Under the pieces are notes generated by a model that was given only the letters and a program-made list of their open reading frames with translations, was not told the DNA's origin and searched no databases. Made by a program: the position numbers and the translations under genes. Positions 1 to 64,000 of a stretch of DNA of 64,000 bases are shown here, one piece after another (position 1 is the stretch's first letter; every line of letters begins with the position of its first letter). The DNA is from Botryllus schlosseri (taxonomy: Eukaryota). Location of the stretch: the NCBI GenBank assembly GCA_051294905.1, contig CM119381.1:7874001-7938000 (forward strand). The letters run 5' to 3'.

Positions 1-2568
1 CCTGTTGAAGATAGATGCTCGGAGGTGAAAAATATTGATTTGGCACGTGACAGCCTACCTATTCTAAGAACCCTGGGCGTTGAATGGTGTATTGAGTCCG
101 ACAGTTTCATGTTTCGGGTTTCAGTGAAGGAAAGACCCTTCACTAGGCGTGGTTTACTTGGAACTGTTTGCAGTATTTATGATCCGTGTGGCTATTTAGC
201 TCCTCTGGTTTTGGAAGGAAAGCTCATCCTTCAAAGTATGGTAAAGGATAAAAAAGACTGGATTGAAGCTTTGCCAGCTGATCTAAAGCCACGTTGGGAG
301 AAATGGATCAGTGAACTGCCACTTATTTCAGAATTGAAAGTGAGAAGATGCTTCAAACCAGAAGGTTTCGGTGATATTAAGAAAGCCGAATTGCATCATT
401 TCAGTGATGCTTCAAATAAGGCATATGGACAATGCTCATATTTGCGTCTTATTGATGACAATAACAATATCCATTGTTCCTTTGTTATTGGAAAGTCGAG
501 AGTGGCACCCTTGAAATTTGTGACAGTACCGCGATTGGAATTAACTGCCGCTGTGGTTTCTGTGCGTGTTGGAAAGATGTTACAAGACGAGTTGGAATAT
601 GAGCATTTGACAGAAACTTATTGGACAGACAGTTCAGTTGTTTTGGGATATATTTCGAACGAGTCTAAAAGATTCCATACTTACATTGCGAATCGTGTGG
701 AAGAAATTCGAAGCCACAGTCAGACCAATGATTGGCTTCATGTGCCGACAAAGGATAATGTTGCTGACGATGCATCGAGAGGACTGACTGCAAAGGAACT
801 GACGAATCAGTGCCGGTATTTGAATGGTCCAAGTTTTTTGTGGAGGTCATTACCTGCTGACTCGAAGAGCTCAAATGAATTTTCTGCGTTGAATGAAGAA
901 GATCCAGAAGTTAGGAAAGCAACTGTTTTGACAACTAAAGGAGAAGTTGAGTTGCCAGATCTTCTTGAAAAGATGTGTTATCATTCATCGTGGCCGAAAG
1001 TTCTTCTTTTCACAGCGGTTATGAAAAGATTTATCAAGTATTGGAAAATCAAATTGGATGCCAGAAAGAGTAAGCTTTCACCCAATTATGATGAGATAAA
1101 AGCACCAGTATCAGTGCAAGAAATGAACGAAGCCAAATGTTGCGTAATCAAGTTGGTGCAGTATGATGTTTTCGAAGAAGAATTGAAGAACATTGAAACG
1201 CGTGTGGATGTTGGTGATGGAAGTACCGACAGGAGTGTGAAAGTAAAGAAATCTTCCTGTATGTACAAACTGCACCCGTTCGTGGATGCAGATGGATTGC
1301 TTCGTGTTGGAGGGAGATTGCTTTTGTCAAGTTTACCAGAAGGGTTGAAACACCCAGTCATACTACCGAAGAATCATCACTTGACAAAACTTATAATTCA
1401 ACACTACCATGAGAATACAAAACATCAAGGACGTGGAATCACACAAAATACAATACGAAATGCAGGATTTTAGATAATTGGAGCAACAAGAATGATTTCT
1501 CAGTACATTTCGAATTGTTGCACCTGTTGCAGACTGCGAGGACAAGTATTGCAGCAGAAGATGGCTGATTTGCCCGCCGACAGAATCGAAGTGGAGGCAC
1601 CTTTCAGTTATTGCGGTTTGGATATTTTTGGACCATGGATCATCAAGCAGGGTCGCAAAGAATTGAAAAGGTATGGTGTACTCTTTACCTGCTTGTCCAG
1701 CCGTGCTATCCGCATAGAGGTGGCCACCAGTTTGGAAACTGATAGCTTTTTGAATGCTTTACGTCGTTTTGTATGTCGTAATGGACCGGTACGTCAAATT
1801 CGTTGTGACAGAGGCTCTAACTTTGTTGGGGCATCCAGAGAGTTACAGCAAGCTTATAAGCTGATGAATCATGATAAAATTCAGAAGTCACTTTTGATGG
1901 ATGAGTGTGATTATTTCCCGTTCAAATTTAATGCGCCTTCAGCATCTTATCAAGGAGGAGTATGGGAAAGACAGATTCGTAGCTGTCGAGCTGTTCTTTC
2001 GTCTTTGTTAATGAAGAATGGTCACCAGTTGGATGAAGATTCGCTTCACACGTTCATGGTGGAAGCAGAAAATATTGTGAACAGCAGGCCGCTGACTGTG
2101 GAGAGCTTGACAAATCCAGATGGACTTGTGCCTTTGTCTCCACACAATATTTTGACTATGAAGACAAAATTGGTGTTACCACCACCCGGAATATTTGGGA
2201 AACCTGACATGTATTTGAGGAAACGTTGGCGTCGTGTTCAGCATTTATCGAATGAAGTTTGGCAAAGATGGCGGAAAGAGTATTTACAATCATTACAAGA
2301 ACGTCCAAAGTGGAACTCAACCCGTCGTGATTTGAAAGTTGATGATATAGTGATCATCGTTGATGACAACAGTCCCAGAAACTGTTGGAAAATGGCACGA
2401 ATCAACAAGGTTTACCCGAATGAAGATGGACATGTTCGCAGAGTTTTGTGTCGTGTCGCAAACTCCGCTCTTGATTCTAAGGGCAGAAGAACGAAAGATG
2501 CCTTGCTTCTGGAGCGACCGATTCAGAAGTTGATTTTACTGAAGAAGGCAGAAGAACAGGGACTATAG
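1..2568 (+). pseudogene. pol: BEL/Pao Pol (RT end, RNase H/Peptidase_A17 region, integrase) with one in-frame stop at 1471-1473
   Basis: Motifs LHHFSDAS, RLELTAA, YWTDSSVVL, H..H..CxxC zinc finger, GLDIFGP, DRGSNFVG, GGVWERQIR; ORFs 25-1473 and 1492-2568 are in the same frame. Confidence 0.92.
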
Positions 2569-2645
2569 CCCGACGAGGAGTTTTTTGTTTGCTGTTAAAC
2601 TGTTTGGTTTTGGTGTTAATGTTGTTTAGAAATGCAGTCATTTCT

Positions 2646-2655
2646 AGGGGGGGAA
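2646..2655 (+). other. Polypurine tract of BEL/Pao element
   Basis: AGGGGGGGAA immediately 5' of TGTAACG. Confidence 0.85.
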
Positions 2656-2996
2656 TGTAACGATAGCGTACCATCGTTGTTTAGAGGTACCAAGCCATGC
2701 GTGTGATTCTGATGTAAGCTGTGATCTTGGTCTGCTGTTGTTCATATTTAAGTGGCATATTTAGTAATTGTTTACCTTTCTGCAGGCATAATTGGTAATT
2801 AAGATCAATGATGTTAGTGTAGGAATGTTGCCGGAATAAATTGGTAAGATTTGCATTGTTAGATAGGACGCAGTAGGCTAGTATTGATTCTGTTTTTGTG
2901 TAGCTTTTAGTTCACCGTATCACTTCCGTATTTCCACTGCAAAAAGAAGATTCATGCGCCTTGGCTTTAGTCAACGAATATATTGAAGGATATACA
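2656..2996 (+). repeat. 3' LTR of BEL/Pao element
   Basis: Starts TGTAAC after PPT, ends TATACA; the partner LTR is outside the window, so the right end is inferred. Confidence 0.7.
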
Positions 2997-4337
2997 AGTG
3001 TGGATTTGGTTGTGGTACGCGTTGACTACCGGGAGCCTTGCTACGTAATTCGAGTTGATCTTGAAGAGCCGTAATATTAACATTTAAACAACGATCTTGG
3101 TTCGTCATGCGAAAAATATCTTTACTGTCGCAACACTCTGCACAAGATGTGTAAATTCCTTTCACACTCATAATAATACACTAACGGGATACCGGCGACA
3201 ACGTTTAACAACATCACTGACACTGAACATACGATGCCTGCTCAAGTAAAAATATCATTTTACTTTGGAGATCTGGCGTTTACTCAGTGTACCAATACAT
3301 ATTCTCTTGGTTATCTAGCTTTCCCTAGAGTAACAAAACCATTTTCATTATGAAATCCGACAAACACAGCTGACAATTTGGTATATCGAAATGCGTGTTT
3401 TGGAAATTTGAGAATAGTTTCCGACATGTCCGCAATGTCCAGGTTCGCGCTTTAGGTTTTCATGAGTCAAAGTGTCTGAATAAAACACCGCCTCGACTTG
3501 GGTAAATGTTTAACGCACAGATAACAGCGGTCGGAAATCGAGGAATTTACGTGTCCATCGGGTTAACAACACCGGGTTACTTGTGTTTACTATGTTTTAC
3601 CTCTCTTTATTGACCAACACATACAGCCCCATGCAGTTTGAAATCGGAAACCCCGAGAAAGTGTTAACCGGATCCGGATATCAACTCTGAATCGATAAAC
3701 CACACGCCACAACCTGTGTCTCTATGAAAATAACAAGACATCGCGCAAATCAAGTATACTTCGTGATTATGTACCCACACACCGTGATTTAGCTTAATAT
3801 GTAGTTTAGAAAATCTGTTTATTAATGTGTATCAAAATCATCGTCTTCTTTGTACGGCGTTACTGTGTCTCATTTTCGTGGATTCGTGTTAAATTGGACT
3901 GAAGTTTGATTTAAACGGACGGATGCAGCGACAATGGATTATGTGTGTCCAGCTACTTACCGAGGCTATACATAAAAGTGAAGCCGATTTCCCTGATCCT
4001 GCCATCAAAGAGTGGTATCATCGCCGCACCCATAAGAATAACGATATATCATTGTCGCACTCACCGTAAACGTTAGGATTACTTCAAATTGGTCATATAT
4101 AATAATTTGCGATATAGACAATAACTAAGTACCAATCATGTGACTATTTGCCATACCTGATACATATTCAACACCGGTCGAAAGATGTCTAGAAGTACGA
4201 TATGCCGACGCACCCATTAGAACCAATGGCGATGTGCCAGAGATCGCGTAAGAATACATGACAGACACATCATCGCCGCAGCCTATACGCGAAAGTACGA
4301 CGTGCGACAGATGCCTATACCTAAAAGTACGATGTGC

Positions 4338-7153
4338 CACTATAGAGTATGACTGGAGTGACGACTCGATTGTTCTCCCATTGTTAGCCGGCAGAATGGT
4401 CACGGTCAGATGGCTGCACCCAAAACACTATCGCTCAGTGCTTGTTTCTATGGCGTTCAAGGCGATTCGTCGTGTATTTCTTGAAGTTGCGTCGGATTTA
4501 GTTGGACAGTTCAACATTTAGGTAGCGGTGGCGAGTCGTTATGATTAGTGAATATTACCGTGTAACCTATGTTACATTTCTCACGAGATTTATGTGATAT
4601 TCTGGCTTTGATCCTTTACAGAGTTTGCTACGTATATAAATATAATGACAGAAGGTATATAGAACATATGGTTCGTGTGCATTGGCTAGTGTGAGATGAA
4701 TTCATGGAAAGGACGACCGAAGAATACTACAAAGTGAACAAGAGGAAAGATCTTGAACTATATCGATATGCAGTTCACAATATCTTTGATTGAAAATATG
4801 TCCTATATTAACTGCAGAAATTCAAGTATGAATATAACAAATAACATCGCAATAGTCTTGTATGCCTGTTCGATAACCACAGAAACTTAAGGATGACTAG
4901 AACCAGAGCCTCGTGTAATGTTAATGTTCTGCTTGATCTCGATTCACAATAGTCAGAGCTTACTCCTTGGAAGTATGCAAAATCGCACTTGAATGGAACT
5001 CGTTGGCATTACCAAAAATACAAGAATAACCTGGAATTCGCTTGGAAAACCTCTTCTGGTCGACATTAGTAGAAAGCCAATGCACCACGTCAAGGTTTCG
5101 ACCAACGCATTGGTTTCCTTTTTTAGGTAGGGAATCTAAATGTGGATAGGCAGCATTTTCCACAGAGAGAAAAAACGACCATACTAACACTACCGGAAAC
5201 TACATTAGCTTCATTTGCTGCATCTTTTCTTAGTCATGGGTTCCTGGCAGACTTTTTATCACCATAGGCATATGTTGTATCGGCACCCTTCCCTCTCTTT
5301 ATAGCCTTACGCTGGTATAAGGCATTTACTGAGTAACTGACTTGGCTAATATCTGGATTCCTGCTGTATCTCATCGAAGACCGCAGTTAAAAAGGCAATC
5401 ATTAATTCAGGTTAACATTCGTGAATAATATTAATGACTGTCAACTGAAGTTATCAAAGATCCAAATGGTGCTTCCAGAACATCTTGTGTTAGGACTCTG
5501 AAAGATACTGATTCCATTACACCATTCAAAAGCCGAATTGTCAGCTTGACCATGTTCTTGGTTCATATTTGTATAGAACTCTGAACTTAGTGTTCACTTT
5601 TGGCCTTCTTGAAATTGGATGTAAATTTCACCGACTTGTTACTAGTGGTAACTAGAGTGGAGCCACATATAGTCGAGGGGGGGTTATAATGGGACCTATG
5701 AACATGGAAGTAATTCCTGCCAAAAATCTCAACATTTGTAACAGATATGCTGGAAAATATAAGAATATTTCACTCTACTCAGAATTGCTTCGCGGGCCGG
5801 ATGAAATCGTCTGGCGGGCCGTATCTTTGACACCCCTGCTTTTTTCAAGCTATCTCGCAAACATTTGGAAAATGTGGAAGACTTTTTCTGCTTCTCATGC
5901 AATGCAAACTTCGCAAAATTGTGAGAACAGATGTTATTCAAGTGTTTCATTGCCTTGTCCATGACATCCTCAACCTCATTTACGTCTGAACCAGATTGAA
6001 GTGATACAGTATGAATCAATTTGTTATAGAATGGATCACATTGAATTGCCTCAAGTACCCTGAAAAAAAATATCTTTTTCATGGGATTTGTCATTTCTTT
6101 ACTGTGGATAACATATAAGCGGAGAACCATGCCATGAAACTGTTCAGACGGGCTCTTCAATCCACCGTCTTTCTTCTGCATCACTTTAATGAGGTTTCCC
6201 GATGGCGCTGCAGTTGCTAGGCAGGTGGCAATTGCTTCGTTGGCTTGCTTAGAAATGGCTCCCAAAAGCACTCCACCAATATATTCAAGTATGTCTAAAA
6301 ACACGTCAAAGTTTTTCCATGGAAAGGCAAAGTATAGGCTATTTACTTACCAGATTCCTAGCTGTTGACTCCTCCAATCTATGTGATTGGATGCTGTTCT
6401 TTACCGCAGACGAGAGAATCAAAAATCTTCAAAAGTAAGGCTGAAGCTGGCAATTGTGGCAAACCCAAAAACTTCTGAGGTTAATGGCAGATATTAGAAT
6501 AATGTTGATAAAATCCGTCAACACCAAGTTTACAATATTCAGAATGGAGTTTTTCCACCAATGGAACAGCTTTGGTCATGTCTAGTTCCTCGAATGATGG
6601 GGCGCATTCAAAGTATTTTTTGCTATTTACACAAAACCTCTTTAAAACAGCAATTACAGCATCAGATATATTCCAATTACTAGCGAGAACTTTATGATTT
6701 TTGTAATGTTTCTTCAAAGCTTTCACAGTAGGAAAGGATGCTTCGCATTCCTCACAAAACACACCTTTCCAGTTATTGAGTCCTTCGAAACATTCTTCAA
6801 TTTCCATTTCAGTTAATCCCTCCCAGCCATCCCCAAAGGCCAAAGTGATGCGGCCGAATCAGCCATGATACCGACTCTATGCGTGACGAAGTATGATCTA
6901 ATTCTGGCGAAAACTATAACAGAGGCTACACGGTATTATTCACTAGTCATAACGACTCGCCACCGCTACCTAAATGTTGAACTGTCTAACTAAATCCGAC
7001 GCAGCTTCAAGAAATACACGACGAATCGCCTCTAACGCCATAGAAACAAGCACTGAGCGATCCTGTTTTGGGTGCAGCCATCTGACCGTGACCATTCTAC
7101 CGGCTAACAATGGGGGAACAATCGAGTCGTCACTCCAGTCATACTCTATAGTG
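4338..7153 (-). mobile_element. Decayed DNA transposon with 231-bp terminal inverted repeats (CACTATAG...CTATAGTG), superfamily uncertain
   Basis: 4338-4568 is the reverse complement of 6923-7153 without indels; internal minus-strand ORF remnants; no clean TSD. Confidence 0.75.
5729..6843 (-). pseudogene. Fragmented ORF of the TIR element: C2H2 zinc finger (CEECEASF..LKKHYKNH) plus GGLKSPS-containing domain, probable transposase remnant
   Basis: ORFs 6481-6843 and 5729-6304; GGLxxPS resembles the C-terminal region of P/THAP9-type transposases (weak). Confidence 0.45.
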
Positions 7154-7389
7154 CCACCACGAGTTTTCAATGCGATGTGCGAGAGATGCCTATACCTGAA
7201 AGTACGACATGCGACCGCACCCATAAGAACCAATGGCGATGTGCCAGCGATAGGGGGGTCAAGAAGGGTACCATCATCACCCCCGGTTTTCAGGCACCTC
7301 ACCACCCCGCCCATAAGAGCCCCAGGCACACCCAGGCCGATCTACTATACTACTTATACAGCATCCCAGCGTTTGGTGTGGTGTGCTGG

Positions 7390-7963
7390 CTCTACCCGCT
7401 TCAGAGTTTAACCGTGCTATTTTTGTTTCTGTCCTCCGTTTTACAGGGTCCTTTGTACATGAGACTGTTTCGTGAACATTATTTCCTTTTGGCCGTAAAA
7501 GCGCCATGTTTGATTTCACCGATTGCAGCCATGGGCGTGGTGCAGTTGATACCAGGTGGACGTCGCTACGTCAGAGACACGTTTATCATACATGTCGCAA
7601 TTCACAGGCCTCGAGAAAATTCTTATTTTTACCGCCAGACTCCGCAATTTTTCGTTTCAGAACATGATTTTCTTCCACTCAAATTCGAATTACATGAAAC
7701 CTTTTCCTGTTTCCCTCGAAACATGACGTTAACGTGCTCCATTTTAATAGTGAATTCTCCCATATCCTCTTACGGGCTTGACAAAGTAAATTGTTCGAGC
7801 TACATTTTGACATTTCAGGCAAACTTATTACATTGGTACTGCAGTTCAAATTTCTCAGCGATACAGCGTTATCGCAACTCAGGACGTTGTAATTTGGAAT
7901 TATACGCCGTCCGTTGTTTACTACTTCTAGAAGTGTACATGTTTGCGCGCCTAGATAGAGGAA
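7390..7963 (-). pseudogene. Ty1/copia relic, start of RT (left flank of element A)
   Basis: LLRPKGNNV...KIARL in ORF 7277-7519 matches the copia LVxRPxGxNVxxxKW...KARL pattern; heavily decayed. Confidence 0.45.
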
Positions 7964-7968
7964 GTGGT

Positions 7969-8491
7969 TTTAACGAAATATATTGGTATAACGCCATTTT
8001 AATAATAATCAATAAGGAGTTGGTAAACCTTACGTAATTCCCTGAACTGAGACCTGATAACTGATAAGACCTTTGTGAGTCGTATATTTTGTCGTGTGAA
8101 CGTGGATAACAAAGTATGAAATCGTACGATGTTTTGGTGCATGAAACTCTCTCGTGGCTACTCGAGATATGCGTAGGTAATACCACGGAGAGACATTGAT
8201 TCACATTCATTCAATATTATTTCGCTGATTCGGAACTCGATTGCATTGCCGTACGTACCTGATTCAATAAAGTTACAAGTCGTGGAGACAGAAACAAAAT
8301 ATATTCGTCAGTGTGATCCATCGAATACGTGTGCAATAGACAGGCTTTGTGGTAAATCAATCAGCCAACAAGGCCGTACGGCGTGGTTACGCCGGTCGTC
8401 GAACGTAAGGGAACACGCAGCGAATCGTAACCGCAACCTTCTGTAGTCAATTATACAATTATACAACTACAAACATTCGCTCTGCGTTACA
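7969..8491 (+). repeat. 5' LTR of element A
   Basis: About 95% identical by eye to 45618-46122; ends GCGTTACA. Confidence 0.93.
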
Positions 8492-8507
8492 TGTTGACCT
8501 CCGACGT
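8492..8507 (+). other. Primer binding site, tRNA-Trp-like (degenerate)
   Basis: TGTTGACCTCCGACGT versus TGGTGACCCCGACGT, the complement of the eukaryotic tRNA-Trp 3' end; directly follows the LTR. Confidence 0.7.
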
Positions 8508-9086
8508 TCAATAATCAAGACCGACCGAAGACAATCATTATAAAAATTCGCCTTGCACGACGGTGAGAAGGATCAATCAGCAATAGAGTGACGGGGACAT
8601 CAAAAGTCATCGCGACGTTCTCGCAAGAAGAATTGACAACGAAGAGCGCCTGCGCAGAAGATACGGTGGATTGTAACATATTTTGAAGTTGAGTAGCATT
8701 CCCGGAGAGGGGTTTGCATTTTATTTCAGGTTTCAAAGACGGTGGACTGTTTATTTAACTGCCTAATTATCAGAAATAATTCTTTGAGTCATGTCAGAGA
8801 GTCGAGATATGTTGTAATTGTGTATTGTGTTATGAATATTCCATACCCGATTGAATAAGTTACTCTAATTTCTAGTATTTCGGTGTAGATTACAGGTGGC
8901 TTACTGTAATTTTGTTTTCTCAGCGATATAGCCAATAATTCGTGCTAGAATCTGAGCAGTTATTTGCTGCGGAATATTCGTCTGTGTGCAGTGCGACATT
9001 TGCGTGTACGGGCAACGGAAAAGGTCATCATGTTCAATTCTCGCATGAGCAATTGCTATTCACTGTGATAAGTGGAAGTAGAATTT

Positions 9087-11045
9087 ATGAAATTGCGTAG
9101 TGGTATATCGTACCCGTCAAAATGTGATACCGATATGTCTAAAGAAGGTAGATTGGAACTTGATGCCTTAGATAAGACGTTGGCAATGTTTAGAGATGTA
9201 CCTAATCCGTCGGCTAAAGAGGAGAAAAAGCCGAGGTCCTCGGACTCGGATGTGTTGGGTGCGCGGTTGAATAAGGGGCAGTTGAAAAGTGAACCAAAAT
9301 CGGAACGCGTCCATAGATCCGTTTCCCATGTAAACGAGGGGGAGCTCGGTGCTGTGGGCGGGGTGAAACCGAGTGCTTCTCCGTTGAGCGATGTTGATAG
9401 GTTGGGGGATGAAACGTCCGGTAATGAAAGTAGCGCATCGGAGCCTTTCGATATGTGGGGCCAGTCGCATGGGGCGCCTAGGCAACAAACATTGCATGAC
9501 GCACATAACACAAATATTCGCGAGTTAAGTGATGGGAACAATGTAAAGCACCTAATTTTTTTTTTATGGGGGCAGACGCAATGTACGAGCCACCTCGTAA
9601 ACATAATTTCGGCAAGAAGAGTAAACAGCAATTTCGGCGAGAAGAGTAAACAGCAAGCTAAATTAACAATGGACAGCGGAGTGCGCAGGAAACCCCCAAG
9701 TGTTATTCCGAGACCCATAATTCCGAGACCCAGAACAGGGAGACAGAGTATCCGTTCAGAAAGCCCAAGAGTGAGTAGAGATCCATCTCCCCGGAAACGC
9801 AGGTGTACTGGTTTGAGACGAGTTGAAGTGCCAGAACATTTAACAGGGCGCAGTTCACAAGCTCAGGAGGCAGAATTTAGGCACATTGAAACTCCAAGAG
9901 CACGTAGACAATGCCGCGAGCGTAATGCAGAAGTACGCAGTGTTAAAATCCAGAGGTTTACTGAAGCGAGGGAAGAATCAAGCGACGAGGAGCCTGTGCC
10001 CACATGCCGAACGGTAGTTGCGGATCAAAGAGACAGAGCGAGGGTCAGGCGGTACAGCAGTGAAGGGGAAACTAGTGACAGCGAACCGGTGGCTAGAAGA
10101 AGAGGCAGAAGGTGCGAGATAACTATCAATAGACCTTTTAACAAGCAGGAGCCGGCGCGGTATTTCAGAATCCTAGAACATCAGCTCGAGGGCGAGAATG
10201 TACGGTCGCAAAAATCTAAATATATCATTTTGCTGAGGAACTTGAATGACGCGCACTGTGCCGCTATTGACGGAAGTATTCCTAGCTCACATGATCCTAA
10301 TTGCTACGATTTGCTTAAAAAAGTTTTGTTTTACCGTTTTGAGGTTCCGATTACTAAGAAGATAAATAACTTTTATGCCGAGGCAGTTCCGGGCATGAAC
10401 CCCAGAGATCTGAAATCGCTGATTAATGCATGCACGGGTTCCGACAATTCACCTTATATCGGGGGCAAGCGCCACATGTTCTTGCAATATTGCAGACCCG
10501 ACATCGCTTTCACATTACGTGGATATAATACATATGATTTTGATACAATGTGTCAACGCGCGGTTGATCTGTTTAATGGGGGGTCAAATCAGAATAGCAG
10601 CTCTATTGAAACTAATGAGGTCAGCGTGGTAAAACAGGAAAAGAAGCGCGTGGTTAAATCTGAGGACGATACGCAGTGTAGCGAGTCTGTAAGTAAGCAA
10701 CTTGCTAGAATGGAGAAGGAAATGGGAGAAATGAAGGTAGCTTCTGTGAAAGTGCAACCAAAGGGAGTTAGTGAGAGTCCTGCAAATGAGACGTCGAGGA
10801 GTGATGCTGGATCAGGAGGAGGTAGCAATTTGTACCAAGGTCGCACATGGCAGGACCGTCCTGAGTCAAGCCGCGGGCGCGGAAGAGGTTATTACCGTGG
10901 TCGCGGACGGGGGTATTATCGTGGCGGTAATGTTGGTGCTGGAAGCGGGAGTAATACCGAATGGATATGCCAGAATCATCATTGGTATGGTGATCGGAGC
11001 TATTCATGCTATCCCGGGTGTAAATATTACAATTACAGTTCGTGA
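9087..11045 (+). CDS. gag: Gag of element A (long basic N-terminus, capsid domain, RG-rich tract, CHCC zinc finger)
   Basis: Open ~650-aa ORF; PFNKQEPARYF...YDLLKKVL capsid pattern; C-terminal CQNH-X9-C-YPG-C is the CX2HX9CX3C finger typical of CsRn1-clade elements. Confidence 0.85.
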   Translation: MKLRSGISYPSKCDTDMSKEGRLELDALDKTLAMFRDVPNPSAKEEKKPRSSDSDVLGARLNKGQLKSEPKSERVHRSVSHVNEGELGAVGGVKPSASPLSDVDRLGDETSGNESSASEPFDMWGQSHGAPRQQTLHDAHNTNIRELSDGNNVKHLIFFLWGQTQCTSHLVNIISARRVNSNFGEKSKQQAKLTMDSGVRRKPPSVIPRPIIPRPRTGRQSIRSESPRVSRDPSPRKRRCTGLRRVEVPEHLTGRSSQAQEAEFRHIETPRARRQCRERNAEVRSVKIQRFTEAREESSDEEPVPTCRTVVADQRDRARVRRYSSEGETSDSEPVARRRGRRCEITINRPFNKQEPARYFRILEHQLEGENVRSQKSKYIILLRNLNDAHCAAIDGSIPSSHDPNCYDLLKKVLFYRFEVPITKKINNFYAEAVPGMNPRDLKSLINACTGSDNSPYIGGKRHMFLQYCRPDIAFTLRGYNTYDFDTMCQRAVDLFNGGSNQNSSSIETNEVSVVKQEKKRVVKSEDDTQCSESVSKQLARMEKEMGEMKVASVKVQPKGVSESPANETSRSDAGSGGGSNLYQGRTWQDRPESSRGRGRGYYRGRGRGYYRGGNVGAGSGSNTEWICQNHHWYGDRSYSCYPGCKYYNYSS

Positions 11046-11264
11046 CTGTCCGGCCGTGTTTTCCGTCCGTCCAAGTGGTCCAAGTATTAATTCTTTTGAT
11101 TTTGAGTATCTGGCTTATGCGTTTGATAAATTAAATGGTTTGAATTTCTTTAGTGACAGTGGTTCCATGATTTCTAATTTACCAGCGAGTGAACATGTGA
11201 TTCGGCACTATACGCCGAAATGGCAATTTCGGGGAGCAAATGGTCCCGTGATTGATGCGTATGG
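11044..11264 (+). pseudogene. pol: Element A aspartic protease, N-terminal half
   Basis: FFSDSGSMIS active-site-like motif and GANG; rejoins in frame with 12248 after removing the hAT and one TSD (IDAYG|TKTL). Confidence 0.8.
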
Positions 11265-12239
11265 CAGTGTTGGGATGACTCGAGTCATGACTTGACTCGA
11301 GTCAGACTCGAGTCACCTTTTTCGTATGACTTGACTTGATTCGAGTCACTTTGGTAAAATGACTTGACTTGACTTGACTCGGCGTATCAGAAATGTGAAT
11401 TGACTCGTGACTCGGAGCAAAATTCACGAGTCAATTTCAAGTCATCTAGTAATCAGTGTCGATAACAAAAACTGTATCTTGCATATGTTCGGATTGTCCG
11501 CGAAACGCTGGTGTAACCCGTGAGAACGACCAATCACTCAATGATCGTGCGTGTTACTGAGCCTTCATGGTTCACTCACAAATAAATTGACCGCAAACGA
11601 AGTGATCAAAGCTAACGGCTTACGTTGTCGTAAACTAGTAGTAATGTAATTTAGTAGGAGAATGTCTACTTCTGTTCTCTGTTCTTACCAGAACCAAACT
11701 TCTTATTTTATTGAAATCGAATTCGAATATAATTTATATAGGTCCTAGTCCTAAACCACTGGCGCCGGCTCGAATTGTTTCATATCAATTTGTAAATGGA
11801 TAGTGTATTGCATCGTATCAATCCGTTTCTCTAGTCTCTATTTTGGCTGGTAACTATAAACTTAGGATATGCAATTACCTACGTAGTTTACCATTTCTAA
11901 GTATAGGTGAGCGATACAGCGCCTTCTTGCGTGTACATTTAACTCTATATTCGTTCAACGGTTCGGAATCAATGACCACTCAATCTGTATTTCAGACAGA
12001 TCACAAAATGCAATGACGTAATCATGCCTCATACTTCGAAAAGGCAACTTGACTTGAATTGTGACTTGACTCGTGACTTGACTTGACTCGACTTGACTCG
12101 AGTCACCTCCAAAAATCGAGTGACTTGACTTGACTCGAGTCACCTTCGAAAATCCATTGACTTGACTTGACTCGAGTCAGAATGTGCAATGACTCGAAAT
12201 GACTCGTGACTCGAAGGTACTGACTTGATCCCAACACTG
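11265..12239. mobile_element. Non-autonomous hAT transposon (975 bp)
   Basis: 12-bp TIR CAGTGTTGGGAT/ATCCCAACACTG; perfect 8-bp TSD GCGTATGG (11257-11264, 12240-12247); subterminal GACTC/GAGTC/GACTT arrays. Confidence 0.93.
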
Positions 12240-12247
12240 GCGTATGG

Positions 12248-13312
12248 CACTAAGACTTTGATGTTGCAGTTTGGTGATAATGAACCACCTGAATGTCCTT
12301 TTGTAATAACCGAAGTCTCGAAGCCTATATTGGGCTGGAATTTCATGACAAAGCATAAGTTGCTTTTAGATCCAGAATTGGATGAACTCGCGACTCGTGA
12401 CCGCAGTACTGTAATAAAATTGTCTCAAAACAAATTTTCGTCTCTTGTCGCGCAAATCGACGCGAGTGAACGCTCGCCATACGCTGAGTTACTTAAAGAG
12501 TTTCCGGAGATCTTGGTCCGGCAACCTGTTAAACGGCGCGAAATGAAACATGTCATGCATCTAAAATCTCCGAAGCCACGGTCGATCCCACCCCAGTATT
12601 TATTAGAAGTTCGGCGACAAATTAAAGATATGTTGGAGCACGGTGAAATTTCAAAATCGGATTCGGATTTTTGCTCGCCGATCGTTTGTGTTCCAAAACA
12701 TAGTCACGTTGAGGGGAAACCTCCCGGTGTGCGGTTGTGCATCGATTATCGTAACTTGAATTCGCATGTGGCTCCACAGTGTTATCCATTACCGAATATT
12801 GCGTCGATGCGTACACAAATGGCAGGGGCTAAAGTATTTTCCACTCTTGACATAGCAAGCGCGTACCACAACATTGAGGTGGTGGAGTCAGACCGCCATT
12901 TGACAGCGTTTTATGCTAAGGAAATCTGTAAATTTCAGTACAATGTGTGTCCGTTCGGTTTTCGGTCCAGTGGGGATCAATGGTGTAAATTGGCTTACAA
13001 GTTGCTTGGGGACATTCCTAATACTTTTCTGTATTGTGATGATATTGTAGTAGCGACGCCTGACCAGAAGTCTCATTTGGAGACATTGCGAGTAATTTTT
13101 GAGAAATTGAAGAGTGAGTCCCTTTCGTTGTCTATTGAGAAGTGTAAATTCAGAGCAGAGTCAGTTCGTTTTTTGGGGTTTTAGATTGACAAGGATGGCA
13201 TCAGACCAGATCCCAGACGAGTTGGGGCGATTGTGAAATTTCCAGTGCCAAAGACTATTCGTGAGGTGAGAAGGATGATCGGCATGATCAACTATTATTC
13301 GAGAAGCACCAA
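12248..13312 (+). pseudogene. pol: Element A protease C-terminus and reverse transcriptase
   Basis: RLCIDYRNLN, FSTLDIASAYHNI, PFG, YCDDIV, FLGF; stop at 13182-13184; cut by the Polinton at INYYSRSTK. Confidence 0.92.
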
Positions 13313-13620
13313 AGTAGTTATATTGTGGTCCCGTGATTCGTAAAATACCGGAAACAAGAATGTTGCATTTCGGAAGTCAGAAACGGTGCATTTTGAGCTA
13401 GCTAGTGGTCGAAAATCGGCCTATGGAGCTTCGAAAAAGCGTCATTGTGCGCTTCCCGCGATCGATTTTGAAAACAGGTGTTTTAATGCGAAGTGACCTA
13501 CATATTCTGCGGAGACAAATGACTATGGTATCCTGTCGACTGAATCACTACGCGAATTGCTTCCCGTCGACGCTCAGCGCAAAACTGACTCACTGTGTTA
13601 AGTATATCACGAATCACGGA
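13313..13620 (+). repeat. Polinton left TIR
   Basis: 13313-13570 matches the reverse complement of 30908-31165 at 257/258; 13571-13620 matches 30677-30726. Confidence 0.95.
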
Positions 13621-13641
13621 TTTATACATTGAATGTGTTTA

Positions 13642-14088
13642 TTATCCACCTGTAATCAAGCTCTTTACGAAAAAGCGAACAATTTTATCATTCTCATATT
13701 TGTTATCTCCAAAATAATTCAGATACTGTTCAGTTGAAAAACCTTGAGCTCTTTTAATCAAATATGAAATACAATGATCAGCACACATATCAGATTTTTT
13801 ACTTTGAAGCTGTTGCCTGGTAACGGTGAAGTCCTCTGAACCTAGAAACTCGACTATCTGAGGTTTTAGGGGTGGGAAACCAAGTGAATCATGTAAATGA
13901 GTGGAGTTATCGCTATATACACACACCCAATGAGAACCTGGTAACGTTGATTCGTCGTAATTGATGACAACAGCAAATTTCTGGTATTTTGGTTTTCTCG
14001 GTAGCTGATCCACAGCATAAGTCCCTATGAATAGATTTTTCGTGTCAGGATGATTGAAGAGAATATTATTAATCTCATCCGTGTTCAT
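13642..14088 (-). CDS. Polinton adenain-like cysteine protease (PRO)
   Basis: MNTDEI start, PGSHWV (His), HDSLG (Asp), LQ..SDMCADHC (Gln/Cys). Confidence 0.93.
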   Translation of the reverse strand: MNTDEINNILFNHPDTKNLFIGTYAVDQLPRKPKYQKFAVVINYDESTLPGSHWVCVYSDNSTHLHDSLGFPPLKPQIVEFLGSEDFTVTRQQLQSKKSDMCADHCISYLIKRAQGFSTEQYLNYFGDNKYENDKIVRFFVKSLITGG

Positions 14089-15356
14089 ATTTCCACGACC
14101 TGTCTTTTCTGGTTCAGTTGTAAGAGGTGTTGGTACTCTTTTAAGCACAGCAATGTCACAGACGTTGGTAGTGGTTTGGAGGTTGTCAAAACCAGGTGTA
14201 CGGTTCCGGTTTTGTGTAGTTGGTAACACCCTAAGCTATTATCTGGGGTCAAATCAAACACCAACAGAGTATAACCATTCATATAGTCGGTAGGTGATAT
14301 ATTTAAAGGTGCCTCACCTTCCCACCTCCCTGTCTCAGAAAAGAGCATCATATAACCTTCTAAACCCCCTGATTTTTCGAAATTGAAATGAAATTCTCTA
14401 CCTCGTAATTGATTGCCACAAACAGCCAATGACATATTCTGAATGTCATAATGTTTAAAGTTGAATGGGTTTTTGTTTCTAGCCCCGTTAAACGCTGTGG
14501 TTTCAACCAAGCCAATTACAATTTTTTTCGGCAAAGTCCCGCTAACTAACTCGCGGTCAAGCTTCGTCAGTCCCCCTGCGAATGTATGAGTTGACATTTG
14601 AAGACGAGACCACGGATATTTAGCATTCGATTTCTGTAATATCGATTTGTGAGCTAAGCTGACACTCTCTGTAATTTTCATTTGTTTGACATATAGTTCC
14701 ATATCCGTGATTACAATTTTCACGTCTTCGGTGGTTCCAATAAGGCAGAATTTGTCGTCGTTACATGTGAATCGTAATTTCATATCGACATTATCCAGCA
14801 TACATCTTGATTGCTCGAAAAGTCCCATTCGAATTTTACCAATCAACTCCAATGCTTTACTACTTTTCGTAAGACCTTTTCGCGTTACGTACCCGGTGTT
14901 TTCAGCGCCTATAGTATCCATAAATTTTGCGGTGTCTTTGTGGAAGCCCTGGCCACGAATAAAACTGTTGGATCCAGCGGGTGTGTCATTCAACAGTCGA
15001 TAGATATACGCTTTGTATGCGTGGCAATTGTCTGAATTGGTGATTACTTCATTTCCGATAGTTACATCAATTTATTTGAAAAGAGAATCTAATATATTGT
15101 TGACAAATGCTACTTCCGCGGCATCTGCTAAATCTGTTCCATCGTGTTTAGTAAGCTTTAGGCATAATCGTAAGAATGAGTTTTGCAGGTCGATGTATCT
15201 GTCTGTTTTAGGTAATGAAATTTCCATTACATTTCCCAGACTGTGTGGTTTAACGATGACATATTGTGAATTCTCTATCGAGGTTTGGGTATGAGGAACA
15301 CTAAATATATTTAATCCGTTATTATGACATTCGTGGGAATCTTCATGCATCATCAT
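14085..15356 (-). pseudogene. Polinton double jelly-roll major capsid protein (PY), one in-frame stop at 15072-15074
   Basis: ORFs 15072-15356 and 14085-14993 are in frame; motifs PHTQTSIE, VNNILDSLF, LPKKIVIGLV..AFNG..KNPFNFKH, GYTLLVFDLTPD. Confidence 0.93.
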
Positions 15357-15357
15357 G

Positions 15358-15732
15358 TTAATCGAAGATGTCCTTCTCTTTGCGGCGTCGCTTCTTAGAA
15401 ATGTTTGATTTAGTATTTTTCTTTCTTTTTATACCATTGTTGGGTTTCAAAATTCGATCAATAACGCGAGTCCCAGCTTGCTTACTTCTTTTGAGGGCAC
15501 TGGACTTGATGGAGTGTCCGTTCAAAAGATCTCTGGCTATCTCACCCCCGGTACGTAACAATTGTCCGCCAGCGTATTTCACAACAGGGGTCACGAAACG
15601 ACCAAGAGTTTTAAACAAGCTACCAATACCAGACCCTGTTTGGTGGCCACCAGCGAAATATCCAAATCCATTCCCTGTTTGATTATAATGGTTGTATACC
15701 GAGTGACGGTCGCAGGTGTACGCAACTTTCAT
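15358..15732 (-). CDS. Conserved small basic Polinton protein (QTGxG..GGHQTGSGIGSLF motif; probable core protein)
   Basis: Gly-rich QxGxGIG motif and K/R-rich tail, in the usual position beside the MCP gene. Confidence 0.75.
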   Translation of the reverse strand: MKVAYTCDRHSVYNHYNQTGNGFGYFAGGHQTGSGIGSLFKTLGRFVTPVVKYAGGQLLRTGGEIARDLLNGHSIKSSALKRSKQAGTRVIDRILKPNNGIKRKKNTKSNISKKRRRKEKDIFD

Positions 15733-16121
15733 AATTGCTTCCTAATGTTAAATGTGACTTGCAATGATTGGTTGTCTATATTTATAGGGTCACCAAATTC
15801 ATTTCTCAATGAAATACAAACGGAGTGTATAACATCTTGCGATATCGAAAAATAATATGGATTCGTCGATATCCAATTTTGTGACATGGTGTTATTTTGT
15901 AACGGAATGACACGGAGTAAATTAGCAAATGCGTCCCCGACCAATCGTGGATTGATAATATTACAATAGACAAACAAATATCGTCCTGGTATAGGTTTGG
16001 TCAATGTCATATTCATCTCCATAAGCGCTATCTCACGGTATCTCGTAGAGATTTCGTTAACAGTGGACAACCAGTGTTGGAAACCTATACCATTCCTAGA
16101 ATTGGTCAGCGTTAAAATCAT
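15729..16121 (-). CDS. Minor capsid (penton-like, PX) paralogue 3, minimal 130 aa
   Basis: YLFVYCNII.PRLVGD..ANLLRVI...NPYYFSI...ISLRNEFG. Confidence 0.8.
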   Translation of the reverse strand: MILTLTNSRNGIGFQHWLSTVNEISTRYREIALMEMNMTLTKPIPGRYLFVYCNIINPRLVGDAFANLLRVIPLQNNTMSQNWISTNPYYFSISQDVIHSVCISLRNEFGDPINIDNQSLQVTFNIRKQL

Positions 16122-16795
16122 CGTAAATGAAGTGTCAACGTAGTGTGTATACCCTGGATCAACTGACCGAATTGGTCTCTAATGGAGATTTTTATATTCT
16201 GGATGTGATTTGTTGATACTGGAAAATATATCGGTTTCTCATAAATGATCTCTTCGCGGTAACGTGGAGTGGTTTTGATTTGAATAACGCGAAGTAGTTG
16301 ACTCATATAATCACCCACGTGACGATGCTTGACTGAGTCACAATAAACAAAAAGATATCTTATCTCAGTGGGCACCGGTTTACACCTGATTAATGTGGAA
16401 TTACATAACCGTGATGTTAGCTCGCGTGTGACATTGAAATATTTTTCTAGAATACTGTTGGGGTGGATTGTAATATGTATCGGGGTTAGAATTCGGAATA
16501 GTTCTCCACTGATTTTCTCTATGTTATAAACAGTATTATACGGAAATCTTTCAGATAAAATCCTATCCATCAACTGTTTCGGGGTAGCATAATTTCCAAT
16601 GGGGGTAAGGTATGTATCTAGTAATTGTTGTGAATTACGATACTCCCAAATTTTTTAATCACGTTCAATTATAATTTGATTGTTTAACTCAACATTAAAG
16701 CTTATGTCCATAAGTGAGATTTCATTGCAAATGATAGTCTTGGTAAGGTCGACTGAGAATCCCGCGTGATCTCCAGAAATTGTGACGTATGTCAT
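16118..16795 (-). pseudogene. Minor capsid paralogue 2 (~225 aa), in-frame stop at 16655-16657
   Basis: ATG at 16795 in frame with ORF 16118-16573; YLFVYCDSV..RHVGD..SQLLRVI..KPIYFPV..ISIRDQFG. Confidence 0.8.
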
Positions 16796-17625
16796 ATCGA
16801 GTCCACAGCTTTTCGGCGGAATAAAAGACTGACAGTGACAGGTCCTTTTTGAAATTTAATTGGATTACCAAATTTATCATGTAAATATATTCTTATTCGG
16901 CGAAATTTGTTTTTCGCCAATTGAAAATAGTATGGTTTATGAAAGACACTAGTTTGATTCTGATTTGGTTCACATGTCACTGTGATGACTCGTAAGAGTG
17001 GTTGTAACTGATTACCATGGGGTCGTGGCTGAATCAAATCAGAATAGACATAAATTTGATCGATTGGGTCTAATTTCACGGCAGGGGAAAATATGAATTC
17101 TATCGGCATAGTGGAATGCGGGGCATATACGCGCTTAAAAGCTAATTTACTCAACACGGGGCCAATAGGTGACAATCCGTAAGTCTCTATTGATTTCTCG
17201 GTGTTAAGGTCTTTCGGTCTTGTAACCATACTCCCGATGTTATTATTTGTCGAAATACTTCGCGTGTGTCTAACTCTGTGCGATGGTAAATATCGAAAAG
17301 CGATTCTAAACTCGTCATATCCTTGAATGATGAATATTTCACCCATGTAGTATTTTTCAAAAGATTCTAGCATTTCCGCGACATTGTGATAAGATCCTTC
17401 TGGAATATAATATTGCTTGACACCTGAATTTTCATCACCAAATCTGAACCCCATAGTATTTCTTGCCACTTCAATCCGGGGTTGAAAATTATTTTCAAAA
17501 CTTATTTCAGAAAGACCGACAAGGTGTTGTGGCATTTCTAGTTCACTGTAGAGTTCTGTTTCAAAATTTGATGGTGTATTTTCAAAAATTGACATACTAG
17601 CATTGGATGGTAAGGTTAACAGCAT
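16792..17625 (-). CDS. Minor capsid paralogue 1 (canonical PX-like, 277 aa)
   Basis: LTLPSNAS N-terminus, VGLSEISF, IYVYSDLI, LLRVI, KPYYFQL, DKFGNPI. Confidence 0.88.
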   Translation of the reverse strand: MLLTLPSNASMSIFENTPSNFETELYSELEMPQHLVGLSEISFENNFQPRIEVARNTMGFRFGDENSGVKQYYIPEGSYHNVAEMLESFEKYYMGEIFIIQGYDEFRIAFRYLPSHRVRHTRSISTNNNIGSMVTRPKDLNTEKSIETYGLSPIGPVLSKLAFKRVYAPHSTMPIEFIFSPAVKLDPIDQIYVYSDLIQPRPHGNQLQPLLRVITVTCEPNQNQTSVFHKPYYFQLAKNKFRRIRIYLHDKFGNPIKFQKGPVTVSLLFRRKAVDSI

Positions 17626-17637
17626 TTTATTGTATTT

Positions 17638-17853
17638 TCAGTGCACACGATGAGGAGACGGTTGTGGGAGTAAATATCCTAGACAGCTCGATAACAGCGT
17701 TAAATATATTTCGCGATCGGGTTTCACAGAAATTTGATATAACGAAAAAATGATTATTCCGACTAGCATAAAAATTTGTACGACAAATACACACTGATTT
17801 TTTATTTCAAGTTTGAATTCAGTAACGCGGCTTGACGTGGACTGGGAATCCAT
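17638..17853 (-). CDS. Small hydrophobic (membrane) Polinton protein
   Basis: Hydrophobic stretch FVVQIFMLVGIIIFSLYQI and LLSSCLGYLLPQP tail, between the INT and PX genes. Confidence 0.55.
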   Translation of the reverse strand: MDSQSTSSRVTEFKLEIKNQCVFVVQIFMLVGIIIFSLYQISVKPDREIYLTLLSSCLGYLLPQPSPHRVH

Positions 17854-17876
17854 ATTTACAATATAAAAAACATTAC

Positions 17877-18953
17877 TCAGGGCTTTATATAGTAATCCGA
17901 AACCCACGAATTAAATTTTTCGGGGTATCCAGACCATTTGACCAGATACTCGGTTTTCCCGGCCTTCTTACGTGTAGACAGAATCTTTTCGACGTTGAAA
18001 ATGTCATTATCAATAATCACAGGTTGAATTTCTTCGCGTTGAAAGCGGCCGGATATATTTTCGTTTGCATAATCTTTCAGTTGATAACTAATCGGGTCCC
18101 CAGAAAAACATTTCGAAATGAAAAATATTTCTTCGCTCCAACCAGCCAATGCTGATTTTACGAATCGTTGTCGTGTTTTTGAAATCCTCACAGGGGTACC
18201 AACGGATAGTGTTGGTTGCTTTGGTGTGGTATCACCGTATAATCGATGAAAGACATCTTTTTGATTTGAAAAATTAACATCAACCGGAGCGCGGCCTAAA
18301 CTCGTATGGTAAGTTGAGTTAAATCCTAGACATATTTCCGATAAAACATTGACGTAATTTAACGTTTTATTATGTGTAAAATACCGGAATAGTATTTGCT
18401 TCACACTTCTGATGGCACGCTCGGCTATAGATGCCTTCAATTCGCTATGTGTGAAAAAGTGTTTTACACCGTTCTGTTTTAAAAAACTCTGGAAGGAGCG
18501 GTTTGTAAACTCAGTTCCCTGGTCGCTCTGAATAATGTGGGGTTTAATTTGGGTAAAGATTTCTTTGAAACATCGAATAACACCCTTTGCAGATTTATCT
18601 CGAAGCGGGAAAAGATATAGAAATTTACTGAATATGTCCACAACCAATAATATGTATTTGAAACCATCATTTTCCGATGCTAGGTTTTCCATGTGCATGA
18701 GGTCAGCTTGATATTGGACACCTAAACCTGATGTAATTACTTTTGGACGTTGAAACTTTTGTCGGACAGGGAAATGTCTGGTATAGGTCTCGTGTCGCCT
18801 AAGAAAGTCTTTTACCGCGGCTCTATTGCGCCCCCTGCCGAACACATACGCTCCACGATAGCTACCAGGTCGAGCAGGAGCGAAATATTCAGTAAACGTT
18901 CCATTTGAATCGCGCCGGTGTCTTGATAGACCGCCCCCTTTTCGTTGTGACAT
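17877..18953 (-). CDS. Polinton retroviral-like integrase with C-terminal chromodomain
   Basis: QADL, VVDIFSK, QSDQGTEF, KASIAERAIR; chromodomain VEKILS.RK..GKTEYLVKWSGY; true start probably the ATG near 18905 with a 1-nt frameshift. Confidence 0.93.
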   Translation of the reverse strand: MSQRKGGGLSRHRRDSNGTFTEYFAPARPGSYRGAYVFGRGRNRAAVKDFLRRHETYTRHFPVRQKFQRPKVITSGLGVQYQADLMHMENLASENDGFKYILLVVDIFSKFLYLFPLRDKSAKGVIRCFKEIFTQIKPHIIQSDQGTEFTNRSFQSFLKQNGVKHFFTHSELKASIAERAIRSVKQILFRYFTHNKTLNYVNVLSEICLGFNSTYHTSLGRAPVDVNFSNQKDVFHRLYGDTTPKQPTLSVGTPVRISKTRQRFVKSALAGWSEEIFFISKCFSGDPISYQLKDYANENISGRFQREEIQPVIIDNDIFNVEKILSTRKKAGKTEYLVKWSGYPEKFNSWVSDYYIKP

Positions 18954-19296
18954 GGGGCGAAGGGATTTTAGTTCTGGGTCTAGCAGGTGACTGGTTCGGT
19001 ACGGGGATCTTTGAAGATTCAGGTTTGATTTTTATCATGTGTCGTAACGCATCCAATTCAGCATTAGAAAACAGGTTAGGTTGATTTGGTACATCAATTT
19101 TCATGGGTTGATTAAGAACATCGTGTCTGTTCTGGAACCGATTCAACGCGTCGTTATATAACGCCAATTTTTTATCCCGCGGAATATCCATTTGTAATAT
19201 TTCGTATATACGTTTATCGATGTCTGAATTCAGTTTTTGAATGTCGACATGGTTGAGTGGATTCGGCGTGACGTAAATTTTCTTGAAATGTGTCAT
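18889..19296 (-). CDS. Polinton hypothetical protein (135 aa)
   Basis: Open ORF within the co-oriented cassette, ATGA overlap with the upstream gene; LNKxI..IL...K...Y..AL pattern. Confidence 0.65.
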   Translation of the reverse strand: MTHFKKIYVTPNPLNHVDIQKLNSDIDKRIYEILQMDIPRDKKLALYNDALNRFQNRHDVLNQPMKIDVPNQPNLFSNAELDALRHMIKIKPESSKIPVPNQSPARPRTKIPSPHVTTKRGRSIKTPARFKWNVY

Positions 19297-19640
19297 TTCT
19301 TAAATAAATTCCCGAGTAATCCTGTAACTACTGGGAGTATACTTGATATTAGAGACATAAACATCCCACCATTTTGAGTCACAAGAGTCCTTTTACGGCG
19401 CAATGAAACGTCTTTGTTGGTAAGCTTCCTCAAGATGTTCCTATGGCAACACGAGCGTTTTCTCTGGGACGCTGATAGCGGTATATTTCCGTGTAATAAA
19501 TTTTTCGCACACTCACAAATACAACGTATTAGACCTTCACTAGCCCCAGATAAAATCTCCTTGCGTATCGCGGGTTTAGCTTGATGCAAGAATGCTAATG
19601 TTGGCAAATGGTCTCTTGTTCTGCGCGGAATCGGAGTCAT
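19293..19640 (-). CDS. Conserved Polinton protein with C-terminal QNGG plus amphipathic helix
   Basis: LIRCICECAKNLLHGNIPLS..Q...GGMFMSLISSILPVV, recognised as the small gene next to the ATPase in Polintons. Confidence 0.72.
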   Translation of the reverse strand: MTPIPRRTRDHLPTLAFLHQAKPAIRKEILSGASEGLIRCICECAKNLLHGNIPLSASQRKRSCCHRNILRKLTNKDVSLRRKRTLVTQNGGMFMSLISSILPVVTGLLGNLFKK

Positions 19641-19671
19641 TTTGAAACCAGAACAGCGTACACCCCGGTAT

Positions 19672-20280
19672 TTATACCGGTTGAGTGTAAATAGTCAATG
19701 TTTCGCCTGGAAATATATTGGTCATGACCCGTCTATCATCGGGGCACTCTTGTGTGAGATCGAGGCACAAATACGAATGAGGTCTCTTGACAGCGTCTCT
19801 ATAACATTCTGTTAGAAACTTGGACTTTGGGTACATCTGACGCCCCAAGACAGATATTTGGTTCTGATCTCTGGGATTTTTAAACAGGCAGACATACATA
19901 GCTGATAGACTTAGATCGCGAGCGCCTTTGCCCTGATGATGAAAGTTTTGTGTGCAGAATATTATTGACTTTCGGTTATGATGCGATATACGTATAAAAT
20001 ATTCTACCAATTTTTCTGTCTGAGTCATAAAATCGTCTACTATTATCAAAACATCCTCATTACTTGATTTAAGATCTTCCAAAATCTCCAATCCATTGTA
20101 AAATTCAACCTGGGGCATGGTCTCAAAAATACTCTGATAATTATTATAGCAGTACACGATTCTAGAAATATTAGGTTTGATCATTGAGGCTGCATTCTTG
20201 ATCAGTTTAGTGATGAAAGTAGTTTTACCACTACGAGATGGTCCGGATAGGATGAATGAGAAAGGATGCTTGAATTCCAT
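19672..20280 (-). CDS. A32/FtsK-like genome packaging ATPase
   Basis: Walker A GPSRSGKT, Walker B LIIVDDFM, SHH, TQNF, LFKNPRD. Confidence 0.95.
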   Translation of the reverse strand: MEFKHPFSFILSGPSRSGKTTFITKLIKNAASMIKPNISRIVYCYNNYQSIFETMPQVEFYNGLEILEDLKSSNEDVLIIVDDFMTQTEKLVEYFIRISHHNRKSIIFCTQNFHHQGKGARDLSLSAMYVCLFKNPRDQNQISVLGRQMYPKSKFLTECYRDAVKRPHSYLCLDLTQECPDDRRVMTNIFPGETLTIYTQPV

Positions 20281-20313
20281 GTTGCTGTTTATTCAAAACT
20301 CGAAAAACGAATG

Positions 20314-20323
20314 TATTTATATA
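20314..20323 (-). promoter_or_regulatory. TATA box upstream of the ATPase/capsid cassette
   Basis: TATATAAATA about 35-40 nt upstream of the ATPase ATG. Confidence 0.45.
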
Positions 20324-20561
20324 TAGATATATATATATCACGAGTCCGCGGACTGGGAGAATCCACTGTTGTATTCATCTTCAAGTGGGATGTATACTCC
20401 CAGCAAAGTTCGATTCAGCAGTTTGCCGCGTGTGACAAAGTCCTCATCACTGGTTTGTAATTTCGTCAAGGGTAGTTGCAAGGTCACGAAGGCTTTTTGA
20501 AGATCGTCCAGCAGTTGTTCCCAGTCTAGATATGAAATGATATTAGAGTTGTGTCGGAAAG

Positions 20562-20843
20562 TTATTTGTGAAAATGTCTAGCATGAGAACACAAAATCAT
20601 ACATGCTATCTCACCATGGGAGCATTGTTCTAAATCCTCGCGTTGTCTTGAAACGCATCGATTGTAGAATTCATTCGATATATCATGTCTCAAATACATG
20701 TCGACGACTTGAATGCGATCGCGATAACGGCACAGTGTCTTGTCATGTAGTTGATCCAGTTTGGAATGTTGTAGTATAGATTTTAAGTAGTTAGTAGCCA
20801 TCGGTAAAACAAAACACAAATACATTAAACCATCCGAGCACAA
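20562..20843 (-). CDS. Polinton hypothetical ORF (possibly disrupted)
   Basis: Co-oriented 93-aa ORF; no recognisable motif. Confidence 0.35.
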   Translation of the reverse strand: MCSDGLMYLCFVLPMATNYLKSILQHSKLDQLHDKTLCRYRDRIQVVDMYLRHDISNEFYNRCVSRQREDLEQCSHGEIACMILCSHARHFHK

Positions 20844-20919
20844 AACTGGTCTTTAACCCGGTTAGATATTACATTCGAACACCTAAAATTGATAAGCATT
20901 ATCACTAAACAGCAAAATA

Positions 20920-21462
20920 TCACAAATTTGGATCGGCACAGTTATAGTTATCGGGGAAGCCATCATTTCTCAACTCAGAAGGTTGTGTTCCAGCATCACT
21001 GCTTTCCGAGTCTGAATGAGATCGTTTTTTAGAGTTGGCGGCACGATGCTGATCGAGAAAGAGCTGCAAGGAACGCCCACGCATACAATTCTTGAAGTTG
21101 GCTCTTTTTTCCTCCCGATCGAAAAGTGGAATCCAAGTCCTGGTTTTACCCAAAACGACATAATTCGTCAGCTTGGCTCGATTGAAAATGTCTTGGTGAT
21201 CACTCGGTAGCTTGCGGTCTGGGAATCGGAGTTGTAGTAGTGCTTCCATGCATATTTCACGAATAGAGTTCCATCTTTGTTCGAGCTGATTCAGGCGCTC
21301 TCTGTAATGACGGTCGGATATCGTACCGGTGAGTGGCTCGTCCTGGGTCCCGACAATAGAGTGTTGCGTTAAATCCTGTTCCAAGCCAATGGTTTGCTTA
21401 TGCAAAGTATCCAAATCTAACTCTATTAAAACAGATTTGATGAAAGAACTTGCACTATTCAT
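20920..21462 (-). CDS. Polinton hypothetical protein downstream of PolB
   Basis: Long co-oriented ORF; ATG at 21462 directly follows a polypyrimidine-CAG acceptor-like sequence. Confidence 0.55.
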   Translation of the reverse strand: MNSASSFIKSVLIELDLDTLHKQTIGLEQDLTQHSIVGTQDEPLTGTISDRHYRERLNQLEQRWNSIREICMEALLQLRFPDRKLPSDHQDIFNRAKLTNYVVLGKTRTWIPLFDREEKRANFKNCMRGRSLQLFLDQHRAANSKKRSHSDSESSDAGTQPSELRNDGFPDNYNCADPNL

Positions 21463-21515
21463 CTGTGAAAAAACAAGAAAAAACATGATCAGAAATATAC
21501 AAAAGCAATTACACA

Positions 21516-24500
21516 TTACAGATTCAAGGGAATAGTGGTGACGCCATCGTCCAGAACATGACGCTTGGCGTAAAAATAAGACAAGGTATCGCGATGCTGT
21601 TGGTACGTGTAAATACCGTTATTATGAACTCTGAACCCTCTATTATGACCTCCCATAGGTTTTTGAGATGTCAATACTTCAAGGAATGTTTCAAAATTTA
21701 CTTGACCAGATTTCTGAAGACCTTTCGAGGCATACTTTTGTTTTGGACCATCGCAAAAGTAATTTTTTGATTGGAGACCACAAAATGCAGTACCGTCCTC
21801 GTATTCGACCTTGAACAAACCAGGTTGCCGTAGAAAGTATGCATAGACATCTTTACAGCATTGCCTCGTTCTATCGAATGAGGTTGGGTTGGACAGGAAC
21901 TCATTTCTATGTTCGTCACAAAAATAGCGTGGGAACCATTTTTCGTAATTCAGATAAAATTCAGATCTTTTTTCTGGGATTAGCATATCATCGAAAGAAG
22001 CTGAATGCCCGAGATAGATTGAGTCAGTATCGCACATAGTTATGGTCCATTGCCTGTCGTCAAAGTACGTACAGAGACAGTCGTAAAAAAACGATAGTAT
22101 TTGCTCCTTCGCGTATTGATAGACGAACCACCCGACATGAATGCAAGTATTCCATTTTATTTTTTTAGGCCTTTTGGTTACTTCGTACAAATTGAAGTTC
22201 AACTCTTCTACATTCACAAAAAACGGATCATTGACATTTCTCCGCAATTGACTTTTATCACAAAAACTGGTTCGTTTAAATTTGAGGGGGTTCATTATCA
22301 TCTTCCCATAAGCACAGTTGCCTGAGAGCTTATGAGTCAAAGCAATAATTTCCTTGTCCGGGTCCCGGTCACCAAGCCGTCTAGCGTCAGAGACAGTTTT
22401 TGCGAATCCGTCAAAACAAGTTAATTTTGTAAACTCGATTGCCTCGTATATCCGTGAAACAATTAGACCATGTTCTATATACCATTTTATCAATGTCGAT
22501 GACAAAAGAATTCTCTGGCCATAGTACGAAGCAACCAACATACGCGTTGGTTTTGATAACAGGTTGTGATCAATAGCAAATTGCTTCATGTGACCTTTCA
22601 AATCGTTACGTGAGACAAGGGTGTTTTTGAATATTGGACACAGTTCAGAAAAATATCTTTTCAAATGGGTAGGAGTGTAAATATCAACCAGTAAAGCCCC
22701 AAAGAACGTTCCATCTAACACCATTTCAATCAACTTATGAGCTGTTAGTGACTTGTTGCGAATCAATCGAGGTCGAACACTGTTTATAAATTGAGCGATT
22801 TCGGAATTTTCACGTTTAGAGATATCCCAGTGACATTCCCACATCGTGATAACACGATGCCCTAGGCTTCTGTAATATGAATGTACACGTTCTGTTCGCT
22901 CTCGACGCGCGGGGTCGTCATATGCAAAGCGGCATTTACTATGAGAATGGAAGAAACACCCCAGAAAGGATAACACAACGCCTCGACCCGATGAGTCACG
23001 GTAGAATGCATCTGCAGGGTACCCCTTGGACCCTATCCTTACTTCTGACCCGTTGAAACCATGGTGGACATGTACACCATGAACATGAGAATAGTACTGT
23101 ATCCATTCATGCGCTTTATGACCAAAGGTAGGAGCAGTCTTGACCGGTTTAAATTTAGAACACTCATTATCAAGGCTTTTCCAATGAATGGGATAGCCTG
23201 CTGGTGACGCAAGCGAAATTGGTCGGAGGTACATCGAATTGCAATCCATACCTGTTATATACTGCGTTATTTCCGCGTCTTTACCATAGAAAAGTTGTTT
23301 TATGCGAGTTTCCCCCCTTTTTTGATACCGATTAAAGATGATTGACGGGCCACCGACAAGATTTTCACGAAAAAGTAAAGCTAGATCTTTATGCTTTTCA
23401 CTGAACAAGGTGAAGCACCTTGGAATGGAATTGAATATATGCCTCGAAACAACACCCGGCAGCGAGACAGCTTCTTTAAATATATCGACATTAAATTGAG
23501 ACTTGAAAGAGTCGAATTGCTTTTCTAACCCTTCGATGAAGTAGCGAGTGTCAATTGCATTGTACCATTTTAGATAGTCACGAAGCGATGTCATATTATG
23601 ATCATTCCAAACCTTGAGACAGTTTTCATAATCAGCTTTCGATATATTACAACGTTTTATCGAGCTATAAAATGACTGATGATTCGGGAGCATAGGGTAA
23701 TCTAACAGTTCAATACTAGTCAGAAATTCATATGGAAATGACCCTTTGCACCACTACATTTGAACGCTTTCAGATATTTTTCATAAGAAAAACCAGGTGC
23801 CAAGTAATTGACGATATCGAGGAAACGAAGCCTGTTCGTAGTTAGCGAGAGAAATGTGTTACCACGCTTCAAAACATTCAAGTTTTCATCAACGAAAAAA
23901 CGCAGCAAGTATACCTTAAGACAGTTCAAGTCGTATCTGCCACCATTAAAAGATATAACTGGTATTCGCCTTAGATAGCACATGAATTCATCTTGTAAAC
24001 TTTCCAATGGTAAAGGCTTGTCCGAGGGGTCTAATACTTTCATCTCTGTGATTTTAGATTCAAACAAATCCAGATATTGACGGTATTCAACTAGCAACAG
24101 ACTGAAGGATCGACTCTGAATTGTATGAAAAATCTCTACCATCTCTTCACACAACTGAATTGGGTCACCATTAGAAACAATTACCTGTGGTTCCAAATAC
24201 CCGTCTACATTTGATGATATACTAACGGAAATTGGAATATGCTTCCAATTGTAAGTCGTTTTAGCTGAGGGATCAAAATCACATTGTTGAAACATACTCT
24301 CGATATCGAAGGCAATCCGATATTTGAAAAAACGTAAATGATTTGGGACAATTATGCCTTCAATCTCCATTCGTTCAAATACCGTCAAAGGTGGTCTATA
24401 TATCCCGCCGGGAAATATCTCGACAGGTTCAGTGATGCAGTTGTGCCTGGTCAGATGAGTTGCAAGATCGAAAAATTTGCCACAAGATTCACAATGATAG

Positions 24501-25366
24501 CTTTCGAGGTATCGATTGATCTGAGTTATCAAGCAAGCATGAGAATTTTCGAGGTGTAAATAAACAGGAGTGGCTACATAAGTACTACGTCGGACAGCAA
24601 TAGCTTTACCATCGGTCTTACGATAGATAGATATCGCTACATCAAACAATGTTTCGATGTCAGGTAACATTTCAAAAGTTACACCACCAACAACGTTCAC
24701 ACCATAAACCTGGGTATACTGTTCAGCCAATGATTTCGCATCACGATCGAGTGAGTGGCCAATGCAACGAAATACACACAGATTATCGTTATACCGATTA
24801 CGATTTTTATCATGAAGTAGTGTCATGACACATTTCGATTTTGTAAGCCACAGAGGAAGATTAACATCAGTACACCCTATCAATAACCTATCGCTAGGGA
24901 ATACGTAAAACTGTATATTTGTTAGACAAACAGGCTGTGATTTAGTATCCGGTCGGGCTTTACGCAATACATCAAATGCAGTTTCCAATCTAATGGATTC
25001 TACAAATTTTTCAAACTGTATCAATGATGAAATAGCCAATGGCATATCCAGAACACGATCGATATTTGACGATGCATGAAAATAACGATATCTTAGAGTC
25101 TCGGTGTGGTATAGAATACAGCCATATGAATAGTTGACTTTAAATCTACACGATTCAGAGAAGAATATCGCTTCGATGTCCTCGCGAACAGCTGAGAGTT
25201 GACGATTTATAATCCGAATATTGTACACCACTCGAGATCTGCCTATGTTTGCTACATACGATTTTATGGCTTGCCAGTTCTGTGTTAAAATTTCTTGACG
25301 TTCATCACCAATATCTGGTGGAAATTCATCTTCCTCACGGATACGGTGTCTTCTGCGACGGCTCAT
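21516..25366 (-). pseudogene. polB: Protein-primed family B DNA polymerase (with VSR-like nuclease insert), one frameshift near 23730
   Basis: Exo I AFDIES, Exo II FNGGRYDL, Pol DCNSMY, KLSGNCAYGK, DTDS; adding 1 nt restores GHFPYEFL; VSR-like block FLGCFFHSH...ITMWEC. Confidence 0.95.
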
Positions 25367-25435
25367 CTGTAACATTGAATTCGATTTCAATTTCACACTC
25401 TGTATTCTAATAATCAACGAGATAGTAATACTTAC

Positions 25436-25778
25436 TTATATTTTTTCTCTTGAGATCTTGAGTTCTTTTTCACCTGGTAAGCAAAGAAACAACCTTCCTC
25501 AAAATTATGTTCACCAACTTAAGGTAGTAAAAAAACAGAGAACTCACCGATGCAATAAGTTCGATGATTGGGCTTGATTCTTCTTCTCTTTCTCTGTTTC
25601 GATGAAGCAAGAAAACATCGCGTTAACACAAACTTTGGTTTATTGAATAAGATCAGTGTATACTTACACGTGTATTGGTAATATATTCACGAGCGCAGAT
25701 TCGAGATCCTCTCGCGGCGACGGCCAGGTGGAAAAGACCGAGTTGACTGCGTCGAGATTAACCCAGTGCGAGCACCAT
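25436..25778 (-). other. Putative spliced small basic ORF/leader upstream of polB (introns 25594-25667, 25474-25547, 25367-25435)
   Basis: Three GTRAGT...CAG introns of 74, 74 and 69 nt; spliced frame reads ...RKRRRIKPNHRTYCIGEKELKISREKI* with one early stop. Confidence 0.5.
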
Positions 25779-25879
25779 CTAGTGTTTACGATTTTCCGAT
25801 CGTTTGTAAGCCTATTATCTGTAATTTCATACACATCGCATTAACATTCACATTCACACAATAAATGCATTGCACTGAA

Positions 25880-26776
25880 TCACAAATCATATTTCAAGAT
25901 GGTTCTAATTGTTAAGAGCTGGTTCAGGAATTGGTCGGTTGCATCGTTCAGTTGTTTTTGAATCCGATCAATATCACTGCGTTCAATAGCCGAAGCTAGT
26001 AGCTTTTTTATTTCGAGAATGATTTTGTGCAGGGAAGGTTTCTTCTTTTCTGTAAGGGAATCAATTAAACCTAGAATCGCGCCTAGGTGTGGTCTGATCA
26101 CATCAAGAGTCTTGAGATGGTCTCGAATTTTGTTGGCGGTGTACAGACACATTTTCTCCTCTTGTCGTCTCCCTCTCGATGTCTTCGGCCGATCTTCACC
26201 CTCGCCGAGTTTCACCTGGTTGAGAACCAAAGGTTTTTGTTTCGATTTAGAGAGACATATCTTTTTACACGGAGGTGGACTGGTTTGTTGCGAGGTTGTG
26301 GGTACATCTCGCTTTCTAGAACTTGACGGTTTCTCGATTGGGATCTGTGGTTTCGGTAGGCCGGAAAATAACCTTCGAGAGGTCGTCGGTTTTTCAGACG
26401 GTACCGTGGATCGAACTCTAGATTTTGGAAAAATCTTACGAGGAGTTGCCGGTTTCTCAACTGGTAACACAGCTGAAGTTGCCGGTTCATCTGGAAGGGG
26501 TAAGCTCGAAGCCGAGGTTGTCGGGTTGTCAACCGCGACTTGGTTCGAACCACGTGATTCCAACCATGCCTGTAGTGTGATGTCACGGTGAGGCGGTTGG
26601 TTTTCGATAGGGGTCGTGGAATCACACTCAACGACCTCTGTCGTTGGAGTAACGAGGTCTTCGGGTAGGAGGGCCTCCAAAATATCCGCTTCTTCTTCAA
26701 ATTGCAACTCAAAAGAATTGGGTTCATACCCGAGGGTATTAAATCTGTTCAACTGAGCCTGGGCCATGATTAACAC
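25880..26776 (-). CDS. Polinton hypothetical protein (298 aa; acidic N-terminus, P/S/T-rich middle, NLS-like PPPCKKIC, helical C-terminus)
   Basis: Long open ORF, first gene of the leftward cassette. Confidence 0.7.
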   Translation of the reverse strand: MLIMAQAQLNRFNTLGYEPNSFELQFEEEADILEALLPEDLVTPTTEVVECDSTTPIENQPPHRDITLQAWLESRGSNQVAVDNPTTSASSLPLPDEPATSAVLPVEKPATPRKIFPKSRVRSTVPSEKPTTSRRLFSGLPKPQIPIEKPSSSRKRDVPTTSQQTSPPPCKKICLSKSKQKPLVLNQVKLGEGEDRPKTSRGRRQEEKMCLYTANKIRDHLKTLDVIRPHLGAILGLIDSLTEKKKPSLHKIILEIKKLLASAIERSDIDRIQKQLNDATDQFLNQLLTIRTILKYDL

Positions 26777-27367
26777 AAATTAAAATCGAGGTATACTGAT
26801 CAACGGATGATATTCGGTATGAGCGAGTGGGATTTACCAGTTTACTGAGAACCTATTTATTCAGAACTACTTCCTCTTTCCCGCCACGCGCACCTTCTTC
26901 CTATTTCATATCGTGTTACTCTGTTTATTATAACAACCTTTTATTCATTCTAATTTCCGATGTACGATCACTTAACCCTAGACTGCTCAGGTGGATTATC
27001 GTTACACGATCGCTCTGGTGGGGTCGATTAGACCCCATCAGTTAATATGCTTTTTGTCTTGCCAATTTCGCTATACAGCTGTCTAATAACCTCTTGCATG
27101 ACGTTATAACGATGCATCTTCCCTTTTTGAACCCTACTGTCTACCCATTGTAAAGTTCCGGCTGAGGCGTAACGCCAATACGCAAATGGCGATATGGGGT
27201 CAAACACCCCCATCAATTAATTACAATAACAAAGAAATAACAACAAGACAAGACAATACGATACAACAATGCAACAGAGTAACAACGACAACAACAAAGT
27301 AGATTCAATCCGAATCATCCGGCTCCATGCACTCTTGACATGTCACTATTTTCACAGAGTATGTTTG

Positions 27368-27619
27368 AAGAGCTTCTTGGAGGTACAGAACTCTAATATA
27401 CAATAAATAGTATATTCATATTGAAATGAACCCGAATATTTTCGGCTGACACTCGTCAGGGGTAATCGTCAGCAACTAGTAGAGAATTGGAAAGAACATT
27501 GTATATACGATTGTTGATATACAATGTTCTTTCCAATTCTCTACTAGTTGCTGACGATTACCCCTGACGAGTGTCAGCCGAAAATATTCGGGTTCATTTC
27601 AATATGAATATACTATTTA
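27368..27619. mobile_element. 252-bp insertion: perfect 103-bp hairpin, probably a Penelope-like inverted pLTR remnant
   Basis: Arms 27404-27506 and 27517-27619 with a 10-nt loop; 12-bp target duplication AGAGTATGTTTG (27356-27367, 27620-27631). Confidence 0.75.
27560..27593 (+). ncRNA. Minimal type I hammerhead ribozyme-like motif (mirror copy on minus strand at 27430-27463)
   Basis: ACCC-CTGACGA-GTGTCAGCC-GAA-AATATT-C-GGGT: conserved core, 4-bp helix I, palindromic helix III, NUH = UUC. Confidence 0.55.
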
Positions 27620-29492
27620 AGAGTATGTTTGGCAGACAAATTCCCCACATTTTCCACTTTTCTCTGTTGTTTTCCGGTCTTATGCTCTACCGCAAAGACA
27701 GCATCTGCCACGTGCAGCTTTAGAGAGCTTTGCTGGTGGAATTGTACTGTCTTCTCCCGGAAAAATTATTTTAGACGCGATTTTGTGCGGACGCGTAAGT
27801 GAGTATTTTTTTCTTTGCCTGGACACTGCATTTTTCTTTGTTAGGGTCAGTGCAATTTCCATTGCAAATCCTTTGTGTGTTTGTTTCTTCGCGCGGTTAC
27901 ATTTAGCCAGCAAAGATAATATATAGCCATTGCATGCAGACAAGTTCATCAATCCAAAGAAGATCGTCAGAGGCCAGCGCTTACTATTGCGAGAACAGGA
28001 ATAGTTTGCCACCATTCTGTCTGCCACGTCGACGCCACCTTTTGTTTGATTATAAAATGTTATTATATCTGATTTCCGAGCGTCACCAGAGCTTTCATCA
28101 ATTTTATCATCGTGATGCTGGCTGCTCACCATGGTAAGAATTTTCTTTGAGCCTTTGCCCTTTGGAAGATATGACAGCAGTGTCATATATTTTTGAAATC
28201 CAAAAATGCTGCTGTACACCTCCCTCCCCCGCAGAGAAATGAACGCAGGAGGTATCTCTCTCTTGTTCTTTAAAAGGGTGCCAACTGCTGTCAGTTTATG
28301 GTCGTGAAACAATGATGTCATCAAGGGTATACTGGTGTACCAGTTATCGAATGTGATGTTTCGGCCAGATCCTGATATATCAGACACCAGCCGTGCCACT
28401 TCTTCTTTGGCCGAGTTGTCGACTTTGTACGGCCAGTCCAGTTACGTCCCGCAATAAATTTCAAAATTGTAGGTGTAGCAAGTCTTTGCATCACACAGGG
28501 CATGTAGTTTGATGCCATATTTTGCCGGTTCGTTTCGAATAACTGTCGGAAAGAACACCGTCCTCGAAACCCCCAAAGCATTTCTTCAATTGTCACAAAT
28601 TCAGACAACACGTAATTTCTCTTGAAGGTGTTCAATTTCATATCCGATATTGTTCGAATTATCGCAAATTTGTCATTTTTTCTATCTTCGCGTGTGGTAA
28701 TGTCATCAAGCCGAAGACATCGCAAAGTGAATCGGAATCTTTCGCATGACATTGTTACCTTGAAGATATCAAAACTCATCAAGTGATAATCATGAGCTTT
28801 ATGAACCCCAGCCAGAAGAAGAAGACCAATGACAGCTTCCATCTCCACCGAATTACTTGGCCCTACCCTGCACTTCTCTTTGTAGTTTTGGGCTTCTTCA
28901 GGTGTCTTCTTGTTTGTAAATTCAACAAGTAAATCTATTACTTGTGGTGTAAAGAAGAGCTTCCAATAATCAACGCAGTTATCAGCTTCTAGTGCGGGCC
29001 CAGTGAGACCCGGTGAAAACTTTATCATATTCGCTGCACTTCGACTGGCAGTCGGAGCAGTCTTTCTCCAAAACGTGGTACCGTCTTTTCCTAACCACCC
29101 ATCACTGCCAGCTTCACCTTCTTCAGGATTTTCTTGATCATCTCGTAGACTGCAAGTGACAGAACCAATGCCAAGCAGCAACTAAAAGTCGAAATCCATC
29201 CGATCACAATGAGGAGATAATTACTTAGTCTGCCCACTATACTTGCAAAATCAGACCCATGCGCAATCAATAGCTCATTGCGGCGAGGTATTAGCGATAA
29301 TCAGCTAATGATTTATTCCGTATGATAATGTATAACACCATTGAGGATTACATGTCTGGAAAGAACAATCCGATCGCACAAAAAAATATGGCTCACATTT
29401 TTGTTCGCCTGGGGTCTTTTTGACCCCAACCTGAGCAGTCTAGGGTTAATTACCGGAATTTTTACAGTTTTTATTGTCAGTAACTACACAAT

Positions 29493-29825
29493 ATGGACTC
29501 AACTCATACCCGAGTGATTATAGAAAATTATCTACTTCGCCATCACCAATTACCTGTCCCTGATTCGGGGGAAACAGAACAGTTGGTTCACGATATCATT
29601 GATTTATACATATCAGATCAAATTGTTGAGAGCATCGAAAAATGTGATTTCACATCATTAACCAACGCGATTCTGGGATACGGTGTGGACTGGAATGGTG
29701 TTATGTGCATTGTAGCGATCGCAGCTATGAAAAGTGATGTTCATACTATCTCATTGTACACAGATGCATCATCGAAATTCTTGAATACACACTTTATCTC
29801 ACTGACAAATGATTGGGTATGCTGA
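29493..29825 (+). CDS. Putative Bcl-2-fold (Bak-like) protein encoded by the Polinton
   Basis: BH4-like TRVIIENYLLRHHQ, BH1-like FTSLTNAILGYGVDWNGVMCIV, BH2-like FLNTHFISLTNDWV; no TM tail. Confidence 0.55.
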   Translation: MDSTHTRVIIENYLLRHHQLPVPDSGETEQLVHDIIDLYISDQIVESIEKCDFTSLTNAILGYGVDWNGVMCIVAIAAMKSDVHTISLYTDASSKFLNTHFISLTNDWVC

Positions 29826-29952
29826 ATTTCAGACTACACAATCACAAAACTATCACTATGATTTTATTTACAGAATTCCTGCAAGGATTATTTCAAACCA
29901 AGTCTGTTCAGGCGATTCATCAAACTTCTAAACCGAGTAACTACGCGTTTAT

Positions 29953-30004
29953 GGTCACGTGACTAGGTCTATAAAATACGAGTAACCCCACGGTAATGAT
30001 CATT
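29953..30004 (+). promoter_or_regulatory. Pol II promoter of the SSB gene: E-box GGTCACGTGAC, TATAAAA, Inr TCATT
   Basis: E-box 29953-29963, TATA 29970-29976, Inr about 32 nt after TATA, ATG at 30022. Confidence 0.55.
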
Positions 30005-30021
30005 ATCTGGACATCATAGCA

Positions 30022-30618
30022 ATGGATAGTATACAAGGATTGACCATTGGAAAATCATCGGACCTGCGACTTGCAGTAAAGTTTGTTTCCTCCCCGAAAA
30101 AGGGGCTCGTTAGTAGTTACCTGAAAGGTGTATTTATAGACAACGGGAACAATACTATACCCTTCACTTGTTTCAACCAAGAACTGTTCAAACCCATCGA
30201 AAAAGCTTTTAGGAAACGCAAGCGACTACTCATCAAAACAGCCTGGGCTCGACTCGATAAGTTTACGGGGGAACCTATTTTGCTACTCGGTCGCAGTTCG
30301 TCTGTTACTATTCATGGCAGATCAAAACACACCCCAGACGAATACGCCGTTGTAAGCTGTAACAATATAGGCAGCGAAAAATATATTTCAATCAATGCGA
30401 TATGTACCGACCATGAGGAAAAATCCATCCCCGTCAATGGCGAAGACCTCAAACTACATAGTTTTACGTTAAGCGATGACACCGGAACTGTCAAACTCGA
30501 TCAATGGACCTCGCCTGGTTTAAAAAAAGGGAGAAAGTATGCACTAACGCGCGTCAAAAATCAGGATGGAAGATTAAAGATTGACCAGTTAACTCGAATT
30601 CTAGAGTTACAAGAATGA
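30022..30618 (+). CDS. RPA-like single-stranded DNA-binding protein (two OB folds)
   Basis: VFIDNGNNTIPFTCFNQ (cf. RPA70 DBD-A D-E-S-G-E-I-x-x-T-x-F-N) and FTLSDDTGTVKLDQW (cf. DETGxVKLTLW). Confidence 0.7.
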   Translation: MDSIQGLTIGKSSDLRLAVKFVSSPKKGLVSSYLKGVFIDNGNNTIPFTCFNQELFKPIEKAFRKRKRLLIKTAWARLDKFTGEPILLLGRSSSVTIHGRSKHTPDEYAVVSCNNIGSEKYISINAICTDHEEKSIPVNGEDLKLHSFTLSDDTGTVKLDQWTSPGLKKGRKYALTRVKNQDGRLKIDQLTRILELQE

Positions 30619-30676
30619 TATATATGTGTGTCTACTGTTTCACAATACACAATGGTTGATGCATATTTTCGTGTCA

Positions 30677-31165
30677 TCTGTGATTCGTGATATACTTAAC
30701 ACAGTGGGTCAGTTTTGCGCTGAGCGATTGTATTTGGTATTGTGTACGCTCACGATTGCTTCTAGATCAACCTGTTCCACGGGAAACAATTCACGATACA
30801 TCCACTATAGCGGACAGGATACCATAGTCATTTGCCCCGCGGAATGTAGGTCACTACACATTAAAACACCTGTTTTACGCTCACGGATTGCTTCTAGACC
30901 AACCTGTTCGACGGGAAGCAATTCCCGTAGTGATTCAGTCGACAGGATACCATAGTCATTTGTCTCCGCAGAATATGTAGGTCACTTCGCATTAAAACAC
31001 CTGTTTTCAAAATCGATCGCGGGAAGCGCACAATGACGCTTTTTCGAAGCTCCATAGGCCGATTTTCGACCACTAGCTAGCTCAAAATGCACCGTTTCTG
31101 ACTTCCGAAATGCAACATTCTTGTTTCCGGTATTTTACGAATCACGGGACCACAATATAACTACT
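30677..31165 (-). repeat. Polinton right TIR, with 181 bp absent from the left TIR and a ~131-bp tandem duplication
   Basis: Reverse complement of the left TIR plus extra 30727-30907; 30747-30876 repeats as 30878-31007. Confidence 0.9.
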
Positions 31166-31171
31166 CACCAA

Positions 31172-33301
31172 GAATTGCTCATCAATTATGCAGCCGTTGT
31201 ATAATTTATTGAAGGGAACAAATGCTCGGAGTAAGCTCAATTGGTCCAGTGTGGCACAGAATGCATTTGAGCAGATCAAAACAGCTTTGATAGATGCAGT
31301 GAGATTGGCTTTTCCGACATTCAAAGGACCTATACAGCTTGTGACAGATGCAAGTCAAGTTGTGTTGGGCGCAGTGATCAATGAGTACCAGAATGGGATA
31401 TATGTACCTCTGGTTTTCTTCAGCAAGAGTTTAACTGAGTCTCAGCGAAAGTGGTCAGCTGTGAACAGAGAGACGTACGCAGTATACATGGCTCTGCAGC
31501 ATTTTCGAGATTTTTGCATGGGCAGGTCAGTGAGCCTGGTCACGGACAGGCAGGTGTTGGCGAAGATGATTATCAATCCGAAGGAATGTGCGGACCCAGC
31601 TATGTTTCGGTACCTTGAGTACATTTATTACTTTGTGAACAAAACTATAGGTGTATCCGCGGTATTTTCAACTCCGTTTCTGATTGCTTGTCCCGTGTTG
31701 AGATTAACGAATTTGTCGTAACAGAGGGTTTGAAGCCTGATTTTATCAAGCGTATTGCAGCGGCACAAAAGGAGGACAAGGAATTTCAAGAATTTCGTCA
31801 GGCCAATTTGGATGAGACTGGTTTGCACTTAAGAGAGTTGAAGTTGTTGGGTAGCGAGACGGGCGTTGTTTGCCACGTGCCGCATACTAACGATAAATCC
31901 CAGAATTTGTCTGTAACGCCACGGGTTTGGGTCCCACGTCATATGAGGCGTGAATTGTTTGAACATGTACATTCTCTTTCGCACCCCGGAATGCGCGTGA
32001 CGTTAGCATTGGCCAAACGGCATTACGTTTTCCCTAACATGGACAGATGGTTACGAGAATCAGTGAGGGCATGTCCTATGTGTAACAAAAGCAAAATTAT
32101 TCGCCATGTACGCTCCGCATTGAAACATGTGCCGCGCCGTAGTGATCGCAATGCTGACATTTCAATTGACATCGCTGGTCCGCTTCGTGAAACGAAAGAT
32201 GGTAATCGATATTTCCTTATCATCGTTGATCGTGTCACAAATTATACTAATGCAGTCCCCCTGAAAAGACAAGATACTGACACGGTGATCCGTGCTTTGA
32301 TTGATGATTTTGTTAAAGATCGTGGAGCAACTATGGTTATAAGGTCCGACCGTGGCTCAGTGTTCACATCACATGAATGGGAAAAGTTCATGTCGGTGCT
32401 TGAATGTAAACAATCATTTTCGTTGGCACTTCTGCAACAGCAGAATTCGATCTCTGAGACGGGGATTCAGCGAATAAAGCGCGGTTTGCGGTGCGCTAAT
32501 AATCCCGCGGCATGGGATCAGCTATATTCTTTTGTAATTTTGTCATTGAATGCCTCTGTGCGAGAGGGATATGATTTTTCCGCGGCGGAAATGACCTATG
32601 GGGAAATGTGCGCTTGCCGGGAACCTATTTTGAGTATGACCCGAATAAGTTCAAAAATAGTCAAGCGGAGGTACTGTGTGATGTACGGGAATTTTTCGAG
32701 AACTTGAATTTCAATAAGTCTAACATCCGAACAAATGTAAATGCATACGTTCCGCCAAATCTGATGCTTTGTTCACATGTATATGTAAAAAACGAGAGAG
32801 GTAAAAAGACCGCGTTTGATTTCTGGTATGTGGGTCCGTACAGGGTGATCGAGAGATCGCAATCGGGTAAGGCCTTTACCTTATTAATCAAGGGTAAGGA
32901 GAAGGTTGTGTCGATTGACAGACTGAAAGTTTGTTACTTTCCGCCATTTGATGTAGATAAAGACATGTTCGATGACTTTGTGCAGCAGTTTCCGCCCGTT
33001 GATGCGGACAAAGTGGTACTAAACTCCGCGGTAAATCCGGGGGACGCGTGTGTAGTGTCGTCTAGTTGTGATGACAGCGGTAGCGACTGTCCGGGTAGTG
33101 TTGGTGACGCGTCTCCGACGCGTCTCGTGAGCGAATATCTGATAGGTTACCTGTTGAGGTCGATCGCGATAATCCATTTTGCACGATAACGCTAAGTCCC
33201 AAATATCTCGTGATTGCTGAAATCCCAACGAGACAAGCCCAAGATATACGTCCAGAGGGAGACGAATTGTTAGACCAAGACATTTGAAAGACTTTGTCTG
33301 A
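31172..33301 (+). pseudogene. pol: Element A Pol: RT connection, RNase H, integrase (frameshifted)
   Basis: Rejoins in frame with 13312 (STKNCSSIMQPL); LVTDASQ, HSLSHPG..CPMC, ISIDIAGP, SDRGSVF, GPYRV; ends TSRGRRIVRPRHLKDFV*. Confidence 0.9.
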
Positions 33302-33322
33302 GTAACTGCCCATAAAGGAAAG

Positions 33323-33434
33323 GTGTGGGTGAGGAAATTTACGCTTTGTGCTGTGGCATTGTATGTACATGCAGGTTTGCTGCCTCCTGTTCCTCCCGTG
33401 ATAAAAGGGAAGGTGTGTTCACCTAAGATCGCTG
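33323..33434 (+). pseudogene. env: env N-terminal fragment (signal-peptide-like) of element A
   Basis: VWVRKFTLCAVALYVHAGLLPP...VCSPK; rejoins in frame with 43159 after LINE removal. Confidence 0.7.
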
Positions 33435-33539
33435 ACATTCTGTTTGAGATGTCGTCGCGTACGCACGTCTTTTTCAGCCGCTCAATTCGTAAACTACGAG
33501 ATCGTAAATTGCCAGAGTGATTAGTTATCGAGGGCTAGG

Positions 33540-34504
33540 GTTTGATAGAAGTATCGTCGTCCGGAAAGCGTAAACTGGCGCACGTTGCTACGGATTCACT
33601 AGCCAGTGATAGCGACAGCGATGGACGTGCAGTTGCGATGGACGTGCAGTTCATGCTAAAGTGTCAGCTAAGGACTTTGCCAGTCAGCCGTCGACGCAGC
33701 CTTTTACTCTTCAATCCAAGTCAACGAAGTTACCCAATAATGGAAAGGCCGAACATAGCATAAGCAGCGGAATGAAAGTCGTTGTATCGGGTGAGGGTGT
33801 TTCAATGAAACGTCTTCACCCGACTGTAGCCATAGAGCCCTCTTTGCGATACTTGACGAATACGATGGGCCTCGTCCTCTAAAATCGGGGGACCTCCTCG
33901 TAACTTGCAAAACTCAGAAGCAAGTTGAAGCCCTTCTACAGTGCAACTGCCTGACCGATAAAGTCTCGGGCAAGTCAATTCAAATAAAAACCTCTCTGTG
34001 TCATAATAGGTCTTATACTGCCAGGGCGGTTATTTCTGGTGTCCCACTCGACATTCCAGACTCGGAACTCCTCGAAAACTTTGGTGAATTTGGTGTCTCT
34101 TCCGTCAAGCGCCTCAAGAAAAGAGCTGCTAAGGGCTACGAATTGTGTTCATCAGTTCTCCCGTGCTTCCGCTGCGATAAGATCCCTGAAAGTGTCACCT
34201 TCTCTTACCTTCGGTTCCGGACAAAACCCTATAACCCACCGCCGCTAAGATGCCATTGCTGTAACAGGTATGGCCACGATAAAGATTCTTGCAGGGGTAA
34301 AGCATGTTGTAGTTTATGTGGCAGCTCTGAGTATGAGCACTCATCCTGCACCAAAGACAAATTTTGTGTAAACTATAAAAAGTCACATAGTGCTGCCTAC
34401 GGTGGCTGCAAAGTGTACAAAACCGAAGCAAAACTTCAGATAATCAAAGTGCGCACCAAATTCAGCTATACAGAAGCGAAACAAATTCTTAGTTCTAGCC
34501 TCAT
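33540..34504 (+). pseudogene. LINE ORF1, 5' part (three zinc knuckles), frameshifted and cut by element B; continues at 38768-39152
   Basis: AVISGVP, PYNPPPLRCHCCNRYGH..C, CSLCG..H..C, CVNY..H.A.YGGC, SYTEAK. Confidence 0.85.
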
Positions 34505-34743
34505 TGTGGTGATTCAGTATACCTTTGACCACTAGATGGTGTTTCTGCTGATTGTTTTCTAATTGCCTTTACGTCGTGACTATTAAGTTCATCCTGTACT
34601 AGTTGGGTGCGGCATCGTTTCTGTTCGTTGTATCTGCATTAACTCTGTTTTATTGCCGTGTTATATTCAGATACACTAGCTTACTTTTATGTTAATAAAA
34701 GCCTAGGAACCGATCGTATTGAGTTCTATCGAAGGGTACAACA
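34505..34743 (+). repeat. 5' LTR of element B
   Basis: TGTGG...CAACA, near-identical to 38526-38762. Confidence 0.95.
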
Positions 34744-34772
34744 ATTTTATTAACATAAATGGTCATCTCAAC

Positions 34773-37700
34773 ATGGCGTTCGCTCAAGAAAAGTACATAC
34801 GTGTGCCAGTTTTGGATGTGATGCCTAGCTCGGCTGACTCACAGAAAGATGTTGGGAAAATTCTTAGTTGCCGCGCAGGCTTCCGCTTCAAACTCAACGG
34901 CTCCCAATCGATCGGATTCTGACCCTCCAGCTGAAGTGACTATAGATAAATTGGCTATTCTATATGGATATATATCGCCGGATGTGTTCGCTCTTGTAGA
35001 ACACCTCGCTACGTATGAATCCGCTCTCGAGACGCTATGCAAGCTCTACCAGAAAAAAAGAACTTGATCTACTCCAGACACCTCTTGGCAACCTCTCGCC
35101 AGGATCAAGGAGAAAGGGTCACGGCTTTTTCGCTAAAATTGCTAACTCTCGCTAAAGATTGCATGTTCTCTGCTGTAAATTCCGACGAGCATCAAAAGGA
35201 AGCAGTTCGCGACGCCTTGATTGCTGGCTTACTTTCGCCTACTATTCGTCTTAGATTATTGGAGCACGATGATATGACATTGAACAAAGCGGTTCAGATA
35301 GACGAATCTCTCGAGCGAGCTCAACAATTTTCGTATTCTTACGAGCCCATATCCATGCCCGTCTCTGCCGCCGTGAGTGCTGTGGGATCGGAACAGACGA
35401 CTAATAGCGATCAAGTCAAAATAACGCCGGAGGGGACCGGCGAAGTTGCATTCGTCACGAAAGCGTACAAGCATTGCCAATATTGCGGCCGTCAACATTA
35501 CCCTCTGCGCAAGGTCTGTCCCGCGAAAAACGCCGATTGCTATAAATGTGGATATAATGGCCATTTCGGTAAGGTATGCAAAAGTGGCACTCAAAATCGG
35601 AAGATTGCTGCGCCAGCGTTTTATTCTGATGAAGCCTCTCATTTGGCATCTCTAGTCGCCGGTGGAGCTGGTGCCGTGACGTTTAATTCCGCCGAAGTGG
35701 CGGATCTCGCTTCCCTGTTGATTGGAGTACCGAAATCACTCAAATACTCGGCTATCATCATCAATATAGCAGGATCGACTATGAAGGCGCTCGTCGACTC
35801 GGGGGCTTACGAATGCTTTATGAGACTATATTTTGCTAACTCGCTCGCACTCCCTCTGCATGGCCGGAATCCACTATTACTCTGGCATCGAAGGATTCCA
35901 CCTCTAAAGTATTGGGGCACGTTACTTTGTCATTCACAATACAGGAGCAGAAATACAGCGAAACACGTTTCGGAGTCGTAAACAACTTGTGCGCGGATGT
36001 GATCTTAGGATTGGAGTTTCTGAGAACTCACAAGAACGTCATTTTCAATTTCAACGGGCCTCGAAGCGACTTGATCATCGGTGAATCTCACTGTTCCGTC
36101 GCTGCCGCTAAAATCACGGAGACACCTAAGTTATTCCACTTCGTAGATAGAAATGTCGACCCGATCGCTGTGAAATCACGAAATTATTGCTCCGATGACG
36201 CCAAATTCATCAAAGAAGAGGTGTCAAGATTACTGAAAGAAGATGTGATAGAGAAGTCGGTCTCTCCGTGGCGAGCTCAGGTTTTAGTGACGAATGATGA
36301 ACGCCATAAAAAGCGGTTAGTGATCGACTATTCTCGAACTATTGATAGATATACGCCCTTGGATGCGTATCCGCTACTTAAAATCGAACATATTGTGAAT
36401 GAAGTCGCAAAAGGAACGGTATAGAGCACCATCGATCTGAAATCCGCCTATCATCAGGTGCCGCTTTGCCCGTCCGACCGTCCATTAACAGCTTTCGAAG
36501 CTGACGGTAATTTATACCAATTTCGTCGCTTGCCATTTGGTATAACAAATGGTGTTGCAGCTTTCCAGCGATTCATAGACAATTTTATCCAAAACCACAA
36601 CTTGCAAGGAACTATTGCTTACCTGGACCATGTTACTATTTATGGCAAAAATAGAAAAGAACACGATAAGAGGTTGAAACTTTTCATGACTTCAGCCAAT
36701 GCTGACGGGCTAACGCTGAACGAAAAGAAATGTGTGTTCTCTGTTGAAAAGTTGTCGCTCCTGGGGTACCTCATTTCCCATAACAAAATTCAACCTGATC
36801 CTAGCCATCTGAAACATTTTGATGGATATGCCCATGCCTAACAATGCAAAAGTTTGAAGCGCTGTCTAGGTATGTTCGCCTATTATTCGAAATGGATACC
36901 TTCGTTTTCGGAAAAAGCGAAACCATTGACTCGAAACAATGAATTCCCGTTGAAAACCGATGAACTCGAGGCTATTGAATCATTGAACAATAGTCTTATA
37001 GGTGCTTGCCTAAGTTGTATATATGACGACGACCCTTTCGAGGTTGCCTGTGATGCTTCCGACGTGGCCATCGCCGCCATACTAAGTCAAAGAGGCAGAC
37101 CTGTAGCGTTTATGTCGCATACTCTTTCCAAATGCGAGTCGAAATACAATATCGTTGAAAAAGATGCCCTCGCTATTATTGAGGCTATACGAAAATGGGG
37201 TTACTTGCTTCACCGCAACAAGTTCCGCCTTGTTACCGATCAAAAAGCGTAGTCATTCATATTCAGCAAAACTCGCGCTAGTAAAATCAAAAATGCTAAA
37301 TTATCGGCGTGGAAACTCGAATTGAGCGCCTTCAAGTATGAAATAATTCATCGCCCTGGTACTGAGAATGTTGTTCCGGATACATTTTCGCGTGTATGCT
37401 GCTCTTTGTCAAACTCAGGCTTGTCTCTCCATCAGATGCACGAAGCTCTTGCTCATCCCGGGGTACGACGGTTGCATCATTTTATTAGAGCGAAAAACTT
37501 GCCTTTCTCTATAGATGAAGTCAGAAAGATCTGCGCTAACTGCAGAATATGCACGGAAATCAAACCGCGATTCTATGAATCCAACATCCATCACCGTCTC
37601 ATCAAGTCGACTAGGCCGTGGGAGAGAATAAGTATCGATTTCAAAGGTCCTGTTGAAGGATCTCGAAAGTATCTGCTCGTAATTGTTGACGAATACAGCA

Positions 37701-38500
37701 GATTTCCATTTGCCTATCCATGCCGAGATATGACTTCCGCTACGGTTGTTAATTGTCTCACTGATCTATCTTCCTTGTTCGGTCTGCCCGAATATGTTCA
37801 CAGCGATCGTTCGAATTCGTTCTTATCAAAGGAAGTAACGACGTTTCTTACCCGTAAAGGCATAGCAACGAGCAAAACTACACCGTACCATCCCACTAGA
37901 AACTCTCAATGTGAGCGTTTGAATCAAACTCTTTGGAGATCGGTGAAAATGCTCTTGGCTTCACGAAAGTGACCTGAAAGTTCATGGGAAACTGTATTGC
38001 CAGATGCCCTTCACTCTATCCGTTCGCTTTTGTGTACTACTACTAATTCGTGCCCGCACGACAGATTTTTCAATTTCAGTAGGAGAAGTATGATGGGGGA
38101 ATCGGTTCCAGATTGGATACTCCAAGGGGGCTCCGTATTGCTGAGGAACTTCGCAAGGAGGAGTAAAACTGATCCGCTCGGAATCGAAGTCGATTTGCTC
38201 GAGGCTAACTCCAAATATGCCTTGATCCGGCATCCATCCGGGGTGGAATCGACGGTCTCTGTCAAGGACCTCGCACCTTATCCATCCTCTACCGAGCAGT
38301 CTCCACTCGATGACGGGGCTGTCGAACCGGACCAGTCAGCGGTAAACGACTCGTCTCTCGCTGAACCTACGGCTGATGTTACCAACAACGATGATTCTTC
38401 GGAAACTTCACAAGAAGTTGTCATTGATCCTCCACCTTTGAGAAGATCAAGTAGAATCAGACGTGCGCCTGAACGATATGGACAATCCTCTAAATATTGA
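34773..38500 (+). pseudogene. pol: Element B gag-pol (several stops and frameshifts)
   Basis: Two CCHC knuckles CQYCG..H..C and CYKCGYNGHFGKVC, LVDSGA, RLVIDYS, YLDHV, CDASD, HEALAHPG, ISIDFKGP, HSDR, NSQCER. Confidence 0.92.
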
Positions 38501-38525
38501 CTTTTCTTTTAATAGTGGGGGAGAT

Positions 38526-38762
38526 TGTGGTGATTCAGTACCTTTGACCACTAGATGGTGTTTATGCTGATTGTTTTCTGATTGCCTTTACGTCGTGACT
38601 ATTAAGTTCATCCTGTACTAGTTGGGTGCGGCATCGTTTCTGTTCGTTGTATCTGCATTAACTCTGTTTTATTGCCGTGTTATATTCAGATACACTAGCT
38701 TACTTTTATGTTAATAAAAGCCTAGGAACCGATCGTATTGAGTTCTATCGAAGGGTACAACA
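38526..38762 (+). repeat. 3' LTR of element B
   Basis: Direct repeat of 34505-34743. Confidence 0.95.
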
Positions 38763-39185
38763 CTCATAAACACCACCTTGCTTCCTGAACTGCCCAGCAG
38801 GTCTTTTAGTAAAGTGCTTCGTGAATCAATTGACGAACGTTCCCGTGAATCTGTGAAAACTCCGAAACATCGTCCCTCGGAAGCTCCGATTCATTCCACC
38901 GGTAGTCAAAAGTACATCTCCACTCCTGCTCCAAACGATGGTGATTTTTGGCACTTGAACCAACCGCAGGAGAACGAAGTTTCTTCAAATAATATGATGT
39001 CTTCATCTTTGCCATCTTTGCTACCTTCTAACAAAAGTCATTCAGACCTTCCTCAGTTATTGAGACTACTCGTGCAGATTGTACAATTCGCCATGAAGAC
39101 ATTCAAATCTGGTAAAAGTAATACCCTCGAAATAGTATCAAAAGCTGTCTAGAGCTTGGCCTCAGTGCTCCAGTACCCAATCGCA

Positions 39186-42100
39186 ATGGCCGCTAACGCC
39201 GTCAAATTTTTGCAGTGGAACTGCCGGGGAATTTACCGAAAGTTACCCAAATTGAAACAATTTATTAACAACCTCCCTTATCCACCTGACGTCATCCTAC
39301 TTCATGAGACCCATCTTATTGAAAAGTACACCCCCCATATACCCGGGTTCAGGACCTTCCGCAAGGACAAAACGGGTTCGGGTGGACTTGCGATATTCGT
39401 TCGAGAAACACACTCTCTTGCGGATGTTCATATCGTGTCGCCGTCTTGCATTGAAGTCATGTGTGTATCTATCGGGCATCTTCGTAAATGCAATGTTTAT
39501 GTAAGTCCAAACGCTATCCTGGAAGAGGACGCCTTCGTCTTCCTGGATTCACTGTCCTCCCAGTCGATCATATTTTTGGATTTTAATGCGCACCATCTAT
39601 CTTGGGGAAGCAGTAGCAACAGAAGGGGGCACCTCCTTTTGGGGGCTATCGATAGGAATCGCATGGTGATGCTGAATAGCAACACTCCTACCCGATTGAA
39701 TATCGCAGCCAATGCAATTAATCGTTATTCACTCATCGACCTCACTATAGCATCTGCTGACCTATCGTCAAGGTGCTGTTTAGAGGTCTTGGATACTTTG
39801 TTAGGAAGAGACCATTTCATTATATCAGCTACTTATAACAACCGTGTTCCGATGTCGGATACCAGGCAGTTCTCTTGGAATTACCGCAAAGCGGATTGGG
39901 TGGCATTCAGCAAAGTCGTCGAGAGAAACTTGGACTCCCATGGTTGTACTGATGTCGATAGCCTCAACGATCGTCTTTCGGCATGTGTTATCAGTGCGGC
40001 TCACAAGCACATCCCGAGGAAACGTCCGTCACATCATCGTAAGCCATCGGTGCCTTGGTGGAATGATTCGTGCGAAAGAGCTGTCAGACGTAAGAAAGCG
40101 GCGTTCTTGAAAATGGAAAGGAGTTTCATCTTGGCCGACATCATCGAGTTCAAACGACCAAGGTCGGAATGTCGCAAAACTATCCTAGTTTCCAAAAAAG
40201 AGAGCTGGCAAGAGTTCTGCTCTAGTCTCAACGATAAGAGCAATTACTCAAAAGTCTGGAAAGTTGTTCGCTCAATCTCAGGAGTTAGAACATATCAGCC
40301 CATACCTTCAATCATAGTCAATGGCGAATCAATATGCAGTGACAAAGCAAAAGCCGATGCATTATCTGCACGCTTTCAGTCGATCAGTAGTGATTGCAAT
40401 TACCCTGCCGAATTTCAAGCAAGGAAAAATGCCTTCGAGTACAATGCAAACTCTTGCACCTCTAGCTCGCCACCGAGTTGCGACGCCATTAACCACGCTT
40501 TTTCAATGGCTGAGTTGAAGGCAGCTATATCTTCGTGGAAAAATTCTAGTCCGGGCCGGGACGAGATAGGTTATCCTATGCTGAAGCATTTCTCAGAGAA
40601 GAGTCTAGCCTATATTCTCTACATGATAAACACCTCCGGGAGTTATAGATTACTTCCTGAAAAATGGAAGCGCTCAGTCATCGTACCAATTCCAAAAAAA
40701 GGACAAAGATCATTCCCTCGCAAAATCCTAGCGGCCCATCTCCCTTACTAGCCATGTTTGCAAGATCATGGCGGTCATGGTAACTAAGCGCTTAAGATGG
40801 TATCTCGAATCAAATGGTCCCATCAACGATGAACAATCTGGTTTCCGTCATGAGCGCAGTACGCTTGACAATATTCTTCGGTTACACGACGATGTCTATA
40901 AAGGTATTAATAATCGGTATTCTGTAATTGCAGTATTCTTGGACATACAGTCCGCTTACGATATGGTCTGGAGAAAAGGTCTCGTCTGCAAATTGACGAA
41001 GAATGGGGTCAAGGGTCAAATGCTAGATTGGATCAAGAACTTTTTGTCAACACGTTCTTTCCAAGTTCGTGTTGGTAATAACTTGTCTAACGTACACTAT
41101 CTGGAAAATGGCCTTCCACAAGGCAGTGTCATAAGCCCGCTTCTTTTTGCGGTAATGGTTTCTGATATTCCATCAACGGCCGATTGCTCCCACGCACTAT
41201 TTGCTGATGATGTTCTAATCTGGGACAGTGATTTGTCGAAGTCGAATTTTGTCCACACAGTACAAAGTTCCTTGAACGACTTGCAACATTGGTGTAATCA
41301 GTGGGGCCTGATATTATGCAAGGAAAAAACTGTCGCGATGCACTTTACACGTAAGCGCAACATCCCTCCCATTTCGCTATATCTGGAGGGGTCGGAAATT
41401 CCATTTGTGGTAACTTTCAAATACCTTGGTATTGTTTATGACAGAAGACTCTCATACAAACCTCACATAGAATATATCTCGTCTAAGTGTTGTAAGAGGC
41501 TTAACTTACTGCGAGTTTTGAGTGGCACGAGCTGGGGAGCCAGCAAGGGCACCCTCCTGTGCGTCTACCGTGCACTCATAAGATCTATTATGGACTATGG
41601 GTTGCCCGCATACTTCTGTGCGCCAGCCACCCATCTCAAGAAGATTCAATCAATCCAGTATAAGGCCCTTCGGATTTGTACCAATGCAATGACTAGTAAG
41701 CCGATATGTGTGCTCCAGGCCGAATGTCACGAGATGCCTTTTCATCTTCGATACCTTCTTATCTCGATGCACTATCGTTGTCACCTTTTAAATCAAGAGC
41801 CTGGAAATCAATTCGTTCAACATCTCATTCAAGACAGCTGGCACGAGAACTACAGCATGACGAGACCGAACTTTCGAACGTTCAATACGCTCACGAAATC
41901 GTCGCTATTTGACGGCGTTATATTGGACAATTACCACTTTCCATCTATTCCACCCTGGTTTCTGCCCCAGCCACATGTTGACCTCTCACTTTTGCACGAA
42001 TAACCGTCCCGCGATGTCTCCGGATCATTCGACCAGATTTTTTCGAGTCATGTGACCGATCACTATGCCGAATGCACTCCGATTTACACTGATGGGTCTA

Positions 42101-42951
42101 AATCAAGCGTTGGAGGAGGAGCTGCTTTTTATATTCCCTCGCTCGCAGTATCGGAAGTTCATCATTGCCATAGCGAGCAATCGGTTTTCTCCACGGAACT
42201 GACCGCAATCCAACGGACTGTTAACTGGATCTCCAGTAGTTCCCTGACGACGGATAGGTTCCTGATCATGTCCGACTGCTCCAGTGCTCTACTCTGCATT
42301 CGCAACTCTAATTTACAGCCCCACTGCAGACTGGTTGAGAAAATTCTCTCATGTCTTCTCGAATTACCACAGCGAAATATCGATGTGGCATTTTTGTGGA
42401 TTCCAGGGTACGCCGGGATCAGCGGAAACGAGGAAGCCGACCGGCTAGCGGAAACGGCATCCAACTATTCAGCCAATATCGGCCATCAATTGCCGATACT
42501 ATCAAGACTCGAGGTGCGGAAGATCATTCAGCGCTATTGTCTGGCTCTATGGGACGAAGAATATCAAGCATCCGAAAACGGAAATCATTATAAAATTTTT
42601 AATCGATCCATTGCGAACAAACCGCCGGCACGTAGAAACCGCGTCCAAGAAAGCATTCTGTTCCGTCTTCAGTCCGGCCACTGTCGTCTCAATAACCATT
42701 TGTTTAGGATAGGTTCAGTGGAATCTCCTCTTTGCTCTCTTTGTCGCTATCCTGAAACCACTGAATATTTTTTGATCAATTGCCTAAAATATGATTTCCA
42801 TCGTACTTTTCTCATTGCTAAATGTGCTGAAATGAATGTTGATTTCCGCCTTCAAATTATCCTCATGGAGGTTCGAATCATCCCTTTTACAATTGAATTT
42901 GTGTTATTCTGCAACCGTAATTTGTGTAAAGCCGTGAATCTGTGCTTTTGA
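39186..42951 (+). pseudogene. LINE ORF2: AP endonuclease, RT, RNase H, C-terminal CCHC
   Basis: QWNCRG, LHETH, DFNAH, SLIDLT, RDHF; FLDIQSAYD, GLPQGSVISP, FADD, YLG; YTDGSK, ELTAI, SDCSSAL, WIPGYAGISGNEEAD; frameshift near 40730 and stop at 42001-42003. Confidence 0.93.
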
Positions 42952-43158
42952 ACTGCTCTATAAATTCCCTTTTCTCGCCTGGATATTCTTTCGTATCACT
43001 GAAATGCTGTTAATTTTTTTTTGTCCATCCAATACGTACTCCATCGTGAACTGGTTTTCATATATTACGCAATTCTTGGTCGTGGTGCTAAAGACCAACA
43101 GGTGATAAGCGGCAAATCTTTCTTTTTAATAAACAACAACAACAACCTAAGCTCGCTG

Positions 43159-44954
43159 CGGAATTGTATGATATCACTAGTGCTAAATGCACGCGTCACA
43201 GTGTTGAACATATTCGCCACTGTAATAGTGGGGTATATCATCAAAATCGTCATAAGGCCAAGTTAAATGCAGTGGCATGCCATGTAATGTTGATTGAAAC
43301 TGAGACGTTTCGATACGTGTTTGGGTCCACTGAGGCTACTTGTCAGTCTCGCGTGGGATCGCCTATTTCTGCTCGGGATTGCGCCGCGTATGTGAAAAAT
43401 GGGGACGGTAAATTTGGTCCGTTGATCACCATTAGCCCTGTGTTGTTGCGTACGAACAACACGGCTGAATACAGTTATGTGTACTTGCGGACTTGCCAAA
43501 CTATCGTGACAAATGTTTTCGTGTTAAAAACGGGCATGATGTATGATCATGAAAAGAACGAATTGTCTTCGCCTTCATCGTTTACTGACGGATGTCGTGT
43601 AATGCAAGGTTTATGTGAAACGGAAACGTATACGTTTGTGTGGGATGCGAGTGTGAAACTCGTAGGCCCGAACTTGGAAATTGAGACTAACACCTCTATG
43701 GTAATGTATTCAGACGAGGATAAGAAAGTATCACGTATCGAACTCCCATTTTTAGGCATGTCTTTTCACGAGTGGTATGAATGAGGTAAAATAAATTCGG
43801 ATTGTTTTGTGGATCATGACTTGATTTGTACGTATAGTGGTTTAGTATTAAAAAATGTTGAATGCGCAGACTACGAAATTAGTGATTCATTTGCTATGAA
43901 CATGACCCATCTTAACATAGGGAGCCTTTTATCGGCGATATTGCAGAATATTGAGGATAGGAGTGTAGCCGCTAACAAGGGTACACAAAGCACGTTAAAT
44001 GCAATTCATTGCCAGATGGAAAACATTGTGGTGTCAAATATGAGAATTTTGGCGAATTCTCACCCTAGTGCTGTGTTGTCCACGTTGATGTATCGCCCCG
44101 TACGGTCGATCAAAGTTGGCGATGCGTTCGTGGTAATGCATTGTACGGACGTAAACGCGACTTTGTTGGACAGTTTGGTGCATGAAGGTGTTGTGTCAGC
44201 AAGACCTCTTGTAATGTTTACGGACTACGAAAGCAAAAATAGAATTGGTCAAATATATTACGGTGATACAATCCAGAAGGGAGTCCGTGATGTCGAAACC
44301 ACAAATCCTAAACGTAATACCCATTTGGTAAAGTTGTTCAAAATTAATGGCATTTTCTTCAAATTCTACAACAATTCATTAGTGTCGGTGAATGTAACTG
44401 TGCGCCGTCTTATCCCAAACATTCATGATATTGAAATTCCGTATAAGGAAGTTGATTATTTGGCCGTCATGACTGAGTTGTTTGGAGGTGAGGATGTTGA
44501 GGCCGGTGCTGATGTGGAATCGGTAATGTTTAAAACCACATCTGACTTCGTTAGGCACGCTCAAGCAGTACGTCGACTCGCGAGAGACGTTACTGGTTCG
44601 GTAGTGGTTAGAGAAGGTGAGGGGGTAGTTTCGGTGCTGGGTAAAATCGGCGGATGGTTCAAGAATTCCTTTCTGGGTTTGCTCGGAATGATTACTGGTC
44701 CCGCTGGTCGGGTTATATCGGTAATGGTAGCGGCCTTCGTAGTGATTGTTGCTTGTGGGGTATGTGGGAAGTTTACACGGTACGGGATGAGAGGCTCTAA
44801 AAAGTTGCGGATGTCGCGCGCTAATAGTGAAAATGAGAATGATCGCATCAAAATTAGAAAATTACTGCAAAAATATAGAAATCGAAGGGAAGCGGAAATT
44901 GATAGAGATGGTAATTCTAGTGATAAAGTCGAAGAGGTGAACGACAGTGAATAG
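43159..44954 (+). pseudogene. env: env of element A: class III fusogen-like glycoprotein (herpesvirus gB-like), in-frame stop at 43782-43784
   Basis: HCQ...SHPSAVLSTLMYRPVRSIKVGDAFVVMHCTDV and SARPLVMF align with gB WC...NPS..RPV.AR.LGDV..V..C..V and CYSRPLVSF; MPR-like GKIGGWFKNSFLG, TM helix, basic tail, N-glycosylation sequons. Confidence 0.78.
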
Positions 44955-45603
44955 CATGTTCTGTGGGTTTTGATGCATGATTATCGATGGTATGGCATTC
45001 GTCAGTGCATATAGACTGGTTTCGTCTATGAATTGCATTGTATTGTGTTTTATTTTGTTGATTTTTATTAATTTTCAAAATTAATTTATGTTTTGCATGC
45101 GAAGGGACCTATAAGGTATCTGTGTCCCGCTTTTGTGCTATTGATATCTTAGTTCTGCATTTGTGAATAATTGACTTGTGACTCGGAGCATTGTGACTTG
45201 GTTACAACCCTGGTATTGATGATATAATGTTGTTTGTTGTTGCATGCGTAGTGACTGGTGATGTCACGGTGGTACCGCTTTTGTGCTGGTTAGAGTATGT
45301 ATTTTATTTCTTTGTTTTGTTTGAACACTATTGTTTATCTGAATTTCAGTTGCCAGTAGGACGGAACTATAATATTGCGAGTCGTTCCAAGGTGGTGATG
45401 TAAAATAGGGTTTTCGAATGCCACGCTTGGTTGGTATGTCGTTTCAATAGTTTACTTTTGCCCCTGCATATAAAATCGTTTCCTGTCTTCAATCCCTAGG
45501 ATTAGCTTCGGTCCCTATGATTAGCCCCAGTCCATATGTCGTGTGACCCTAGGTAAGAGATATTGACCAATATATTCGTTTTTTTACACCAAGTTCTTTT
45601 GAT

Positions 45604-45615
45604 AGGAAGGGGGAA
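45604..45615 (+). other. Polypurine tract of element A
   Basis: AGGAAGGGGGAA just 5' of the 3' LTR. Confidence 0.85.
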
Positions 45616-45617
45616 CT

Positions 45618-46122
45618 CTTAACAAAATATATTGGTATAACGGCATTTTAATAATAGTCAATAAGGAGTTGGTAAACCTTACGTAATTCCCTGAACTGAG
45701 ACCTGATAACTGATAAGACCTTTGTGAGTCGTATATTTTGTTGTGTGAACGTAGATAACAAAGTATGAAATCGTACGATGTTTTGGTGCATGAAACTCTC
45801 TCGTGGCTATTCGAGATATGCGTAGGTAATACCACGGAGAGACATTGATTCACATTCATCCATTATTATTTCGCTGATTCGGAAGTCGATTGCATTGCCG
45901 TACGTCATTCAATAAAGTTACAAGTCGTGGAGATAGAAACAATATATTCGTCAGTGTGATCCATCGAATACGTGTGCAATAGACAGGCTTCGTGGTACAT
46001 CAGCCAACAAGACCGTACGGCGTGGTTACGCCGGTCGTCGAACGCCAGGGAACACGCAGCGAATAGTAACCGCTGCCTTCTGGCGTTAATTATACAACTA
46101 CAAACATTCGCTCTGCGTTAGA
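45618..46122 (+). repeat. 3' LTR of element A
   Basis: Direct repeat of 7969-8491. Confidence 0.93.
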
Positions 46123-46127
46123 GGGGT

Positions 46128-46589
46128 TTTGATTTTTTGTTCATGCATCGTGCTTGGCTGGAACTCGCATTATGCGATTTATAATTTTTCTGCTAATTGA
46201 TTTTATTTTTGAGGTACCCTGGAGCGATCAACTTTATGCAAAAGTTGGCCAGAAACACACCATATTATATTTACTACTTCGCTGGATTGGTCCTAGTGTC
46301 CAGTGGACATACGGTTCTGCGTTACTTGATTGTACATGATTTAATTTTGGCATACGATTCTTTGACCTTGAAATTACGTTCCAACATTAGTGACTTAATT
46401 GACTGCAAATCAGATCTTGGACATTGTGTAAATGACCTTAGAACGTAGTGTGGGATGCCAGCGCATTGCGCAAATTTTGCTGCCCCGTTTTTTTGAGGAG
46501 AAACTCCATTATAGTAATGCATATGAACAACGTTGCCTTGTGTTGCATGAATTGAGATGAAGTCACTGGAATTGAGTTATAGATGCTTG
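46128..46589 (-). pseudogene. Ty1/copia relic, integrase core (right flank of element A)
   Basis: HYYNGVSPQKNGAAK resembles H...YTPQQNGxAER; colinear with the RT relic at 7390-7963 once element A is removed. Confidence 0.45.
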
Positions 46590-46850
46590 TGTTATGTTCG
46601 TGCATTTACGTTCAGTGTTGTTTCCTCATTGTCTCCTAATTTCTATAGGACTAGTAATTAACCCCAATCATTATTTCCCTGTGTGTCGTGCTTGTATTTA
46701 TACCCTGTGTTCTGTTGTCTCGTGGTTCTTTCGTTTAACTGGAGTCTGGATCGTGTCGCTGCCCAAAGTTACTCTGCTGATAATATACTGATTTCGTATT
46801 GCGACCTCGCCGTATTGAGATATTGTTCAAGCAAGACCAAGAACATAACA
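46590..46850 (+). repeat. 5' LTR of element C
   Basis: 10-bp terminal inverted repeat, AT-rich U5, followed by the PBS. Confidence 0.75.
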
Positions 46851-46852
46851 AT

Positions 46853-46870
46853 TGGTGTCAGATGTCGGAT
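46853..46870 (+). other. Primer binding site, tRNA-Leu-like
   Basis: TGGTGTCAGATGTCGGAT versus consensus TGGTGTCAGAAGTGGGAT (16/18). Confidence 0.75.
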
Positions 46871-46915
46871 TCATAGTTATTTCTGCGACGAACATATATC
46901 ATGTAAGCAAGTATA

Positions 46916-49900
46916 TTGCAGCTTCTAGAGAAGCAGCAAGAAATGATGGCGAAGCAACAAGGGCAGCATGAAGAAACCATGGCAAAACAAAAGGCACAGC
47001 TGGAGCAACAACAGGCACAGCTGGAGCAGCAAAATGCTCAGCACAGTGAATATTTGAAGCAACAAGCGAAGCAACAAGCAAAGCATGACGAAGCAATGGC
47101 GAAAGTCATGACAGAGATGGCGCAGTTAACACAGAGGTCGAGTCCCGGTGCTTCAACATCTGAAGCTACCACTCCCAAATTCGATTCGTTTGTGAAATCA
47201 AAGGAGAAATGGGACCAATATCTGCGACGATTCAACCATCACCTAGCAATTTACGGCATTTCCAACATGGAGAAAAATAGAACGTGTCTAGGCCTACTCT
47301 CATGGGTTGGACCTGAAACGCACTCGCTCCTACGTAATTTCTTTGGTGCTGCTGATGTCAGTGCGCAAACTTTCGACGCGTTGACTGAGAAGTTGTCTAT
47401 ACACTTCAAGGACTCAATTCATGTGCAAGCAGCCAGGTACGAATTTTACAGCTGTAAAATGCAACCGGGACAATCGTACGCCGATTGCATCGCTACTCTA
47501 CACGAAATCTAAAAAGATTGCAACTTCACATGCTCAAGAGATGGCTGTGATCAAATATACGTTGATGAACTAATGCGCGATCTCATCATTATAGAAACAC
47601 CGCACGCCGATGTGAGACGGCATTGTCTAACACAAACCAATCCATCCCTTGACGACGTTCTCAAAGTAGCCGCAACATGCGTGAGAACGCTGGAAACTAA
47701 AAGGGTGATCCAAGGCGAGAGTAGCGGTAAAGACGCTTCCGTCGTCAACAAAATGACGGGAAGTTATCAGAAGGGGAAAAAATCTTCCAAATTCATCCCG
47801 GGCAACTTCCCGGAAAGACTGAAACCCCGCAGCCGCTGTTTCATCGATCACCAGAGAAAAGACTGTCAATATCGACTTCACTGTCAATATCGACATTAAG
47901 TATGTCAGAAAAGTGGTCGGAAAGGTCATATCAAACCTGTGTGCATGTCTACTAAACCTAATATCACGCAACAGGTCACATCCGTCAATTTCTGCTCAGT
48001 GCCGCTCCTCTCCTTCGACATCGATGAACTTTATCGACGCATAGGAAACCAGCTCTGGATCAACTCCAGCATCAACGGCATTCCGTTGCCGACACAGTGG
48101 GACACTGGTGCACCATCCGCCATGGTGGGATTGACTGGGCTCTCCGAAACTCTCAGCATACCGTTGCTCTTTCGTAGCGTATGACGGCAAGCCATTGAAA
48201 GTGAAAGGTATTTGCACTGTAACTGTGCAGGTGGGTTCTGAAGTTCGAGTTGGCTTAAAATTGGTAGTTCTCGACGAACACCGTGGGCAAAATATTTTTG
48301 GTCTCGATTGGAGCGATGCTTTCTCCATGACCGCTAAGAGAACGTCTGCTTTGGATGCAATTTCCTCGCAGATGGTCAAATCGCAATCATGTGATACTAT
48401 TGACTTATGTGATTCGAACGACAAATTGGTATCTTTTCAGTCCAAATTTCCCGCCGTTTTCTCCAATGTATTAGGACGATGCACCAAGACAAAGTTGACA
48501 ATTAACTTGTAACCTAATGCCAAGCCCGTATTCAACAAGCCACGGCCTTTGCATTTCGAAAGGAAAATCGCTGTTCATACCGAATTGAATTGATTAGTCA
48601 ATCAAGGTATTCTCGAACCAATCAATTACAGTGATTGGGCAGTAATTGGGCAGCATCAATTTTTGCCGTCACTAAATCAAATGGATCAGTACGCATTAGT
48701 GGTGACTTCAAAGCATTGAATAAACAAATTCAGATTGATCAACATCCCCTGCCCTCCTTGGATGCAATTCTTCATAAGTTACAGGGTGGTTGTATATTCA
48801 CGAAAATAGATCTTGCCGATGCTTATTTTCAGCTAGAATTAGATGATGATGCGAAGAATATGTGTGTCATTAACACGCAATTCGGTCTATTCCGTTATCG
48901 ACAGATGTGTTTCGCAGTCGTGTCTAGTCCCGCAAAGTAGTATCGAGTATCTTGGTCACATAATTGACAAGGATGGCAAACGCCTATCTAACAAATCCGT
49001 TGAAGCAATCAAACAGTTGCCTAAACAGCCGGATGTTCGCCAGCTACAGGCATTCCTGGTCAAAGTCAATTATTATCGCGCGTTTATTCCCAATTTCACG
49101 AATAAAGCCGCTGCCTTGTACCGTCTTCTGCAAAAAGACGGGAAATTCATTTGGAATACGGACTGTGACGTAGCTTTTCGCATTCTCGAAAACGACGTAA
49201 TCGACGGTACGCAGTTAGCTCATTATGAAGTAAACAAGCAGCTCAGTTTGTCAACGGAGGCTTCTCAATTTGGAATCGGCGCTGTCCTCTCAATCGAGCA
49301 CGATTGCGAAGAGAGACCGATCGCGCACGCATCGAAAACGCTTTCCGATTCGCAACAATCCTACTCTCAGAGAAGGAAGCTTTGTCAATCATTTACGGAG
49401 TCACTAAATTTCGTCAGTTCTTGTATGGTAGAAAATGTACGCTCGTAACGGACCACAAACCGCTTTTAGCTATTTTCTCGCCGGACAAGAAAATTCCCGT
49501 GATTACAGCGCAACGCTTATAGCGATGGGCACTAACGCTCATGGCTTACCAATACGATATTCGCTATAAACCGACATATCAGCACGGAAACGCCGACGGT
49601 TTATCTTGCCTACCAAAGGGTCCCGACCCTGAGTTTGACGAACTGGAAATTCATGAAAACGCGGAGATCGTTCACGTTATTAATGAGGCATTCGACGGCT
49701 TGCCGTTAACTCGCAATGAAATTCGCGACGCGACGCTGAAGGACAAAACCATTAAGCTAGTAAAATTATCTGTCACTCATGGTAATTGGAATCCAAAGAT
49801 GCACATTGATGATTTTTCTTGGTTTTCGACTCGCAAACACTCGCTTTCTCTGCACGAAGACGTCGTCATGCTCAATATTGATGGTTTTCAGCGCGTAGTA

Positions 49901-51379
49901 ATTCCGCAGTCACTTCGCTCGCGAGTAGGGCTGTTCAAAAATAACCTTTTTTCCTCATTCTTGCGGGTTACTTGATTAAATCGTTAGGTTGCCTTAAAAA
50001 TTGACGCACACCAAATTTGAATTCATTCCAACCAATATTCGCGGATTTCGTAGAGTTTGAAAATTTTGAATTTGCCTAAAAATGCAAAAAAATTTTTTTT
50101 TCCAATTTTCCTTCCAACCTTATGAAATTGTTGCTCTGTCTTCAAAAACGATGCAAAACAAATTTGACTCGATTCCAAGCTGCAGAAGCCGAGTTATTCA
50201 AGTTTTTTGATGATAATTCTGGGATGATCCCCCAATCAAGGATAATCCCAGAATTATCTAAGAAAAACTGAAATAACTCCACTTCTACGGCTTCGAATTG
50301 AGTCAAATTTGTTTTGCATCGTTTTTGAAGACAGCGCAACAATTTCATGGGGTTGGCAGAAAAATTTGAAAAAAATTTTTTTTTTGCATTTCTAGACAAA
50401 TTCAAAATTTTCAAACTCTACGAAATCCGCGTATATTGGTTGGAATGAATTCAAATTTGGTGTGCGTTATTTTTTAAGGCAATCTAACGATTTAATCAAG
50501 TAACCCGCAAGATTCAGAAAAAAAGGTTATTTTTGAACAGCCCTACTCGCGAGTCTTATCATTGTTGCACGAAGGACGTTGGGGTATTGCGAAAATGAAG
50601 TAGATGGCTCGACGTTACATCGCATGGCCTTCCATTATTCGCGACATTGAAAATCTCGTTAAGAGTTGCGACGCTTGCCGTAAGGTAATGAAAGCGAAAG
50701 CGCCTGATCGTCAGTATCGCGAATGGCCTAAAACTTCTGAAAGCTTTGAAGGAATTCACTTGGATTTCGCAGGTCCAATAAACAATAAAATGTTTCTTGT
50801 CATCGTCGATGCGCATTCGAGCGCATTCGAAATATCCTTTCGTTAAAGTAATGAATGTCGGTTCTACCACAACCTTGTGTGTGGTCAACGCTTTGAGGGA
50901 AGTCTTCTCTATCGAAGGCTTGCCCATGACAATTGTCACGGATGACGGGCCGCAATTCACATCGAATGAATTCGATACGTTTTGCTCTAATTTGGCAATC
51001 AGCCATATCGTATCACCGTCTTTTCAGCATGCCTCGAACGAGGAAGCGGAGCGTTTCGTCCATACTCTGAAAGATGGATTGATAAAAAATTGCGACTGGG
51101 GAAAAATCTCAACTTTGCGCTCCAAACACTTCTCGCTACTTACCGATGTGCACCGCACCCGGGCATAGACAGGAAAACGCCTGCCGAGAGTTTACACGGT
51201 CGACAGCCACGCAATTTGTTAAGTTTGTGCTCGCCCTTCGATAAATCGAAACCCGTTGCGCCTGGACAATCAGTCACTCATTTCGAGATTGGTTCCTCGG
51301 TTTACGCTCGCAGTTACCGGAGCAGTCCAAAGTGGGTTGCTGGCGTGGTGACAGAAATACTGGGGCGTATTGTGTTTAT
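46916..51379 (+). pseudogene. pol: Element C gag-pol, heavily disrupted (RT YxDD region deleted)
   Basis: Q-rich coiled N-terminus, FDS..EKW..YL.RF, QWDTGA, GDFKALN, IDLADAYFQ, YLGH, TEASQFGIG, TDHKPL, HGNADGLS, HEG.WGIAKMK, IHLDFAGP, TDDGPQFTS. Confidence 0.88.
49926..50545. mobile_element. Foldback-type hAT MITE (620 bp) inserted in the element C integrase
   Basis: TAGGGCTGTTCAAAA...TTTTGAACAGCCCTA, nearly entire length palindromic; 8-bp TSD CTCGCGAG; removal restores LRSRVLSLLHEG. Confidence 0.93.
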
Positions 51380-51720
51380 CAGGCGTGGGCAAACTTTTGA
51401 GCTTGCGGGCCGCATTCAACATCTGAATCCATTCGCGGGCTGCACTATATAAAATTGGTATTATAAACCAAATATTGATATTTTATTATCTAGTGAGGAC
51501 ATGGAGATAATATATGTGCTGTTTTAAAGCCAGCCAAACACTGCTTTGATGGTATCGTACACGCGTAAGAAACATAGTGACGAGATTTCATAGGCTGGCT
51601 AGCTATAGAGATGAAAGTCGGTTGTCCCGATTCTTAGAACAGTATTGAAATTTAAATCTGTGAGCAGTGATCTGTCCACTTCTGGTTCAGTTTCAGGACA
51701 CACAATGCTGACAGCATCGT
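51380..51720 (+). mobile_element. hAT (Charlie/Buster-like) left end, truncated
   Basis: CAGGCGTGGGCAAACTTT terminus; homologous to 63771-64000; no right TIR seen. Confidence 0.7.
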
Positions 51721-54700
51721 AACCATGCGCTCCAAACACTTCTCGCTACTTACCGATGAGCACCGCACCCGGGCATAGACTGGAAAACGCCTGCCGAGAT
51801 CAACTTGACGCCAAAGAGGAGCGCTCTGACATTTTTAGCGTCGTTAGATTTTATCTTTGCTCGTAAATGTGTTAAACTATATGTTATTGTTGAGGAAAGT
51901 TTGTATTGCCCTGATGGTCGCCTGTCTGGGCGATCTTTAGTTCGTTTTAGTCAGAATTTATCACATTTTGCTACCCTAATTGCTAACAGAACGCTAATCT
52001 TTGTTCATTTATTCTTGATATAGGATCGCCGACCTCTACTATAAATTTCATATTTTGGAAATTCGTTTTTTTATATTTAGTAATAGCTTTCTTACTTCAC
52101 AGAACGCGTCTGTAGCTCAAATTCACGTCTCATTACATGATAGTATTGTTGAAGTTAGATGAGCCGACGCGCCCCGTACCTTACTGAGACGTTCTCCGAT
52201 TGTTCAGTAGGATAGATCCCTCGCTTGAAAGGATTATGATAGCATTTTATCACACGTATCATATGGCATGTTCATCAGAACTTGCGTGAGTTGTCTGCTT
52301 CACATGTCCCCAACCGTTTATTACACCTTTACAACCTTAAATGCTGTTAGGTGCAGCATATGTTCATTTCATTTGGAATTACCGTATAACCCTTTCCTTA
52401 CGTCACGTCAAGTAGTTACCACCTATATATGGCTTGTAGTTACAGGGCTTTGGAGACATTTATTTCAATTTATTTTATCGTTACTTGTTTCTCGTGTGTC
52501 GTATTCGTGCTTTTCCTAGTTGTTAGGTCATTTTCAAAGTGATGCTGGCTGCCATGGGCTGTTTCAGATTTGCGCGCACGATTCCGATCCCACATTCGCT
52601 TCCGGTGCATCGAGCTCTCATAGTCAAAAGGACATCGCACGTTTTCGATCAATTCGGGGAACAATTCTGGCATCATTTCGTGTTACGAAATCAACTGTAC
52701 CGATTCGCAACGAAACGATAAATCGAGCAAACGGTTGACGCCGACAAGACACTACCAACTGTAGCAAAAGGATGCTGATGTTGACCACATGTCCACAGCA
52801 GATTACCGACGTAATACCGCTCTCAACCTCATTCGACCGACTGACTCAACCTCGACCGCTCTCTACACCAATCGACCGATTATGTCGCCACGTACGAAAT
52901 AACAGCTTTGGTACTGCGAGAGCCAATCCCCTGAAGTCTGTTCAAGCCAGACCAGCCGCGAATCCAAATAAATATCACGCAGTTTTCCACAACAGGAAAA
53001 AAGAGCCAGACCTCATTTGAAACCTGCCGTGTATATGCTACAGCAGTCAGATATGTCCCTCAGCTATTGAGTAGCAGATGAGCACCGCGAGATTGAAGTA
53101 AGCGTCGATTTTACTCAATCGTATTTTATACTGATCGAACTCTAAGTACCGTTTTGTTTTCAATGGTCACACTTGTAAATATTGGTGAGCAGGACTGGTG
53201 TTTGAAGTTAGATATCCTCCTTTGGTGGGCAGTTGTGCCATTATCGATTTCTTTGAGCCACCGATGGAAAATATTGTTATTCTAGCATTTTTGGTTAGAA
53301 GTTGTGTTCATTTTATATGATTCTTCTTGTGTCTTAGTGATAGATGTCGCGCTGTTTTTTTTTTAATTCGGTTGACTTGTATATTAGAAAACCATTGATA
53401 AAACCTTTCTAGTGCAACGCCACTTAAGTAAACAAAAAGATTTTAGGCCTAATACCTTTGCTATTGTTTCGATGATGTGTTGGTCTCGTATTTTGTTAGG
53501 CTACAATTGCCTGGTATTTTGCAGGCTAAAAATGTGTGTTATTTTAACTAGTACATTAGAAAAGCCGTAAAAAACTACGTTTGCACATCATGAATTTGTT
53601 TAATCAAAGTTTAGGCTCAATTCCTTGTCATTGTTCGGATATTCCGTGTAACTTTGTGTAGTCTAGGGTTGCCATACGTCCCTCACTGTTGAAACTAGCG
53701 TCCGGGAGGAATCTCTAAAATATGCCAAATGTCCGGAATTTTGACGTAGGCTCATAATTATTTCGTAAATCAGCATAAAACAATATGTTTTGGGAATATT
53801 TATGCTGATGCATGATATTTTTTCTTCGCGCTGCGCGCGATTTGCTATCACATTTATTGATTCTAATATGGAGACTGCCACCCTCTCAAAAACTGCCATA
53901 AAATATAAATAGAAAAACCTTCATTTACTGGAATAAGCCGAATTGCAATCACAATTATACGAGAACGGTATATTCCTAGAGATCGTTAAGGCCGTCTAAA
54001 TGCGTTATGCAAAGATAGTGGTTCAAAACGGGGGGTTGCATGACTTTATTCTGGGTTTGCGAATATGTTGAACGTAATCAGCGTCAAAAATAGCCCGTGA
54101 GTCAGTTTGAGCAAATGTGCTGACTTATTTCAGTAATCAGCTCGTCAAATTTTGATCTGGGCCACGGTACATTTTCAAATTGGTGATGGAGTCGCGACCA
54201 TAAAAGGTTGGAAACCACTGGATGTGGGGTGTTTATGAAGTCCGTGGTCGCATCGGTAGGACATGAACATGACTTAACGATGTGCAGTTACGCTCCCTGT
54301 ATTTTCGAACTCATCATCCTCCATGACCAGCTCCACCACTAACTCTGATGCTGTGACCTGAGAGTAGTAGTAATATATGGAACGACCAATATTATCGACA
54401 GAGTTCATTCAAATAATTTAACGATCAGATGCATATAGAAACCAGATCCATATAGCACCGCACCCCCCTCCCCCCCATAAGTTGCACTGATTACCCTATA
54501 GTGTGGGCTCAAAATCATTGCGTATTTGGGCAGGAGGGGGCTGAAAACATGTGCTTTCGGTCCCAGTCACAAAACGCACAGCCACATACTCCTGACCGGA
54601 TCATGACCATTCCTCGGGTCTATGAGCAAAACTTAGCTATTGTGACGTCATAACCCACACTAAAGGGTGTTGGGAATTTGGGTTGCAGAAATATGGTAAC

Positions 54701-54885
54701 CCTAAACTACAGGAGTCGTTTGAGTAATTGCCTAGACACTCGCATCTGCCTATTCAAGTGCCTTCTATTGGGGACGGTGGAGTTCCCTGGTCTATAGGAC
54801 CCTTTCCGTATTTTTATTGGACCCAACATCTTGAATTGATTTTGTGATTTCTTGGTTGTGTAATTGGATTTTCCACCTAATTTAA

Positions 54886-55378
54886 AGGGGCACTGCGCTC
54901 TAAAAATGATGTGGTCTCAAATTGAAGGTAAAAACAAACAAGAATTTTTGGCCGTAGCCATTTCCTTCAGAACGCCACCGTAATGAAGCTGCAATTTATT
55001 GAAATTTCTACAAGACCAGCGTCCGCGGCTGCTTAACCCGTTACATTGCACGATGTCGTCATCGTCGCACTTGCTCGACACGATAAGGCAGTCACGCAGA
55101 GAACGAAACTCAGACACATTTCCTTCATAACATTAGCTGACAACTATCTAAAATTCGTTCTCTGCGAGACTGCCTAATCTCGTTTAGCCTAAAGTGCGAC
55201 GGTGAAGATATCGTGCCATGTAACGGGTTAAGCAGCCGCGGCAGCTGGTCTTGTAGAAAGCTCAATAAATTGCAGCTCCATTACGGTGGCGTTCTGAAGG
55301 AAATGGCTGCGGCCAGAAATATTTGTTTGTTTTTACCTTCAATTTGAGACCACATCATTTTTAGAGCGCAGTGCCCCT
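54886..55378. mobile_element. Kolobok-type MITE (493 bp)
   Basis: TTAA-AGGGGCACTGCGC...GCGCAGTGCCCCT-TTAA with ~200-bp inverted arms. Confidence 0.9.
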
Positions 55379-55382
55379 TTAA

Positions 55383-55900
55383 CTGAGTAAGTTTCCTTTT
55401 CAATGAATGGGCTGTGTTACGGATCCTGTTATCGTCCAACCATGAAATCTGTACATCTCGTAACCGAGAGACAACCTGTTCTAGAGTCATTTGCCTCTAG
55501 TATGAAACTACTGATTCTGAATCAGTGGACTCATATTGCCAAACCTACTTGTAACAGCGTCTGAAATATATTCGTTTGTCTTGCGTTTATCTGCGTCTTG
55601 AGAAGATCTCACCAGGATACAGGATTCCAGGTTAAGTAGTCAGCCAGCTAAACCTATAATACTCTGGTTCGCTATACTCCTACTCCCAGGAACATTATAC
55701 CCTGCATTGTTGCATTATATATGATAAACACAAGTAGGCGTACTGGAATAATTATTAGAAGTTCTAGCCCCATATGTTATTTTGCAACCTATGGTAAGAA
55801 ATTAATTTCAATTCAAAGGTAAGAAAAACGGGTGACTAGTCTGCTTATTCGATCAGTTAGTCTTAGTACTTCTCTCGGCATGTTCATTGCTCTGACATGG
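55383..55900 (-). pseudogene. Decayed LINE (CR1/L2-like) 3' coding remnant
   Basis: Degenerate LLNLES and FHTRG..L.NRL (cf. FFxxRxxxxWNxLP) on the minus strand. Confidence 0.35.
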
Positions 55901-56146
55901 TAGCAGATTGCATAACAAAATGACATTAATATAATTTTGTATTTTGGGTTGGAAACTTACGACACTTTTAGGTTTAAGATTGAACAGTAATCACTTAACT
56001 TGCCCACGCAATCATTCGTGAAAAAGCCATCGGGTTTTGACCTACTGGCCGGGGAGGCATTACGACACTTACATAATGTGCTATTGCCATTGCGGAGTAT
56101 CAAATTATGGCATTCCATTGCGTATATAGCCTTTACCATAAATCAG

Positions 56147-56300
56147 CATGGATTAGGATTAAAAAAAAAAATCGTGAAATTTTGACGGATTTGGATTGGA
56201 TTAGGATAAGAAATATTTTAATTTTGATTTGAATATACGAAAGTTCTGGATTACGATTTGGATTAGCATTTGAAGCTTTGGATTAGGATTGGATTGGGAT
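56147..56300 (+). repeat. (GGATT)n subterminal-type repeat cluster, probable DNA transposon end
   Basis: Repeated GGATT/GGATTAGGATT interspersed over ~150 bp. Confidence 0.4.
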
Positions 56301-57149
56301 ATAGAAATTCCAAATGCTCTTATCTCTGGCCTTTCGCGTTTTTGCAAATAAATAATGGATATTGTAGATGCAGCCTTGGAGCTTGGAGCCGTTCAAATAG
56401 CCAAATGGCTATTTGTAACTGCGCCGTGCGCATGACTGGGTGGAATATAAAGTGTTCAGAAAATTTTTTTGGTAATGACTCAAGAAAAACTTGAGGTCCA
56501 TTCGCATCTCCATCGTAAGAGCACCATTAAGGGACCAACCTTGCATCATATCCGCTACAATTGTCGGACAATTGTGACTTCACATTTCTGAGACTTGTTT
56601 GCCTGTTTATGAAGTGTGGTCTGGCAAAATCGAGTACGTGAGTGATTCGTCGAGTATTCGAACATCACCTATTATGACGTCACAACAAAATAGAATTCAT
56701 GTCAAAGATCAAATTTGATATGTTAGTTCGACTTGCGGCTATTATCACAATGACAGGGTAACTATAGTCAGAGATGTGGAAATATAGGCATACCTCCAAG
56801 TTGGGAATAGAATCTCCAAATTTTCAAGGAATAAAGATGTAATTTGTGATAGCGCTTATCTTCTCTGATTGTTGGCCAACTTGTAAATTCGAACCGCATG
56901 CTGGCGGTCCAGGACTTTCTTGCGCATCCCCTGCCCTGATACACATCATAATGGATTCTGACATCACTAGGCCTACTGATGGGGCATTTACCACAGTTGT
57001 TGATCCCATGTCTATGTCCATGTCCGTTCCTTTGTCTGCAATTTTTAAACATTTTGAAAATGTGCTGTAACATTTTACAATGTAGACCTACTGATCATAT
57101 GCACAATACACAATACTGTTGACGCACGCTATTCATTATTTACTGGAAA

Positions 57150-57870
57150 GTTTACACCCACTCGTACGTGGTAACGGCACCAAAATGCTTAGCAGTTCCT
57201 TAACTATGAACGAGCAATACCAAGAGTTTTATATGCAGCACTCCATCACTATGTTGACACAATTCACTACGAACCAATGATGTTCAACTGCATCCTTTCT
57301 CGACCGATTGCTACAACGCATGTTTTGCGACGGAATCCAAACAGCTCAACCATAGCCTTCAAACGGAAACATTCCACCAGAAGCCGACTTAACAGCACAA
57401 AATGACACGGTTATAAGCAACTGGTCCAGACTCCTATGTACTACTGAGAATGAGATTCTGTCAAGTCTCTGTGATTTTGATTGGGGCAGACGCTGTACCA
57501 GTTATTACGACTTTAGAAAGAGTTCGCAGTAACCGAGCGAGATTGAATTGGTGATGCTTTCGGTTCTTGGTCGCTCTACGACCGGGTCAGACCATTGACT
57601 CAAAAACTTGTAACCGCGGCTATCTTGCTATGTGCTCAGCATCTACGGATGTCATGAAGGAGAAAAACAGGTTGCAGACGGGGTGACGTAACGGTCGTGT
57701 CACATCTCGGTTGTCAAAGAGCCTCGATGATGCAGGCGAAGAGTGAGATAACGCAATCATGTTTACCCGAATGGCATCGAGAGAAATTATCGCGAAGAAT
57801 CTGTGACCAATCTTTGATGCAGCCTTAAATCACATCAATGGTGTCTATATTTTACCCAAGTTACCAAGTG
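57150..57870 (-). pseudogene. Very decayed Ty1/copia integrase region
   Basis: Frameshifted traces of (W)HQRL(G)H, VH..V.GP, LK...ELF, GVLH on the minus strand. Confidence 0.35.
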
Positions 57871-58479
57871 CGTGCTTTTCCTCTAAGTATCTACCTATAG
57901 ACACACGTAGATCCGTAGGCTAGTAGATGCCTAGTTTCTCATCGTCCGGTGTTCACAAAAAGCATAGGTAATTGTTTTTATTGCTCGGCTATCACAGGTA
58001 TCATATAAGGTCCAGATTAAGTGATATTTTGTGTGGTATTTGAGCATCCGCAGTTGCACGCGGATATTAGCAGTGCAGCTTACTTGCAATGAGCCTCCTG
58101 TCACTTTTGTTGTCTCTGGCACATGCCTATCTGCTGTGATTTTTGGCACACAAAGGATAGTGACTGACATGTGATCACGAGGAAATATGAGTATATTGAG
58201 TTAGCCGTATCTGAAATACAGAAGGTCTGTGGCAGTAACGCAATAACGTTTAGCCGAAACAACAAAATGTCTATGAAATATTGGTCACTGATCATATGCC
58301 GTTAAAACGGTGCTCATTACCTCAGAAATATATAAATGAAACTGTATAATTTGAGAGCTTCGAGTATTAGAAGCACATTTTATGCATTTATGCGTCAGGC
58401 AGAGTTTGGATATATTCATCATCTTTGAGTCGTAAGGAATTTCGACTCCCGGCACATTTTGAGCGAAGTCATTTTGTTT

Positions 58480-58575
58480 CAAGTTTTGACTCAACTTATG
58501 CAGATATTCTTCGAGTGGCTCGAGTCAAGTCAAGTTTTCTGAACGTTTTCGATTTCGAGTTGATTGCAAGTCACC
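58480..58575. repeat. Fragment related to the GACTC/GAGTC hAT subterminal array
   Basis: GCTCGAGTCAAGTCAAGT and similar motifs, as in 11265-12239. Confidence 0.5.
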
Positions 58576-58689
58576 AATGGCGTTTCAGTAGTGAAAATGC
58601 ACATATCCACTGTATATTGAATAGACGGCATCGAATTTGGTGTTATGCTACTACTAAACTATAACCACGTGTGCCATGGGTTATTTATA

Positions 58690-59090
58690 TGGATAGTGGA
58701 GAGTGTTGCACACAAGGCAGATTTGGAAAATTGGGAAGTTTTCAGCTTTTTCGAATTAGATTAGAATTAGAATTAGAGCTTATTCACCTATTTAAGATTG
58801 GCTGCATGCGTCGCTCCCCCGTGTGTTCCTTTTGTCGCGTCCCGGACACTGTTTGCCATATACTTATGAGATGTTGTAAATTTGAATTTCCTTGCCGCCA
58901 ATGAAAACCTTGATTTCCCTTTACAAAATCAATGACAATTCATTGTCTAACTATGCCAGTTATAGAAATTATTTTCCCTAGCGAATTGTTGCTTCTAGAT
59001 CAATCTATTGCTTTTTCCGATCGTTTCATTGACTGAGCGTGGAGCAAATAACCAATATCGGTTGAAATCGCCACTTATTTCATAATAATA
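58690..59090 (+). mobile_element. 5'-truncated I-clade LINE 3' end
   Basis: HLFKIG..RSPVCSFC..PDTVCHILMRC (C-terminal CCHC) and a 3' UTR motif like that at 43080-43120, then an AT-rich tail. Confidence 0.65.
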
Positions 59091-60837
59091 TTATTGATAA
59101 CAGAATTGGGGCTATACAGATTTTACCCAAATTAGATAATAATAATAATATTATTACTATGATAATTTATAGAGCACCCAATGTAACAATATAGTTTTAC
59201 TACACTAGAGCGCTGTACATAAAATGCAATAAAATATAAAACTAAACTATACGTATAAAAGATGCAGTGTATAGTTGTAGGGCGGAATGAATACGACTCT
59301 AGTTCCAACGCTAGATTAGACCCTTAATTAGATTAGAATTAGAATTTGAGCTTCATAGTTTTTTGTCAAATTAGGTTAGAATTAGATATACTGAATTCAC
59401 AAAAACTTGCAAATTGAATGAAATTGTGAATGTAAAATGAATGCAGAATAAAACAGCTAGTTCATATGAAATCACAGTGCCATCACATAACCATCACTGA
59501 AGCACGGCTCTTGATTGGTTAATCAGCTATGGTTGAATGATCACAACCGCATCGTCTTGCTGATTATGTGCTTCTTATCGTTCAAGAAGTTTGCTAACGT
59601 CAATGATTCTGTAAGCGCATTGTAGATTCTGGATTTAAAAATAAAATGTGACACCTGACTTATGGGATTAGCTGGGTTATAGACGCACCAATCAAATTAC
59701 GGCATGTCATCCTAATCGCCACGCCCATATTCATACCCTAAGGGTACATTTTGTAAAAGTGATTATATTCCGAGACTTGATAATAACTTGCTTTCGAGAG
59801 AAAAACATCATTCAGATTATACATAAATTTCGAAAATTACGATGTCCATGCAAGGCTATGTTTTTATTTTATGTGTATTTAAGACTATAGTCGTAGCAGA
59901 AATGTGAGCATTACTTAGCGCAAATTGCAAATAACGTCACTATTCGGTTCTAGACCGACTTTTCGTGTAGTATACTACGATATATACGACAGCTGACACT
60001 CTCCGCAGATATTCTATTATAAGGTTTTAGGACTATATATCTTCGCAGATAATATGAGCAATACACTATCAACGTTGAACTATGCGCGGTTTTGCAGCGA
60101 CATATTGAAATTCTACATATATTTCATTTCAGATTTTACATAAATTAAAAAAAACTATGATGTCTAAGCAAGACTATATTCGCCAGATATTCTATTATTA
60201 TGATTATTTAGGACTTAATATTTTCCAGGATAATATGAGCTTTCATGCAACACTCGTCCACGTTGAATTAGGCGCGGTTTTTATGATGACAGTCACGACA
60301 TTTTAGGACTTATATCATATGCTCGCAGTACAACTAAATGGGGCTTCATTCTAATACCGGCATAATTTTTACATGTCGAATTTAATGGTAATTAAATCAG
60401 CACTAAATCGCCAACGTACTAGACGCAGGCGCGCGATTCTCGGCGTTATAATTGAACAAACACTCTCGCAGCAGGTACGCGATCCCCAAGGTTATACTGA
60501 TAGGGACTAATTAGTCACATGAGCGCGAGTCTAATGAATATTCCGACATATACAAGCTAGTTTAAAAGTAAAACTAATCGAAAATTCACGAAGTTCCGAT
60601 AAACTATATCTCAATTTTCCTAAATTATTCATCCACAAGAGTTGATGTGTAGTTAAGTATATCATTTTCAGATGGCAATTATTACCTCGCTTCCGTAAAC
60701 CAACAAAACACAACTGAGGTCCTATTCCGTTATTCTATGCAACAATATGTAGGCGACCAGCCTGATTTGAACATTCAAATCTGAACACTCCAGGTAAACT
60801 TATCGCCCACCACCGATAGGCATACTCATTTGATGCC

Positions 60838-63770
60838 TTTAAGCGGATGCGCTTAGTAACCTAGTAAAACACATTACAGAATTCACGCGTAAGTCGGTAT
60901 TGCTCTGTGATGATTTTGAGGTTGTTTCATACCGATTTCACTCAATTTCGCGAAGTAGGTTGATAACTACTACTTTTAGTAAGTTAGTTACGTAGTACGA
61001 ATTATTATTTTTTAATTCAAATATAGCGTATCGAGTACTTTTTTTAGTGCCTTAGAGACGTTTACACTGTGGATTTCGAAAGCTTCACTTGATTTTTGTT
61101 TTTAAATAAGCTAGAAGTAGCCATTTCCGAGTAAGTAAAACGCAGGTATTCTACGACCTTTTCTGCTTAATACTGTAACTATCATTCAGTTGAAGCAGAC
61201 TAATGTAATAAACACTTGAGAGTATTTGTTATATATAGCTAAAAACCTAATTGAGTACTCTGAAGAAGTATAACTAGCACAGTTTTTGGTATTTGTATGA
61301 CATCGAAGTTTACGTACTCCACGCTTACCTTATGTCAATAGTTTAAAACGTATACTTGAGTACTACAAAATGTACCAGTACTTTACCTTTACACTACGTT
61401 TTTCGTAAAATGAATACCAATTTTAATAAAATATAAAAGTGCGCGAAAAGTAACATTTATCCCGGAACGCAGCAAGAAAAATCGTATGGATTTGTATAGT
61501 ATACAGAAAACTACACTATCCCGATGCACTAAAGACTTCCTAAAATATTACACAAGACAGAACATGCGAGTATCCATTATCTTATTAATGCTATTGCAAT
61601 AGATGTCAGTCCGATTCCGACAAACACGACTCCCTTTCAAACTTTATTGTAGTCGAAAGCGGTATTATCAAAGAATCCCACAAAGCTGTCCTGCAACAAA
61701 AATAGAAGCCCTAATGATCATACAGAGTACAGTTGTAGTGTCGTAGAATATAAATTGGGAACCTAATTGGAAAGTAGAGCTGAGTTTTATCAGCGAGAGA
61801 TGATATGGGCTCTGGAAAGCAGATACACCATATATCTCATGCTAAAAGATAATTAGTAAAACCTAAGCAAAACATCTAAATCCCCAAGCCATCCTCCATT
61901 TTGCACGGTCCACTTTCGCCTTCTGCTTGCAATGTAATTCCTGACTGTCTGTATGATAGTTTCTATATGCTTCCCATGATTCTCATCCTCCGTCTTGCGA
62001 GCAAGAATGCTACAAAGCACAAAAGGGAGACAATCCTACCCCAATTTTCATGGGTATCTTTTGAAATTTCATTAGCTATCATCATTATTATATTTTTCAC
62101 CGACTCCAACATCATTATAACGGATACGTTTGAAGACTGCATTCACGACAGTTGGATGTCGCTGGAACATTTCACCCCCACTATTTACCTTAACGCATGA
62201 GTTCGTACATAATAAAATTCCTAGTCAAGGAGTATCCTTCGGATAAAATTTCATCGTTTTTCCCGGTGACCGAAGGTGATACTCGTGTTAATTCCATGGT
62301 TTGAGGAGAATAGCGAGTCAGAGCTCACTGCGTTTTCGCGGCTCAGAATGACTTATCGCGATGAAAAATAGCATCAATAAATCGAGTCCCGCCATGCAAT
62401 ATTTGAGTTTTACAAATTACCCTTCGAAATGAGCCCGCATGTTGGATATTATCGAAAACCTCCGTTCAAAATGATACGACTTTACCTAGAGCGAACAAGT
62501 ATTTAGGGTATTAGGAAAGTTCTTGTATAATCTACATTTTAGAAAACTCATGTAAAGCCCACGAAACCCATTGTGTAAAAGTCTCTAATGTGATGGAAAA
62601 AAATTATTCGATACGCTATATTTATATCTAAAAATATTATTCCCCGTGAAACGTACTGGGTGTGGGGTTTGGACCCAGTTTCATCTATATCCTACAATGA
62701 CTTTTCACACTCCAGTGTGAATTATCGCAATGAAAAATAACAAAATTACATTGAGAAGTTGACTTTTGAATATAGAAAATGCGCGAGCTCAACTAACTTT
62801 TTACGGGGTTCGAAATCGCAACTTCTATACATTAACACAAAGTATTTGCGAGACATCGCAGCGCCGCTCATATTGCATGATCTATTTATTTCACAGGTAT
62901 GGAATTACTCCGACATTTATTAGAGTATACTTTTACAGCGTTTGCCTACGAAGAGTACTAGACTAATAAGCGGATCGCGATTGAACATAGATGAAAGATT
63001 GACTTGATTCAAGTTTAATAAACGTTCCGCGATGTAAAATTTGTATATACTATACAAAATCCAGAGCGTAAAGTCTTTAATGCATCGGAATAGTGTAGTT
63101 TTCTATCTACTATACAAATTCATACTACTTTTCTTGCTGCGATCCGGGATAAAATGTAATTTTTCGCATACCATTATTTTTTTAAAATTAGTACTCATTT
63201 ATAAAAAAACGTCAGGTAAAGGTAAAGTACTTGTACATTTCTTAGTACTCAAGTATAAGTTTTAAACTATTAACAGAAGGTAAGCGCCAAGTACGTAAAT
63301 TTTGATGTCATACAAATTCCACAAACTGTGCTAGTTCTGCTTCTTCAGAGTACTCAATTAGAATTTTAGCTATATGCAGCAAATGCTCTCAAGTGTTATG
63401 GTATTGGCCTGCTTTCAATCTATATTAGTTACAGTATTAAGCAAGAATGGACCTAGAACACTAACGTTTTACTTACTCGGAAATGGCTACTTCTCACTCA
63501 AAAAAAACATAACAAGTATAGCTCACAAAATTCATAGCGTAAACGTCTCTAATGCCCTAAAAAAGTTCACGATACGCTATATTCGAATCTAAAATAATAT
63601 TTCGTACTCCGTTACTAGTTTAGTAGTAGTTATCTACCTACTTTACGAAATTGAGTGAACTCTCACAAATCGGTATGAAACAACATCAAAATCATCTCAG
63701 AGCATCACCGACTTTTGCGTGAAGTCTGTATTGCGTTTTACTACGTTACTATAAGGGCATCTGCTTAAAG
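60838..63770. mobile_element. Long inverted-repeat (foldback-like) element, ~700-bp arms, ~1.5-kb spacer
   Basis: 60838-61540 is the reverse complement of 63068-63770 at roughly 80-85% identity by eye; the outer right end is cut by the hAT at 63771. Confidence 0.75.
61857..62297 (-). pseudogene. Intronless Bcl-2 family pseudogene
   Basis: BH4-like SLTRNFIMYELMR, BH3-like GGEMFQRHP, BH1 NWGRIVSLLCF (62029-62046 core), BH2 WTVQNGGWLG (61889-61912) in correct order, across ~3 frameshifts and stops. Confidence 0.8.
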
Positions 63771-64000
63771 CAGGCGTGGGCAAACTTTGAGCTCGCGGTC
63801 GCATTCAACATCTGAATCCACTCGCGGGCCACGCTATATAAAATTAGGATTATAAACCAAAACACAATATTAGTATTTGATTATATAGCGAATGCATGGC
63901 GATAATTCATATGCTTATTTAAAACCAACCAAACATAGCTTTCAAGAAATCGTACAGCACGCGTCAGAAAGAGTGGCAAGACTTTGTAGGCTGGTTGACC
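63771..64000 (+). mobile_element. hAT (Charlie/Buster-like) left end running off the right edge
   Basis: CAGGCGTGGGCAAACTTT terminus; second copy of the 51380 element. Confidence 0.75.

Follow-up and report, generated by a model that had tools for sequence, protein, structure and literature searches.

A Bcl-2-family gene that retains its intron, probable cargo of a decayed high-copy inverted-repeat element in Botryllus schlosseri

A Bcl-2-family gene lies between long inverted repeats

The window, meaning the whole stretch of 64,000 nucleotides of Botryllus schlosseri DNA that we analysed, contains near its right edge a Bcl-2-family gene in the spacer of a long inverted repeat. The features of this locus are listed below, with the basis of an assignment in brackets where one applies.

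60839..60842, no strand: candidate target-site duplication TTAA, just outside the left arm (sequence)
60843..61538, plus strand: left arm of the inverted repeat, 696 bp, without a notable ORF
61577..61690, minus strand: Bcl-2 exon 2, comprising the end of the BH2 helix region and the C-terminal membrane anchor (alignment to last exons)
61643..61648, minus strand: AATAAA, exon 2 coding sequence (codon map)
61691..61888, minus strand: intron, 198 nt, phase 0, after BH2 NGGW; acceptor intact, donor lost in the window copy
61889..62297, minus strand: Bcl-2 exon 1, comprising a BH4-like region, a BH3 remnant, BH1 and BH2 (Pfam; alignment to P0067 and P0008)
62542..62658, minus strand: degraded third copy of arm positions 146-267, in the 5' flank of the gene
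62670..62957, no strand: segment absent from high-depth relatives (joint 62669 to 62958)
63071..63764, minus strand: right arm of the inverted repeat, 694 bp, pairing with the left arm
63765..63768, no strand: candidate target-site duplication TTAA, just outside the right arm (sequence)
63771..64000, plus strand: start of a separate very high-copy repeat, 78% identical to 51380-51598, with the highest depth of the stretch

When 60837-61538 is aligned with 63770-63071, 582 of 688 aligned bases are identical, with 26 gap columns (blastn of arm against arm: 81.2% over 714 columns, E 5.7e-180). This bears out the inverted repeat of about 700 bp that had been described in an earlier sequence-only reading of this DNA. 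The third copy of the arm came from an nhmmer search with a profile built on both arms (E 1e-13). Neither arm has terminal repeats of its own; the two are co-terminal at both ends, and TTAA is present at the outer ends only. TTAA flanks both outer ends and is the only sequence common to the two flanks of the arm-gene-arm unit; it is self-complementary, and its right occurrence adjoins another element. The inverted symmetry continues through the left TTAA and two bases farther outward, and then ends. Inside the TTAA, the termini read GC...GC, and if TTAA is indeed the target-site duplication, the pre-insertion site would be a perfect 8-bp palindrome before the repeat at 63771. At the left boundary, the depth of matching DNA in run X1 steps from 84 to 2505, and three of the four bins immediately left of 60859 are low (143, 231 and 84, versus 2505).

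The differences between the arms consist of 54 transitions and 52 transversions, a flatter ratio than is usual for simple decay, which suggests that the arms may have differed from the outset. The repeat at 63771, which we take to have a hAT-like terminus, either took the element into its own target duplication or truncated the right arm. Directly left of the element, 59800-60290 holds degenerate repeats with a period of about 180-190 bp that are repeated elsewhere in the genome.

The gene has two exons and keeps the BH2 intron

Two minus-strand frames in the spacer match Pfam PF00452, one with an E of 5.6e-6 (under the curated cut-off) and the other with an E of 3.5e-8 (over it). The features that mark membership of the Bcl-2 family are present, namely a PF00452 domain with BH1 NWGR (found as NWGRIV) and BH2 W..GGW (found as NGGW), and the gene has a C-terminal membrane anchor downstream of the BH2 intron. 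The family, the strand and an AATAAA at 61648-61643 had all been recognized correctly in the sequence-only reading. Its list of four BH motifs holds in part: BH1 and BH2 are there, the BH3 core has lost nine codons, and BH4 goes by resemblance only. The frame from 62297, which contains the BH4-like region, has no Pfam match at E 0.1, and its likeness was seen by eye and to P0008 only.

The gene had also been taken to be intronless. We scored 240 possible continuations past NGGW against the spliced last exons of P0024 (limpet), P0068 (tubeworm) and P0070 (oyster). The best of these starts 198 nt past NGGW, at 61690, immediately after a pyrimidine tract and CAG, and has a summed score of 141, versus −34 for the direct continuation without an intron. 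The exon that begins there aligns without internal gaps to all three last exons, contains a hydrophobic anchor (best 17-residue hydropathy 2.46) and reaches its natural stop at 61579-61577, 38 bp off the left arm. The gene therefore runs from 62297 to 61577, and not over 61857-62297 as proposed at first. An alternative acceptor at 61841 was rejected, falling outside the 8 best of the 240 continuations.

In the RNA run X7, 14 reads diverge from the window sequence precisely at 61889, the boundary between exon 1 and the intron. Among the 65 proteins compared (P0002 left out), a GW motif follows BH1 in 56 and is missing in 9. The residue after GW is valine in 52 of the 56, three more have valine at the second GGW, and the remaining one is a spliced model. 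Because valine codons start with GT, we infer that these gene calls run on into the intron donor. P0006 and P0067, the closest relatives, read through into sequence homologous to the start of the window's intron. The window frame stays open for 11 codons past NGGW with no canonical donor, and it is the loss of this donor in the window copy that caused the intron to be overlooked. With exon 2 placed 198 nt downstream, AATAAA falls within the coding region, ahead of the membrane anchor, and so is no poly(A) signal.

These results bear on whether the gene could be a processed (retro) pseudogene of a host Bcl-2 gene. The existence of AATAAA and the open frame past NGGW would suit such an origin, but the gene has a 198-nt intron with an intact acceptor and a homologous last exon, and the homologous intron start in P0006 and P0067 points the same way. 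The marks of a processed pseudogene are absent, with the intron kept, AATAAA inside exon 2 and no tail after the stop: we looked for an A tract or a poly(A) remnant in the 38 bp between the stop and the left arm and saw none. The hundreds-fold depth described below is a further point against it. We regard this explanation as refuted by the retained intron and give it almost no weight. The idea that the element had captured a retrocopy falls with it; since the gene keeps its ancestral BH2 intron, it would have been copied as DNA, not from mRNA.

The window copy is dead

The copy in the window is dead: it carries three frameshifts and one stop, and it has lost both its BH3 core and its splice donor. 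Aligned to P0008 and P0067, exon 1 is shifted in frame near 62201, 62089 and 62025, and nine codons of the BH3 core, which is present in P0067, P0008 and P0003, are deleted near 62179. Exon 1 is identical to P0067 at 79 of 108 aligned residues and to P0008 at 53 of 70. Contigs with zero differences from the window span 61690-62318 in both DNA runs, X1 and X3, so the breaks in exon 1 and the loss of the donor are real and not assembly errors. Exon 2 has a single in-frame stop, at 61639-61637, outside the span of the listed zero-difference contigs. At 61637, all aligned contig depth and all 10 RNA reads carry a different letter, and this stop is therefore either private to the window copy or unconfirmed by the runs.

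Arms and gene are abundant and joined in other copies

We compared 4 of the 24 listed runs with the window at 80% identity, X1 and X3 as DNA contigs and X7 and X11 as RNA. X1 and X3 represent a single sample, from which the assembly itself may derive. As the measure of single-copy depth we took zero-difference contigs: six of them in X1, with a mean of 11.2, and in X3 five out of six, with a mean of 45.1 (leaving out record 9 with a depth of 53.2). Because summed contig depth does not equal copy number, we read only as an order of hundreds the median summed depths of about 222x (X1) and 500x (X3) single-copy in 8 arm bins, and of 152x (X1) and 491x (X3) in 5 gene bins. DNA labelled with the same organism name holds abundant diverged relatives of both the arms and the gene, and the gene family appears to have multiplied hundreds of times in the Botryllus schlosseri genome.

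Joints within contigs show how these parts are connected elsewhere. The joint 62669-62958, which skips the segment absent from high-depth relatives, has a depth of 1159 in X1 (104x) and 8000 in X3 (178x); that segment is in part a decayed duplicate of the 5' flank of the gene, 62695-62755 resembling 62326-62386 (43 of 61 identical). The joint 62457-63138, found in X3 only (depth 2362, about 52x), ties the gene-side spacer to the arm in other copies. The left flank is itself repeated (median summed depth in 8 bins 45x single-copy in X1 and 86x in X3), and a joint at 60461-60890 in X3 (depth 438, about 10 copy-equivalents) ties it to the arm in other copies; the unit may therefore be larger.

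Conceivably, a common 700-bp repeat inserted twice, independently, and by chance came to surround one copy of a separately amplified Bcl-2 gene. Identity between the arms is just 85%, nested repeats crowd the genome, and among the contigs listed, none spans arm, gene and arm at another locus. However, independent insertions would leave unexplained why the arms are co-terminal with TTAA at the outer ends only and without terminal repeats of their own, and why the stop codon lies only 38 bp off the left arm. In addition, high-depth joints tie the spacer to the arm, and gene depth and arm depth are of the same order. We consider this explanation improbable. The case that the sequence-only reading had set against its own, a single-copy processed pseudogene between independent insertions, fails because gene and arms are both repeated, are joined elsewhere, and the intron is kept. 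Its proposal of mobile packaging of the Pack or foldback type is supported by the same repetition and joining.

We mapped 10 variant places in the BH1-BH2 region. Five fall in codons where P0067 and P0003 both differ from the window, three where only P0003 differs, and two at third positions that leave the residue unchanged. The match of 8 of the 10 to codon differences of P0067 and P0003 indicates that these two proteins represent subfamilies of the same family. P0003 has an open first exon and a full Pfam domain (1-100 of 100, E 5.8e-23), and the first exon of P0067 is open as well; P0006 and P0008 lie on one 4016-bp contig and constitute a second broken copy.

RNA reads matching the window run in both directions, and relatives are present in RNA at low depth. 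With about 6 and 13 in 100 of the runs sampled, 0 of 180 reads in X7 and 0 of 46 in X11 had at least 99% identity to the window, and none of the 15 joints listed in RNA (there are 24 more) was a spliced joint.

The cargo resembles pro-survival Bcl-2 proteins

When P0003 was used as the query, 63 of 83 candidates passed E 0.001. P0004-P0008 are 47-83% identical to it and the remainder 29-40%. A quick tree of 66 rows, from which P0001, P0002 and P0008 were left out, unites P0003, P0006, P0067, P0004, P0005 and P0007 in a single long-branch group with an SH-aLRT of 99, separate from the named genes of molluscs and annelids. The Logan contigs that carry P0004 and P0007 are 10 kb long, as might be expected of low-copy host genes.

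Like the Mcl-1/A1-like genes of Patella (P0024), Ridgeia (P0068) and Crassostrea (P0070), the mobile copies have the order BH3-BH1-BH2 with an intron after GGW, and they share with lophotrochozoan Mcl-1/A1-like genes a short last exon bearing a membrane anchor. Unlike these named genes, to which they are about 30-36% identical, the mobile copies belong to the separate long-branch group together with the unnamed P0004, P0005 and P0007. Relatives that have names are Bcl-2/A1-like genes from a limpet, a tubeworm and an oyster, the oyster one being named A1-like, and the top solved-structure matches of P0003 are Bcl2-like 10 and Mcl-1. Judging from these matches and the A1-like name, it is likely that intact copies have a pro-survival role.

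Homolog searches with two window fragments returned no relative (2 and 7 candidates). P0002, a repetitive protein of 4799 aa and one of 2 matches in the representative search, was discarded as spurious. With P0003 or alignment A2 as the query, there was no relative among 3 and 58 pattern matches in viral contigs, nor among 188 and 89 in JGI metagenomes; 164 pattern matches in GTDB genomes included no relative either.

Probably a captured gene in a non-autonomous element

The locus is probably a decayed copy of a high-copy, non-autonomous inverted-repeat element of the Pack-TIR or foldback type, whose cargo is a whole two-exon Bcl-2-family gene. The ancestral element would have acquired a genomic animal Bcl-2 gene, including its intron and promoter side, by gap repair or template switching and not through mRNA. 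Arms and gene may then have been amplified as a single unit by a helper acting in trans, with the amplified unit dividing into P0067-like and P0003-like subfamilies. Intact copies are predicted to encode a membrane-anchored pro-survival protein like Mcl-1, A1 or Bcl2l10, which would bind BH3 partners and could thereby aid the survival of carrier cells. The window copy presumably ceased moving long ago and decayed afterwards.

As a helper, our tentative first choice, held at somewhat less than even odds, is a TTAA-specific DDE transposase acting on element ends at 60843 and 63764. TTAA on both sides, the palindromic empty site that it implies and the depth step at the left boundary speak for a cut-and-paste element of this kind; the self-complementarity of TTAA, the end of the right arm at another element's terminus, the joint of left flank and arm and the GC...GC termini speak against it. 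We found neither a transposase nor the parent gene of the cargo. Among TTAA-specific transposons, piggyBac has termini of CCC/CCY, and Sola3 combines TTAA with TIRs of several hundred bases and GAG termini. The element agrees with piggyBac in TTAA but ends in GC...GC, not in CCC/CCY; its TTAA and long TIRs fit Sola3, whereas the GAG termini do not. End features of Sola3 are not given in the accessible text of four reports (PMC5199201, PMC4455052, PMC10294476, PMC12637253). Kolobok elements, according to the accessible text of PMC9587614, have a TTAA duplication and termini of 5'-RR and YY-3'. TTAA at both ends is alike, but GC...GC does not fit RR...YY.

Alternatively, the element could lie inside a longer palindrome, a Maverick/Polinton satellite, whose right arm was cut by the repeat at 63771 and continues beyond the window. 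The left TTAA would then merely mirror the right one, and a virus-like helper would copy the palindrome. In keeping with this, the right arm ends exactly at the terminus of another element, 230 bp before the window edge, the joint 60461-60890 ties flank to arm at about 10 copy-equivalents in X3, and each arm contains a AGTAGTAGTTAT-type motif that resembles the end of the Polinton in the window, yet faces outwards. On the other hand, DNA similarity between the element and this Polinton does not exceed that of shuffled controls, tblastx gives no match at E<0.5, and depth is low in three of the four X1 bins just left of 60859. The sequence-only reading had offered derivation from a large virus-like element as its other inference; for this possible origin, neither the Polinton in the window nor the viral contigs searched gave a match. 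The AG...CT ends with a 5-6-bp duplication are absent at 60843 and 63764; the true ends could be outside the window. We consider the satellite origin rather unlikely, though well ahead of independent insertions.

For the Pack-TIR or foldback-type element, the closest known system is Ssk-FB4 of Drosophila melanogaster. In the accessible text of its report, this Pack-TIR has arms of about 700 bp, four copies and 9-10-bp target duplications of the MULE type, and its cargo, taken up as DNA, is a host gene that is nearly whole and includes the introns and 5' region (PMC8277862). The same text proposes gap repair or template switching for capture by animal Pack-TIRs, and describes animal DNA transposons carrying host genes as known mostly in single or few copies (PMC8277862). 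The element described here is likewise non-autonomous, with inverted arms of about 700 bp and a near-whole gene with introns captured as DNA, and its terminal inverted repeats surround a captured genomic gene, as is characteristic of Pack-TIRs. It differs from Ssk-FB4, as far as the latter is described there, in that depth suggests hundreds of copies in several subfamilies rather than four, and in carrying an apoptosis regulator. Its candidate target duplication is TTAA, and the 9-10-bp duplication that marks MULE/Foldback FB4 elements is absent.

The Burro LTR retrotransposons of planarians also bear cell-death regulators. In the accessible text, they carry BIR domains and a BCL2-like motif, and the IAP region of Burro1 is said to protect stem cells (PMC6431247, PMC13465017). 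Burro, so described, is a 30-kb autonomous retroelement with these domains fused in a polyprotein, whereas the present element is an inverted-repeat DNA unit of 2.9 kb whose gene stands alone and contains an intron. In the literature that we searched, which comprised few subscription journals and no supplements, we came across no inverted-repeat DNA transposon reported to carry a Bcl-2 gene.

A family that carries a complete apoptosis regulator in hundreds of copies would be extreme among DNA transposons with host genes, and would parallel, as a DNA element, the Burro retroelements of planarians. It makes testable the standing idea that selfish elements bring survival genes that protect the cells in which they move; with the many bulk and single-cell RNA runs that exist for Botryllus schlosseri, intact copies can be examined for expression in particular cell types. 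Mobile copies will also inflate any count of Bcl-2 genes in this genome. It is tempting to speculate that a small family of inverted-repeat DNA transposons has carried a functional, spliced pro-survival Bcl-2 gene to hundreds of genomic sites and keeps it under selection, although we think this doubtful. The selected cargo would then block host cell death, for example so that germ or stem cells survive transposition damage.

Other mobile elements in the window

A Polinton/adintovirus-type element occupies 13313-31165; its inverted ends measure 258 bp and are 99.6% identical, and its target duplication is 6 bp long. It is inserted in a Gypsy pol region, and its polB- and capsid-like ORFs are split (labels assigned by eye from ORF translations). 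It contains a remnant of a piggyBac-like transposase at 27680-29181 (Pfam DDE_Tnp_1_7).

The spacer gene had been counted as the second mobile Bcl-2 gene of the window, the first being an ORF at the Polinton end, 29487-29822. For this ORF, we found no Pfam family, no usable Atlas match and no convincing PDB sequence match. An hhalign comparison gave a probability of 0.4%, and blastp to P0067 an E of 4.9; by blastp, the ORF is not detectably related to the spacer Bcl-2 gene. A single-sequence model (pLDDT 50.6) had no Foldseek match at E 0.001 and a best Z of 5.9, so there is no clear fold match, and a second mobile Bcl-2 gene is not shown. In the wider region 29487-29970, the helical ORF has a tryptophan at the corresponding BH2 position, directly after which comes a candidate GT-AG intron of 57 nt and then a short exon resembling Bcl-2 last exons. 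From these features, it is possible that 29487-29970 is a very divergent spliced Bcl-2 gene. At the right end of the Polinton, 29986-30618 encodes a 210-aa ORF with no clear Pfam family that looks OB-fold-like by eye.

A broken fusion-glycoprotein-like gene lies at 43092-44954 (Pfam Glycoprotein_B, E 4.3e-5; Monjiviricetes_fusion, E 0.002). The 92% match between 45619-46120 and 7970-8489 suggests an env-bearing LTR element split by nested insertions. At 4334-7157, an element with 259-bp inverted ends (92.7%) contains a C2H2 zinc-finger ORF and a 205-aa ORF without a family. Three short palindromic MITE-like elements are found at 49918-50553, 54882-55382 and 27404-27619; the one at 54882-55382 has TTAA and AGG ends, consistent with the Kolobok rule.
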